NCBI GenBank assembly: GCA_039812885.1
Contig: JBDIBI010000015.1
Location: 126,878-161,149 of the forward strand
DNA: 34,272 nt
Direction: 5' to 3'
Source of the DNA: Blastocatellia bacterium
GTDB taxonomy: Bacteria > Acidobacteriota > Blastocatellia > Chloracidobacteriales > JADJPF01
Shown: positions 1-34,272 of the stretch, piece after piece
How positions within the stretch are numbered: the stretch's first letter is position 1
Layout of the letters: every line of letters begins with the position of its first letter
Notes under the pieces: model-generated
What the model was told of the DNA's origin: nothing
Database searches by the model: none
Seen by the model: only the letters and a program-made list of their open reading frames with translations
Position numbers and translations under genes: made by a program

Positions 1-134
1 CATTTCTCTTTATTGCGACTTACCACTATAACCTTTGCACCTAATTCCGCTAAACTTTGAGCTGTTACTTTACCTATACCAGCAGTAGCTCCTGTTACTA
101 GGCAAATTTTATTAAGCATATTTTTGCTACTCAT
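1..134 (-). CDS. Short-chain dehydrogenase/reductase (SDR) family oxidoreductase, N-terminal fragment; the gene runs off the window start
   Basis: Reverse complement of 1..134 reads MSSKNMLNKICLVTGATAGIGKVTAQSLAELGAKVIVVSRNKEK, i.e. a TGxxxGIG Rossmann NAD(P)-binding motif followed by a conserved basic patch, as in classical SDRs. It is absent from the ORF track only because it is truncated. The ATG is at 134..132. Confidence 0.6.
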   Translation of the reverse strand, partial: MSSKNMLNKICLVTGATAGIGKVTAQSLAELGAKVIVVSRNKEK

Positions 135-226
135 AAGATTTTTCTGATCAATAAAAATTTTTATGACAATTTTTAAATAAATGGTAATAACGTAACAGTA
201 TTTTACAGTAAAAGGAAATATTAATT

Positions 227-826
227 ATGTTAATAACACAATCAGAACTACTTATTGATCACCCAGATAGGCTAAAATGGAATCAAAAATATTCACAATA
301 TTCTTCTGAAAAAATTTTACCCCATCCAATTTTATCAACAATACAAACTCTAAATTTACCTCAAGCCCCAATTTTAGAAATTGCTTGTGGATTATCTGGT
401 AATGTTATTTCATTGGCAAGATTAGGTTACAGTATTTTAGCTATAGATATTTCTGAAGTAGCACTTAATTCCCTTACTAATATACTTAAAGAAAATAATC
501 TAGAACACAAAGTAACTTTAATACAAGCAGATTTAGGTAGTTATGATATACCTAAAGAAAGCTTTGCTTTAATTTTAGGGGTAAAATATTGGGATAAAAA
601 TATTTTTAAAAAAGCTTGTCATGGAGTAATGGCTGGTGGAATATTAGCTTGGGAAACTTTTAATAAAAAGCATTTATGTTATCATCCAAATTTTAATTCT
701 AAGTGGTGTTTAGAAGAAGATGAACCAGCAAGCTTGTTGCCAAACGGGTTTGAAGTAATGGTTGAAGAAGATTTTGACACTACAAATACACGTCGTCTAA
801 TTGCAAGATATAAAAATAAGGATTAA
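227..826 (+). CDS. Class I SAM-dependent methyltransferase (TehB-like)
   Basis: The 199-aa ORF has the glycine-rich motif I ILEIACGLSGNVISLARLGY followed by an acidic motif II ILAIDIS and a motif IV-like ALILGV. It is preceded by AAGGAAA 7 nt upstream of the ATG. Confidence 0.6.
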   Translation: MLITQSELLIDHPDRLKWNQKYSQYSSEKILPHPILSTIQTLNLPQAPILEIACGLSGNVISLARLGYSILAIDISEVALNSLTNILKENNLEHKVTLIQADLGSYDIPKESFALILGVKYWDKNIFKKACHGVMAGGILAWETFNKKHLCYHPNFNSKWCLEEDEPASLLPNGFEVMVEEDFDTTNTRRLIARYKNKD

Positions 827-830
827 TTCT

Positions 831-1811
831 ATGAAATATATGAATCTAGGCCATTCAGGGCTACAAGTTTCTCGTATTTGTCTTGGTTGTATGTCTTTTG
901 GAAGCAAAAAATGGCGAGAGTGGGTTATAGAAGAAGAAGAATCACGTCCAGTTATAAAAAAGGCTTTAGAGTTAGGTATTAATTTTTTTGATACAGCTAA
1001 TATGTATTCTTTAGGTGTTAGTGAAGAAATTGTAGGTCGAGCACTAAAAGATTTTACTAGTAGAGATGAAGTAGTAATAGCAACAAAAGTATTTTTTCCT
1101 ATGAATGAAAAACCTAATCAAGGAGGACTTTCACGTAAACATATTTTTGCTTCTTTAGATGCTTCACTAAAACGACTAGGAACAGATTATGTTGATCTTT
1201 ATCAAATTCATCGTTGGGATTATAACACTCCAATAGAAGAAACTATGGAGGCATTAAATGATTTAGTGAAAATGGGAAAAGTCCGTTATTTAGGCGCTTC
1301 TAGTATGTTTGCTTGGCAGTTAGCTAAAGCCGTTTATATATCTAGGCATAATGGCTGGAGTAGTTTTATTAGTATGCAAAACCACTATAATTTGGCTTAT
1401 CGCGAAGAAGAGCGTGAAATGATACCATTTTGCCGAGAAGAAGGAATAGGATTAATACCTTGGAGTCCTCTTGCTCGTGGATTGCTTTCTGGGAACCGCA
1501 CTTTAGATGGTCAAGCTAAGACACTAAGAGCAGCAACAGATGACTTTGCTAAGAAGCTTTACTATTCAGCGGGAGATTTTCTTATAGCCGATCGTGTTGC
1601 AGAACTAGCTGCTAAAAAAGACATCACTCCATCTCAACTAGCTTTAGGATGGCTTTTAAATAAACCAGCTGTAGTAGCCCCAATTATTGGAACTAGTAAA
1701 CCCACACAACTAGAAGAAGCTACTAAGGCTTTATCTGTAACTATATCTACTGAAGAAGAAAAATTTTTAGAAGAACCTTATCAACCTCATACAATATTAG
1801 GTCATAGTTGA
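831..1811 (+). CDS. Aldo/keto reductase family oxidoreductase
   Basis: Family hallmarks are MNLGHSGLQVSRICLGCMSFG, INFFDTANMY, GTDYVDLYQIHRWD and IGTSKPTQLEEA. The start is moved from the ORF-track 801 to the ATG at 831, which has AAGGA 9 nt upstream and avoids overlap with the upstream gene's stop at 826. Confidence 0.8.
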   Translation: MKYMNLGHSGLQVSRICLGCMSFGSKKWREWVIEEEESRPVIKKALELGINFFDTANMYSLGVSEEIVGRALKDFTSRDEVVIATKVFFPMNEKPNQGGLSRKHIFASLDASLKRLGTDYVDLYQIHRWDYNTPIEETMEALNDLVKMGKVRYLGASSMFAWQLAKAVYISRHNGWSSFISMQNHYNLAYREEEREMIPFCREEGIGLIPWSPLARGLLSGNRTLDGQAKTLRAATDDFAKKLYYSAGDFLIADRVAELAAKKDITPSQLALGWLLNKPAVVAPIIGTSKPTQLEEATKALSVTISTEEEKFLEEPYQPHTILGHS

Positions 1812-1875
1812 TGAGTAAAAGTAATATAAAAGTTTTCTAGATTAAAATTTTAAGCGAAAGTTACATTTTTCGAAT

Positions 1876-1904
1876 TTTTATTCAGCTAAGGCTTATGTTA
1901 TACT
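1876..1904 (+). promoter_or_regulatory. Candidate sigma70-type promoter with extended -10 (TGTTATACT) for the kinase-FHA gene
   Basis: TGnTATACT lies at 1896..1904 with a weak -35 (TTTTAT) 17 nt upstream. It sits in the 210-nt intergenic region before the ATG at 2022. This is sequence-pattern evidence only. Confidence 0.3.
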
Positions 1905-2021
1905 CTGTTTCTTAGCAAAACCCAAGTTTTAAAGAATTCATTTACCAAAAATCAAATCTTTTCTACTTCATCATAAGGAGTAAGGGGCGTTTACTTGCAT
2001 AGCTAGGTACGCTAGAGATCT

Positions 2022-3239
2022 ATGACCGAACAAAGCGAACAATTAGCAGCTGGCACAGTTCTAGTTAATCGATACACGATTGTTAAACGGCTTGGTGGAG
2101 GAGGTATGGGAAATGTTTATCTAGCAACAGATAAACATTTGGCAGAAGCACACCGAGCTGTTAAAGAAATGATTGGCCGATTTTCTGATGAAGCATCCAA
2201 AAAAAAGGCGATAGAAGATTTTAAGCGAGAAGCTAATGTTTTGTCTTCTTTGGAACACCCTTCTATTCCTACTGTTTTTGACTATTTTGCTAGTGATGAT
2301 GGCCGTTATTACTTGGTAATGAAATATATTCAAGGTCGTGATTTAGAGGAAGAACTAAATGCAGCAAAGGCTGCTGGTCAGAATTTTCTACCAGAAGCTA
2401 CTGTAGTAAATTGGGCAATTCAATTATGTGAAGTATTTGACTACATTCACAGCCTAGATCCTCCTATTATTTATCGTGACATGAAACCTGCAAATGTTAT
2501 GGTTGACTCTAAGCTTAAACGAGCTATGTTAGTCGACTTTGGTATTGCTAGAGTTGTTGCCCCGACTCAGAAAAATGTTACTGCAATAGGAACAATGGGT
2601 TATGCTCCTCCAGAACTCTTTGCTGGTAAAGTTGAAGCACGTTCTGATATCTACTCTTTAGGTGCAACTATGTTTCACCTTTTAACAGGAGAAGATCCTC
2701 AAGCTAATCCTCTACTACTTTTTGATTTCAGTCGTTTCCCAAGACCAATTCAAATCAATCCTTCGTTAACCAAGACAATTGACGAAATTATTGCTAAGTG
2801 TGTTGCTCATAAGCCTACAGATAGATTTAAATCTGCTGCAGAAATGAAACAAACACTAGAAAAACATCGGTTTGCATTAGAATCAGGAGAAGCTACCAAA
2901 CCTAAAAACCCTGTGGGAGTTTTAAAAATAGTTCTTAGCGGTTCTGGACACCAAGCTACTTTTGAAATAAGCAAAGAAACTAACTTAATTGGTCGTCATG
3001 ATCCTGCTCGAGGCATTACACCAGAAATTGACTTAGGTCAATTTGATAGCTCTGGTAGAGTTTCTCGCCGACATGCAACAATTCATATCCAAGGTGGTAA
3101 TTTCTTTATAGAAGACTTAGGAAGTGCTAATGGTAGTACATTAAATCAAGTACCCTTACCATCACAAGAACGCAAGCCTCTAAAACCTGGAGATCAAATC
3201 CATATAGGCGAAACAGTTCTAGAGTTTTCTATTAAGTAA
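2022..3239 (+). CDS. Ser/Thr protein kinase (Hanks-type) with C-terminal FHA domain
   Basis: Kinase motifs are the G-loop GGGGMGNVY, the lysine in AVKEM, the catalytic loop YRDMKPANVMV, DFG, and GTMGYAPPE. The C-terminal roughly 100 aa form an FHA domain (LIGRH...GRVSRRHATI...FFIEDLGSANGSTLN). Confidence 0.85.
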   Translation: MTEQSEQLAAGTVLVNRYTIVKRLGGGGMGNVYLATDKHLAEAHRAVKEMIGRFSDEASKKKAIEDFKREANVLSSLEHPSIPTVFDYFASDDGRYYLVMKYIQGRDLEEELNAAKAAGQNFLPEATVVNWAIQLCEVFDYIHSLDPPIIYRDMKPANVMVDSKLKRAMLVDFGIARVVAPTQKNVTAIGTMGYAPPELFAGKVEARSDIYSLGATMFHLLTGEDPQANPLLLFDFSRFPRPIQINPSLTKTIDEIIAKCVAHKPTDRFKSAAEMKQTLEKHRFALESGEATKPKNPVGVLKIVLSGSGHQATFEISKETNLIGRHDPARGITPEIDLGQFDSSGRVSRRHATIHIQGGNFFIEDLGSANGSTLNQVPLPSQERKPLKPGDQIHIGETVLEFSIK

Positions 3240-3270
3240 TATTAGAGTAGCAAGTTTTATAATAAAGTAT

Positions 3271-3303
3271 AAAAAAGAGTAGAATTGTTTCTACTCTTTT
3301 TTT
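3271..3303. terminator. Bidirectional rho-independent terminator between the convergent kinase-FHA and metallophosphoesterase genes
   Basis: AAAAAAGAGTAGAA-TTGT-TTCTACTCTTTTTTT forms a 10-bp stem and 4-nt loop, flanked by an A-run on one side and a T-run on the other. Confidence 0.75.
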
Positions 3304-4217
3304 ATTTTTAAGATGACGATTTCTGGAGGAACACAAAAGCGTACTGGAATAATGCTAGTTCCAATCCCAGTACTTACATAAAGATGACGATTATTTTCTA
3401 TTACATGCCCAGCAGCATAACGTTGTCCAAAGCTAGAAGGAATACTAGGCCGACCTAAGAAAGGGAGTTTTATCTGGCCTCCATGAGTATGTCCAGATAA
3501 AGTTAAACTCACCTTATCTGGAATTTCAGGAAAGATATCTGGATTGTGGCTTAGCATTAAAATTGGATCATCACTAGTTTTGGCTAAGGCTTTTATTATA
3601 TTTGGAGGGTCATCTCTTTTCCAAAAGTCCATTAACCCTGCAACCCAAAAACTTTTTCCATCTTTGGTTAATTCGACAGAATCATTTTTTAACACATTGA
3701 TATTAACTTGTTCTAAAGCTGTTTTTAGTGTATTTCCTGTTCCATCTAACCACCAATCATGATTACCCAAAATAGCTATAACACCTAAAGGAGCTTTTAA
3801 TTCTTTTAGTTTTTGAGCAATTTTATCTGGCTCAGCAAAAAAACCAAACTTCTTATAATTAGGGCTAGAAACAACTGTATCTCCTAAAATCATTATTAAA
3901 TCAGGAGATTGTTTATTTGTCTCTGAAACAATAAAGGCTAATCTATCTAAACTTACATGAGGAGATCCTACATGAAGATCTGTTAGAATCGCAATTCTTA
4001 AGCCATTATGTTCTTGGTGCCACTTCCCTATTGATAAATCTACATTTTTAATTACTAGCCGAGAAGGCTCTATCCAAAAAGCCCATACACCTAAAACTAA
4101 GCCTAAAAGAACAAAAAATAAACTAGCAAGTCCTAAGAGTTGTTTTATCTTTTTTCTATAAGAAACTGTTTTTACGACTATTTGCTTTATTTTATCATCA
4201 TCCAAGGAGTCTGACAT
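3291..4217 (-). CDS. Membrane-anchored calcineurin-like metallophosphoesterase (YkuE-like)
   Basis: There is an N-terminal TM helix (LLGLASLFFVLLGLVLGVWAFW) and the metallophosphoesterase motifs ILTDLHVG, GDTV, GNHD, SHNP and GHTHGG. The ATG at 4217 is preferred; the ORF-track start at 4247 is a TTG that would overlap msrB by 23 nt. Confidence 0.75.
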   Translation of the reverse strand: MSDSLDDDKIKQIVVKTVSYRKKIKQLLGLASLFFVLLGLVLGVWAFWIEPSRLVIKNVDLSIGKWHQEHNGLRIAILTDLHVGSPHVSLDRLAFIVSETNKQSPDLIMILGDTVVSSPNYKKFGFFAEPDKIAQKLKELKAPLGVIAILGNHDWWLDGTGNTLKTALEQVNINVLKNDSVELTKDGKSFWVAGLMDFWKRDDPPNIIKALAKTSDDPILMLSHNPDIFPEIPDKVSLTLSGHTHGGQIKLPFLGRPSIPSSFGQRYAAGHVIENNRHLYVSTGIGTSIIPVRFCVPPEIVILKIKKE

Positions 4218-4224
4218 AAATACA

Positions 4225-4629
4225 CTAGTCTGAATCTTTAGGTACAAACTTTAGAGATATAGAATTAATACAATAACGTAAGAAAGTTGGAGCAGGGCCA
4301 TCTTCAAAAACATGTCCTAGATGAGCATCACATTTGCTACATAAAATTTCTTCTCTAACCATAAAGTGGCTATGATCTTGCTCTATTTTTACACTTTCCT
4401 GAGTAACGGGTTCCCAAAAGCTAGGCCAACCACTACCAGAGTTATATTTTGTTTCAGAATTAAACAACTCATTTCCACAACATACACAAAGGTATTTGCC
4501 CTCTTTTTTGTTGTGATAATATTCTCCAGAAAATGGAGCTTCAGTAGCTTTTTTTCTGCAAACCTGGTATTGCTCAAAAGTTAATTCTTTTTTCCATTCT
4601 TCGTCTGATTTAATGACTTTATCGCTCAT
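4225..4629 (-). CDS. msrB: Peptide methionine-(R)-S-oxide reductase MsrB
   Basis: There are two CxxC zinc motifs (CVCCGNELF and [12 protein letters not shown]) and the catalytic signature GHVFEDGP...RYCINS. The ATG at 4629 is preferred, with GGAG 8 nt upstream; the track's 4641 start is a TTG. Confidence 0.85.
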
Positions 4630-4683
4630 AAAAATCTCCAACTAGATTAGTTCCCAAGTAAGTAGAACTTACTTGGGGTGATT

Positions 4684-5103
4684 TTATTTACAGTATTGTT
4701 CAAAAGCATTTTTTAGATCTGTAGCAATATCGTTTGCATGACGGCCTTCAATTTGGTTACGGTGCATCATATAGACTAGTTTTCCATCTTTTAGCAATGC
4801 AACAGAAGGCGAAGATGGGGGCATTGATTCAAAGTAACTTCTTGCTTTAGCAGTAGCTTCTAGATCTTGGCCTGCAAAAACAGTAGTTAATTTATTAGGT
4901 TTAGTTGAGTTTTCCAAAGCTAACGCAACACCAGGTCTAGCTTTACCAGCAGCACAACCACAAATAGAATTTACTACTACTAAAACAGTTCCAGAAGCAT
5001 TTTTCAAATTTACATCTACTTCTTCTGGAGTACGCATTTCAACAAAACCAATTCGCGTTAACTCTTGACGCATAGGGGCAACCATAATTTCTGGATATGG
5101 CAT
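4684..5103 (-). CDS. Bacilliredoxin-like thioredoxin-fold protein (YphP/YqiW, DUF1094 family) with CGC active site
   Basis: The 139-aa ORF has the VVNSICGCAAG CGC redox motif typical of BrxA/BrxB bacilliredoxins. GGAGGAG lies 9 nt upstream of the ATG. It is the first gene of the apparent brx-msrB-phosphoesterase operon. Confidence 0.6.
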   Translation of the reverse strand: MPYPEIMVAPMRQELTRIGFVEMRTPEEVDVNLKNASGTVLVVVNSICGCAAGKARPGVALALENSTKPNKLTTVFAGQDLEATAKARSYFESMPPSSPSVALLKDGKLVYMMHRNQIEGRHANDIATDLKNAFEQYCK

Positions 5104-5668
5104 GCAATAATCTCCTCCTTATATTATTTATCCTATTAAGATAAGTAAAAACTTACCTTAAGCTAACAATTGATAGCTAAGTTATAAACAAAGTTATTCT
5201 TAAAAATTAGATTAAAAAAGAATAAAACACTATCTAAGCTTTAACTAGAAAACATTGCAAATTTTTACCAATGTGCTTATTTGACTTCCTTTGACTCTTT
5301 ATTTTTAGCTTCTTGCTTCCAAAATATCATTTCTAAAAGGCTTATACCTGTTTTTATCTCTTGACAAATTTTTACTCATTCTATTATCTTAAATAAAAAT
5401 GAAAAGCATTTTCATTTTCTATAAAAATAAAAACAAAAAAAGCGTCCTGATTGAATACAAGACGCTAGTTCAGTCATAAAAACAAAACTCCAAGAAATAA
5501 GCTTAATGGGCATCAAGCATCACTTGGAGTAGATTACCTTCTTTTGAAAGGATCCACTGTATGTGTAACACACTTATTTTTCTCAAGCAAGGGAAAAACC
5601 TTGTTAGGGAAATTTCTTCTCGCTTTAGACCTTCCCAACAAATAAAAGCACTTTCTAGTAAATTGGGT

Positions 5669-7597
5669 ATGTCTCTAGTATTACTTTGTTTATTATCAAG
5701 TAGTTATAGTTTGTCTTTAGCTCTAGCACTAGCTAATATTTCTGGACATTTGGCAGATCAAAATGGTTTACCAATTAGAGGAGCTAATATAATTTTGCAA
5801 TCTCAATTAATTGCAAATGAACAAAATGTTGTTAGTAATGGCGAAGGAATGTTTTTCTTTAAAAATTTACCTGAAGGTAAATATAAACTGATTATTACTG
5901 CACAAGATTATCTTCCTATAATTAAAACTATCTCTTTGCCATTATCAGACTCAAAAGAACTAGACTTAACTCTTTCTACAATTAATAAAAATTCTTCTAA
6001 CACAACTACTTCAACATCAGAAGTAGAACAACTTCGTCAACAATTAATTCAAACTACTCAACAACTTAACCAAACCAACCAACAAGTTGAAAAACTTGCA
6101 GCGTTAGTTCAACAATTGCAAGCTAAAATAGATAAAGCTGAAAGTAAGCCTGAAGAAACTATTGGTTTATCTGCCAATGTTTCATCTGTATCTGTTGCAT
6201 CTACTAAACCTGTAGTAAATGAACCTGCTAAGAAAACAGGTATTCTTGCAGGACTTATACATAGCAACAACCCCCAAAATGATGGGCAATCTCAAGATCC
6301 AAATTCTATTGATAAATTAATTAAACCTAAAGCCGAAGGTGGACAGTTTTCTGGCTCTCAAGGTTTGCTTAAAACAGATAGAGTAAAAGTAGGTGGTTAT
6401 CTTGGATTTCGCTATCAAACTCGTGGGTTAGATGATGGTGTTGAAATACAAGAAAATGTTGATGAAGCAAATGCAGGAATGACTGCGGATACTAATTTTA
6501 AGCGTTCTGGCTTTGTTAACAGTCGTTTAGTATTAGGAATTGCTGCGACTTTAGCTCCAAAACTATTATTTAACAGTGAAATTGAATATGAATTTGCTGG
6601 CAAAGAAGTAGATATAGAACAAGCTTATGTTGAATACCAATTTCACCCTACATTTAACTTTAGAGGTGGTGTAATTGTTCCTCCACTAGGCCGATTTAAC
6701 TTGTTCCACGATGATAACTTACAAGACATTGCTACCCGTCCTCTAGTAAGCACTTTTGTTATTCCATCCACCTACAAAGATGCTGGAGTAGGTTTCTTAG
6801 GGAGTGTTAACATAGGTAAACGTTCTAAATTAAGCTATGAGGGTTATGTAGTAAATGGTTTGCGCAGCGATGAAGGAGGAGAATTTGCTCGTGAAGCAGG
6901 GTTATTTGAGTCAAAAGACAACAATAGATTTTTTGATAACAACCCTCAAAAGTCTGTAGTTGGACGCTTAGTATTTAGCCCTATAATAGGATTAGAATTA
7001 GGTGCATCTGGCTACAGGGGCAAACATGATAATCAAGGAAGATATGATTTATCTATTTTTTCCTATGATTGGAAATTTACTCGTGGAGACTTTCAAGTTA
7101 TTGGAGAATATGCTCGTGCTGCTATAGGTAGAGCACCTGAGACAGATCAAGAATTAGCAGCAAAAGCTTTTCTTCAATCTCTACCTAAGGGAAATTACAC
7201 AAACACCTTTGAATTTTTAGATGAAAACATTAATGAGCCTATTTTTGATAAATCTGCTCGTTCTACTGATGGTTTATACGTTGAGGCACGTTATCGTTTT
7301 CGTCCTCGTTGGTTTACTTCTCGCACAAGTGAAGAAGGGTCAATAGCTCCTGTATTTCGTTTTGATCAAGTTAATTTTGACCGTTCTTACAAAAACTTTA
7401 GTTTCCCATTAAATCAACGCCGCTACAGTATGGGACTATCAATTCGTCCTGTTGAAGCAACTACATTTAATTTCACCTATAACTTTAACCGTAAGCCAGA
7501 TTTATTTTTACGTTTGCCTGATGGTAGACCATTTGGTCCTTATTTTACAAACTTAGGTGTCAATAGCTTTAGTTTTGGAATGGCTGTAGCATTTTAA
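5669..7597 (+). CDS. Outer-membrane beta-barrel protein (porin-like) with an N-terminal CarbopepD_reg-like domain and coiled coil
   Basis: The signal peptide is MSLVLLCLLSSSYSLSLALALA. It is followed by a carboxypeptidase-regulatory-like beta-sandwich (GHLADQNGLPIRGANIIL...EGKYKLIITAQDY), a Q-rich coiled coil, then about 400 aa of alternating amphipathic strands ending ...FSFGMAVAF, which is the OMP terminal-Phe signature. The alternative upstream ATG at 5561 (AAGGA 7 nt upstream) would add a 36-aa basic N-extension. Confidence 0.6.
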   Translation: MSLVLLCLLSSSYSLSLALALANISGHLADQNGLPIRGANIILQSQLIANEQNVVSNGEGMFFFKNLPEGKYKLIITAQDYLPIIKTISLPLSDSKELDLTLSTINKNSSNTTTSTSEVEQLRQQLIQTTQQLNQTNQQVEKLAALVQQLQAKIDKAESKPEETIGLSANVSSVSVASTKPVVNEPAKKTGILAGLIHSNNPQNDGQSQDPNSIDKLIKPKAEGGQFSGSQGLLKTDRVKVGGYLGFRYQTRGLDDGVEIQENVDEANAGMTADTNFKRSGFVNSRLVLGIAATLAPKLLFNSEIEYEFAGKEVDIEQAYVEYQFHPTFNFRGGVIVPPLGRFNLFHDDNLQDIATRPLVSTFVIPSTYKDAGVGFLGSVNIGKRSKLSYEGYVVNGLRSDEGGEFAREAGLFESKDNNRFFDNNPQKSVVGRLVFSPIIGLELGASGYRGKHDNQGRYDLSIFSYDWKFTRGDFQVIGEYARAAIGRAPETDQELAAKAFLQSLPKGNYTNTFEFLDENINEPIFDKSARSTDGLYVEARYRFRPRWFTSRTSEEGSIAPVFRFDQVNFDRSYKNFSFPLNQRRYSMGLSIRPVEATTFNFTYNFNRKPDLFLRLPDGRPFGPYFTNLGVNSFSFGMAVAF

Positions 7598-7710
7598 CTT
7601 AGTTGGATTTGCTAGTAATCTAGCTAAGTCTTTCTATTTTCTATAAAACCAAATTTCAGATCTCTTTTTAGAGGTCTGAAATTTATTATGTAAAAGTGTT
7701 AAGGAAAATT

Positions 7711-8934
7711 ATGCATTCTTTCAAGAAATTTATACTAGCGACGTTTATAGCTTTTTCTTTTTTATTAACAACTTATGAGCCAACAATAGTAGCTCAACAA
7801 AGCTTTACAGAAGCAATTACAGGTTTTGATAATGAGCCAAATGGCTTAGTCGATAGTGCAAAACATAAAGAAAATCTAGATGTTTTTGCACAAGTAGAAG
7901 GTATAAAAGATGGTATAGGCCCTGTATTTAATTCATTTTCTTGTGGTGAATGTCATTCAAATCCAATTATTGGAGGCAGTAGCCAAATTACAGAACTACG
8001 TGCTGGACATTTTGATGGAAAAAATTTTATTGATCACCCTGGTGGCTCACTAATTCAAAGCCGTGCAATTGATCCATCTATTCAAGAAAAAGTCTTAGAA
8101 GGCAATGAAGTAAGGACATTTAGACTTTCTTTAAGCATTTTAGGAGATGGTTACGTAGAAGCTATTGATGATAATACACTACTTAATATTGCTAAAGAAC
8201 AAGTTAAACTCTCTGGAGGAAAAATTGCGGGTCAGGCGATTTGGGTACCTGTTGAAGAAGCTCCTGGAGTAATGCGTATTGGTCGTTTTGGTTGGAAATG
8301 CCAACAAGCTAGTTTGCTTTCTTTCTCTGGAGATGCTTATGTAAATGAAATGGGAATTACAACTCCACTTTTCCCTCTAGAAAATACATCTAATGGAAAA
8401 TCTATTAGTAAATTTGACAGTTTAGCAGATCCAGATGAAGGTGATAATGATGACTTGGAAACATTTACTGAATTTATGAGAGCCACTAAAGCACCTTCTA
8501 GAGACGCAAAACTAGCTCAAAATCCTAATGCCCAAACTGGAGAAAAACTATTTACTGACATAGGCTGTGCTATTTGCCATGTCAGTAGTTTAACAACGCT
8601 ACCAACAGGTTTTAAGATTAACGGTGGTACATTTACTATACCTGAAGCTTTAGGTAATAAAATAATTCATCCTTATGGGGATTTTCTTTTACATGATATA
8701 GGAACTGGAGATGGAATAGTGCAAAACGGTGGTCAAGAGACTAGAAATAAAGTTCGCACTGTTCCTCTTTGGGGTTTACGCACTCGTAACCGTTTAATGC
8801 ATGATGGTCTTTCTTTAACAGTTAACGAAGCAATCTTGCGGCATGCAGGTGAGTCTAGTTTTGTTATAGATAAATATCGTGCTTTAAGCAAAAAACAACA
8901 ACAGCAAATTTTAACTTTTTTAAGTTCACTATAA
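7711..8934 (+). CDS. Secreted di-haem cytochrome c peroxidase-family protein (CCP/MauG/DUF1111-like)
   Basis: There is a signal peptide and two CxxCH haem motifs (CGECH and CAICH). The C-terminal LRTRNRLMHDGLSLTVNEAILRHAG matches the CCP-family LRN...HDG...EAV.H motif, and GRFGWK is also present. The start is set to the ATG at 7711 (AAGGA 5-6 nt upstream); the track's 7696 is a GTG. Confidence 0.7.
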   Translation: MHSFKKFILATFIAFSFLLTTYEPTIVAQQSFTEAITGFDNEPNGLVDSAKHKENLDVFAQVEGIKDGIGPVFNSFSCGECHSNPIIGGSSQITELRAGHFDGKNFIDHPGGSLIQSRAIDPSIQEKVLEGNEVRTFRLSLSILGDGYVEAIDDNTLLNIAKEQVKLSGGKIAGQAIWVPVEEAPGVMRIGRFGWKCQQASLLSFSGDAYVNEMGITTPLFPLENTSNGKSISKFDSLADPDEGDNDDLETFTEFMRATKAPSRDAKLAQNPNAQTGEKLFTDIGCAICHVSSLTTLPTGFKINGGTFTIPEALGNKIIHPYGDFLLHDIGTGDGIVQNGGQETRNKVRTVPLWGLRTRNRLMHDGLSLTVNEAILRHAGESSFVIDKYRALSKKQQQQILTFLSSL

Positions 8935-8938
8935 TTTT

Positions 8939-9505
8939 ATGGAAAGACGCATTTTTATCAACAAACTAATAAAAACTGTGGGTTTAGCAGCAACAACTGT
9001 TATAGCTAACCCTTTGCCAATTTGGGCACAAGAACGTGTTTTTTTAACAACAGAAAAAGCCTTAAAACTAGTTTTTCCTAAATCTGAAAAAGTGCTTACA
9101 GAATCAAAAGTCTTAAGCGATGAGCAAATTAAAAAAATATCTAATTTGCTTAGAATACCTATCCCAAAACAGCAAATCTTTTTCAGAGGAGAAACAGCAG
9201 GTGCTACAGATGGTTATGCAATGATTATAAATGAAATTGGTAAAGATCAGTACATAACCTTTATTGTTGGGATAACTCCTCAATTTAAAGTTTCCAAAGT
9301 TTCATTAATGGTATTTAGAGAAACTCGTGGTTGGGAAGTTCAAGATGCTCGTTTTTCCAATCAGTTTAATGGCAAAACGAGCAAAGACCGTTTACTTGTA
9401 GGTTCAGATATTGTTGGCATCACTGGTGCGACGCTCTCAGCACAAGCTTTCTGCCGAGGGACAAAAAAAGCGATTGCTCTATGTGAAATAGTTTATGGAG
9501 CATGA
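8939..9505 (+). CDS. FMN-binding domain protein (NqrC/RnfG-like) with a Tat-type signal peptide; predicted ApbE flavinylation substrate
   Basis: The N-terminus MERRIFINKLIKTVGLAATTVIANPLPIWAQE has an RRxF[IL]xK twin-arginine motif plus an h-region and AxA-like site. A C-terminal TGATLS motif corresponds to the [S/T]GAT[S/T] FMN attachment site. The gene lies 5 nt after the stop of the upstream gene. Confidence 0.65.
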   Translation: MERRIFINKLIKTVGLAATTVIANPLPIWAQERVFLTTEKALKLVFPKSEKVLTESKVLSDEQIKKISNLLRIPIPKQQIFFRGETAGATDGYAMIINEIGKDQYITFIVGITPQFKVSKVSLMVFRETRGWEVQDARFSNQFNGKTSKDRLLVGSDIVGITGATLSAQAFCRGTKKAIALCEIVYGA

Positions 9506-10448
9506 AGTTTGTCAAGTCCAGTATATAATGGGGACTACCGTAGAAATAATTATTTATGTTGATTCTTGTTCTGACTCACAACCAATCTTAAGCGCTGCTT
9601 TTGCCGAGTTTGAGCGTCTAGAACAAAAATTTAGCTACTTCAATCCAGAAAGTGAGCTTTCCCTAGTAAACACACAAGCAGCTAAAAAGGCTGTTTGTGT
9701 GTCTCCAGAATTCTTCCATATAGTCGAAAAAGCCTTAAACTACTCTCTAGCTTCAAAAAATAGCTTCTCAATAATGCTTGCTCCTTTAACACAACTTTGG
9801 CAAAAAGCTTTTTTAGAAAATAAAATGCCTAAGAAAAAAGATATTGCTGAATTGCAACAACTTAATAACTCTAACTTAATAGAATTAGATAGTGATAACT
9901 ATACTATTTTTTTCCACCACCCTAAACTAAGCTTAGATTTAGGAGGATTTATAAAGGGTTATGCAGCAGATTGCGCAAAAGCAACTCTTTATCAACACGG
10001 AATACTTAATGGACTAATTAATGCTGGTACTAGTACTATTACTGCCTGGGGGACTTCTTTATATAGAGAAAGTTGGCCTTTTGGAATTAAACATTTACAA
10101 GAAAATAGTGTGGTAGCTGTAGTTAACCTAACAAATCAAGCAATATCTACTTCAGGGACTAATGAGAAAAACTTCCAACTTCAAAATAAATTTTTTTCCC
10201 ATTTAATAAACCCTTCTACAGGCTACCCTGTTGATCTTTTAACTAGTGCTACAGTTATTTGTAAATCAGCACTAGAAGCAGAAGTTATTTCCAAAATGCC
10301 TCTAATGTTAGGACTAGAAGAAACTGTAATTTCTTGTGAAAACAATGGGTTACTCCTAGATGGTGTACTTTTACAAGAATTAGACGAAGAAAAAAATATC
10401 CATTTATCTTATTATCAGTTATCAGACTCAATAAGTATAATATCTTAA
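9495..10448 (+). CDS. apbE: FAD:protein FMN transferase (ApbE family)
   Basis: ApbE motifs are MGTTVEI near the N-terminus, DLGGFIKGYAAD and INAGTSTI. There is no signal peptide. It overlaps the upstream FMN-binding gene by 11 nt (ATGGAGCATGA). The alternative start at M12 is 9528. Confidence 0.75.
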   Translation: MEHEVCQVQYIMGTTVEIIIYVDSCSDSQPILSAAFAEFERLEQKFSYFNPESELSLVNTQAAKKAVCVSPEFFHIVEKALNYSLASKNSFSIMLAPLTQLWQKAFLENKMPKKKDIAELQQLNNSNLIELDSDNYTIFFHHPKLSLDLGGFIKGYAADCAKATLYQHGILNGLINAGTSTITAWGTSLYRESWPFGIKHLQENSVVAVVNLTNQAISTSGTNEKNFQLQNKFFSHLINPSTGYPVDLLTSATVICKSALEAEVISKMPLMLGLEETVISCENNGLLLDGVLLQELDEEKNIHLSYYQLSDSISIIS

Positions 10449-10469
10449 CTAGTATCTGGAAGGTAAATT

Positions 10470-11042
10470 ATGACTCCATTTCCTCTTTCTCGAAGTGATT
10501 GGAATACAAAAATTTTAATAACTATTTTTCTTTTGGTGATGTTAGTCTCTTTTACTGTGGCAGAGCTAAATGTTTATGATAAGGTTGGACGTATTAAAAA
10601 CGGAGTAGTGCTTAGATATGGCCCAAGCCCAGAATTAACAATTGATCCTAATAACCCAAATCCAGAACCTAATATACTTTCAACAGAACCTAGTTTAACT
10701 CCTCCTGTAGAAGGTGAAATAGTAGCCCGTATGAATACCTTCAGTATTTTACTGGATATAACTCACCCACATGTTTTTGAGATTCCTTTAGTTTTATTTG
10801 TGCTAGCCCATTTTTTGATGAGAACTAGAGTTTCAGAACGGCTCAAACTTGTAACTTATTTAGTTAGTTTTGGTGGATGTGTAGCATTTCTAGGAACTCC
10901 TTGGCTTGTGCGGTATATATCAACTAAATTTGCAAACTTGCTTTATTTAGGAGCATTTAGTATGGGTATAACTGTAGTATTAATGGTAATAATTCCTATA
11001 TTTGATATGTGGCTACCAGTAAAAAAAGCTGCCAAGTCTTAG
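10470..11042 (+). CDS. Small integral membrane protein (4 predicted TM helices, HPH...AH motif), last gene of the flavin/haem cluster
   Basis: The 190-aa ORF has hydrophobic segments ILITIFLLVMLVSFTV, IPLVLFVLAHFLM, LVTYLVSFGGCVAFLG and LGAFSMGITVVLMVIIPIF. A Pro/Asn-rich loop follows TM1. GGAAGG RBS is present. I recognise no family. Confidence 0.5.
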   Translation: MTPFPLSRSDWNTKILITIFLLVMLVSFTVAELNVYDKVGRIKNGVVLRYGPSPELTIDPNNPNPEPNILSTEPSLTPPVEGEIVARMNTFSILLDITHPHVFEIPLVLFVLAHFLMRTRVSERLKLVTYLVSFGGCVAFLGTPWLVRYISTKFANLLYLGAFSMGITVVLMVIIPIFDMWLPVKKAAKS

Positions 11043-11170
11043 TTATTTAGCAACTTTTTGCTTAACCACACTAGTTTTAATACACTTATCCATCAATAGC
11101 TTACAAAGCAAATTTAATATATATTGAAATAGTGTTAGAATTGCTATCATTTTTCTTAAAGGTATAAAAC

Positions 11171-12001
11171 ATGGACACCTTACACCAAAAACTTATAGAA
11201 CAAATATTTGAAAAAAAACAACTTTTCCTTATTGCAGGTCCTTGCGTAATTGAAGATGAACATCATGCTGTAAAAATGGCTAGAGAAATCCAAAAAATCA
11301 CTAGTAATCTTGGAATTTGTTATGTTTATAAAGCTTCCTATGATAAAGCTAACCGCACTTCTATTAGCTCTTTTCGTGGCCCAGGTTTAGCAGAAGGCTT
11401 AAGAATACTTAAACTAATCCGTAATGAATTTAATGTCCCAATACTTACTGATGTTCATAGCATAGAACAAGTTCATCCAGTAGCAGAAGTTGTTGATATT
11501 ATTCAAATACCAGCTTTTTTATGTCGTCAAACAGATTTACTAGTAGCAGCAGCTCAATCAGGTAAAATTGTTAATGTTAAAAAAGGCCAATTTTTAGCAC
11601 CTTGGGATATGCGTAATGTTGAAGAAAAATTAAAGGCTGCTGGTTGTAAGCATTCAATCTTAACTGAACGAGGTGCAAGTTTTGGTTATAATAATTTGGT
11701 AGTGGATATGCGTAGTTTTCCTATTATGCGTAACTTTGCCCAAGCAGTAGTTTTTGATATTACTCATTCTTTGCAACGTCCTGGTGGTTTAGGTAATGCA
11801 ACTGGTGGAGATTCTCAATATATAGAACATTTAGCACGTGCTGGAGTTGGTTGTGGAGTAGATGGTTTATTTATGGAAGTGCATGATAATCCAGCAGTTG
11901 CCTTAAGTGATGGGCCTAACGCATTACCTCTAGATAGATTAGAACCTTTGTTAAATACGCTCAAAAAGATTGACGAATTGGTTAGAAACCAAACAATATA
12001 A
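11171..12001 (+). CDS. kdsA: 2-dehydro-3-deoxyphosphooctonate aldolase (KDO-8-phosphate synthase)
   Basis: The 276-aa ORF has the characteristic KdsA blocks LFLIAGPCVIE, KASYDKANRTS, GPGLAEGL, PILTDVH, IQIPAFLCRQTDL, VNVKKGQF and DITHSLQ. Confidence 0.85.
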   Translation: MDTLHQKLIEQIFEKKQLFLIAGPCVIEDEHHAVKMAREIQKITSNLGICYVYKASYDKANRTSISSFRGPGLAEGLRILKLIRNEFNVPILTDVHSIEQVHPVAEVVDIIQIPAFLCRQTDLLVAAAQSGKIVNVKKGQFLAPWDMRNVEEKLKAAGCKHSILTERGASFGYNNLVVDMRSFPIMRNFAQAVVFDITHSLQRPGGLGNATGGDSQYIEHLARAGVGCGVDGLFMEVHDNPAVALSDGPNALPLDRLEPLLNTLKKIDELVRNQTI

Positions 12002-12029
12002 TATTTAACTATTATAGAGGTATAAATAA

Positions 12030-14321
12030 ATGCTACGACGTATATTACCTTGGTGTGTATTACTATTATTCTTTCTGATTCCTTCAAACACAAAAGCACA
12101 AGAATTTGAAATTCAGCGTTTTGACGTTAATGTTCAGCTACAACCTTCTAGTAACTCAGCACAAATTCAAGCAAAATTAGGAGTTATTAATATCACAACT
12201 CAAGGACGAAGTGGTCCTTTTATAAACCTCAAACTTAACAAAAGAGCCAAAATTACAGGTATTCAAGTTGATGGAACAACTGTAGAAATAAAACAAAAAA
12301 ATGATGAACGTCTAACAGAGCTAATCAATGTTTCAATAGATTTCCCTAAACCAGTTGCTCCAAATGCAACTGCTACTATTAATCTAAATTATGCCTTAGA
12401 GATTAAAGAAAGCTCTTCTATTAATGCAATAGTTCCAGGTACTACGGTTTTACTTCCAGAAAGTTTTTGGGTGCCTTTTATACACACTCCTTTTTTAATT
12501 ACTTATGGAGTTGATGTTGCTCCTACAAATATACAAATAAATGCTGTAGAAGGAGAACGCCCACAATCGGATGGTTCAAGACGTTCATCTGGCAATGTTA
12601 TAAATTTTGAACAAACACTTGCAGCTCAGCCAATACTTTTGTCAGGCAATTATGATGATCCTGTAGAAATCAAAGGTCGCAACACTACTACAGAATTTGT
12701 CTATGCTCGTGGGTTATCTAATGCTCGTAAACAAGCAGAAGCTATTTCATCGGAAATAGATAAAATAGTTGACTTTTACAATCAATTGTTAGGTACTAGC
12801 TTGCCTAAAAACTTCAGGATAATTAGTTCTGCACAAGTAGCCTCTTATGTTACTGGAACAACAATTATTCTAGGAGAAGATATCTTTAGACGAGATACTT
12901 TAGATATAGAAACGATAGAGTTTTTATCACGTGCTTTACTGAGAAATAAAATAGCTGGAGAAAACATTTCACGCGGTAAAGGTTGGGCAATTTTACAAGA
13001 TGCTCTACCTGTTTATTTAGCAGGTCTTTATTTTGAAAAAAGCTATGGTGCTGTAGGTGGACAAGAGTTTTTTGCTCGTCGTATTCGTGCATATGCTCCT
13101 GTAGCTGCAACTAAAAATGATGGTGCATTGTTAGGCATTTCCCAACTAGACAATACCTATGCATCTAGTATGTTAAATAAAGCTCCATTACTTTTTAAGA
13201 TTATAGAAGGTCAAATTGGTCGTGAAAAAATGTTGAGCATACTCAAAGATTTACTTAATAGTAAAAATCATGTGCTCCGTTTTGAAGATTTCCGCAAAAG
13301 TATCACAACCAATAAGTCTTTAGAACTATTTTTTGATCAATGGTTTGAAAAAATCATTGATCCAGATTTTGTAATTGGAATTCCTGTTGCAACTGAAGGT
13401 GGCTGGTCTTGTGCTTTACGTAACTTAGGCACAGGTAATGTTGAAGTAAAAGTACTAGCTATTACTGAAAAAGGTGAAAAACTCTATCAAATGGTTAGTC
13501 TACCTTCTCAAGGAAGGGCCGAAGCCTTATTTAAAACTCCAGAAAAGCTTAAATATGTAGAAGTAGATCCAGATAAATTTTTTCCTCAAACCAACTATGA
13601 TAATGATTCCCGTCCTGCCAAAACATCTACTTTTACTTTGTTCAAGGATGCCAATGTTTTATTTAATAAACGTTCCTATGAAGAAGCAGAGGCCAAAATA
13701 AAAGAAGCCCTAGAACAAGAACCTAACAATATCGTTACTAGAACTTTGCTTGCTCGTACGTTTTTAGCTGAATCTAAATTTAGTGAAGCAAAAACAGAAA
13801 CAGATACTATATTAAAATCTGCTCCATTACCTACTTATTCTATTACTTGGGTAAACTATGTGTTAGGTGCATTAGCATTAAATCAAAAAAATACAAAAGA
13901 AGCTATAGACTATCTACGCCGTGCTATAGCTGTTAGTAAAGATAATATTTTTATTAGAAATAAGCTTATAGAAATTGAAAAAGCTTCAAATCAATTACCA
14001 GCAACAGAAGAATCTGTTAGAAACTTTATTACTCAATTAGATAAAGGGATTAAAGAAGCAACTTTTCAAGCCTTAGAACCTGTCATAGTACGTGCTAATT
14101 TAAATAAGTTTGCAAAAGGTTTAGTAGGAAATAAACCTGAAAGTTGGTCAACAGAAGTTTTGCGCACAGAAGTAATTTCCTCTGATAAAGTCGCAGTTGA
14201 TGTAATTGTAACAGCTGTAGATATTAATAAACGAGAACAAAGCGGAGAAGCACTTTATATCTTGCGACGCAGTGGATCAAGTTGGGTTTTAAATAATGTA
14301 GAATTCTTTAACATTCAATAA
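12030..14321 (+). CDS. Secreted peptidase-M1 (aminopeptidase N)-like protein lacking the HExxH zinc site, with C-terminal TPR repeats and an NTF2-like tail
   Basis: There is a signal peptide. The segment FLSRALLRNKIAGEN...GWAILQDALPVYLAGLY aligns in pattern with the M1 block HELAHQWFGN...WLNEGFASY, but His/Glu/His are replaced by R/A/R. No HExxH occurs anywhere in the 763 aa. TPR-like helices fall at about aa 540-650. Confidence 0.5.
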   Translation: MLRRILPWCVLLLFFLIPSNTKAQEFEIQRFDVNVQLQPSSNSAQIQAKLGVINITTQGRSGPFINLKLNKRAKITGIQVDGTTVEIKQKNDERLTELINVSIDFPKPVAPNATATINLNYALEIKESSSINAIVPGTTVLLPESFWVPFIHTPFLITYGVDVAPTNIQINAVEGERPQSDGSRRSSGNVINFEQTLAAQPILLSGNYDDPVEIKGRNTTTEFVYARGLSNARKQAEAISSEIDKIVDFYNQLLGTSLPKNFRIISSAQVASYVTGTTIILGEDIFRRDTLDIETIEFLSRALLRNKIAGENISRGKGWAILQDALPVYLAGLYFEKSYGAVGGQEFFARRIRAYAPVAATKNDGALLGISQLDNTYASSMLNKAPLLFKIIEGQIGREKMLSILKDLLNSKNHVLRFEDFRKSITTNKSLELFFDQWFEKIIDPDFVIGIPVATEGGWSCALRNLGTGNVEVKVLAITEKGEKLYQMVSLPSQGRAEALFKTPEKLKYVEVDPDKFFPQTNYDNDSRPAKTSTFTLFKDANVLFNKRSYEEAEAKIKEALEQEPNNIVTRTLLARTFLAESKFSEAKTETDTILKSAPLPTYSITWVNYVLGALALNQKNTKEAIDYLRRAIAVSKDNIFIRNKLIEIEKASNQLPATEESVRNFITQLDKGIKEATFQALEPVIVRANLNKFAKGLVGNKPESWSTEVLRTEVISSDKVAVDVIVTAVDINKREQSGEALYILRRSGSSWVLNNVEFFNIQ

Positions 14322-14333
14322 AAGAGGCTTTTA

Positions 14334-15128
14334 ATGAAAAAATTATTTTTAATGTTACTCTGTTTTTCTTTAGTATTGTTTCAAGTTTTAGTATTTGCTC
14401 AAGATAAAATTACTGTAGATCAAATACTAAATAACTATATAAAAGCAATTGGAGGAAAAGAAGCATTAGAAAAAATTATATCTCGTACAGCAACTGGAAC
14501 TTATGAAATCTCCCCTGCTGGAATTAAAGCAGATCTGGAATTATATGCTAAATCACCTAACAGTTTATTACTTAAAGTTAAAGTTTCTAAATCTCAAATA
14601 ATTCAAAGGGCATTTAATGGCAAAGATGGTTGGGCACAAGAGCTTCAAGGAGATATTCGTACAATTGAAGGTACTGAGCTAGAGTTATTAAAATCAAAAG
14701 CTGATTTTTACAAAGCGTTACACCTTAAAGATCTTTACCCACAACTAAAATTTCTAGAAAAAAAACAAATTGAAATCACAGGAAAAGCAAAAACAGAAAA
14801 AAAACAAGTGTATGTTTTAGAATCCAAAAAAGAAAACTCTCCAACAGAGAGATTTTACTTTGATGTTGAAAGTTCTTTATTACTAAGAAATGATATAGAT
14901 ACAGAAATTCCTAAAGCAGTTAAAAAAGAAGGTAGCCCTTTATTTGAATCACAAAAAGCAGTAGTTCCAATAGAAGTTTACTTTGAAGACTATAAAGAAA
15001 TAGATGGAGTAAAAATACCACTAATCACTCGTCAATCAATCGATGAAAACAATATAATTATTAGATTAAACAAAGTAGAGCATAACAAACCTATAGCTGA
15101 TTCTTTGTTTAATCAACCAGAAAAATAA
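14334..15128 (+). CDS. Secreted hypothetical protein (possible LolA-like beta-sandwich)
   Basis: The 264-aa ORF has an AAGAGG RBS and the signal peptide MKKLFLMLLCFSLVLFQVLVFAQ. It is a Lys-rich beta-rich protein. The LolA-like fold assignment is only a guess from pattern. Confidence 0.5.
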   Translation: MKKLFLMLLCFSLVLFQVLVFAQDKITVDQILNNYIKAIGGKEALEKIISRTATGTYEISPAGIKADLELYAKSPNSLLLKVKVSKSQIIQRAFNGKDGWAQELQGDIRTIEGTELELLKSKADFYKALHLKDLYPQLKFLEKKQIEITGKAKTEKKQVYVLESKKENSPTERFYFDVESSLLLRNDIDTEIPKAVKKEGSPLFESQKAVVPIEVYFEDYKEIDGVKIPLITRQSIDENNIIIRLNKVEHNKPIADSLFNQPEK

Positions 15129-15221
15129 TTAAATTTAATTAATACCTCTATTTATTGTAGGTAGGTGAAGAAGATTGTTGGTATGTATAAATTTTAAGTC
15201 AAGTGTTAGAAGAATATACTT

Positions 15222-17690
15222 TTAGTTTTTAGCAACACGAAATCCTATGAAATCACTGGATTTTGCGCTTCCAAAACGAAAAGGAGCTACTATATCGTTA
15301 GCACTTGATTTAAAATTTCCTCCACGTACTGTATAACAACCATTACAATCTATTTTCGCTTTTGTTCCGGCATAAGGTCGATAACTATCGGCAGTCCATT
15401 CACTGACGTTTCCTGACAATCCAATAATACCAAAAGGGCTTTTATCACTAGCCAAAGTAGAGCTATTTATAGGAGCTGTAACCCCTAAACTAGTGTCAGA
15501 ATAAACTGTGTTACCTTTTTCCAAATCATTTCCCCAAGGATAAAGTCGATTTTCTGTTCCACTTGCAGCATATTCCCACTCTTCCTCTGTAGGAAGTCTA
15601 TAACTTTCTTTCTTTACTTTAGATAACCATTGACAATAATACTGGGCATCTTCCCAGGTAACATTAACTACAGGTAAGTCCTCTGCTCCATTTGGAAAAT
15701 CTGTCCCTACCCAACCTAAAGGAGACCTATAATTTGTCTTACGTACAAATTCCTGGTATTGTTTATTAGTAATTTCATAACGGCTTAAAAAGAAAGTTTT
15801 TACCATTACTTGATGAGATGGAGTTTGCTCTAAAGGAACATCTTTGCTTACATCACGCCCCATAACAAAAGAACCTCCAGGAATCTTAACCATTTCTGGA
15901 GTAACTATAATGTCAGCCGTTTTTTGTGTGTTGTTAAATAGCTGTAAAATAAATAAAACTAAGAAAAATAATAAGCCTCCAATAAGAGCTGAAAGAAAAA
16001 ATAAAACTAAATTAGATTCTAATAATTTACTCTTTTTCTTAGGAGAAGATACATTAGTATTAGGAGGAGTCTCAACTAAAGGCTGACGACTTGGCTCTGA
16101 ATATTCATTTACTGTATTATTTACTACATTATTTACTACATTATTTACTGATTTTGGATAGTTTAAGGGTTTGGTTTCTAACCCTGTTGGACCAGAAGGA
16201 GGTATAGGTCTGAGTGGAGATGGCTCTGGTTGGCTATACTTAGATTCATTTCCAGAAACACTAGGGATGTTTGGCGGATTTTGTGGTGAATAAGGCATAT
16301 TAGCCTTAGGAACACGTGAGCGAACATCTAATTCATCTGGAGAAGAATATTTTAAGGGTGTTTGATTATCAAAAGATTCGCTAGAAAAATTATTAGCATT
16401 ATTATTAGCAGGTCTTCTAGGTAAACTACTGACCATTTCTCTAAAATTAACAGCTTGTTCAAAATCTTTTGCTAGTTCCAATGCACTTTGTTGACGATTA
16501 GAAGGTTTCTTTTCAAGTGCCTTCATTACCACATCATCTATACTTACAGGAATTTCTGGACAAAGACTACGCATTGAATTTGGTTTACTTCCAATATGTT
16601 TCAGAGCCATTCCTACTGGAGTTGGATCATTAAAAGGCAAACTTCCAGTTAATGATTCATATAAAATAACTCCCAAAGCATAAATATCTGAACGGTGATC
16701 AATATCTGCACCTTCACAAAGTTCTGGTGAAACATAATTATGTGTACCTAATACTAAACCATGGGAAGTTAGTACACCTTCTGTCCCCAAAGATTTGAGT
16801 TTAGCCATTCCAAAATCTAGTACTTTTACTAATTCTTCTCCACCACTTTCATAGATCATTATATTTTCTGGTTTTAAGTCACGATGCACAATTTGATCAC
16901 GGTGTGCAGCTTCTAAAGCAGAACATATAGGGCGAACAATTTTTAGCATTTCTTTGGGAAGCAGCCTATGCTGATGTTGGAGCCTTTCACGGAAAGTTTC
17001 TCCATTTAAGTATTCCATAGCAAGATAGACTACTTCATCACGAGTAATACCAAAATCTAAAACGTTAATTGCATTAGGATGATGTATTTTTGCTGCAGCA
17101 TGTGCACCACGACGAAATCTTTCTACAGCAGATTGATCATTAACTAAGTAAGGATGCATTATCTTTATTGCCACTGGCACATCCATTTGAATGTGTGTAG
17201 CCTTATACATAACACCTAATTCACCTTCCTTAATTTTGCTGATTATCCTATATTTATCATTAATAATTTTCCCGATATAATCTTTAATTTGCTTTCCAGC
17301 AACAGGAATACCTATAGTTTGCCTAGCTAAAAATGCTTGAGGATCAAAATTAGCGTAGCTGTGATGAGGAGATTTACCTGCATTTTCCTCATCTAAAAGG
17401 CGCATGGCATCCATTAAAACTTCAGCCCAAGATTTAAAAATAGTTCGCTCTGAAGTAGTTACAGAAGCATCTATGCGAAATGAACCTTGTTCATACTTTA
17501 AGGCTTCATATATAGCTTTTACCCCAGAATATTGTCCAAGACGTGCATCATATATTTCTCCATCTTGAAAATAAAAAACACCATCTCCAACAGGGAAACG
17601 TACTAGTAATCGTGCAACATTACGCCCTAAACAATTAATCTGAATAATGTCAGGTAAGGGTAGTTCTTTTATATCTCCAACTAATGCCAT
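15222..17690 (-). CDS. Multidomain Ser/Thr kinase: N-terminal DUF4388, Hanks kinase domain, Pro/Ser/Asn-rich linker, one TM helix and a C-terminal extracytoplasmic FGE-sulfatase (formylglycine-generating-enzyme-like) domain
   Basis: DUF4388 is MALVGDIKELPLPDIIQINCLGRNVARLLV. The kinase shows VAIKIM, HRDLKPENIMI, DFGMAKL and NYVSPE. The TM helix is LVLFFLSALIGGLLFFLVLFIL. The FGE block is IPGGSFVMGRD...RGGNF...GFRV. Confidence 0.85.
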   Translation of the reverse strand: MALVGDIKELPLPDIIQINCLGRNVARLLVRFPVGDGVFYFQDGEIYDARLGQYSGVKAIYEALKYEQGSFRIDASVTTSERTIFKSWAEVLMDAMRLLDEENAGKSPHHSYANFDPQAFLARQTIGIPVAGKQIKDYIGKIINDKYRIISKIKEGELGVMYKATHIQMDVPVAIKIMHPYLVNDQSAVERFRRGAHAAAKIHHPNAINVLDFGITRDEVVYLAMEYLNGETFRERLQHQHRLLPKEMLKIVRPICSALEAAHRDQIVHRDLKPENIMIYESGGEELVKVLDFGMAKLKSLGTEGVLTSHGLVLGTHNYVSPELCEGADIDHRSDIYALGVILYESLTGSLPFNDPTPVGMALKHIGSKPNSMRSLCPEIPVSIDDVVMKALEKKPSNRQQSALELAKDFEQAVNFREMVSSLPRRPANNNANNFSSESFDNQTPLKYSSPDELDVRSRVPKANMPYSPQNPPNIPSVSGNESKYSQPEPSPLRPIPPSGPTGLETKPLNYPKSVNNVVNNVVNNTVNEYSEPSRQPLVETPPNTNVSSPKKKSKLLESNLVLFFLSALIGGLLFFLVLFILQLFNNTQKTADIIVTPEMVKIPGGSFVMGRDVSKDVPLEQTPSHQVMVKTFFLSRYEITNKQYQEFVRKTNYRSPLGWVGTDFPNGAEDLPVVNVTWEDAQYYCQWLSKVKKESYRLPTEEEWEYAASGTENRLYPWGNDLEKGNTVYSDTSLGVTAPINSSTLASDKSPFGIIGLSGNVSEWTADSYRPYAGTKAKIDCNGCYTVRGGNFKSSANDIVAPFRFGSAKSSDFIGFRVAKN
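16106..16152. repeat. 15-bp in-frame tandem repeat (about 3 copies) inside the kinase linker
   Basis: The plus strand reads ...catttactgtattatttactacattatttactacattatttactg... It encodes VNNVVNNVVNNTVN on the minus strand. Confidence 0.6.
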
Positions 17691-17821
17691 AAGTGTCTCG
17701 ACAAAAGCGTTTGCTTCAAATACTGGTATGAATATTTAGCATTTAACCACAAAATTCTTATTAGCAAAGTAACAAAAATACTACTTAGTGTCAATCTAGC
17801 AACTTTCTAAATTTATAAAGA

Positions 17822-17866
17822 AAATAACAGCAGAAAGAACTAGTGTAATATACTAGTTCTTTCTGC
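17822..17866 (-). terminator. Rho-independent terminator of the TPR-CHAT gene
   Basis: A perfect 15-bp inverted repeat GCAGAAAGAACTAGT/ACTAGTTCTTTCTGC with a 7-nt loop overlaps the stop codon. On the minus-strand transcript it is followed by UGUUAUUUUCUUUAUAAAUUU. Confidence 0.7.
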
Positions 17867-20800
17867 TACTTCCATTCTCCTTGTAGCTGAAAATTAGCCC
17901 AATAAAACGGATTTTTATATTTTTCATCTTGGCGCATTTCCAATTGAGCGGCTCTTAAAGCAGCTATAGGAGTTTGTCCTTCTTTAAGTGTCTTTTGATA
18001 GAATTTTTTCATTAGTTCTGTATTTGCAGTATCATTAACATTCCATAAACTAACCATTACTCTAGAAGCTCCAGCATATATAAATCCTCGGGTCATTCCT
18101 AATAAACCTTCAGCTTGAGCATTTTTACCTACATTAGCTTCACATGCACTTAAAGTAATCAAATCTACAGGAAGATTAAGGTTAAACACTTTATAAGCCT
18201 GTAAAAATCCATCTTGTATATTTCCTTGCTCATCTGTTAGCGAAAGCATAATGCCCGATAACTCTGGATTGCTGCTATTGACTAAACTATAAGTAGAAAA
18301 ATGAATAACTTGATACTGTGAAGCTTTACCTTCTAGTAAAAACTTTATGTTAGCATCTGCACCTAAAACTTGTTTAACTTTTCCTTCTCCTAAAAAAGTA
18401 CTTAGCTCTTTGGTTTCATCACTAGAAATAGATAATCTAGCTATTTCTGAATTTAAACCTACTACTCCAACTTGTTGGGCGGATTTTTTCATCAATAAAT
18501 TACTATTTGCTAAATCTTTTGACTCAGAAGTATTTTTATTGTTATGTTTTGTACTCTTAACTCTAGTATCATTGCTAGAAAAAATCGGATCACCAATTAG
18601 TAATACTTCTTTGCTAGCTTGCTTAGATGCCTTATTTTCTCGCCTTATGCTAGATATTGTAGCAATAGAAGGAAGTGAAATTATCTCATGATTTACTAAA
18701 AGAGGTTCATCACTGCCTTTATTAGGTTCTGGTAAAGCATTGAATGGAATATATTGTAGTGAACCATCTAATACTAATACTAGGCGTTTTTTTCCTAATA
18801 GATCAGCCACAGGTGATAACAATATTTTGCTTAACTGAGAAGCAATCTTAGGATATTCATTATCCGCCAGTTCTAAAGTCATAGGACGAGAACCAACACT
18901 TTTTCCTTTAGCTAATAAACTACGAGCTATCATTAATTCCCGCCAATAATTAGTTAATGACTCTATTTCACTACGCTTAGGCAAAGTAAAACTTTTTACT
19001 TCTGATTGAGAAATAAACCATAAATAACTATTATCAGTCCCAATAGAATAATTCAATATAACAGTATTTTCATCTAGTATTTGTTGTTGAATTGTTTTTA
19101 TATCAAAAGCTCTAGGATGAGAAAATTCTGCATAAGTAGGATTAGTTTGTTCAATTTGAGCTTGGCATTCTTTTAATTCTTTTGAGAGACTTTCTATTTC
19201 TTTTTCTGCCTCTTTAACTTCAATAATAGAACTTTCTACTATATTAAGTTTAACAAGCCGTGCTGTCTTATCACCAATTAATTGTTTTAGCTCTCTTTCT
19301 TGAGCAATAAACTTGTTAGTAGGTGAAAAAACTTCTTTACCTCTTAACAAATTTGTTAGGTTGTAGTCTCTAGCTTGTTCACTAACTTTTAAGGCTTCAA
19401 TGTTTTTCCCTGCTTTTGGATCTAGTTTATGTTGATGCATTAAAACATTTACATAAAGTTTATAATAATCTTCTACACTAGTACTATAACTGTAATGTAG
19501 TTCCTGATCTTTAGAATTACTTTGCAAATTTTCAATAAGCTGAATGGCTTTCTCTATATTTTCCTGTGAGTCTTTAAGCTCATTTCGTCTATACTTTAAC
19601 AAGGCTAATCTATAAAGCAGTTGAGCTTCTTTTATTTCATCTTGCAATTCTTTAGCTACAATAATTCCTTGTTTATAAGAAGCTATAGCTTTTTCTTCAT
19701 CATAATTAAATTCCAAAGCTCGTCCAAGGTGATAGAAAATTTTTGCTTCAAGTTCCCTATTACCTTTTCTTTGGTTTAATTTATAAGCTTCTGTAAAAAA
19801 TCCAGCAGCTTTGTCTCCATCCCCTAAATCAAGATGTGCTTGCCCTACATCTATAGCTGTAGCAACACTTCCTGTTATATCGTTATTTTGCTTTAATAAC
19901 GTGAATACATCACTATAAATATCAATAGCCTTTCTAGCTTCTCCACTATCTCTATAAACCGTAGCTAGATTGTTTAATATTTGTGCTTGGCGAAGTCTAT
20001 CTTGTTTTATCTCTGTTAACTCAAGAGCTGTTTCCAAAGAGTTTAGAGCTTTTGTCACTTCTCCAGATCTATGATAAATTTCACCTAAATTATTTAGGAT
20101 TTCTGCTACTTTTTCTTCCTTACGTAACTTAGTCCATATATCTAAAGCTTGTTCATAATAACTTATTGCATTATTAGAATTATCTAAATCATCATATATA
20201 TTTCCAATGCTAGTTAACGTACTGGCTTCTAAAAGTTTATTCCCTTGATCATGAGCAATTAACAAAGTTTTTTCGTAATAACTTAAAGCTAATTTTGTTT
20301 CAGCTAAAAAATAGTAATCTCCTGCAAGTTCCCCAGTAATTTTAGCAACTTCTTCTGGCTCGTTTAATTCTTGCCAAACATCTAAAGCTTGTTTGTCATA
20401 GTCTATAGATTTTTTCATTGCTCCTTGATTTTTATAGAAATTTGCTAAAAAAGTTAAAGTTTGAGCAACTACTTCTTTGTTATTTGTCTCTTTACCTAAG
20501 GCTAATGCCTGATTGTAATAGTTTAAGGCTTGTTCTTCATCACCTATTGAATAAGAAACTAACCCCAAATTTTTCAAGCTTCTTGCCTGGCGTGAATTTT
20601 CGTTAGCTGTTTTTCTATAATTCAACTCTTTAGTAAAATATTCTAGTGATTGTTGATAGTTTCCTGCTAAGTAGTAACTTTCTCCGAGTCTTCTAAAAAC
20701 ATCTGCTATTGCTGCCTCTTCACCTGCTTTTTGCCAATATTTTAAGGCTGAAAGATACCGATCTACAGAAGTTAAAAAACCTTCTTTTGTTCCTATTTTT

Positions 20801-21309
20801 TGTAGTAAGTTTGCTTGTTCAGTTAACTCTCTAGCAATGCATCTATTTTTATCCTTAAGCAAAGCTTGTCGCATCTCTTTTATTTCTAAGTGATAAAGTG
20901 CAGGGCTAGTAATCTCATCTAATGAAGTTAGTTCTATTTGATAGTTGCCAGTAATTTTTGCAACAATTTCTAAAGTTTCTCGCTGAGTTTGTCTATCTTC
21001 TGTTACTAAATGGAAAACAGTTTCTCCACTAGGAGCAGTAATATTTATATCTACAGCCAATTTATCTGTTTGTGCAGCAATTTTTAAATATTGGCCTGCT
21101 TTGAGAGCAATTTGATAGGAATGAGATTCTTGCCCTTTTATTTCCCTATTAATATGTTGGCCTACCTTTCCAAACTCCAAGTTTTCCGACTCTACTTTTG
21201 AATCTAAATTTGTTTGTGTTTGTCCATTAGTTGAAAAAGGTGTGCTTAGCAATAAAATGATTACTATAGAGTACGTAAAAACTCTTATAGCATAACTTAC
21301 ATATGCCAT
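17866..21309 (-). CDS. Secreted multi-domain protein: signal peptide, pre-peptidase C-terminal (PPC)-like domain, about 10 TPR repeats, coiled coil and a C-terminal CHAT (caspase-like) protease domain
   Basis: The 1147-aa ORF has an AGGAG RBS and the signal peptide MAYVSYAIRVFTYSIVIILLLSTPFS. The PPC-like beta-sandwich covers about aa 40-140. Repeated TPR signatures such as YYEQALDIW and ALKYWQKAG follow. The CHAT block is HFSTYS...LITLSACEANVG...GFIYAGASRVMVSLWNVND, with a His/Cys dyad context. Confidence 0.8.
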   Translation of the reverse strand: MAYVSYAIRVFTYSIVIILLLSTPFSTNGQTQTNLDSKVESENLEFGKVGQHINREIKGQESHSYQIALKAGQYLKIAAQTDKLAVDINITAPSGETVFHLVTEDRQTQRETLEIVAKITGNYQIELTSLDEITSPALYHLEIKEMRQALLKDKNRCIARELTEQANLLQKIGTKEGFLTSVDRYLSALKYWQKAGEEAAIADVFRRLGESYYLAGNYQQSLEYFTKELNYRKTANENSRQARSLKNLGLVSYSIGDEEQALNYYNQALALGKETNNKEVVAQTLTFLANFYKNQGAMKKSIDYDKQALDVWQELNEPEEVAKITGELAGDYYFLAETKLALSYYEKTLLIAHDQGNKLLEASTLTSIGNIYDDLDNSNNAISYYEQALDIWTKLRKEEKVAEILNNLGEIYHRSGEVTKALNSLETALELTEIKQDRLRQAQILNNLATVYRDSGEARKAIDIYSDVFTLLKQNNDITGSVATAIDVGQAHLDLGDGDKAAGFFTEAYKLNQRKGNRELEAKIFYHLGRALEFNYDEEKAIASYKQGIIVAKELQDEIKEAQLLYRLALLKYRRNELKDSQENIEKAIQLIENLQSNSKDQELHYSYSTSVEDYYKLYVNVLMHQHKLDPKAGKNIEALKVSEQARDYNLTNLLRGKEVFSPTNKFIAQERELKQLIGDKTARLVKLNIVESSIIEVKEAEKEIESLSKELKECQAQIEQTNPTYAEFSHPRAFDIKTIQQQILDENTVILNYSIGTDNSYLWFISQSEVKSFTLPKRSEIESLTNYWRELMIARSLLAKGKSVGSRPMTLELADNEYPKIASQLSKILLSPVADLLGKKRLVLVLDGSLQYIPFNALPEPNKGSDEPLLVNHEIISLPSIATISSIRRENKASKQASKEVLLIGDPIFSSNDTRVKSTKHNNKNTSESKDLANSNLLMKKSAQQVGVVGLNSEIARLSISSDETKELSTFLGEGKVKQVLGADANIKFLLEGKASQYQVIHFSTYSLVNSSNPELSGIMLSLTDEQGNIQDGFLQAYKVFNLNLPVDLITLSACEANVGKNAQAEGLLGMTRGFIYAGASRVMVSLWNVNDTANTELMKKFYQKTLKEGQTPIAALRAAQLEMRQDEKYKNPFYWANFQLQGEWK

Positions 21310-21509
21310 ATTTATAACTCCTAAATTGTTTTTGAAAAGACAGGAAAGTAGCTTAACCTAGCTTAAGCTGTTGTACTTCTAGTATAGCAGTGATAAGTGT
21401 TTGAAGAAAATTTTTAATTAAGAAAACTACTATTTTATCCAGAAATCAGAAGGAAAATTTGTAGGAAATTTTTATAAAAAAGGTTTTATAGGAATTTTAA
21501 GGAAGGATA

Positions 21510-21540
21510 CTACCTAGAGTTAGCCTCTAACTCTAGGTAG
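21510..21540 (-). terminator. Hairpin downstream of rpoC, a candidate terminator
   Basis: CTACCTAGAGTTA-GCCTC-TAACTCTAGGTAG forms a 13-bp stem 15 nt after the rpoC stop. It is followed on the minus strand by a moderately U-rich tract, not a clean U-run. Confidence 0.5.
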
Positions 21541-21555
21541 TTATAATTTTAGGAA

Positions 21556-24500
21556 TTACTCATCTGCACCTTTAGCTTTTACATTGATGCTTACATCAAT
21601 GTCTGACATATCTAGCAAATCATCCTCTTCTTCCTCTTCATTAACATCTCGTAGAGCAGGATCTGTTTCTAAACGAATACGTCTATAGTGATCCATACCT
21701 GTACCAGCAGGAATCAATCGCCCCATAATTACATTTTCCTTTAATCCGCGTAGGTAATCTACACGACCAGAAATAGAAGCTTCTGTTAGTACACGAGTTG
21801 TTTCTTGGAATGATGCAGCAGAAATAAAGCTATCTGTAGATAGAGAAGCTTTTGTTATACCTAAAAGCAATGGCTCTGCCATAGCCTTTTGTTTGCCTTG
21901 CTCCTCAACACGTCGATTTTCATCTTCAAAACGGAATCTATCTACTTGTTCTTCTAACAAGAAATCTGTATCACCAACATCACGAACTTTAACCCAACGT
22001 AACATCTGACGTACAATTACTTCAATATGTTTATCATTGATGTTTACACCTTGTAGGCGATAAACTTCTTGAATTTCATTAACTAAGTAGCGTTGTAAGG
22101 CTTCAGGCCCTTGAACAGCTAAAATATCATGTGGGTTTAATGGCCCATCAATAAGCGGTTCGCCTGCTTTGACCCTATCATTTTCTTGAACGTTAATGTG
22201 AACACCTCTAGGAATTGAGTATTCTTTGGTTTCACCATCATCGCCAATAATCTGAATTTTTCGTTGACCTTTTGTTACACTACCAAACTTAACTGTACCG
22301 CTAATCTCTGTCATAACAGCAGTTTCACGTGGTTTACGTGCTTCAAAGAGTTCAACCACACGAGGAAGACCACCAGTGATGTCTTTAGCGCGAGTGGTTT
22401 CACGTGGAATTTTAGCAATAATGTCCCCAGGTCTTACTTCTTGGCCATCATTTACCATCAAGTTAGCTCTGATAGGCATTTGATAAGTACGTTGAGCTTT
22501 GTCTGTTTCATCACAAATCTCAATTCTAGGCTGACGTTTCTCATCTGTAGAATCAATTACTATTTGGAAGACATTACCTGTATTCTCATTAACTTCTTCT
22601 TTTATAGTGATTCCATCAAGCAAGTCTTTATACTTAGCAACACCACTTACTTCAGTTAAGATTGAGAAAGTAAATGGATCCCAAGTTGCTAAAGTTTGAC
22701 CAGCTTGTATCTTATCACCATCATCTACATTTAAGGTTGCACCATAAACTATCGGATAACGCCCAGCTTCACGATTACGCTCATCTATAACAATGATTGA
22801 ACCACTACGATTCATTGCAACCATATGGCCTTCGCGATTACGTACAGTTTTTAGCTCAGAGAATCTAATTGTGCCACCTTTGCGAGCTTCATGAGAAGAT
22901 TGAGCAGTACTACCAGTAGCAACACCACCAATGTGGAAAGTTCTCATTGTAAGCTGTGTTCCAGGTTCACCGATTGATTGAGCAGCTATAACACCAACAG
23001 CTTCACCTAATTCTACAATTCTACCTGTAGCAAGGTTACGACCATAACAGTTTATACATACTCCGCGACGTGCTTCACAAGTCAATACTGAACGTATTTT
23101 AACCCGGTCAATACCACCAGCATCTTGAATCTTACTTGCTAAATCTTCTGTAATTTCTTGTCCTGATGGTACAATTACTTCATTTGAAACATAGTCAATA
23201 ACATCTTCTAAAGCTACACGCCCAATAATACGATCTCTAAGTGGTTCAACAACTTCACCACCTTCAATAATAGCTTCTGCCCAAATTCCTTTTAATGTTC
23301 CACAATCATTTTCAGAAACAATAACATCTTGTGCTACGTCTACTAAACGACGGGTTAAGTAACCTGAGTCTGCGGTCTTTAATGCAGTATCAGCCAAACC
23401 TTTACGAGCACCGTGTGTAGAAATGAAGTACTGCAACACGTTTAAACCTTCACGGAAGTTAGCACGAATTGGGGTTTCAATAATTTCACCTGATGGTTTA
23501 GCCATCAATCCGCGCATACCTGCAAGCTGACGAATTTGTTGTGCCGAACCTCTAGCACCAGAGTCAGCCATAACCATGATTGGGTTAAGTTCTTTAGAAT
23601 CACTTTCACGTTTACGCATTGCATCAAACATCTCTTTTGCTACTTTTTCAGTAGTTTCTGACCAAATTTGAACAATACGGTTATAACGCTCACCTGTAGT
23701 GATAACACCATCTTGGTATTGTTTTTCTACTTCAATTACTTCTTTTTCTGCTTGTTGTACAAGTAAAATTTTTGATTGAGGAGTTACTAAATCATCAATA
23801 CCAATTGAAATACCTGCTCTAGTTGCATAGAAAAAGCCCAAAGTCTTTAACTCATCTAGCATTTTTACTGTTTGACTATGTCCAAAACGTAAGTGACAGT
23901 AATTAACTAGTTGTTGTAAACCTTTCTTTTTCAATAATCCATTAATATAAGGCATTGCCTTAGGTAAGTGATCATTAAAAATTACACGCCCTACAGTAGA
24001 GTTAATAACTCTATCAACTTCTTCTACTTCAGCACGGATAATGTCTTGGGAATCTCTTGCATTTTCCAAATCCATTAATTTGCCTTTGTATTGAAGTCTT
24101 ATAGGTGTATGAGTTGAAACAAGCCCAGCATCCAAAGCTAATAAAACTTCTTCTACTGAAGAAAAGGCTTTGCCTGCACCAAATGCATCTGGTCTTTCTT
24201 TAGTAAGATAATAACAACCTAACACAACGTCTTGTGTTGGTACAGCAATAGGTTGACCACTAGCAGGACTGAGAATGTTATTAGATGATAACATCAACAC
24301 ACTTGCTTCAATTTGTGCTTCTGGTGAAAGCGGAATGTGTACAGCCATTTGGTCACCGTCAAAGTCAGCGTTAAATGCAGTACAAACTAATGGGTGAATT
24401 TTTATCGCTTTACCTTCTACTAACACTGGTTCAAAAGCTTGTATACCTAAGCGGTGTAGAGTTGGAGCACGGTTAAGAAGTACTGGGTGATCACGAATTA

Positions 24501-25740
24501 CATCTTCTAAAATATCCCAAACAATAGGTTCTTGTTTTTCTACCATTTCTTTAGCTTGTTTAATGGTAGCAGCATGACCTTGTTTTTCTAACTGGTTGTA
24601 AATAAATGGCTTGAACAATTCCAATGCCATCTTCTTAGGCAACCCACATTGATGTAATTGTAATCCTGGGCCAACTACGATTACAGAACGACCTGAATAG
24701 TCTACACGTTTACCTAACAAGTTTTGGCGGAAACGACCTTGTTTACCTTTAAGTGTGTCAGAAAGGGATTTTAATGGACGATTGTTAACACCTCTTAATA
24801 CACGACCGCGACGACCATTATCAAAAAGTGCATCTACTGCTTCTTGTAACATACGCTTCTCATTACGTACGATTACCTCAGGAGCTTTTAATTCCAATAA
24901 TTTCTTTAAACGGTTATTTCGGTTAATTACACGACGGTAAAGGTCATTAAGATCTGAAGTAGCAAAGCGTCCACCATCTAGAGGAACTAATGGTCTTAAC
25001 TCTGGTGGAATTACTGGTATAACATCTAGTATCATCCACTCTGGCTTATTTCCAGAACGGCGAAAAGCATCTACAACTTTAAGGCGTTTAGAATGTTTAA
25101 GCTTCTTTTGTTGAGAAGTTTCCTCTCGCATTCTCTTACGCAAATCTTCTGATAAAACATCAACATCTACTTTTTGCAGAAGTTCTTTAATGGCTTCTGC
25201 ACCCATTTTAGCTAGAAATGATTTACCAGGATAGTCTTTAACTAACTGGCGATAGCGCTCATCTGAAAGCAAGTCTTTTTCTTTTAGGTCTGGTACTTCA
25301 CCTGGATCAATAACTATATAAGACTCAAAGTAGAGTACTTTTTCTAAATCTCGTAAAGGTATATCTAGTAAATGACCAATACGTGAAGGTAAACCCTTAA
25401 AGAACCAAACGTGAGAACATGGACTAGCTAATTCAATATGTCCTAGTCTTTCTCTTCTTACTTTTGCCTGAGTTACTTCAACACCACACTTATCGCAAAT
25501 AACTCCACGGTGTTTCATCCGTTTGTATTTTCCACACAAACATTCCCAATCTGTTACTGGGCCAAAAATACGTGCGCAAAACAAACCATCACGTTCAGGT
25601 TTAAATGTACGATAGTTAATGGTTTCTGGCTTAGTGACTTCACCACGTGACCAAGAGCGTATTTTTTCTGGAGACGCTAGTGAAATGCGAATTGCCTCAA
25701 AATCAGGCGCTAAATTTTGTTTTTCCTGTGTCCTAAACAC
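21556..25740 (-). CDS. rpoC: DNA-directed RNA polymerase subunit beta'
   Basis: There is full-length collinearity with bacterial beta', including the N-terminal zinc-binding CLCGKYKRM...[17 protein letters not shown] and the C-terminal acidic tail. The start is placed at the GTG at 25740, which has a perfect AGGAGGTG SD 5 nt upstream. The ORF-track start (GTG at 25800) lacks an SD and would overlap rpoB by 11 nt. Confidence 0.93.
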
Positions 25741-25789
25741 TGTCACACCTCCTGAGATGGCTAGAGCAGATTGCTCTAGCTCTCCTCTA

Positions 25790-28700
25790 TTATTCTTCAC
25801 TATTGGTTCTTTTAATTAATTCTACATCCAAACAAAGTGATTGTAGTTCTCGAATCAACACGTTGAAAGATTCTGGTAGACCAGGATCAAAGTCTGATTC
25901 GCCTTTTACAATAGCTTCGTATATCTTAGAACGACCAGCCACGTCATCAGATTTAGCAGTTAAAAGCTCTTGTAAAATATGAGCAGCACCATAAGCTTCT
26001 AACGCCCAAACTTCCATTTCTCCAAAGCGTTGTCCACCAAACTGAGCTTTACCGCCTAAAGGTTGTTGAGTAATTAATGAGTATGGTCCGATTGAACGAG
26101 CGTGTATCTTATCGTCTACTAAGTGAGAAAGTTTCATCATATAAATGTAGCCGACTGTTACTTTTTGTTCAAATGGTTCACCTGTCATTCCGTCAAATAA
26201 AGCAGTCTTACCACTTTCAGGTAGTTCAGCTTGTCTAAGCATCTCTTTAATTTCTACTTCACTAGCTCCATCAAATACTGGTGTTGCAAAGTGTAAACCT
26301 AGAATTTTTGCTGCCCATCCTAAGTGTGTTTCTAAGATTTGCCCTACATTCATACGAGAAGGTACACCCAATGGATTAAGCACTATTTCTACTGGAATAC
26401 CATTAGGCAAGTATGGCATATCTTCTTCTGGTAAGATTTGAGCAATAACACCCTTATTACCGTGACGACCAGCCATCTTATCTCCAACAGATAGCTTTCT
26501 CTTCATCGCAATAAAGACTTTAACCATTTTGATAACACCAGGAGGAAGTTCATCACCTCTCTTGATCTTATCAATCTTATCTTTATAAAGATCTTCTAAA
26601 ATATCAATTTGGCGTTTAGTTCTTTCTTCCAGCTCTTGAATTTCTTTAGCAGCATCAACTTTTGGATTTTGAACTTCTACTTTGCTTAGTGCTTCAGTAT
26701 CTATGTCTTGAAGAACTTCTTTAGTTAGCAATACACCTTTTTCTAGTAATACTTTCTTACCATAAACCAAGTCTTTAGCTAGCCTTTGACCTTCTAAAAT
26801 CTCATAGATGCGTTTATCTCTTTCTTCATGCAAGATTCGAGTTTCATCATTAAGATTCTTACGTAATTTACCTTCTTCAGATTGCTCTATAGAAATACTA
26901 CGTCTATCTTTTTCTGCACCTTTACGAGTAAATACTTTTACATCAACAATTGTTCCATCAATACCTGGAGGACAAGTTAAACTAGCATCCCGAACATCAC
27001 CAGCTTTTTCACCAAATATTGCTCTGAGTAGTTTTTCTTCTGCTGTAAGTTGGGTTTCACCTTTTGGTGTAACTTTACCTACAAGAATTGAACCCGGTTT
27101 TACTTGAGCACCAATTCTGATAATTCCAGAATCATCCAAATCTCTAAGCATGCTTTCAGAAATATTTGGAATATCGCGAGTTATTTCTTCTGGGCCAAGT
27201 TTAGTGTCACGAGCTTCTATTTCAAGCTCTTCAATGTGAATAGAAGTATAGGAATCTTCTCTAACCAACTTTTCTGATACTAAAATAGCATCTTCAAAGT
27301 TGTAGCCCCGCCAAGGCATAAAGGCTACTAACACATTACGCCCTAAAGCCAATTCTCCGCGATCTGTACAAGGTCCGTCAGCAATTACATCACCTTTACG
27401 AACTCTTTGTCCAACAGCAACAATTGGTTTTTGATTAATACAAGTGTTTTGATTTGAACGTTTAAACTTAACAAGTTGATAGATGTCTGCTGTAACTTCG
27501 CGAGAGAGTCCACCATCTTGTTGATGATCAACACGAATAATGATTCTTTCAGAGTCAACACTATCTACAACACCATCACGTCTTGCAACTACCACAGCTC
27601 CACTATCTTGAGCAGTTACTTTTTCCATACCAGTTCCTACAAAAGGAGCTTCAGCACGAAGTAGTGGTACAGCTTGACGTTGCATGTTCGAACCCATCAA
27701 TGCACGGTTTGCGTCGTCATTTTCTAAGAATGGGATCAAAGAAGCAGCAACAGAAACTAGTTGTTTAGGTGAAACGTCTACGTATTCTATCTCATCTCTA
27801 TGAGCAAGAATAAAATCACCTGCTTTTCTAGCAGCTACGCGCTCAGAAACAATATACATATTTTCATCTAACTCAATGTTAGCTTGTCCAATAGTATGTT
27901 TATCTTCTTCCCATGCAGATAGATAGAAAGGATATGTTTCAAACTCAGCCTGTTTACCATTTGTCTCAGCTAATTTTTTGTTTAGCTCTTCTACATCTTT
28001 CTTAGATACATGATCACCTATACGGAATTCTGTATCTCCACTATTAGTAATCTTAACAAAATCAATAACTTGACCACTTTCTACCTTGCGATAAGGAGAT
28101 TCAATAAAGCCAAATTGATTGATACGAGCATAACAAGAAAGAGAAGAGATCAAACCGATATTTGGACCTTCAGGCGTTTCAATAGGACAAATTCGACCAT
28201 AGTGAGTAGGGTGTACGTCCCGCACTTCAAAACCTGCACGTTCACGTGATAGACCACCTGGTCCTAATGCTGACAAACGGCGTTTATGAGTAATTTCTGA
28301 AAGAGGATTTGTTTGATCCATAAACTGAGAAAGCTGGCTAGAGCCAAAAAATTCTCTTACAGCAGCCGTTACAGGCTTAGCATTGATTAAATCTCTAGGC
28401 ATAGCAGTTTGCATTTCTTGGTGAATGGACATCTTTTCTTTGATAGCCCTTTCCATTCTCACCAAACCTACACGAAACTGATTTTCTAGCAACTCACCTA
28501 CTGCACGAACACGACGATTTCCTAAATGATCAATATCATCTGCTTCCCCAATATTGCGTTTAAGTTTTAACACGTAACGGATAACATCAAAGAAATCTTT
28601 TGGAGAAAGTATTTGTTCATCTAAACCGCTATATTGCTCATAGCCCATTTTGATGTTGAACTTTAGGCGACCAACACGAGAGAAATCAAATTTACGTTCA

Positions 28701-30151
28701 TCAAAGAACATTCCGTAGAAAAGATTCCAAGCTGTAGCAATAGTTGGAGGATCACCAGGACGCATTTTACGATAAATTTCAAGCAGGGCATCCCTAGGCA
28801 TTTTCACACTATCTTTTTTCAAAGTTTGGCTGATTACCGCCCCAACTTCATCTCTCTCAGGAAAGAATATATCAAACTCACTAATTCCTGATTCAATGAT
28901 TCTTGCACAATCTCTAGCATTTAACTCTTGGTTACTTTCAACTATAAATTCACCAGTTTCTGTATTGATTATATCGTCTACAACAAAAGCCCCTTCTAAA
29001 TCCAAAATGTCTACTGGAATTTCTTTTACATTGGCTCTTTGTAAGTTTTCATAAGCAATTGTTGAAATTTTTCTTCCAGCTTTTATTAAAGTTTCTCCAG
29101 TTTTTGGATCTACTACTGCGCTAGAGACTTTCATATCCAAGATTGCTGGTGAAACAGCTAGCATTAATCTACCTTCACGGATATATATTTTATTTGTCTC
29201 ATAGAAAATACGTAGGATATCTCCATCAGAGTATGAACAGAATTTTATAGATTCTTCTAATTCATTATCTGTGATTTCGCCTTTTCTCCACTTTAATATT
29301 TCCAATTTTTGGATCAATCCTAACGCACGTAAGAAAATGGTTGCTAAGAACTTACGTTTACGATCTATACGAACGTAAAGAAGATTTTTAGCATCATATT
29401 CAAACTCTACCCAAGAACCACGATAAGGAATTATTTTTGCTAAAAATGCTGGATTTTTCTCAAAAAACACTCCAGGACTACGATGTAATTGGCTGACGAT
29501 TACACGTTCAGTACCATTGATAATAAAAGTACCATTGTCAGTCATTAATGGAATATCACCAAAGTAAACTTCTTCTTCTTTAATATCCCGAATAGACTTA
29601 TAACTATTTGCTTCATCCTTATCCCAAACTGTTAGACGAATTTTTACCTTTAGTGGTACAGCATAAGTCATTCCTCTTTCTTGGCACTCTTGAACATCAT
29701 ATTTGTGTTTAAGCCCTATAGGTTCACCGCAAACATCACAAAGTTTAATGATGTTTTTGTTAAAACTTCCACAACTACGACATAAAACATCTTCAGAAGA
29801 AAGAGGGTTGACTCTGATAGCAGAACCGCAACTACGGCAGTTAGAGCGTAGGTGATATAGTCCTTCTTGACGACCGCATTTACATTTCCATTCCCCAATT
29901 GAATAATCAACAAAATCAAGTTGGGAAGTATCTCTAAAATCACTTATTGGAAATACTGAGCGAAAAACTGATTGAAGCCCAGCACTTTCCCTCTCTTCAG
30001 GCAATAAATCCATTTGTAAAAATCTATTATAAGATTCTCGTTGGATTTCAATTAAATTTGGGATACGAACTGTAGTATTAATTTTGGAAAAATCGTGACG
30101 AGAGCGGACTCTTACGCCATTACCATTATTAACTTGGGATTGAGATGACAT
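25790..30151 (-). CDS. rpoB: DNA-directed RNA polymerase subunit beta (carries an unusual N-terminal 4xCxxC insertion)
   Basis: The 1453-aa ORF is collinear with bacterial beta (PNLIEIQ, the rifampicin-cluster region [82 protein letters not shown]). AAAGGAAAG lies upstream of the ATG. Confidence 0.95.
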
Positions 30152-30567
30152 ATTCTTTCCTTTCGTGTGGCATTATCTGGCCAAACGGAACTCAAAAAGG
30201 TTTTGCCAAATTTCTATTAGTTTGACTTTTGAGAACATTGAAGCTAAAACCAAGAGATGTGAGAAGATTATACGCAGCTTGCCTTAGGTTTCTCATCTTA
30301 ATATTAAGTATTAGTTAGTAAAATTTATTAATAATAATTAACTGTGTTTAGACACGAATGCGAAGGACGCAATTAAAGCAAATTTGCTTTAGTTATGCCC
30401 TTCGCTTTTCTAAAGTTATTTTTTCGTAACTGTAGATTGTATACAAATTTGTCTACTTAGCAGTTTTTAGTTTACTGAAAATTTGCTAGGAAAATAGATT
30501 TTTCTAGCGAAATCAACTTGATTGACAGGTACAAAGTCTTAGGAAATCATTATTTCCTAAAGCAATA
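30152..30567 (-). promoter_or_regulatory. Structured rplL-rpoB intergenic leader (416 nt), candidate attenuator/processing region plus possible rpoB-proximal promoter
   Basis: A 9-bp hairpin (TTAGGAAAT/ATTTCCTAA) lies immediately after the rplL stop at 30541..30565. A roughly 50-nt compound hairpin at 30358..30410 (GCGAAGG...CCTTCGC enclosing the palindrome AAAGCAAATTTGCTTT) is followed by a T-rich tract on the plus strand. A minus-strand TATAAT sits at 30265..30270. This is by analogy to the E. coli rplL-rpoB attenuator. Confidence 0.35.
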
Positions 30568-30990
30568 CTACTTAATTTCAACAGTTGCACCAGCTTCAGT
30601 AAGCTTCTTTTTGATGCTTTCTGCTTCGTCTTTAGAAGCGCCTTCTTTAATTGCTTTTGGAGCAGCTTCTACTAAATCTTTGGCTTCTTTTAGACCTAAA
30701 GAAGTGATTTCACGTACAACTTTAATAACGTTAATCTTATTTGCACCAACGCTAGCTAAAACGACATCAAATTCTGTCTTTTCTTCAACTGGAGCAGCAG
30801 GAGCAGCAGCGGCAGCAGCAGGAGCAGCAGCAACAGCAGCAGCAGCAGCAGAAACGCCAAAAGCTTCTTCCATCATTTTTACTAGTTCAGCAGCTTCTAA
30901 TAAAGTTAATCCTTTGATTTGGTCTAAAATGCCTTGTAATTTTTCGGATGCCATGAGTAAAAAATCCTCCTTAGAAAACCTCACCTGCAA
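30568..30990 (-). CDS. rplL: 50S ribosomal protein L7/L12
   Basis: The 140-aa ORF has the typical N-terminal dimerisation helix, Ala/Pro hinge and C-terminal domain ([24 protein letters not shown]...). Confidence 0.95.
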
Positions 30991-31022
30991 TTTTTAATCA
31001 GGCGTAGGTATAATATTTTAAT

Positions 31023-31544
31023 TTATTGAGATTCCTTTTTTTGTTCGCAAATTTGGTTCATTACAACAGCCAAATTACGAGATACTCCAGAGGTTGCTGT
31101 AGCAATTCTTTGTGCTCCAGAGTTAATTAAAAACATAAGCTTTGAGAGCAATTGTTCTTTAGAAGGCATATTTACCAATGCTTCTAGATCTTTAATATCT
31201 ATAGCGCGACCTTCTACAACACCTGCTTTGAACTTGAATTGAGCATAATCCTTAGCAAATTTTGAAACAAGTTTTGCTAATGTTACCGGATCATCAAAAA
31301 TCGCTATTGCTGTTGGTCCAGCAAAAGCCTTATTTAGAGGCTCTAATGGTGTACCAGCAGCAGCTTTTTGTGCCAGGGTATTTTTCACAACTTTGTATTT
31401 AACATTGTTCTTACGCATTTCACTGCGTAGAACTGTGTCATTAGCTACAGTTAGTCCCTGAAAATTCACAAGAAAAGCATGGTTAGATTTTTTGAACTCA
31501 GCTTTTAGTGCGTCTAATTCTTCTTGTTTACCTTTTTTATCCAT
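31023..31544 (-). CDS. rplJ: 50S ribosomal protein L10
   Basis: The 173-aa ORF is L10-like (FLVNFQGLTVANDTVLRSEMRK...YKVVKNTL). AGGAGA lies 7 nt upstream. Confidence 0.9.
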   Translation of the reverse strand: MDKKGKQEELDALKAEFKKSNHAFLVNFQGLTVANDTVLRSEMRKNNVKYKVVKNTLAQKAAAGTPLEPLNKAFAGPTAIAIFDDPVTLAKLVSKFAKDYAQFKFKAGVVEGRAIDIKDLEALVNMPSKEQLLSKLMFLINSGAQRIATATSGVSRNLAVVMNQICEQKKESQ

Positions 31545-31567
31545 AAAAGTCTCCTAACTGTAATCAA

Positions 31568-32257
31568 CTACATAGCTGATGAATCAATTTTTATTCCTGG
31601 GCCCATTGTAGTAGCTACATAAACAGCCTTAACATAGCGACCTTTACTTGTTTGTGGTTTAGCTTTAATTATTGCATCCATTAAGGTTTTAGCGTTTTCG
31701 TATATTTTGTCTCCATCAAATGAAACTTTACCAACAGGAACATGTATTACACCTGTTTTGTCTACACGAAATTCTACTTTACCTGCTTTAGTTTCTGTAA
31801 TTGCTTTAGTTACATCAAAAGTAACTGTACCTGTTTTAGGGTTAGGCATAAGTCCACGAGGACCAAGTATTTTACCTAAAGTACCTACAGTCTTCATCAT
31901 ATCAGGAGTAGCGATAACAGCATCGAAGTCTAACCAACCTTCTTTAATACGAGCTACAATTTCATCTCCGCCTACTTCATCAGCTCCAGCTTCACGTGCT
32001 TCTTTTTGTTTTTCGCCACTAGCAATCACACACACTCGTTTAGATTTACCTAAACCATGAGGTAAGACAACCGTTCCACGCACCATTTGATCAGCTTTAC
32101 GAGGATCAACTCCAAGCACCATAGTTACTTCCATGGTTTCATCAAATTTTGCGAATGCAATTTTTTTTGCCAAAGCAAGCCCATCTGTTAATGTATATGC
32201 CTTTTGTTGCTCTACTTGAGCAAGAGCTTGACGATATTTTTTTCCAGCTTTTGGCAT
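31568..32257 (-). CDS. rplA: 50S ribosomal protein L1
   Basis: The 229-aa ORF starts [11 protein letters not shown]... and contains [13 protein letters not shown] and [15 protein letters not shown]. Confidence 0.95.
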
Positions 32258-32336
32258 CTTTTTCCTCTTGCGGTGAGGTAAGTCGGTATTGTAATACCTC
32301 CCTCACAGATATTCGTAAGAGTTACTCTTACTACAT

Positions 32337-32759
32337 TTAGTCTACTACTTCCAAACCAAGACTCTTTGCTGTACCTTCAACTGTACGCATAGCAGAATTG
32401 ATATCTGTACAATTGAGATCTGGTAATTTAGTTTCAGCAATTTCTTTGATTTGTTTGCGAGTTATCTTTCCAACCTTATCACGATTGGGTTTTGCTGAAC
32501 CTTTTGCAAGACCAAGGGTTTTCTTTATTAAGTCTGCTGCTGGAGGTGTTTTTGTTATGAAAGTAAATGAGCGATCAGAATAAACTGTAATTACTACAGG
32601 AATATTTATATCTCCCATTTGAGCAGTTTTAGCATTAAACTGCTTACAAAACTCCATAATGTTTACACCATGCTGACCTAAAGCTGGTCCTATAGGAGGA
32701 GCTGGATTAGCTTTTCCTGCTGGCACTTGCAATTTCACATATGCAGTAATTTTTTTCAT
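32337..32759 (-). CDS. rplK: 50S ribosomal protein L11
   Basis: The 140-aa ORF reads [36 protein letters not shown]. Confidence 0.95.
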
Positions 32760-32890
32760 TTAGAAATCGGCCTAACTTCTAAATCTTAACCTTAAAATTT
32801 AAGATTTAAAAACTGCCGCCTCCAGTAAAGAAATATAGAAAAGAACTTAAAATAGCTAATGCTTGTTGTAAGCTAGCAATTTACCTTAGA

Positions 32891-33451
32891 TTACTCTTCG
32901 GTAAAAGTATGTTTTTCAACTTGTAAAAAATCTAATTCTACAGGAGTGGCGCGCCCAAAAATAGTAACCATTACTTTCAAAGTATTTTTATCTGTGTTTA
33001 CTTCCTCAACAACACCTGTAAAACTTGTAAAAGGGCCATCTGTAATACGAACTGTTTCGCCAGGACCAAAAGTAAATTTTGGTTTTGGTTTTTCAGCAGC
33101 TTCAGTAACATGATGAACTATTTGATCTACTTCTTGGTCAGTAAGGGGAGTTGGTTTTTGGCCTCCAACAAAGCTAGTTACCTTTGGAGTACTTTTAACA
33201 GTGTGCCAAGCTTTATCTGACATCTCACCTTTTTCGTCACATTCAATTTCTACTAAAACATATCCTGGAAAAATTAGCCTTTTTGTTTCTACCCGCTTAT
33301 TGCCACGCATTTCCACTACAGTTTCTTCAGGAACAAGAACTTGTACAAGTTCTTGCTCCATAGTGTAAGCTTTTATGCGGTTTTCAAGGCTTTCTTTTAC
33401 TTTCCTTTCAAAACCGGAATATGTATGAATAATAAACCACTTTCTTGGCAT
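32891..33451 (-). CDS. nusG: Transcription termination/antitermination factor NusG
   Basis: The 186-aa ORF starts [15 protein letters not shown] (NGN domain) and has a C-terminal KOW domain ([21 protein letters not shown]). Confidence 0.9.
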
Positions 33452-33529
33452 TATTTATCACTCTATTTCTTGCTTGCTATATTTATGTTTGCTTAGGATA
33501 GCAATGGCAGGTATTCACCTTACTATTTA

Positions 33530-33817
33530 TTATTTAAGGAGATCTGTTAAAAACTTGAAGACTAGCCCAATTAGATAATCTGCTCCCCACAAGAAAAACC
33601 CAAAAAAGACAACTGCTACCAACACAATTACTGTTGTACCATAAACTTCTTGGCGAGTTGGCCAAGTAACTTTTTTCATTTCAGCTTTAACATCAGTATA
33701 AAACTGTCCTACTTGACCGAACTTATTACCATCAGTTTCTTCAAGATCTTGATCTTGTTTTTTAGGTTCATCTACCTCTTCTTTTTTTATAGGGGTGACA
33801 TCTGTCACATCACTCAT
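33530..33817 (-). CDS. secE: Preprotein translocase subunit SecE (with N-terminal acidic extension)
   Basis: The C-terminal KAEMKKVTWPTRQEV plus a single TM helix is the SecE signature. AAGAGGTAG RBS supports the 33817 start. Confidence 0.85.
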   Translation of the reverse strand: MSDVTDVTPIKKEEVDEPKKQDQDLEETDGNKFGQVGQFYTDVKAEMKKVTWPTRQEVYGTTVIVLVAVVFFGFFLWGADYLIGLVFKFLTDLLK

Positions 33818-33876
33818 TTTAACTACCTCTTAAATTTTTACCACCAAGCTATTAACTTAATATAAGAGAAACTAAG

Positions 33877-33949
33877 CAGGGGTGGAGGGGATCGAACCCC
33901 CAACCTACGGTTTTGGAGACCGCCACTCTGCCAATTGAGCTACACCCCT
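33877..33949 (-). tRNA. trnW: tRNA-Trp (anticodon CCA)
   Basis: The reverse complement AGGGGTGTAGCTCAATTGGCAGAGTGGCGGTCTCCAAAACCGTAGGTTGGGGGTTCGATCCCCTCCACCCCT folds as a cloverleaf: 7-bp acceptor stem, anticodon loop CUCCAAA, and T-arm GGTTCGATCC. The 3' CCA is not encoded. Confidence 0.9.
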
Positions 33950-33959
33950 ACAAATTTAA

Positions 33960-34112
33960 TTACTTAGTCTCTTTATGTGCTGTATGCTTACGACAGAAGC
34001 GACAGAATTTAGAAAACTCCAAACGTCCAGTTGTTTTCTTTTTATTCTTTGTCGTTACATAGTTACGGTTTTTACAGTCGCCACATTGCAAAATAATATT
34101 ATCTCTTGGCAT
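33960..34112 (-). CDS. rpmG: 50S ribosomal protein L33
   Basis: The 50-aa ORF reads [50 protein letters not shown], with a Cys4 zinc ribbon. AGGTGGG RBS is present. It falls below the ORF-track length cut-off. Confidence 0.85.
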
Positions 34113-34149
34113 AATTTACCCACCTAAAATTTCTGCATACAAAAACACT

Positions 34150-34272
34150 ATTACTCAATAATTTCAGAGATAGTACCAGCACCAACAGTTCTGCCACCTT
34201 CACGGATAGCAAAGCGTAAGCCTTTTTCCATAGCAATAGGAGTAATAAGAGTAACCTCAATGGCAATGTTGT
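34150..34272 (-). CDS. tuf: Elongation factor Tu, C-terminal fragment (gene continues beyond the window end)
   Basis: The reverse complement of the window end reads ...[39 protein letters not shown], the conserved EF-Tu domain-3 terminus. Confidence 0.85.

Follow-up and report, generated by a model that had tools for sequence, protein, structure and literature searches.

Flavinylated systems have repeatedly been linked to the reduction and uptake of iron, and every known one depends on a conduit for electrons in the membrane (PMC8238504, PMC11334425). The survey of Meheust et al. 2021 excluded leaderless ApbE and leaderless FMN_bind genes by design (PMC8238504). The cytoplasmic ApbE of Klebsiella pneumoniae flavinylates a cytoplasmic fumarate reductase (reviewed in PMC12052999). 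FezC, modelled as a homodimer, and DUF4405 are flavinylation- and ferrosome-associated (Huang et al. 2024, PMC11334425). DUF1111 is found in Fur-regulated iron-uptake operons (PMC3143127; bioRxiv 10.1101/072470) and DHOR is regarded as EfeB-like (PMC3143127). Here, we analysed a 34,272-nucleotide stretch of DNA from a Blastocatellia bacterium (the window), which carries a gene cassette that looks like an undescribed periplasmic electron-transfer module. Its features are as follows:

5361 to 5390, + strand: promoter-like site TTGACA-18 nt-TATCTT, 10/12 consensus matches
5400 to 5414, no strand assigned: palindrome TGAAAAGCATTTTCA (7-1-7, Fur-box-like) directly following the -10, putative operator for a repressor
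5561 to 7597, + strand: outer-membrane porin with a signal peptide (CarboxypepD_reg 1.1e-11, Pfam)
7597 to 7629, + strand: hairpin with a 13-bp stem directly 3' of the porin stop, terminator-like, with only 3 G-C pairs and a weak T tract
7696 to 8934, + strand: secreted DHOR/DUF1111-family di-haem c protein (PF06537 6.8e-37, 127.5 bits, cut-off 22, Pfam)
8939 to 9505, + strand: Tat-signal RnfG/NqrC-type FMN-binding protein (FMN_bind 1.4e-7, Pfam; RnfG models)
9495 to 10448, + strand: leaderless ApbE FAD:protein FMN transferase (ApbE 2.3e-62, Pfam; 7esa_A 1e-30)
10470 to 11042, + strand: four-TM inner-membrane protein, PF27139 (Aq_1264_TM, precomputed family assignment)

The ORF listing and Pfam bore out what an earlier sequence-only reading had described, namely five co-directional, closely spaced genes with gaps of 113, 4, -11 and 21 nt, and the profile searches matched CarboxypepD_reg, DHOR (PF06537), FMN_bind and ApbE. 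The 113-nt gap counts DHOR from ATG 7711, its probable start, which is followed by a Sec signal, whereas the listed ORF opens with GTG 7696. Transcription running on from the porin into the genes that follow may be attenuated by the hairpin. The cassette is flanked by unrelated housekeeping genes.

The order porin, FMN_bind, ApbE and four-TM protein (PF27139) was kept in ~25 Acidobacteriota loci, comprising 13/14 genome loci with enough flank and ~12 metagenome loci; because the same order recurs in ~25 independent loci, the gene grouping goes far beyond chance. Remote forms were found in Brocadiales and in unassigned metagenome contigs, where the same four families were clustered, the PF27139 gene adjoined FMN_bind and ApbE, and the porins, present in 5/5 remote cassettes with upstream sequence, matched the A2 profile at 1e-38 to 1e-67. 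One cassette (L064) lacked the TM gene. Judged from this gene order, the conserved unit is four genes, and the partner that defines the family is the small membrane protein and not DHOR. The conserved order thus supports the earlier proposal of a functional unit that is centred on an exported FMN-binding protein flavinylated by ApbE and has an outer-membrane channel of its own. The five families did not hold as a conserved quintet, since four co-occur in order and DHOR, present in 4-5 of ~25 Acidobacteriota cassettes, is not part of the set.

DHOR carries a hydrophobic leader and two CxxCH motifs (CGECH at residue 83 and CAICH at residue 291), and the Pfam search annotated it as a putative peroxidase. 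PF03150 gave no Pfam match at E<0.1, which narrows the former CCP/MauG/DUF1111 assignment to DHOR/DUF1111 and removes it from the ordinary CCP/MauG proteins. DHOR occupied the same slot only in the window, L007, L016 and L064, and lay downstream of the TM gene in L018. Elsewhere, the slot was empty in most loci and held, in four, a two-domain multicopper oxidase with all four Cu motifs, whose nearest models were CopA/PcoA and CueO; ~17/25 cassettes had no slot oxidase. More than 8000 DHOR relatives were found elsewhere, mostly outside the cassette. The close ones (62-66% identity) had unrelated contexts, including a copper-resistance island for the 66%-identical one, and in a remote lineage (L051-54) an imelysin–DHOR–imelysin operon adjoined the cassette divergently. 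On this distribution, DHOR is an accessory, optional add-on that is dispensable for the cassette. The slot multicopper oxidase and the DHOR relative in the copper island could point to copper rather than iron.

The FMN-binding protein corresponded to the NqrC/RnfG-type, Tat-exported protein with a flavinylation motif that had been anticipated. Its ITGAT aligned on the ITGAT of RnfG (7zc6_G), the flavinylated threonine motif, so that Thr165 is the predicted covalent FMN site, and G-A-T-[LIM]-S was invariant in 25 FMN_bind homologues. The N-terminus (MERRIFINK...) bears the RRxF motif, which was present in 21/24 loci. The ApbE ORF overlaps this gene by 11 nt. ApbE carries no signal peptide, a correction to the earlier description: it has no hydrophobic N-terminus and no in-frame upstream extension, and its domain begins at residue 12. 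Being leaderless, it is therefore predicted to be cytoplasmic. ApbE was leaderless in all loci whose FMN_bind has a twin-arginine signal (21 Acidobacteriota loci and L064), while FMN_bind proteins without the RRxF consensus (Sec-like) paired with an ApbE that had a hydrophobic, Tat or lipobox leader or was fused (L015, L020, L021, L051, L055, L058, L059, L060 and L062/63). This covariation of signal types implies that cytoplasmic flavinylation would precede Tat export of the FMN-binding protein. The pairing of a leaderless ApbE with a Tat-signal substrate had escaped the sequence-only reading, and no description of it was found in the review PMC12052999 or the literature searched.

The porin, which probably starts at Met37 (nt 5669), comprises a signal peptide, a beta-sandwich (CarboxypepD_reg), ~40 residues of coiled-coil helix, a disordered linker and a 16-strand OprP-like barrel ending in a C-terminal Phe. 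It resembles the trimeric porins of the OprP type, with a coiled-coil stalk and no plug. An outer-membrane barrel with CarboxypepD_reg had thus been correctly recognised, while its plug-like, TonB-receptor style had not: a TonB-style gated receptor was rejected in favour of a diffusion-type OprP-like porin. Known substrates of OprP-type porins are phosphate and pyrophosphate, not iron.

The sole inner-membrane component is the fifth protein, which was modelled as a four-helix membrane bundle (AF2, pLDDT 85) with His99, His101 and His114 invariant, confirming the small His-containing membrane protein noticed before. PF27139 is an unstudied family. Among 400 of its representatives, H99 and H101 were 99% conserved and H114 80%, and its signature places [ED]-x-T-H-x-H where TM2 begins on the periplasmic side, with another His 13 residues deeper. 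In having His at i and i+13/15 on one helix and Arg/Lys/Trp/Tyr at both membrane faces, the protein resembles di-haem b proteins. The TM domain was fused to ApbE in P0238 and P0244, and one paralogue, in L059, had none of the His residues. By analogy, we propose the four-TM protein as the transmembrane electron-transfer partner.

Upstream of the porin, the motif TGAAAATnATTTTCA (<=2 mismatches) was present in the window, L007, L008, L009, L011, L015, L016, L018, L020 (twice), L021, L028, L033-35 and L064, the matches in L028 and L033 being assigned by position. In 319 kb of non-redundant loci, 13/17 matches preceded the porin gene, 11 of them by 400 nt or less (binomial 4e-19, an upper bound on significance as the loci are related). 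Within the window alone the match was not significant (0.94 expected), and the cassettes of Terriglobia and Bryobacterales (L012, L014, L017 and L031) did not have the motif. The palindrome, read as a Fur-type operator that overlaps the promoter, kept its position just after the -10 element while the flanking sequence diverged, and a -10-like TATACT/TATAAT hexamer was equally close upstream of it in several related loci. Promoter-like sites are no more frequent in the region than chance predicts, so the putative promoter is supported solely by where it lies with respect to the operator. Moreover, fur-family genes adjoined the cassette in four lineages (downstream in L011/L037, L015 and L021, upstream in L012), their best NCBIfam matches being Fur and not PerR or Zur, and in L020 the Fur-box region was common to the cassette and a multihaem cytochrome. 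The sequence-only reading had missed the operator; its proposed iron connection is supported by this conserved putative site and the neighbouring fur genes, and the cassette is probably iron-repressed.

We put at about even the probability that this is an iron-repressed operon encoding a self-contained, flavin-based electron-transfer module of the periplasm that serves reductive iron acquisition; we infer both what it reduces and which way the electrons flow. Of the compact electron-transfer or iron-reduction/uptake system with a dedicated channel suggested earlier, the four-gene unit and the iron link stand and DHOR as a core member does not. When iron is scarce, Fur would leave the operator and ApbE, supplied with FAD and Mg2+ in the cytoplasm, would attach FMN to Thr165 there; Tat would then export the holo-flavoprotein in its folded state. 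The four-TM protein, probably a dimer in which His114 and His101 (or His99) hold b-type haem(s) between them, would supply the periplasmic flavin with electrons drawn from the quinol pool or the cytoplasm. In turn, the flavoprotein would reduce ferric species diffusing in through the porin, for instance anionic Fe(III) chelates, and the Fe(II) would be taken up by an unlinked transporter; the operon itself lacks an iron permease, siderophore genes and TonB components. The slot enzyme, DHOR here and a two-domain multicopper oxidase elsewhere, would act as a periplasmic metal or peroxide oxidoreductase, either re-oxidising Fe(II)/Cu(I) for hand-off and detoxification or removing H2O2 against Fenton damage.

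The four-TM protein could also have a transport role, exporting flavin/FAD for ApbE or acting as a Fe2+/Cu channel by way of [ED]xTHxH, with the flavoprotein receiving its electrons from elsewhere. The TM domain–ApbE fusions, the unsettled FAD route to periplasmic ApbE in Gram-negative bacteria (PMC12052999), the L059 paralogue without His and the HxH plus acidic residue at the membrane surface, typical of metal sites too, all suit this unlikely reading. However, the protein is kept, with invariant His, in 21 loci where a cytoplasmic ApbE needs no exported FAD, and a four-helix bundle with one polar helix is small as a solute path. Without the protein, the periplasmic flavin would be cut off from the membrane or cytosolic electron pool, a connection that every characterised flavinylated system has (PMC8238504). 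That the five genes are chance neighbours forming no system has next to no probability: the housekeeping flanks and the DHOR relatives standing alone elsewhere would fit, but the order of four of the five genes is kept in different phyla and in ~25 loci, their frames overlap or nearly abut, and there are gene fusions and a common putative operator. Conserved synteny effectively refutes it.

The variable slot bears on two further readings. Electrons might flow in reverse, the module being a sink for periplasmic Fe(II)/Cu(I) oxidation by DHOR or the multicopper oxidase and passing electrons through the flavoprotein and four-TM protein to the quinone pool, as in FtrABCD, where an electron-sink role was proposed for FtrB/FtrD. 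The slot enzymes are typically metal oxidases, and the EfeB-like view of DHOR (PMC3143127), its relative in the copper-resistance island and known P19/FTR1 clusters with FMN-binding proteins (PMC8238504) point the same way. We nevertheless regard reverse flow as quite unlikely, as most cassettes have no slot oxidase, so that oxidation cannot be the core function, and no Ftr1-type permease is present. In addition, a potential of ~-200 mV suits a flavin poorly to taking up electrons from Fe(II) or Cu(I), and multicopper oxidases and peroxidases use O2 or H2O2 as acceptor and need no membrane sink. Alternatively, just as flavodoxin replaces ferredoxin, the flavoprotein might replace c-type cytochromes in iron starvation and feed periplasmic reductases such as the DHOR peroxidase or the multicopper oxidase, the porin being merely a co-regulated general channel. 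This is about as unlikely, even though the putative Fur-type control, the peroxidase annotation and the flavin/cytochrome interchangeability described in respiratory clusters (PMC8238504, 'Modular flavinylation/cytochrome usage') agree with it: the porin is the tightest-linked partner across phyla, which is hard to fit to a purely internal carrier, the acceptor enzyme is absent from most cassettes, and DHOR's own need for two haems sits oddly with sparing iron.

Taking reductive iron acquisition as the preferred reading, the cassette shares with the ApbE-flavinylated PepSY-like/DUF2271/DUF4198 and MsrQ-like clusters (PMC8238504) an ApbE, a secreted [S/T]GA[S/T] protein, one inner-membrane partner and a proposed assimilatory iron reduction, and some of those clusters are Fur-regulated with outer-membrane transporters. 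It differs in its OprP-like porin in place of a TonB-dependent receptor, in the leaderless ApbE with a Tat-passenger substrate, and in its membrane partner, PF27139, with four TM helices and His on a single one, which is distinct from PepSY, MsrQ, NapH, DsbD, NqrB/RnfD and DUF4405. DUF4405 and the FezC cytochromes b (PMC11334425), likewise small membrane proteins found by apbE neighbourhood with membrane-embedded His best conserved, provide a working analogy; no sequence relationship to them was detected, DUF4405 has six helices, and haem binding by PF27139 is a prediction. Among solved structures, the FMN-binding protein is most closely related to RnfG/NqrC of Rnf and Na+-NQR (7zc6_G, E 1e-5); however, RnfA-E and NqrA-F genes are absent here, NCBIfam RnfG scores fall far below cut-offs, and the protein has a cleavable-looking Tat signal instead of being a membrane-complex subunit. 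A leaderless ApbE predicted to act in the cytoplasm is common to this locus and K. pneumoniae, whose substrate, fumarate reductase, stays there, unlike the twin-arginine substrate here. Like the Fur-regulated imelysin–DUF1111 clusters (such as P. aeruginosa PA4370-4373) and EfeUOB, the window has a DHOR/DUF1111 di-haem protein in what would be a setting of iron-regulated uptake in the periplasm, but it lacks imelysin (Peptidase_M75), DUF1513 and an Ftr1/EfeU permease, and DHOR appears dispensable. Finally, compared with the OprP/OprO phosphate porins and the stalked porins DcaP and OmpM1, the window porin has ~16% identity, carries an extra CarboxypepD_reg domain at the stalk tip and belongs to a flavinylation operon with a putative Fur-type operator.

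Five co-directional open reading frames (ORFs) made up the operon in the ORF listing:

5561-7597, + strand, gene 1, outer-membrane porin
7696-8934, + strand, gene 2, DHOR (DUF1111, PF06537)
8939-9505, + strand, gene 3, FMN_bind protein
9495-10448, + strand, gene 4, ApbE
10470-11042, + strand, gene 5, 4-TM protein (PF27139)

The gene spacing given by an earlier sequence-only reading (113, 4, -11 and 21 nt) held with the ATG at 7711 as the start of gene 2, and its domain calls (CarboxypepD_reg, DHOR/PF06537, FMN_bind and ApbE) were upheld by profile search. The source MAG is a low-GC Acidobacteriota whose closest named relatives are annotated as Acidobacteria or Blastocatellia. Gene 5 homologues were aligned (alignment A1) and then used to retrieve 16 genome and 29 metagenome loci (comparison loci, numbered with L), the content of which was read by tblastn with the window proteins; the weak PF27139 loci L049 and L050, being frameshifted or high-GC fragments, were left out. 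Gene 5 was directly preceded by ApbE in all sufficiently flanked loci except L019 and L044, and the order porin–FMN_bind–ApbE–4-TM, referred to here as the cassette, was kept in every long-enough locus (13 genome and about 12 metagenome loci). The co-occurrence of five families initially proposed was thereby reduced by the gene-neighbourhood comparison to four conserved families, with DHOR only an accessory. Flanking genes were unrelated housekeeping genes (bacilliredoxin-type PF06491, MsrB and KdsA). As comparative genomics the cassette is solid: this applies to the four-gene unit, its gene content and its retention, to DHOR or the multicopper oxidase (MCO) as accessories, to the porin class, to the covariation of signal types, and to the conserved operator and fur neighbours. 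Upstream of the operon, window positions 2022-5103 carry a Ser/Thr kinase with an FHA domain, followed by three genes of opposite orientation, for a metallophosphoesterase, MsrB (SelR) and a PF06491 protein. MsrB and the PF06491 protein make a small thiol/methionine-repair pair; these neighbours were not kept beside the cassette elsewhere. From the final base of the porin stop codon onward, upstream of the DHOR gene, the sequence can form a hairpin with a stem of 13 bp (7597-7629, + strand), which might set the expression ratio of the porin versus the periplasmic proteins.

A profile search of 1.84 billion representatives returned 400 PF27139 proteins at E≤1e-3, two of which (P0238 and P0244) were fusions of the 4-TM domain, a fifth hydrophobic/lipobox-like segment and ApbE. 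Remote loci were arranged as follows:

L051-54: porin – FMN_bind – ApbE – TM – GNA1162-like lipoprotein, with a divergent HTTM – imelysin – DHOR – imelysin run alongside
L055 (Brocadiales): porin – small protein – FMN_bind::ApbE fusion – TM
L058, L059 and L062: variants of porin – FMN_bind – TM – ApbE
L060: FMN_bind – TM, with ApbE further along the same gene run

Unannotated upstream ORFs of L051, L055, L058, L059 and L062 matched the porin profile (1e-38 to 1e-67), so the four-family association is ancient. Some of these loci showed further particularities. PMT_2 glycosyltransferases, LPG_synthase_TM, an amine-oxidase-like flavoprotein and a GNA1162-like lipoprotein were interleaved with FMN_bind, TM and ApbE in L051:326-9189 and L060:198-7422, which suggests an additional or different role of the cassette in that lineage. 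L059:4548-6682 holds two adjacent PF27139 paralogues, the first lacking every conserved His and the second fused to ApbE via a lipobox-like segment, RRAAAVLAVLGIVGAGC. L064:3660-10001 carries a porin, DHOR, FMN_bind and a leaderless ApbE with no TM gene after it, and two OmpH genes downstream.

The position between porin and FMN_bind was the variable slot of the cassette. Gene 2 scored 127.5 bits against DHOR/PF06537 (6.8e-37; cut-off 22) and has two haem c motifs, CGECH and CAICH, behind a hydrophobic N-terminal Sec-type leader; this score, the two CxxCH motifs and the predicted secretion place it in the DUF1111 family. DHOR was the sole family reported for it at E<0.1, with no CCP_MauG (PF03150) match, so that the original assignment to a CCP/MauG/DUF1111 family survived in its DUF1111 part and lost its CCP_MauG part. 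No sequence relative was found in the PDB at E<0.01. A DHOR occupied the slot only in the window, L007, L016 and L064, and in L018 it was located downstream of gene 5. In L012, L020, L026 and L031 the slot held an MCO of about 355 aa, with two domains and all four copper motifs; elsewhere it was empty. The L018 DHOR is 65% identical to that of the window, a divergence about equal to that of the other cassette proteins, suggesting a long association with frequent loss. The DHOR subfamily counts more than 8000 relatives, and proteins 62-66% identical to the window DHOR lay in a copper-resistance island (L065) or were solitary (L066); DHOR was therefore regarded as an accessory module and not as core, and an obligatory link was rejected on the same relatives. 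The functional link claimed for DHOR found some support in the DHOR and imelysins beside the remote L051-54 cassettes, the only place where Peptidase_M75 adjoined a cassette, while its membership of the core fell. No adjacent Peptidase_M75 (imelysin/EfeO-like) gene of the imelysin–DUF1111 operon type was present in the window, and none of the five proteins or the flanking genes matched PF03239 of the Ftr1/EfeU permease. The L065 island (L065:2189-15278, Blastocatellia GCA_049276615.1), which encloses a DHOR 66% identical to the window's, comprises a MerR-type regulator, cupredoxins, a Cu-ATPase and CusCBA-like efflux genes, a context that hints that the subfamily could act on copper as well as iron. 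The DHOR, MCO or empty slot constitutes a natural experiment on the role of DUF1111 proteins.

Gene 1 had been read as a TonB-receptor-style barrel with a plug-like domain. Profile search returned CarboxypepD_reg (1.1e-11) and neither Plug (PF07715) nor the TonB barrel (PF00593). In the AF2 model (pLDDT 76.5), the CarboxypepD_reg beta-sandwich is followed by a helix of about 40 residues, a disordered linker and a barrel of about 16 strands in about 400 residues. The top matches of gene 1 were 16-strand porins, its homologues at 56-60% identity exceeded the Porin_O_P gathering score, and the profile match together with the OprP-like fold assigned it to the OprO/OprP family (PF07396); the PDB sequence search gave no match. 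Lacking a Plug, with about 16 strands and not 22, and with porins as top matches, gene 1 was rejected as a TonB-dependent receptor and that part of the sequence-only reading was replaced by a 16-strand porin. A palindrome, TGTGTAACACA, overlaps the ATG with which the long porin ORF begins (window 5560-5576) and was conserved in the two closest loci (L007 at about 5027 and L016 at about 5132). It may be coding, as an N-terminal extension before the Met37 signal peptide, or it may be a 5'-UTR element.

Gene 3 matched FMN_bind PF04205 with 32.5 bits (1.4e-7; cut-off 22), and its TGAT (residues 162-165, within ITGAT) aligned on the flavinylated ITGAT of RnfG 7zc6_G, as anticipated for an FMN-binding protein with an [S/T]GAT motif. 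G-A-T was invariant among 25 gene 3 homologues, and the FMN_bind domain with its [S/T]GA[S/T] motif predicts flavinylation. Tat signals were recognized by [ST]-R-R-x-F-L-K, then an h-region of moderate hydrophobicity and a cleavage site resembling AxA; the N-terminus of gene 3 (MERRIFINK..., Tat-type signal MERRIFINKLIKTVGLAATTVIANPLPIWAQ) conforms to this as a predicted signal, in agreement with the Tat export first suggested, and RRxF[IVL] recurred in 21/24 loci. The ApbE call for gene 4 was confirmed with 211 bits against PF02424 (2.3e-62; cut-off 25.6) and a match to 7esa_A (1e-30). Gene 4 is leaderless: the domain begins at residue 12, the upstream frame is closed, and there is no hydrophobic N-terminus, and hence neither the signal peptide nor the lipobox of an extracytosolic ApbE. 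An FMN_bind protein with [KER]RRxF[IV] accompanied a leaderless ApbE in 21 of the 24 Acidobacteriota loci. In the other three (L015, L020 and L021) FMN_bind lacked RRxF, its signal being clearly Sec-like in L020 and RRA[IA] in L015 and L021, and ApbE had a hydrophobic N-terminal segment; exported ApbE was thus confined to variants with a Sec-signal substrate. Among the remote cassettes with Sec-type FMN_bind, ApbE carried a Tat signal in L051 (true start nt 6713, SRRALLRR) and L060 (NRRDFLK), a Sec signal in L058 and L062/63, and was fused in L055 and L059. Given the covariation of signal types and the leaderless ApbE, the simplest reading for the clade of the window is that the flavoprotein would be flavinylated in the cytoplasm and then exported as holo-protein by Tat. 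Cytoplasmic ApbEs are known, with cytoplasmic substrates (PMC12052999), and a literature search found no description of a Tat-routed ApbE substrate. Such a route would avoid the question, still unsolved, of how FAD gets into the periplasm.

Gene 5 gave one sub-threshold match only in the local Pfam copy and belongs to the precomputed family PF27139, 'Aq_1264_TM'. Its AF2 model is a four-helix membrane bundle (pLDDT 85), and the positive-inside rule on the alignment gave an N-in/C-in topology, with which the lipobox-type fifth segment of the fusions agrees. TM2 starts on the periplasmic side with [ED]-x-T-H-x-H, and another His lies 13 residues deeper; over 114 remote representatives, His99 and His101 were 99% conserved, His114 80%, and Lys126, Trp145, Arg148 and Trp181 71-95%. 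With His residues spaced i/i+13-15, and basic and aromatic side chains near either membrane face, the pattern is reminiscent of di-haem b helices. Since FezC is modelled as a homodimer with bis-His haem ligation (PMC11334425), a PF27139 homodimer would by analogy supply such ligation. No match was obtained to PF12801, PF01794, PF03929/PF16357, PF02683, NqrB/RnfD or DUF4405, which leaves gene 5 outside the NapH-like, MsrQ-like, PepSY-like, DsbD, NqrB/RnfD-like and DUF4405 classes. No other component of the cassette lies in the inner membrane, and all flavinylated systems characterised include an electron conduit in the membrane (PMC8238504); we therefore favour a role of gene 5 as the conduit to the flavoprotein. 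Counter to this are the loss of His114 in Planctomycetota members, one of two adjacent L059 paralogues without any His and the absence of a TM gene beside the L064 cassette. That gene 5 instead exports FAD is unlikely, as it is retained where ApbE is cytoplasmic. It was also rejected as an ApbE substrate, having no [S/T]GA[S/T] motif and a D-I-T-H that does not fit.

The operator upstream of the cassette was represented in the window by one feature:

5400-5414: 7-1-7 palindrome TGAAAAGCATTTTCA, just downstream of a promoter-like TTGACA-18-TATCTT

Fur boxes (TGATAATnATTATCA) have a TGA...TCA frame. The cassette motif shares this frame, is similar to TGATAATnATTATCA and, as a 7-1-7 inverted repeat overlapping a promoter, is a putative Fur site. 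In the window alone the TGAAAAGCATTTTCA match was not significant (expected 0.94), and only its positional conservation across loci made it convincing. The motif TGAAAATnATTTTCA (≤2 mismatches) had 17 matches in non-redundant loci totalling 319 kb, and 13 of these lay upstream of the porin gene, 11 of them within 400 nt and those of L028 and L033 assigned by position (binomial 4e-19, the loci being related and their independence overstated). The position was conserved in at least 12 diverged loci while the flanks were not, a -10-like hexamer often preceded the motif by a few bases, and L064 had three copies of the Fur-box-like motif upstream of its cassette. L011/L037, L015 and L021 have a Fur-family gene immediately 3' of gene 5, and L012 has one immediately 5' of the porin; the best NCBIfam match of these genes was Fur, not PerR or Zur, with scores below the equivalog cut-offs. 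The motif was absent from the Terriglobia and Bryobacterales versions of the cassette, and iron-responsive repression is likely in the clade of the window. A weaker palindrome, TGAGAATCAATTACA, with 3 mismatches to the Acidobacteriota motif, was noted 75 nt upstream of the Brocadiales porin gene (L055:3894-3908) and is by itself too weak for a call. In L020, a 646-aa multihaem cytochrome with c7/c3/MtrC-like domains (2419-4359, - strand) diverges from the MCO-type cassette, and two Fur-box-like sites lie in their common intergenic region (4360-4796).

In the mechanism that we propose, the operon would be repressed by Fur; the 4-TM protein would carry electrons to the flavoprotein, which would reduce Fe(III) species entering via the porin, and the reduced metal or peroxide would be handled by DHOR or MCO. 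The oxidase-type slot enzymes and the DHOR in the copper island keep alive a reading in which the cassette serves metal oxidation or copper; flavin thermodynamics, and the connection of flavinylation with iron reduction in published work, speak for the reductive direction. Altogether, we propose tentatively, and as a whole with some doubt, that PF27139 proteins are a new and widespread class of transmembrane electron conduits associated with flavinylation, probably dimeric and binding b-haem. Together with an RnfG-like flavoprotein and a dedicated, stalked OprP-like porin they would make up a reductive iron uptake system that is controlled by Fur and independent of TonB. In Acidobacteriota a leaderless ApbE would flavinylate the flavoprotein in the cytoplasm before Tat exports it as holo-protein, a route undescribed for ApbE substrates. 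Soil Acidobacteriota, abundant organisms whose iron acquisition is poorly understood, commonly carry the cassette, which is thus a concrete candidate for TonB-independent reductive iron uptake. It also opens PF27139, as a new candidate family of membrane partners, and the proposed Tat export of flavinylated proteins to direct study.

ApbE-flavinylated proteins are an emerging and widespread means of extracytoplasmic electron transfer in bacteria. The surveys in print name five or six membrane partners, and leaderless ApbE genes were discarded from them; PF27139, with about 400 representative clusters at 50% identity, several of them ApbE-fused, would be a seventh candidate partner family. The cassette was undescribed in searchable papers and supplements, including those on DUF1111/ApbE, aq_1264, Tat/ApbE and porin/Fur topics, where subscription journals were thinly covered. 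It would work in the manner of the flavinylated clusters that Meheust et al. (2021) implicated in iron reduction, and it fits their operational definition of an ApbE-dependent flavinylation system by its ApbE gene and by an FMN_bind substrate with the [S/T]GA[S/T] motif. In contrast to those clusters, the ApbE of the cassette is not extracytosolic, its membrane partner falls in none of the listed classes, and at the outer membrane a dedicated porin of the diffusion type takes the position of the TonB receptor.

Follow-up and report, generated by a model that had tools for sequence, protein, structure and literature searches.

A signal-less ApbE encoded beside an FMN-binding protein with a predicted twin-arginine signal points to cytoplasmic flavinylation before Tat export in Acidobacteriota

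Two overlapping genes in a 34,272-nucleotide stretch of Blastocatellia DNA (hereafter the window) encode an FMN-binding protein with a predicted twin-arginine signal (FMN_bind; positions 8939–9505, forward strand) and an ApbE-family FAD:protein FMN transferase that has no export signal (9495–10448, forward strand). The pairing of an RR-bearing substrate with an enzyme lacking any export signal suggests that flavin attachment takes place inside the cell and precedes export, and we consider it likely (probability roughly 0.65), judging from sequence and structure comparisons, that FMN is added in the cytoplasm and that the holo-protein is then exported by the Tat pathway. A first-pass annotation of the same DNA had proposed this order of events for the folded flavoprotein, and the proposal is supported here by the covariation of the two signals across ~40 loci, by a weakly hydrophobic signal core and by a precedent from Klebsiella. 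Its description of the topology as uncommon also appears fair, as no account of ApbE-type phosphoester flavinylation as a cytoplasmic step before Tat export was found in the searchable literature.

The FMN_bind protein (188 aa) matched PF04205 in a Pfam search (1.4e-7), and its PDB profile matches were the RnfG chains 7zc6_G and 9eri_G. An AF2 model with an overall pLDDT of 88, exceeding 90 for residues 33–188, was compared with the PDB using Foldseek, and the best 19 matches were all to RnfG or NqrC. The [S/T]-G-A-[S/T] flavinylation motif, as defined in PMC12052999, is present as T162-G163-A164-T165 (9422–9433, forward strand), with G163, A164 and T165 invariant across 54 homologues. T165, which opens the C-terminal helix (residues 165–187 of the AF2 model), is the predicted FMN phosphoester site. 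Scores against the NCBIfam RnfG models were 28–33 bits, below the cutoffs of 102–230, and a Pfam scan of the window ORFs detected no rnf genes; on these two grounds the protein is not the RnfG subunit of an RNF complex. NCBIfam yielded nothing more than weak RnfG and ApbE matches.

The protein begins with MERRIFINKLIKTVGLAATTVIANPLPIWAQE, which contains MERRIFI, and residues 1–30 (8939–9028, forward strand) are predicted to form a twin-arginine signal peptide based on the invariance of R3, R4 and F6, on hydropathy and on the AF2 model, in which this segment is unstructured (pLDDT ~50). The twin-arginine (RRxFI) start described in the first-pass annotation was confirmed, with RRIFI at residues 3–7 and the RR codons at 8945–8950, and RRIFI fits the n-region expression RR-x-[FGAVML]-[LITMVF] of TatP. 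When 20 orthologues sharing 50–88% identity were aligned, R3, R4 and F6 proved invariant. Within the group of 63 closest homologues, 54 carry an RRxF[IVL] motif; the nine without it are N-terminally truncated calls, fragments, or the proteins P0045 and P0060. The last two are full-looking calls that begin just past the motif position. Among all ORF starts in the 34 kb window, RRx[F..][LIV..] followed by a downstream hydrophobic stretch was found in this single case, and the RRxF of FMN_bind is not a chance match. The median h-region hydrophobicity was 1.79 for RR-type signals versus 2.75 for their Sec-type relatives (Mann–Whitney p ~1e-8, not phylogeny-corrected), the lower value being as expected for Tat signals. 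Cleavage probably occurs after IWA and before QE, to judge by the residues at the signal boundary, where an [AG]-Q site is kept in nearly all close homologues and Q31 is invariant in the 20-sequence alignment. Both the moderately hydrophobic h-region and the A-x-A-like cleavage site are features of Tat substrates and, together with the invariant RR and F and the conserved motif, they suggest that this N-terminus behaves like a constrained Tat signal. A Pfam search found neither tatA nor tatC among the ORFs of the 34 kb window, and phmmer searches with E. coli TatA and TatC queries found no match in any of the fetched loci. One survey recorded TatC in six of six Acidobacteria/Solibacteres genomes (PMC3827258).

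The adjoining ApbE (317 aa) matched PF02424 (2.3e-62) over residues 12–278, corresponding to profile positions 1–252 of 266, and its PDB homologues include FmnB (7esa, 1e-30), TM1553 (1vrm) and V. cholerae ApbE (6nxi). The alignment pairs profile position 1 with residue 12, at the MGT motif, in agreement with the earlier statement that the protein starts at this conserved region. The N-terminus, MEHEVCQVQYIMGT, has neither RR nor an h-region, and a twin-arginine signal of the NosX/NirX type was looked for there and not found. The 11 residues preceding MGT are hydrophilic (maximum Kyte–Doolittle 10-residue mean −0.31), the N-terminus has no lipobox, and hydropathy along the whole protein revealed no TM-like segment (highest 19-residue mean 1.16); the enzyme is accordingly predicted to be cytoplasmic. 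In-frame codons leading into the ApbE start read TAT GTG AAA TAG TTT ATG, and the TAG (9489–9491, forward strand) makes an N-terminal extension impossible, which rules out an upstream alternative start and upholds the first-pass annotation on this point. That annotation had placed the stop 9 nt before the ATG; the real distance is 3 nt (one codon), which leaves its conclusion unaffected. Start calls for the gene differ, with Logan giving 317 aa from the ATG at 9495 and JGI giving 306 aa from M12 (P0093). The pre-MGT stretch of ~11 residues is conserved in orthologues (M-x-x-x-[IV]-x-Q-A-x-Y-[LV]-MGT), favouring the start at 9495, and a re-examination of the start sites revealed no signal peptide or lipobox from either position, both calls giving a signal-less protein.

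With reference to the catalytic triad of the V. cholerae enzyme (S241, H257 and D285), the window ApbE has the Ser (STSG) and the His (FFSHLINP), and it carries Glu (EAEVISK) in place of the Asp, a conservative change shared by the clade as a whole and by some signal-bearing relatives. Where the canonical Mg2+ motif has D-x-x-S-T, this enzyme has E-V-I-S-K, and the conserved His is replaced in three orthologues (N in L001, Y in L009 and D in L015); in view of these changes, full catalytic competence of the enzyme is an assumption of the present analysis. The E/K variant is also present in signal-bearing ApbEs paired with Sec-type substrates (L007 and L023), and the window ApbE is full length, with identities of 35–73% across the clade.

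The FMN_bind stop and the ApbE start overlap by 11 nt (9495–9505, forward strand), a value that had been reported previously and is reproduced by the ORF coordinates. The overlap is likewise 11 nt in locus L001 and is 4 nt in L003, and the genes are separate ORFs in L011. Based on the overlap, translational coupling of FMN_bind and ApbE is likely. A programmed frameshift fusing the two into one RR-bearing protein was rejected because the junction is not conserved among the window and these three loci, and direct reading of the sequence revealed no recognisable slippery site. A scan for promoters and terminators gave results at background level.

Related loci were retrieved with an alignment of Tat-type FMN_bind sequences, which recovered Tat-type and Sec-type loci alike; a mixed alignment of both types was dropped as too divergent. 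Across ~40 loci the signal type of FMN_bind and the signal of the adjoining ApbE covary without exception. The ApbE is signal-less in every one of the ~18–20 distinct Acidobacteriota loci with an RRxF FMN_bind, and it always has a signal peptide or lipobox in the ~22 loci of related families with a Sec-type FMN_bind. The ApbE pre-MGT region did not exceed 1.63 in hydrophobicity in any of the 12 distinct RR-type genome loci or in L016, where the FMN_bind N-terminus is cut off by the contig end, and did not fall below 2.17 in any of the 20 Sec-type loci, where a lipobox often lies upstream of the annotated start. Another ~9 metagenome loci of the RR type gave no exception, and two additional Sec-type loci also had a signal-bearing ApbE. 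The signal-less ApbEs form one monophyletic clade, and the covariation therefore represents one retained evolutionary switch rather than replicated or independent events. No second lineage with the same arrangement was found, the signal-less ApbEs P0165, P0171 and P0101 of other clades having no FMN_bind neighbour. Two cysteines, C172 and C182, were seen in the Tat-type FMN_bind carriers only.

FMN_bind and ApbE are part of a conserved gene module that also comprises an outer-membrane porin, a 4-TM protein and, in some loci, a di-haem oxidoreductase (DHOR). The porin-like protein of the window (5561–7597, forward strand) has an N-terminal CarboxypepD_reg domain (PF13620, 1.1e-11), weak Porin_O_P matches in its orthologues and a likely true start at M37 (~5669), followed by the Sec-type signal MSLVLLCLLSSSYSLSLALALA. 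The comparison covered 88 sequences, namely the window and 87 fetched loci, some of which are mutual duplicates, and nearly all have a porin homologue directly upstream of FMN_bind. The DHOR (7696–8934, forward strand; PF06537, 6.8e-37) carries two CXXCH motifs (C83/C86 and C291/C294) in addition to a Sec-type signal, and its gene was found in some Tat-type and some Sec-type loci; these features mark it as a periplasmic c-type cytochrome whose presence in the module is optional. Since the Sec signal of the porin and the c-type DHOR are extracytoplasmic features, FMN_bind is likewise expected to reside outside the cytoplasm. Downstream of ApbE lies a 4-TM inner-membrane protein (10470–11042, forward strand), assigned from Aq_1264_TM (PF27139) matches in orthologues and from an AF2 model with a four-helix bundle (pLDDT 84). 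Its orthologues share three invariant histidines (H99, H101 and H114), a fold search against the PDB returned nothing significant (best E-value 1.2), and the protein is a candidate membrane redox or metal partner. We infer that the five genes between 5561 and 11042 form one envelope redox module in which the small RnfG-like FMN_bind protein would be the periplasmic electron carrier.

Cytoplasmic flavinylation is biochemically feasible, given that co-expression of a signal-less ApbE with its substrate in the E. coli cytoplasm yielded covalent FMN (PMC12052999) and that a naturally cytoplasmic ApbE of K. pneumoniae owes its specificity to its location (Bertsova 2014, as cited in PMC12052999). 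We propose that maturation of FMN_bind moved into the cytoplasm in this Acidobacteriota clade. ApbE would be translated just after its substrate via the overlapping stop and start and would remain in the cytoplasm, where it could use cytoplasmic FAD and Mg2+ to place FMN onto T165 of the newly folded FMN_bind. The RRxF signal of the folded holo-protein would then be recognised and the protein exported by the Tat translocase, with the signal cut, probably after IWA. The resulting periplasmic flavoprotein may work with the di-haem DHOR, with the porin of the outer membrane and with the His-rich 4-TM protein.

Export of molybdoenzymes, hydrogenases and Fe-S and flavin proteins by Tat follows insertion of the cofactor in the cytoplasm, the folded protein being the exported form, and the route proposed for the window obeys the same cytoplasm-first logic. 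Canonical periplasmic ApbE, Ftp and FmnB, acting on NqrC, RnfG and PplA, resemble the window pair in the PF02424 domain, the RnfG/NqrC-like substrate fold, the [ST]GA[ST] motif and the adjoining genes. In those systems, however, the enzyme is either secreted or exported by Sec as a lipoprotein, and the substrate is Sec-exported or membrane-inserted, in contrast to the signal-less enzyme and RR-signal substrate of the window. K. pneumoniae ApbE2 (Bertsova et al. 2014, 'localization-controlled specificity'), as portrayed in PMC12052999, is signal-less and flavinylates in the cytoplasm, which likens it to the window ApbE, but its target is a soluble fumarate reductase that stays cytoplasmic, whereas the target in the window is predicted to be exported and is encoded in an envelope operon. 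NosX and NirX of the nos and nir clusters combine ApbE-type flavinylation with Tat, as proposed here, but with the reverse arrangement, in that the enzyme carries the RR and acts on NosR in the periplasm (PMC7660919). The clusters described by Meheust et al. 2021, with NapH-, MsrQ-, PepSY- and DsbD-like components or a DUF3570 outer-membrane barrel, share with the window the combination of ApbE, a flavinylated carrier and a membrane component, probably for extracytosolic electron transfer; the membrane partner in the window is instead the 4-TM Aq_1264_TM protein with three invariant His, and a porin is included. PF07396 and PF06537 did not appear in those supplements of that study that were searched. 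The survey retained clusters with at least one component having a predicted signal and did not discuss Tat (PMC8238504).

Other explanations of the locus were weighed against flavinylation followed by export. One is that the signal-less ApbE binds FMN_bind in the cytoplasm and the two are carried across the membrane together by the one RR signal, with flavinylation on either side and ApbE bringing its own FAD. Such hitchhiker export has precedent in hydrogenase and DmsAB subunits, and the RR on one partner only, the adjoining overlapping genes and the strict covariation fit it equally. NosX and NirX, moreover, are ApbE-family proteins able to cross by Tat (PMC7660919). We nevertheless regard co-export as unlikely, as ApbE–substrate complexes are transient where measured, the V. 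cholerae enzyme failing to associate stably with NqrC, for which its Km is >100 µM (PMC5655446), as ApbE has no known role after substrate modification, and as cytoplasmic modification takes fewer assumptions. It seems less probable still that the adjoining ApbE serves another cytoplasmic or membrane target and that the exported FMN_bind is flavinylated by a signal-bearing ApbE encoded elsewhere. Many genomes do have several ApbE paralogues (Meheust 2021, PMC8238504), signal-less ApbEs of other lineages lack an FMN_bind neighbour, and a periplasmic ApbE from elsewhere could in principle flavinylate Tat-exported proteins after export. That scenario, however, leaves unexplained why loss of the ApbE signal tracks gain of the RR on the neighbouring substrate without exception; the FMN_bind and ApbE genes overlap, and direct reading of the neighbouring 4-TM protein found no [ST]GA[ST] motif that would mark it as a target.

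The RR N-terminus might also be unrelated to Tat, the RR being incidental to a Sec signal or to an uncleaved membrane anchor of the kind found in RnfG and NqrC. An N-terminal helix does anchor these relatives, and Ile directly after RR, as in the window protein, is unusual in the classical Tat consensus. This reading is very improbable given the invariance of RR and F within an otherwise variable signal, an h-region that is weakly hydrophobic, unlike those of Sec-type relatives, and the [AG]-Q boundary site conserved in nearly all close homologues; Sec would, in addition, deliver the substrate unfolded to the outside and leave its cognate enzyme behind in the cytoplasm. The altered metal-site motif (E-V-I-S-K) and the His replacements in L001, L009 and L015 would suit an ApbE homologue that is no longer a transferase and functions in the cytoplasm as a chaperone or FAD-binding factor, or a pair that is degenerating. 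To this we assign the smallest probability of all, since the window ApbE retains the Ser and His, the E/K variant is shared with the signal-bearing ApbEs of L007 and L023, which are paired with Sec-type substrates, the enzyme is full length and conserved across the clade, and the TGAT acceptor is invariant in the substrate.

Canonical ApbE modifies its substrate outside the cytoplasm and FAD export is therefore needed, a role for which Bfe, ECF/RibU-type systems and the like have been put forward (PMC5655446, PMC9973259). If correct, cytoplasmic flavinylation before Tat export would constitute a natural alternative to periplasmic FAD supply, making exported flavoproteins independent of an FAD exporter, and ApbE flavinylation would join the cofactor insertions made on Tat substrates before export. 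Surveys of extracytosolic flavinylation relying on signal-bearing ApbEs alone would mislabel or overlook such enzymes. With 188 and 317 aa, the two proteins are small and might serve the production of exported covalently flavinylated proteins. More speculatively, and with considerable doubt, ApbE flavinylation as a cytoplasmic pre-Tat step may serve an undescribed envelope redox module of porin, flavoprotein, His-rich 4-TM protein and sometimes DHOR, which could be a flavin-based counterpart of porin-cytochrome conduits and in which the cysteines particular to the Tat-type carriers might be the site of a second cofactor. Insertion of such a cofactor at the two cysteines in the cytoplasm would, if true, explain the switch to Tat.

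The source genome of the window is of a soil-type Acidobacteriota, and TonB/ExbBD and ferritin genes were observed near some relatives.

The first-pass annotation had described two overlapping ORFs on the plus strand, and both are found in the window, at 8939-9505 and 9495-10448, with the 11-nt overlap that it had claimed. The former encodes a 188-aa FMN_bind protein (PF04205 match; N-terminus MERRIFINKLIKTVGLAATTVIANPLPIWAQE) with the acceptor motif T162-G-A-T165, and the latter a full-length 317-aa flavin transferase, ApbE (PF02424 at 2.3e-62), in which residue 12, of the MGT motif, aligns with profile position 1. The sequence leading into the ApbE start reads TAT GTG AAA TAG TTT ATG; the in-frame TAG one codon before the ATG makes an N-terminal extension impossible, as had been stated, although the 9-nt spacing then given for this stop was slightly off. 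Gene callers place the start either at 9495 (317-aa form, Logan assemblies) or at M12 (306-aa form, JGI), and conservation of the pre-MGT residues among orthologues favours 9495. The proposal that ApbE lacks a signal held when start sites were re-examined, as neither start yields one, and a hydrophobic N-terminus, a lipobox and a TM-like segment were all looked for in ApbE and not found.

We compared homologous loci in which the FMN_bind N-terminus is RR-type (Tat-type) or Sec-type, re-deriving N-termini from the DNA and disregarding annotated starts. All RR-type loci, comprising the window, 11 other distinct genomes and L016, where FMN_bind is truncated, have just 9-20 non-hydrophobic residues ahead of the ApbE MGT motif (hydrophobicity score <= 1.63). 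At the 20 Sec-type loci, from Terriglobia, Binatia, Myxococcota, Planctomycetota and others, the ApbE frame has a signal peptide or lipobox in 20/20 (score >= 2.17), often 5' of the annotated start. Scanning metagenomes brought in about nine further RR-type pairs, with zero exceptions, and two further Sec-type pairs, both with a signal-bearing ApbE. In a neighbour-joining tree the signal-less ApbEs are monophyletic, so the covariation reflects one switch, then retained across lineages, and not repeated convergence; the ApbEs of these lineages have diverged to about 35-55% identity. A second example of the arrangement was sought among signal-less ApbEs of unrelated clades and none was found. 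The ApbE signal of one Terriglobia MAG (L020), whose partner FMN_bind is Sec-type, contains RRTWIPAG, and this enzyme may itself be Tat-exported in the manner of NosX. An RR signal likewise seems to be present on two other ApbEs, P0170 and P0176.

Of the potential ORF starts across the 34 kb window, only that of FMN_bind has RRx[F..][LIV..] followed by a hydrophobic stretch. RRxF[IVL] lies near the N-terminus in 54 of the 63 closest FMN_bind homologues (Acidobacteriota, mostly Blastocatellia), the other nine being truncated gene calls, fragments or calls starting just past the motif (P0045, P0060). R3, R4 and F6 are invariant in a 20-sequence alignment (50-88% identity) while the remaining signal varies. 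Residues 1-30 of the AlphaFold2 model are unstructured (pLDDT about 50) and residues 33-188 folded (pLDDT > 90), and its top 19 Foldseek matches in the PDB are all RnfG or NqrC, in agreement with profile matches to RnfG chains. The protein is not RnfG proper, because it scores far under the RnfG family cutoffs and a search for rnf genes nearby found none. C172 (9452-9454) and C182 (9482-9484), ten residues apart on a C-terminal helix starting at T165, are invariant within the RR-type clade and missing from Sec-type relatives; they could indicate an additional cofactor or a redox site, which might be the reason that this clade uses Tat.

The best reading, to which we assign a probability of about 0.65, is cytoplasmic flavinylation followed by Tat export. 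ApbE would remain in the cytoplasm and attach flavin from cytoplasmic FAD to T165, and the folded holo-protein would then leave via Tat. Three literature points support this reading: covalent FMN forms in the E. coli cytoplasm from signal-less ApbE plus substrate (PMC12052999); a cytoplasmic ApbE occurs naturally in K. pneumoniae, with specificity set by its location (PMC12052999, citing Bertsova 2014); and TatC occurs in 6/6 Acidobacteria/Solibacteres genomes surveyed (PMC3827258). ApbE might instead cross by hitchhiking through Tat with its substrate, which is unlikely, as ApbE-substrate complexes are transient where measured (PMC5655446). Canonical ApbEs work outside the cytoplasm, whereas that of the window is predicted to be cytoplasmic; flavinylation of FMN_bind after export, by another ApbE, seems distinctly improbable.

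An RR N-terminus serving as a non-Tat signal appears more doubtful still; median h-region hydrophobicity is 1.79 for RR-type signals versus 2.75 for Sec-type signals of remoter family members (p about 1e-8, a statistic that ignores phylogeny). Transferase activity is itself assumed. Aligned with FmnB, TM1553 and V. cholerae ApbE, the enzyme retains the TSG serine and the SH(L/I)I(N/D)P histidine, the latter replaced in three orthologues (L001 N, L009 Y, L015 D). In the metal motif D-x-x-S-T the conserved Asp is Glu and the Thr is Lys (EAEVISK), giving E-V-I-S-K for the canonical D-A-L-S-T at about 10254-10274 on the plus strand (residues about 254-260). This variant is clade-wide and, since it also occurs in some signal-bearing relatives (L007, L023), has no tie to cellular location. 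An inactive ApbE is the least probable of these alternatives.

The predicted arrangement differs from other known systems. The target of ApbE2 stays cytoplasmic, whereas FMN_bind is predicted to be exported, and in NosX/NirX it is the enzyme that bears the Tat signal (PMC7660919), whereas here the RR signal is on the substrate. No description of a cytoplasmic ApbE with a Tat-signal substrate was found in the searchable literature, which omits many subscription journals and so does not prove novelty. Meheust 2021 (PMC8238504) retained only clusters with predicted signals and does not discuss Tat.

Homologous loci share a conserved module of an outer-membrane porin (Porin_O_P-like), FMN_bind and often ApbE, often with a 4-TM Aq_1264_TM protein and sometimes with a di-haem oxidoreductase (DHOR). 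The porin gene lies directly 5' of FMN_bind in nearly all 88 sequences (the window, with its module at 5561-11042, plus 87 loci, some of them duplicates), across Acidobacteriota, Myxococcota, Binatia, Gammaproteobacteria and others; a search of supplementary files from the main flavinylation survey did not find this porin-flavoprotein module. Some copies have TonB/ExbBD, ferritin or ABC transporter genes as neighbours. The remaining genes of the operon encode envelope proteins, namely the porin, with a Sec-type signal, and the DHOR, with two CXXCH motifs. The porin ORF is listed from 5561, 36 codons ahead of a typical Sec signal (MSLVLLCLLSSSYSLSLALALA), and its true start is probably near 5669. 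The 4-TM inner-membrane protein (10470-11042, plus strand) has invariant H99, H101, H114, K38, Y50, W145 and R148 in 37-42 homologues, and in its AlphaFold2 model, a four-helix bundle (pLDDT 84), helix 3 opens with H99/H101 as an HxH motif; the protein is a possible binder of haem or a metal, and a PDB fold search gave no significant match. Between the porin and DHOR genes, a hairpin with a 13-bp stem and T-rich tail (7597-7629) might act as an attenuator within the operon, but the number of terminator-like sites in this region does not exceed background.

The window belongs to the core chromosome, not to a mobile element, as it includes secE-nusG-rplKAJ and rpoBC; its GC content of 34.9% seems low for Acidobacteriota. 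Identical proteins are present in JGI and Logan assemblies (SRR273087xx) and one NCBI record. Elsewhere in the window, signalling proteins with unusual domain combinations are encoded at 15222-17690 (minus), 2022-3239 (plus) and 17866-21309 (minus), namely a fusion of DUF4388, Ser/Thr kinase and FGE-sulfatase, a kinase-FHA protein and a 1147-aa TPR-CHAT protein.

Follow-up and report, generated by a model that had tools for sequence, protein, structure and literature searches.

Directly downstream of rpoC in an acidobacterium (a Blastocatellia relative), two co-directional minus-strand ORFs encode a predicted exported caspase-fold (CHAT) protein and a predicted receptor Ser/Thr kinase, which raises the question whether the two proteins act together in envelope signalling and whether proteolysis plays a part in it. 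All coordinates refer to the window, the whole stretch of 34,272 nucleotides that was analysed. The gene order before the pair is nusG-rplKAJL-rpoB-rpoC, followed by the TPR-CHAT gene and then the kinase gene. A palindromic hairpin between rpoC and the TPR-CHAT gene is likely the rpoBC terminator.

21509 to 21541, no strand assigned: palindromic hairpin of 15 bp between rpoC and the CHAT gene
17866 to 21309, minus strand: gene 1, exported TPR-CHAT protein of 1147 aa (ORF, Pfam, AlphaFold, Foldseek)
15222 to 17690, minus strand: gene 2, receptor Ser/Thr kinase of 822 aa (ORF, Pfam; architecture common to orthologues P0121-P0132)

The protein encoded by gene 1 is composed of a signal peptide, a divergent PPC-like beta-sandwich, about 11 TPR pairs, a helical linker and the CHAT domain. 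Its AlphaFold model has a pLDDT of 85.4, and Foldseek searches with this model returned separase, DdvA and Csx29 as top matches.

21223 to 21309, minus strand: signal peptide MAYVSYAIRVFTYSIVIILLLSTPFSTNG, followed by Q, aa 1 to ~29, no lipobox Cys
20866 to 21174, minus strand: PPC-like beta-sandwich, aa 46-148 (AlphaFold and a weak PF04151 match)
19516 to 20859, minus strand: TPR superhelix, aa 151-598 (Pfam TPR_12, TPR_1, TPR_2 and related)
17878 to 18846, minus strand: CHAT (caspase-fold) domain, aa 822-1144 (PF12770, 4.8e-61)

The single hydrophobic segment of the protein (aa 3-25) is kept in orthologues, and such an N-terminal segment occurs in 103 of 120 homologues; in the AlphaFold model the signal peptide forms a helix (aa 3-22), after which comes a disordered linker (aa 23-42). 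From its sequence, the protein is predicted to be exported via a Sec signal peptide. An initial annotation had described its architecture as PPC-TPR-CHAT, of which the TPR and CHAT parts are clear in Pfam and the PPC part is plausible only in a divergent form. No PPC domain was found by Pfam in the whole protein (E<=0.01), and the isolated N-domain matched PF04151 with E=0.009 and 17.3 bits, below the cut-off of 25.9 bits. The homologous N-domain of P0044 reached 31.1 bits on the same part of the profile and AlphaFold predicts eight confident strands forming a beta-sandwich at aa 52-148, so that a divergent PPC domain is plausible. Pfam TPR matches are numerous over aa 180-600, and the TPR region is modelled as regular helix pairs with pLDDT >90. 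The CHAT domain matches PF12770 with 207 bits, an alignment that spans positions 3-288 of the 289 in the profile; profile searches with this domain against PDB sequences gave no match.

The canonical CHAT motif in this family is HFATHG...LSAC, and the window protein deviates from it in the first half.

18289 to 18291, minus strand: codon of Tyr1007, at the catalytic-His position (window HFSTYS, family HFATHG)
18142 to 18144, minus strand: codon of Cys1056 in the LSAC motif, catalytic-Cys position retained (conservation)

By the established clan-CD rule (a hydrophobic block followed by His-Gly and a hydrophobic block followed by Ala-Cys), Tyr1007 would occupy the catalytic-His site; the assignment combines this rule with 100 % His elsewhere in the family. 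The column holds His in 113 of 120 protein homologues, Tyr being found only in the 7 orthologue clusters; 84 CHAT ORFs from related loci (L010-L089) have His there as well. With His in 100 % of 197 other family sequences and Tyr in every clade member, it is the sole 100 %/100 % clade switch, and matches to a clade-specific DNA pattern were confined to the Tyr-type clade. Cys1056, in contrast, is Cys in 120/120 homologues and in all orthologues. Judged from these alignments, the caspase-type active site of the clade is remodelled, with the Cys and the remaining fold under constraint.

These residues bear on the idea of an active exported TPR-CHAT protease that would switch the kinase by cutting either the kinase ectodomain or a ligand or precursor in the periplasm. 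Besides the conserved Cys, most family-invariant CHAT residues are retained in the clade (within it, 39 % of the columns of the CHAT domain do not vary), Tyr1007 is likewise invariant without drift, H1003, four residues upstream, is invariant across the whole family, the adjacency of the two genes is conserved, and periplasmic autoproteolysis has been proposed for the CHAT protein DdvA (PMC11506125). However, besides the clade-wide loss of the His, the window protein has lost the following Gly (TYS), the clade has lost the near-invariant R895, R963 and G1066, and the CHAT of L090 has a one-residue deletion immediately before the Cys. Tyr at this position also marks presumed inactive pseudo-variants in other caspase homologues (PMC6426788), and only ~10 residues separate the TM helix of the kinase from its outer domain, leaving little linker to cut. 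Cleavage of this kind is considered improbable. In view of the His to Tyr change and the several altered near-invariant residues, combined with constraint on the Cys and the fold, the TPR-CHAT protein is read as a pseudo-protease, i.e. a binder or scaffold instead of a cutter, which would have lost protease activity. Since Tyr1007 and Cys1056 are clade-invariant and H1003 is family-invariant, Tyr-type CHAT domains may nevertheless use a non-canonical catalytic mechanism. The initial annotation had proposed a proteolysis-coupled module and had named a CHAT domain lacking its catalytic Cys/His as evidence to the contrary; the His proved to be Tyr throughout the clade, although the Cys is kept.

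The kinase encoded by gene 2 consists of an N-terminal PATAN domain, a Ser/Thr kinase domain, a low-complexity linker, one TM helix and an FGE-sulfatase domain. Pfam and a hydrophobicity scan bore out the order DUF4388-STK-TM-FGE given earlier.

17385 to 17678, minus strand: PATAN (DUF4388/PatA_N), aa 5-102, predicted cytoplasmic (PF14332, 9.4e-18)
16488 to 17252, minus strand: Hanks-type kinase domain, aa 147-401 (PF00069, 1e-43)
15936 to 16016, minus strand: single TM helix, ~aa 559-585 (Kyte-Doolittle scan)
15228 to 15902, minus strand: FGE-sulfatase-fold (C-type-lectin-like) domain, aa 597-821, predicted extracytoplasmic (PF03781, 2.2e-49)

The catalytic motifs are intact (VAIK Lys176, HRD269, DFG292), and the protein is read as an active Hanks-type receptor kinase. 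A Lys-rich stretch (KKKSK) lies on the N-terminal side of the TM helix, and by the positive-inside rule the C-terminus would be located outside the membrane. The signal peptide and the TM helix thus agree with the earlier placement of the CHAT and FGE parts as extracytoplasmic, as predicted features. Among PDB sequences the FGE-like domain resembles ToxD (7spq) best, followed by FGE, pFGE and PorK. The FGE Cys pair, singled out earlier for checking, is absent when the C-termini are aligned: no Cys follows the RGGNF motif, and a clade-specific CxxC is found just before it. Because the catalytic Cys pair is missing, the domain is read as a lectin-like ligand binder and not as an enzyme. Non-enzymatic ligand binding by bacterial FGE-fold domains is established (PMC7159879, PMC10907252).

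The sensing parts of both proteins would meet outside the cytoplasmic membrane. The explanation we favour, at somewhat less than an even chance, is that a non-proteolytic (or non-canonically catalytic) periplasmic TPR-CHAT protein is a partner of receptor-kinase signalling. Any envelope signalling by the pair would probably proceed through binding and not through protein cutting, since the catalytic His is lost in CHAT and the kinase carries an outward lectin-like domain. A ligand in the periplasm, or else the FGE-like domain, may be bound, presented or masked by the TPR-CHAT protein, which would in this way set the activity of the kinase. The kinase in turn would phosphorylate cytoplasmic targets and might be positioned or read out via PATAN. 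Such a scheme would entail physical interaction of the pair and a signalling output.

The two genes are separated by 175 nt (17691-17865); the gap and its terminator hairpin, like the two large co-directional genes themselves, had been noted initially and were confirmed by the ORFs and a hairpin search.

17826 to 17870, minus strand: intrinsic-terminator-like hairpin of 19 bp with a 7-nt loop and a T-rich tail, overlapping the CHAT stop codon
17766 to 17797, minus strand: promoter-like block AGATTGACACT-N6-TATTTTTGTTACTTT, invariant, upstream of the kinase

When the intergenic regions of relatives are aligned, they lack this hairpin. The promoter-like block (-35 TTGACA, 17-nt spacer, TG-extended -10 TACTTT) is the same at every close orthologue locus, also at L004, with its other context, and at L007, in which the kinase is unlinked from CHAT yet preceded by the same block. 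Related blocks are found upstream of the distant kinase orthologues in L009 and L094. The terminator of the CHAT gene and the kinase's own invariant promoter, present also where the kinase is unlinked, indicate that the two genes are probably separate transcription units. They also fit an explanation in which the genes work independently and are neighbours because a narrow lineage with many paralogous kinases and TPR-CHAT proteins has inherited this synteny. The true partners of CHAT would then be an ECF43-like sigma factor and a kinase encoded elsewhere, and the PATAN kinase would sense an unrelated signal.

Conservation of the pair speaks on both sides. That the genes are neighbours in relatives holds for eight distinct relatives, whose loci represent two or more genomic contexts, and fails elsewhere: GCA_016213785.1 carries both genes on separate contigs, the distant PATAN-kinase-FGE orthologues (L008, L009, L094) have another conserved context and no CHAT neighbour, and the PATAN kinase was found at 0/80 distant TPR-CHAT loci. 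In the rpoC context, the PATAN kinase comes after Tyr-type CHAT in the window, L001, L003, L005/6, L090 and L092. RpoC is 90 % identical across these loci; they are one narrow lineage, so that one or two rearrangement events are all that counts as independent evidence for linkage. In L004, the pair is adjacent although both flanks differ from those of the window (an ECF sigma factor and a kinase upstream, IMPDH downstream), which argues against independence. However, the CHAT gene of L004 starts 40 nt after this ECF sigma/kinase pair, which may encode the real CHAT partners, and the same arrangement recurs in six other loci (L030, L042, L048, L053, L071, L081). L095, a contig related to L004, also keeps the pair adjacent but is too short for its flanks to be seen. 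Furthermore, all five genomes/contigs holding the >=65 % kinase clade hold a Tyr-type CHAT, a perfect co-occurrence in the sampled genomes, and both variable domains face the same compartment. Independence of the two genes is regarded as rather unlikely.

Within the wider family as well, the gene after CHAT codes for an exported domain (DUF4384, or FGE in the ORF that directly follows CHAT in L040), which again counts against independence. The initial annotation overstated how atypical an extracytoplasmic CHAT protein is: species-representative genomes encode at least 592 members of the signal-peptide TPR-CHAT family, and a periplasmic TPR-CHAT anti-sigma factor, DdvA of Myxococcus xanthus, has been characterised (PDB 8ROT/8RW5; PMC11506125). 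Exported acidobacterial and cyanobacterial PPC-TPR-CHAT paralogues have the full-length architecture of the window protein, show 29-37 % identity to it and are alignable over ~75-100 % of their length; they share its signal peptide, and the acidobacterial ones also its N-terminal beta-sandwich. About 12 acidobacterial loci harbour clusters of an ECF sigma factor, a kinase-TM-DUF4384 protein, a TPR-CHAT protein and a signal-peptide DUF4384 protein. Like the window, these clusters (L030, L042, L053, L071, L081 and others) encode membrane Ser/Thr kinases with an extracytoplasmic C-terminal domain. Unlike in the window, all their CHAT paralogues retain the His of THG, their kinases carry DUF4384 in place of FGE, lack PATAN and follow an ECF43-like sigma gene, and a secreted DUF4384 protein is usually encoded before or after CHAT. 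The window pair derives from this wider acidobacterial theme, in which the His-Cys dyad is intact and an ECF43-like sigma factor and DUF4384 proteins are encoded next to CHAT.

DdvA and the window protein are both TPR-CHAT proteins of separase/craspase type located outside the cytoplasmic membrane and used, or proposed to be used, in signal transduction, and DdvA has also been described with an incomplete active site. DdvA, however, keeps its His862/Cys907 dyad and misses a three-helix motif. It crosses the membrane once, carries a zinc-binding anti-sigma domain on the cytoplasmic side and has a cognate ECF sigma factor. The window protein is equipped with a cleavable-type signal peptide only; it has a PPC-like N-domain and Tyr for His, and adjoins a receptor kinase with no adjacent sigma factor; sequence-level similarity of its CHAT to DdvA was not detectable by profile search. 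Csx29 (type III-E CRISPR, craspase) and eukaryotic separase share the TPR-CHAT fold, but are cytoplasmic or nuclear with an intact dyad, and Csx29 is bound to Cas7-11, partners of a kind absent from the window.

An anti-phage or other conflict system was considered as well, CHAT, FGE-fold sensor and kinase domains being common in such systems. Prokaryotic conflict systems repeatedly contain FGE-fold sensors, caspase-like peptidases and kinases (PMC7159879, PMC10907252), a CBASS-CRISPR island is under the control of DdvA (PMC11506125), and PADLOC kinase models match the kinase of the pair. However, PADLOC found only generic kinase and TPR matches at the locus: the same kinase models match an unrelated STK-FHA gene (2022-3239), and a TPR model is the sole match of the CHAT protein. 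A CRISPR array, cas gene, gasdermin, NTPase, reverse transcriptase and TR/VR repeat were looked for in the window and none was found, the locus belongs to the core genome (after rpoBC) and is syntenic among relatives, and both sensor parts are predicted to be extracytoplasmic. A conflict role is largely refuted and very improbable; as the initial annotation had it, this is not a recognisable defence locus.

The His to Tyr change has a parallel in cyanobacterial pseudo-orthocaspases, presumed inactive variants in which Tyr-Ser replaces His-Cys (PMC6426788). Here too a caspase-fold homologue has Tyr for the catalytic His, conserved in a clade. The pseudo-orthocaspases are cytoplasmic p20-type proteins (Peptidase_C14) whose Cys is replaced as well, whereas the window protein is a CHAT protein that retains the Cys.

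DUF4388, initially called receiver-like, is PATAN, a protein-interaction output domain and not a receiver; in Synechocystis it binds PilB1 and PilC in the motor of type IV pili (bioRxiv 10.1101/2021.06.11.447907). No pilus genes were found in the window. PatA-type PATAN-REC regulators (PixG, PixE) share the N-terminal PATAN (PF14332) with the window kinase, but have it fused to a receiver domain instead of a kinase. PATAN is the best-conserved part of the kinase, with 87-92 % identity among close orthologues. The arrangement of kinase, TM helix and FGE-fold ectodomain is that of proteins named 'bifunctional serine/threonine-protein kinase/formylglycine-generating enzyme family protein' by NCBI, and the homologue search returned many FGE-ectodomain Hanks-type receptor kinases. 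Among these, an N-terminal PATAN and a CxxC before RGG are found only in the small clade P0121-P0132.

On the minus strand of the window, the gene order nusG-rplK-rplA-rplJ-rplL-rpoB-rpoC is followed by two large genes, whose position and description in the initial annotation were reproduced by ORF and Pfam analysis:

17866-21309, minus strand: CHAT gene, 1147 aa
15222-17690, minus strand: kinase gene, 822 aa
17691-17865: spacer of 175 nt between the CHAT gene and the kinase gene
17870-17826, minus strand: terminator-like hairpin of 19 bp with a T-rich tail, at the start of the spacer
21509-21541: second hairpin, separating rpoC from the CHAT gene

The closest relatives of both proteins are found in metagenome-assembled genomes of Acidobacteria/Blastocatellia, and three of these genomes have an RpoC with 90 % identity to the RpoC of the window. 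An exact look-up of the window CHAT protein returned no gene record, and orthologues were used in its place.

The CHAT domain occupies aa 822-1144 (PF12770, 4.8e-61, profile positions 3-288 of 289) and Pfam TPR families are spread over aa 180-600. An AlphaFold2 model built on 65 homologues (mean pLDDT 85.4) displays an N-terminal helix (aa 3-22), a disordered linker (aa 23-42), an eight-stranded beta-sandwich of high confidence (aa 52-148), some eleven TPR helix pairs (aa 151-598) and a helical linker leading to the CHAT domain. The PPC domain assigned by the initial annotation is tentative: a beta-sandwich is indeed modelled, but the isolated N-domain scored 17.3 bits with PF04151, below the cut-off of 25.9 bits, while covering the whole profile. 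The homologous N-domain of P0044, a protein homologue, reached 31.1 bits. Human separase, DdvA of M. xanthus (8RW5/8ROT), Csx29 (8EEY_B) and plain TPR proteins were among the top Foldseek hits in the PDB. When the CHAT domain alone was searched against PDB sequences, neither the single sequence nor a 32-sequence profile gave a match; a full-length profile matched TPR proteins only. The sole hydrophobic segment is the N-terminal one, which resembles a signal peptide; such segments are also present in the CHAT orthologues and in 103 of 120 homologues. Because a lipobox Cys is absent and only ~9 residues precede the hydrophobic core, the protein is most simply predicted to be a Sec-exported soluble protein.

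In clan-CD enzymes the catalytic residues follow a simple rule, a hydrophobic strand followed by His-Gly and a hydrophobic strand followed by Ala-Cys. The corresponding caspase-type motifs of the TPR-CHAT family are HFATHG and (V/I)VLSAC. At the first site the window protein reads HFSTYS, with Tyr1007 in place of His and the following Gly also gone; by the clan-CD rule, the Tyr1007 column would be that of the catalytic His. With the C-terminal 340 residues of 120 homologues aligned in MAFFT, this column holds His in 113 and Tyr in exactly seven clusters, namely the window protein together with its orthologues, at 54-100 % identity. The Cys column holds Cys in all 120, Cys1056 of the window lying in LSAC. 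His was also found in all 84 other motif-bearing CHAT ORFs from 80 related genome loci. The orthologues at L090 and L092 (L-numbers denote genome or metagenome loci of relatives) likewise carry Tyr, that of L090 with a one-residue deletion directly ahead of the Cys. Of the dyad, the Cys is present and the His is replaced throughout the clade; loss of a catalytic residue was one of the outcomes named by the initial annotation as refuting its proposal. An hhalign comparison of the CHAT profile with human caspase-3 gave no meaningful alignment. Variants of caspase homologues with Tyr for His have been named pseudo-orthocaspases and are presumed inactive (PMC6426788).

A degenerate DNA pattern for the Tyr variant matched once in the window and at 10 of 10 clade loci, with no match at 84 other loci; only four contigs of the JGI metagenome collection carry it, two of them identical to known clade loci. 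On these matches the clade is rare and sharply defined. When the clade was compared with the rest of the family, limited to columns at least 85 % conserved, fourteen positions were found to switch, His1007Tyr being the sole 100 %-to-100 % switch; others include loss of the near-invariant arginines R895 and R963 and of G1066. Family-invariant residues are mostly kept in the clade, among them Cys1056 and a second histidine, H1003, and 39 % of the CHAT-domain columns are invariant within it, which points to a CHAT domain under constraint with a remodelled active site. Residual or non-canonical protease activity, in line with the original proposal, could draw on the retained Cys, but with the His lost throughout the clade it appears improbable.

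The kinase protein consists of a PatA_N/DUF4388 domain (aa 5-102; PF14332, 9.4e-18, profile positions 2-121 of 122), a Pkinase domain (aa 147-401; PF00069, 1e-43) and an FGE-sulfatase domain (aa 597-821; PF03781, 2.2e-49). DUF4388 had been described as receiver-like; it is the PATAN domain and no receiver. With 87-92 % identity among close orthologues, PATAN is the most conserved part of the protein, compared to 62-79 % for the FGE domain. The Hanks-type motifs are intact (Lys176 of VAIK, HRD269, DFG292 and an APE-like SPE). A single TM helix lies at ~aa 559-585, and because KKKSK precedes it, the FGE domain is predicted to be outside the membrane. A 12-nt tandem repeat of 3.6 copies (16107-16149) encodes a NNVVNNVVNNTVN stretch, part of the cytoplasmic low-complexity linker that joins the kinase domain to the TM helix.

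Catalytic FGEs hold a copper-binding Cys pair in the C-terminal motif GGS[YFW]xCHxSYC. The window kinase reads RGGNFKSSANDIVAPFRFG where catalytic FGEs have this motif; the matching site in the window is RGGNFKSSANDI, and none of the orthologues has a Cys after RGG. The Cys pair, suggested earlier as a point to check, is thus absent from the window kinase and every orthologue, so the domain is a non-catalytic module of C-type-lectin fold. In the PDB its sequence matches ToxD (7SPQ) best, then FGE, pFGE and PorK. Modules of this C-type-lectin-fold/FGE-like type are widely used as ligand binders (PMC7159879; PMC10907252). Just ahead of RGG, a C-x-[GN]-C motif (window 15270-15300, aa ~776-786) occurs only in the PATAN-kinase clade (orthologues P0121-P0132) and could form a periplasmic disulfide or metal site. 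The FGE domain was rejected as target of a diversity-generating retroelement: neither an RT-like ORF nor a template/variable repeat pair was found in the window, and the kinase gene has no matching copy of its 3' end.

The order rpoC-CHAT(Tyr)-PATAN-kinase-FGE is kept in L001 (GCA_016713405.1), L003 (GCA_964492845.1), L092 (GCA_049276615.1) and L005/L006. In L090/L091 the pair is adjacent and the downstream genes are those of the window, the contigs ending before rpoC could appear. As these loci come from a narrow lineage, adjacency in the rpoC context is mostly inherited synteny. In L004, CHAT(Tyr) is followed by the PATAN kinase although both flanks differ from the window, with a FecR-like gene, an ECF sigma and a kinase upstream and IMPDH downstream; L095, a short contig related to L004, shows the same adjacency. 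The pair has therefore stayed together through at least one rearrangement, and ~9 paired orthologues are known. The expectation of conserved neighbours thus holds at these loci. Against a tight unit, both genes of GCA_016213785.1 are present on separate contigs (L002, L007), the distant PATAN-kinase-FGE orthologues of L008, L009 and L094 (43-60 % identity) lie in another conserved context in which CHAT is absent, and no PATAN kinase was found at any of 80 distant TPR-CHAT loci. Two kinase orthologues are broken: that of L001 (14710-17149) is split into ORFs of 245 and 535 aa, and that of L004 (7059-9556) lacks the last 65 aa through a frameshift. Either errors of assembly in the metagenome bins or decay of the kinase in some lineages would account for both.

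Alignment of the CHAT-kinase spacers revealed a promoter-like block of 32 nt, AGATTGACACT-N6-TATTTTTGTTACTTT, at these positions:

17766-17797, minus strand: window
14612-14643: L001
13458-13489: L003
6958-6989: L004
3898-3929: L005
9880-9911: L007
2606-2637: L090
9903-9934: L092

Its sequence resembles a promoter, with TTGACA as -35 and, after a spacer of 17 nt, a TG-extended -10; the PATAN-kinase start follows ~75-100 nt downstream. All close orthologues, with proteins that are only 65-76 % identical, share the block unchanged, L004 and the unlinked L007 among them, and it is still recognisable ahead of the kinase orthologues of 43-60 % identity in L009 and L094. The kinase therefore has its own, strongly constrained putative promoter; since the conservation exceeds the need of a promoter alone, an operator may overlap the block. 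The terminator hairpin of the window was not conserved in relatives in the same alignment. An operon of the two genes in the window was rejected on account of the terminator and the independent conserved kinase promoter, and the genes are best described as neighbours.

At least 592 confirmed matches to the exported TPR-CHAT family were found in species-representative genomes, those listed being mainly from Acidobacteria and cyanobacteria; these are paralogues of at most 37 % identity, without close orthologues, and served as background set. A CHAT gene recurs in an acidobacterial cluster, at about a dozen loci, of an ECF sigma (PF07638), a Ser/Thr kinase with TM helix and external C-terminal DUF4384, a TPR-CHAT protein with intact His-Cys dyad and a signal-peptide DUF4384 protein. 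Cluster loci include:

6489-14050: L030
6005-14079: L042
4758-13252: L053
1858-9010: L071
5752-13047: L081
911-9329: L004

An ECF sigma and a membrane kinase lie beside CHAT in L004, L030, L042, L048, L053, L071 and L081; such a sigma-kinase pair is absent from the window. The literature searched contained no description of the four-gene arrangement. Activation of ECF sigma factors by an adjacent kinase is on record (ECF43 and others), and CHAT proteins occur in the context of ECF54 (PMC8999054). DdvA provides the example of a periplasmic TPR-CHAT protein able to gate such a sigma factor (PMC11506125). The pair in the window appears to derive from this theme but differs in that the kinase ectodomain is FGE, not DUF4384, PATAN is added, a sigma gene is lacking nearby and the CHAT His is lost. 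In L040 (9965-14529), an FGE-sulfatase ORF of 230 aa (7.7e-57) starts 12 nt past the TPR-CHAT stop codon, in another frame and without its own signal peptide; the two ORFs may represent a frameshifted CHAT-FGE fusion or coupled partners, and form a second, independent link between the CHAT and FGE folds.

The window CHAT protein shares with DdvA an extracytoplasmic TPR-CHAT architecture (export predicted) and structural similarity to 8rot/8rw5 (Foldseek). Unlike DdvA, it has ~9 residues before the hydrophobic segment and no cytoplasmic zinc-binding anti-sigma domain, and the window holds no cognate ECF sigma, rpoC lying upstream and the kinase downstream. At the orthologous locus L004, an ECF sigma is found two genes upstream of CHAT. 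PatA-type regulators have PATAN in common with the window kinase, in which a kinase domain follows PATAN instead of a C-terminal REC. Type III-E craspase (Csx29), which is associated with Cas7-11, Csx30/31 and a CRISPR array, was rejected, as the 34-kb window contains no cas genes or CRISPR arrays. The initial annotation had seen no defence locus here, in agreement with these absences and with PADLOC, which gave only generic kinase and TPR matches; a defence role of the pair is highly improbable.

The variable domains of both proteins are predicted to share the periplasm, and a modest case can be made for their coupling. The TPR-CHAT protein would act by binding, as scaffold, co-receptor or decoy, its target being the FGE-like ectodomain of the kinase or a shared ligand; binding would modulate the kinase, and PATAN would link the kinase to a cytoplasmic partner. 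This binding-only reading is held tentatively, at slightly less than an even chance. The envelope signalling module originally proposed is partly supported; the pair was correctly observed, but the proposed protease lacks its catalytic His. Alternatively, the two genes could be functionally independent, with an ECF-sigma/kinase elsewhere as partner of CHAT. The unlinked genes of GCA_016213785.1 and the CHAT-free kinase loci are consistent with independence, but adjacency kept through rearrangement is not readily so, and this alternative is somewhat unlikely. Returning to binding without cleavage, an extended version is rather unlikely: the Tyr variant as periplasmic co-receptor of the FGE/lectin-like ectodomain or its ligand, the kinase and PATAN relaying envelope information, perhaps to ATPases of type IV pili or of secretion, and exported TPR-CHAT proteins more broadly forming a general, undescribed periplasmic input layer of kinase/ECF-sigma signalling in Acidobacteria.

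An exported TPR-CHAT protein linked to kinase/ECF-sigma signalling is of a kind already known; the points of interest are the rare His-to-Tyr clade and its specific PATAN-kinase-FGE neighbour. Soil Acidobacteria and cyanobacteria have many exported CHAT proteins, of which DdvA is the only one known to have been studied. A clade without catalytic His offers a natural comparison with the many dyad-keeping paralogues beside ECF-sigma/kinase/DUF4384 genes. Should the Tyr variant still signal, binding would suffice for the TPR-CHAT scaffold to work, and this would bear on the regulation of DdvA-type and craspase-type proteins. The annotations 'CHAT domain-containing protein' and 'SUMF1/EgtB/PvdO family nonheme iron enzyme' overstate the enzymatic function of these two genes.

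Two plus-strand genes converge on the kinase gene, coding for a TPR protein of 763 aa (12030-14321) and a signal-peptide protein of 264 aa without Pfam match (14334-15128); both are syntenic in all rpoC-context relatives and absent from L004. The window also encodes a second kinase, Pkinase-FHA of 405 aa, close to msrB (SelR) and a disulphide-isomerase gene of PF06491 (2022-5103). The same trio is found in L009 (16216-19110), where 4-7 kb separate it from the distant PATAN-kinase orthologue; this hints that the neighbourhood is shared and older. An antisense ORF of 114 aa inside the CHAT gene (18347-18691, plus strand) is without support and probably spurious. The rpoB and rpoC ORFs as listed overlap by 11 nt (25790-25800), and the long RpoB of 1453 aa has large insertions separating its Pfam domains. 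Inside rplL, a tandem array of 19.7 AGC trinucleotides (plus strand, 30793-30851) encodes the Ala-rich hinge of L7/L12.
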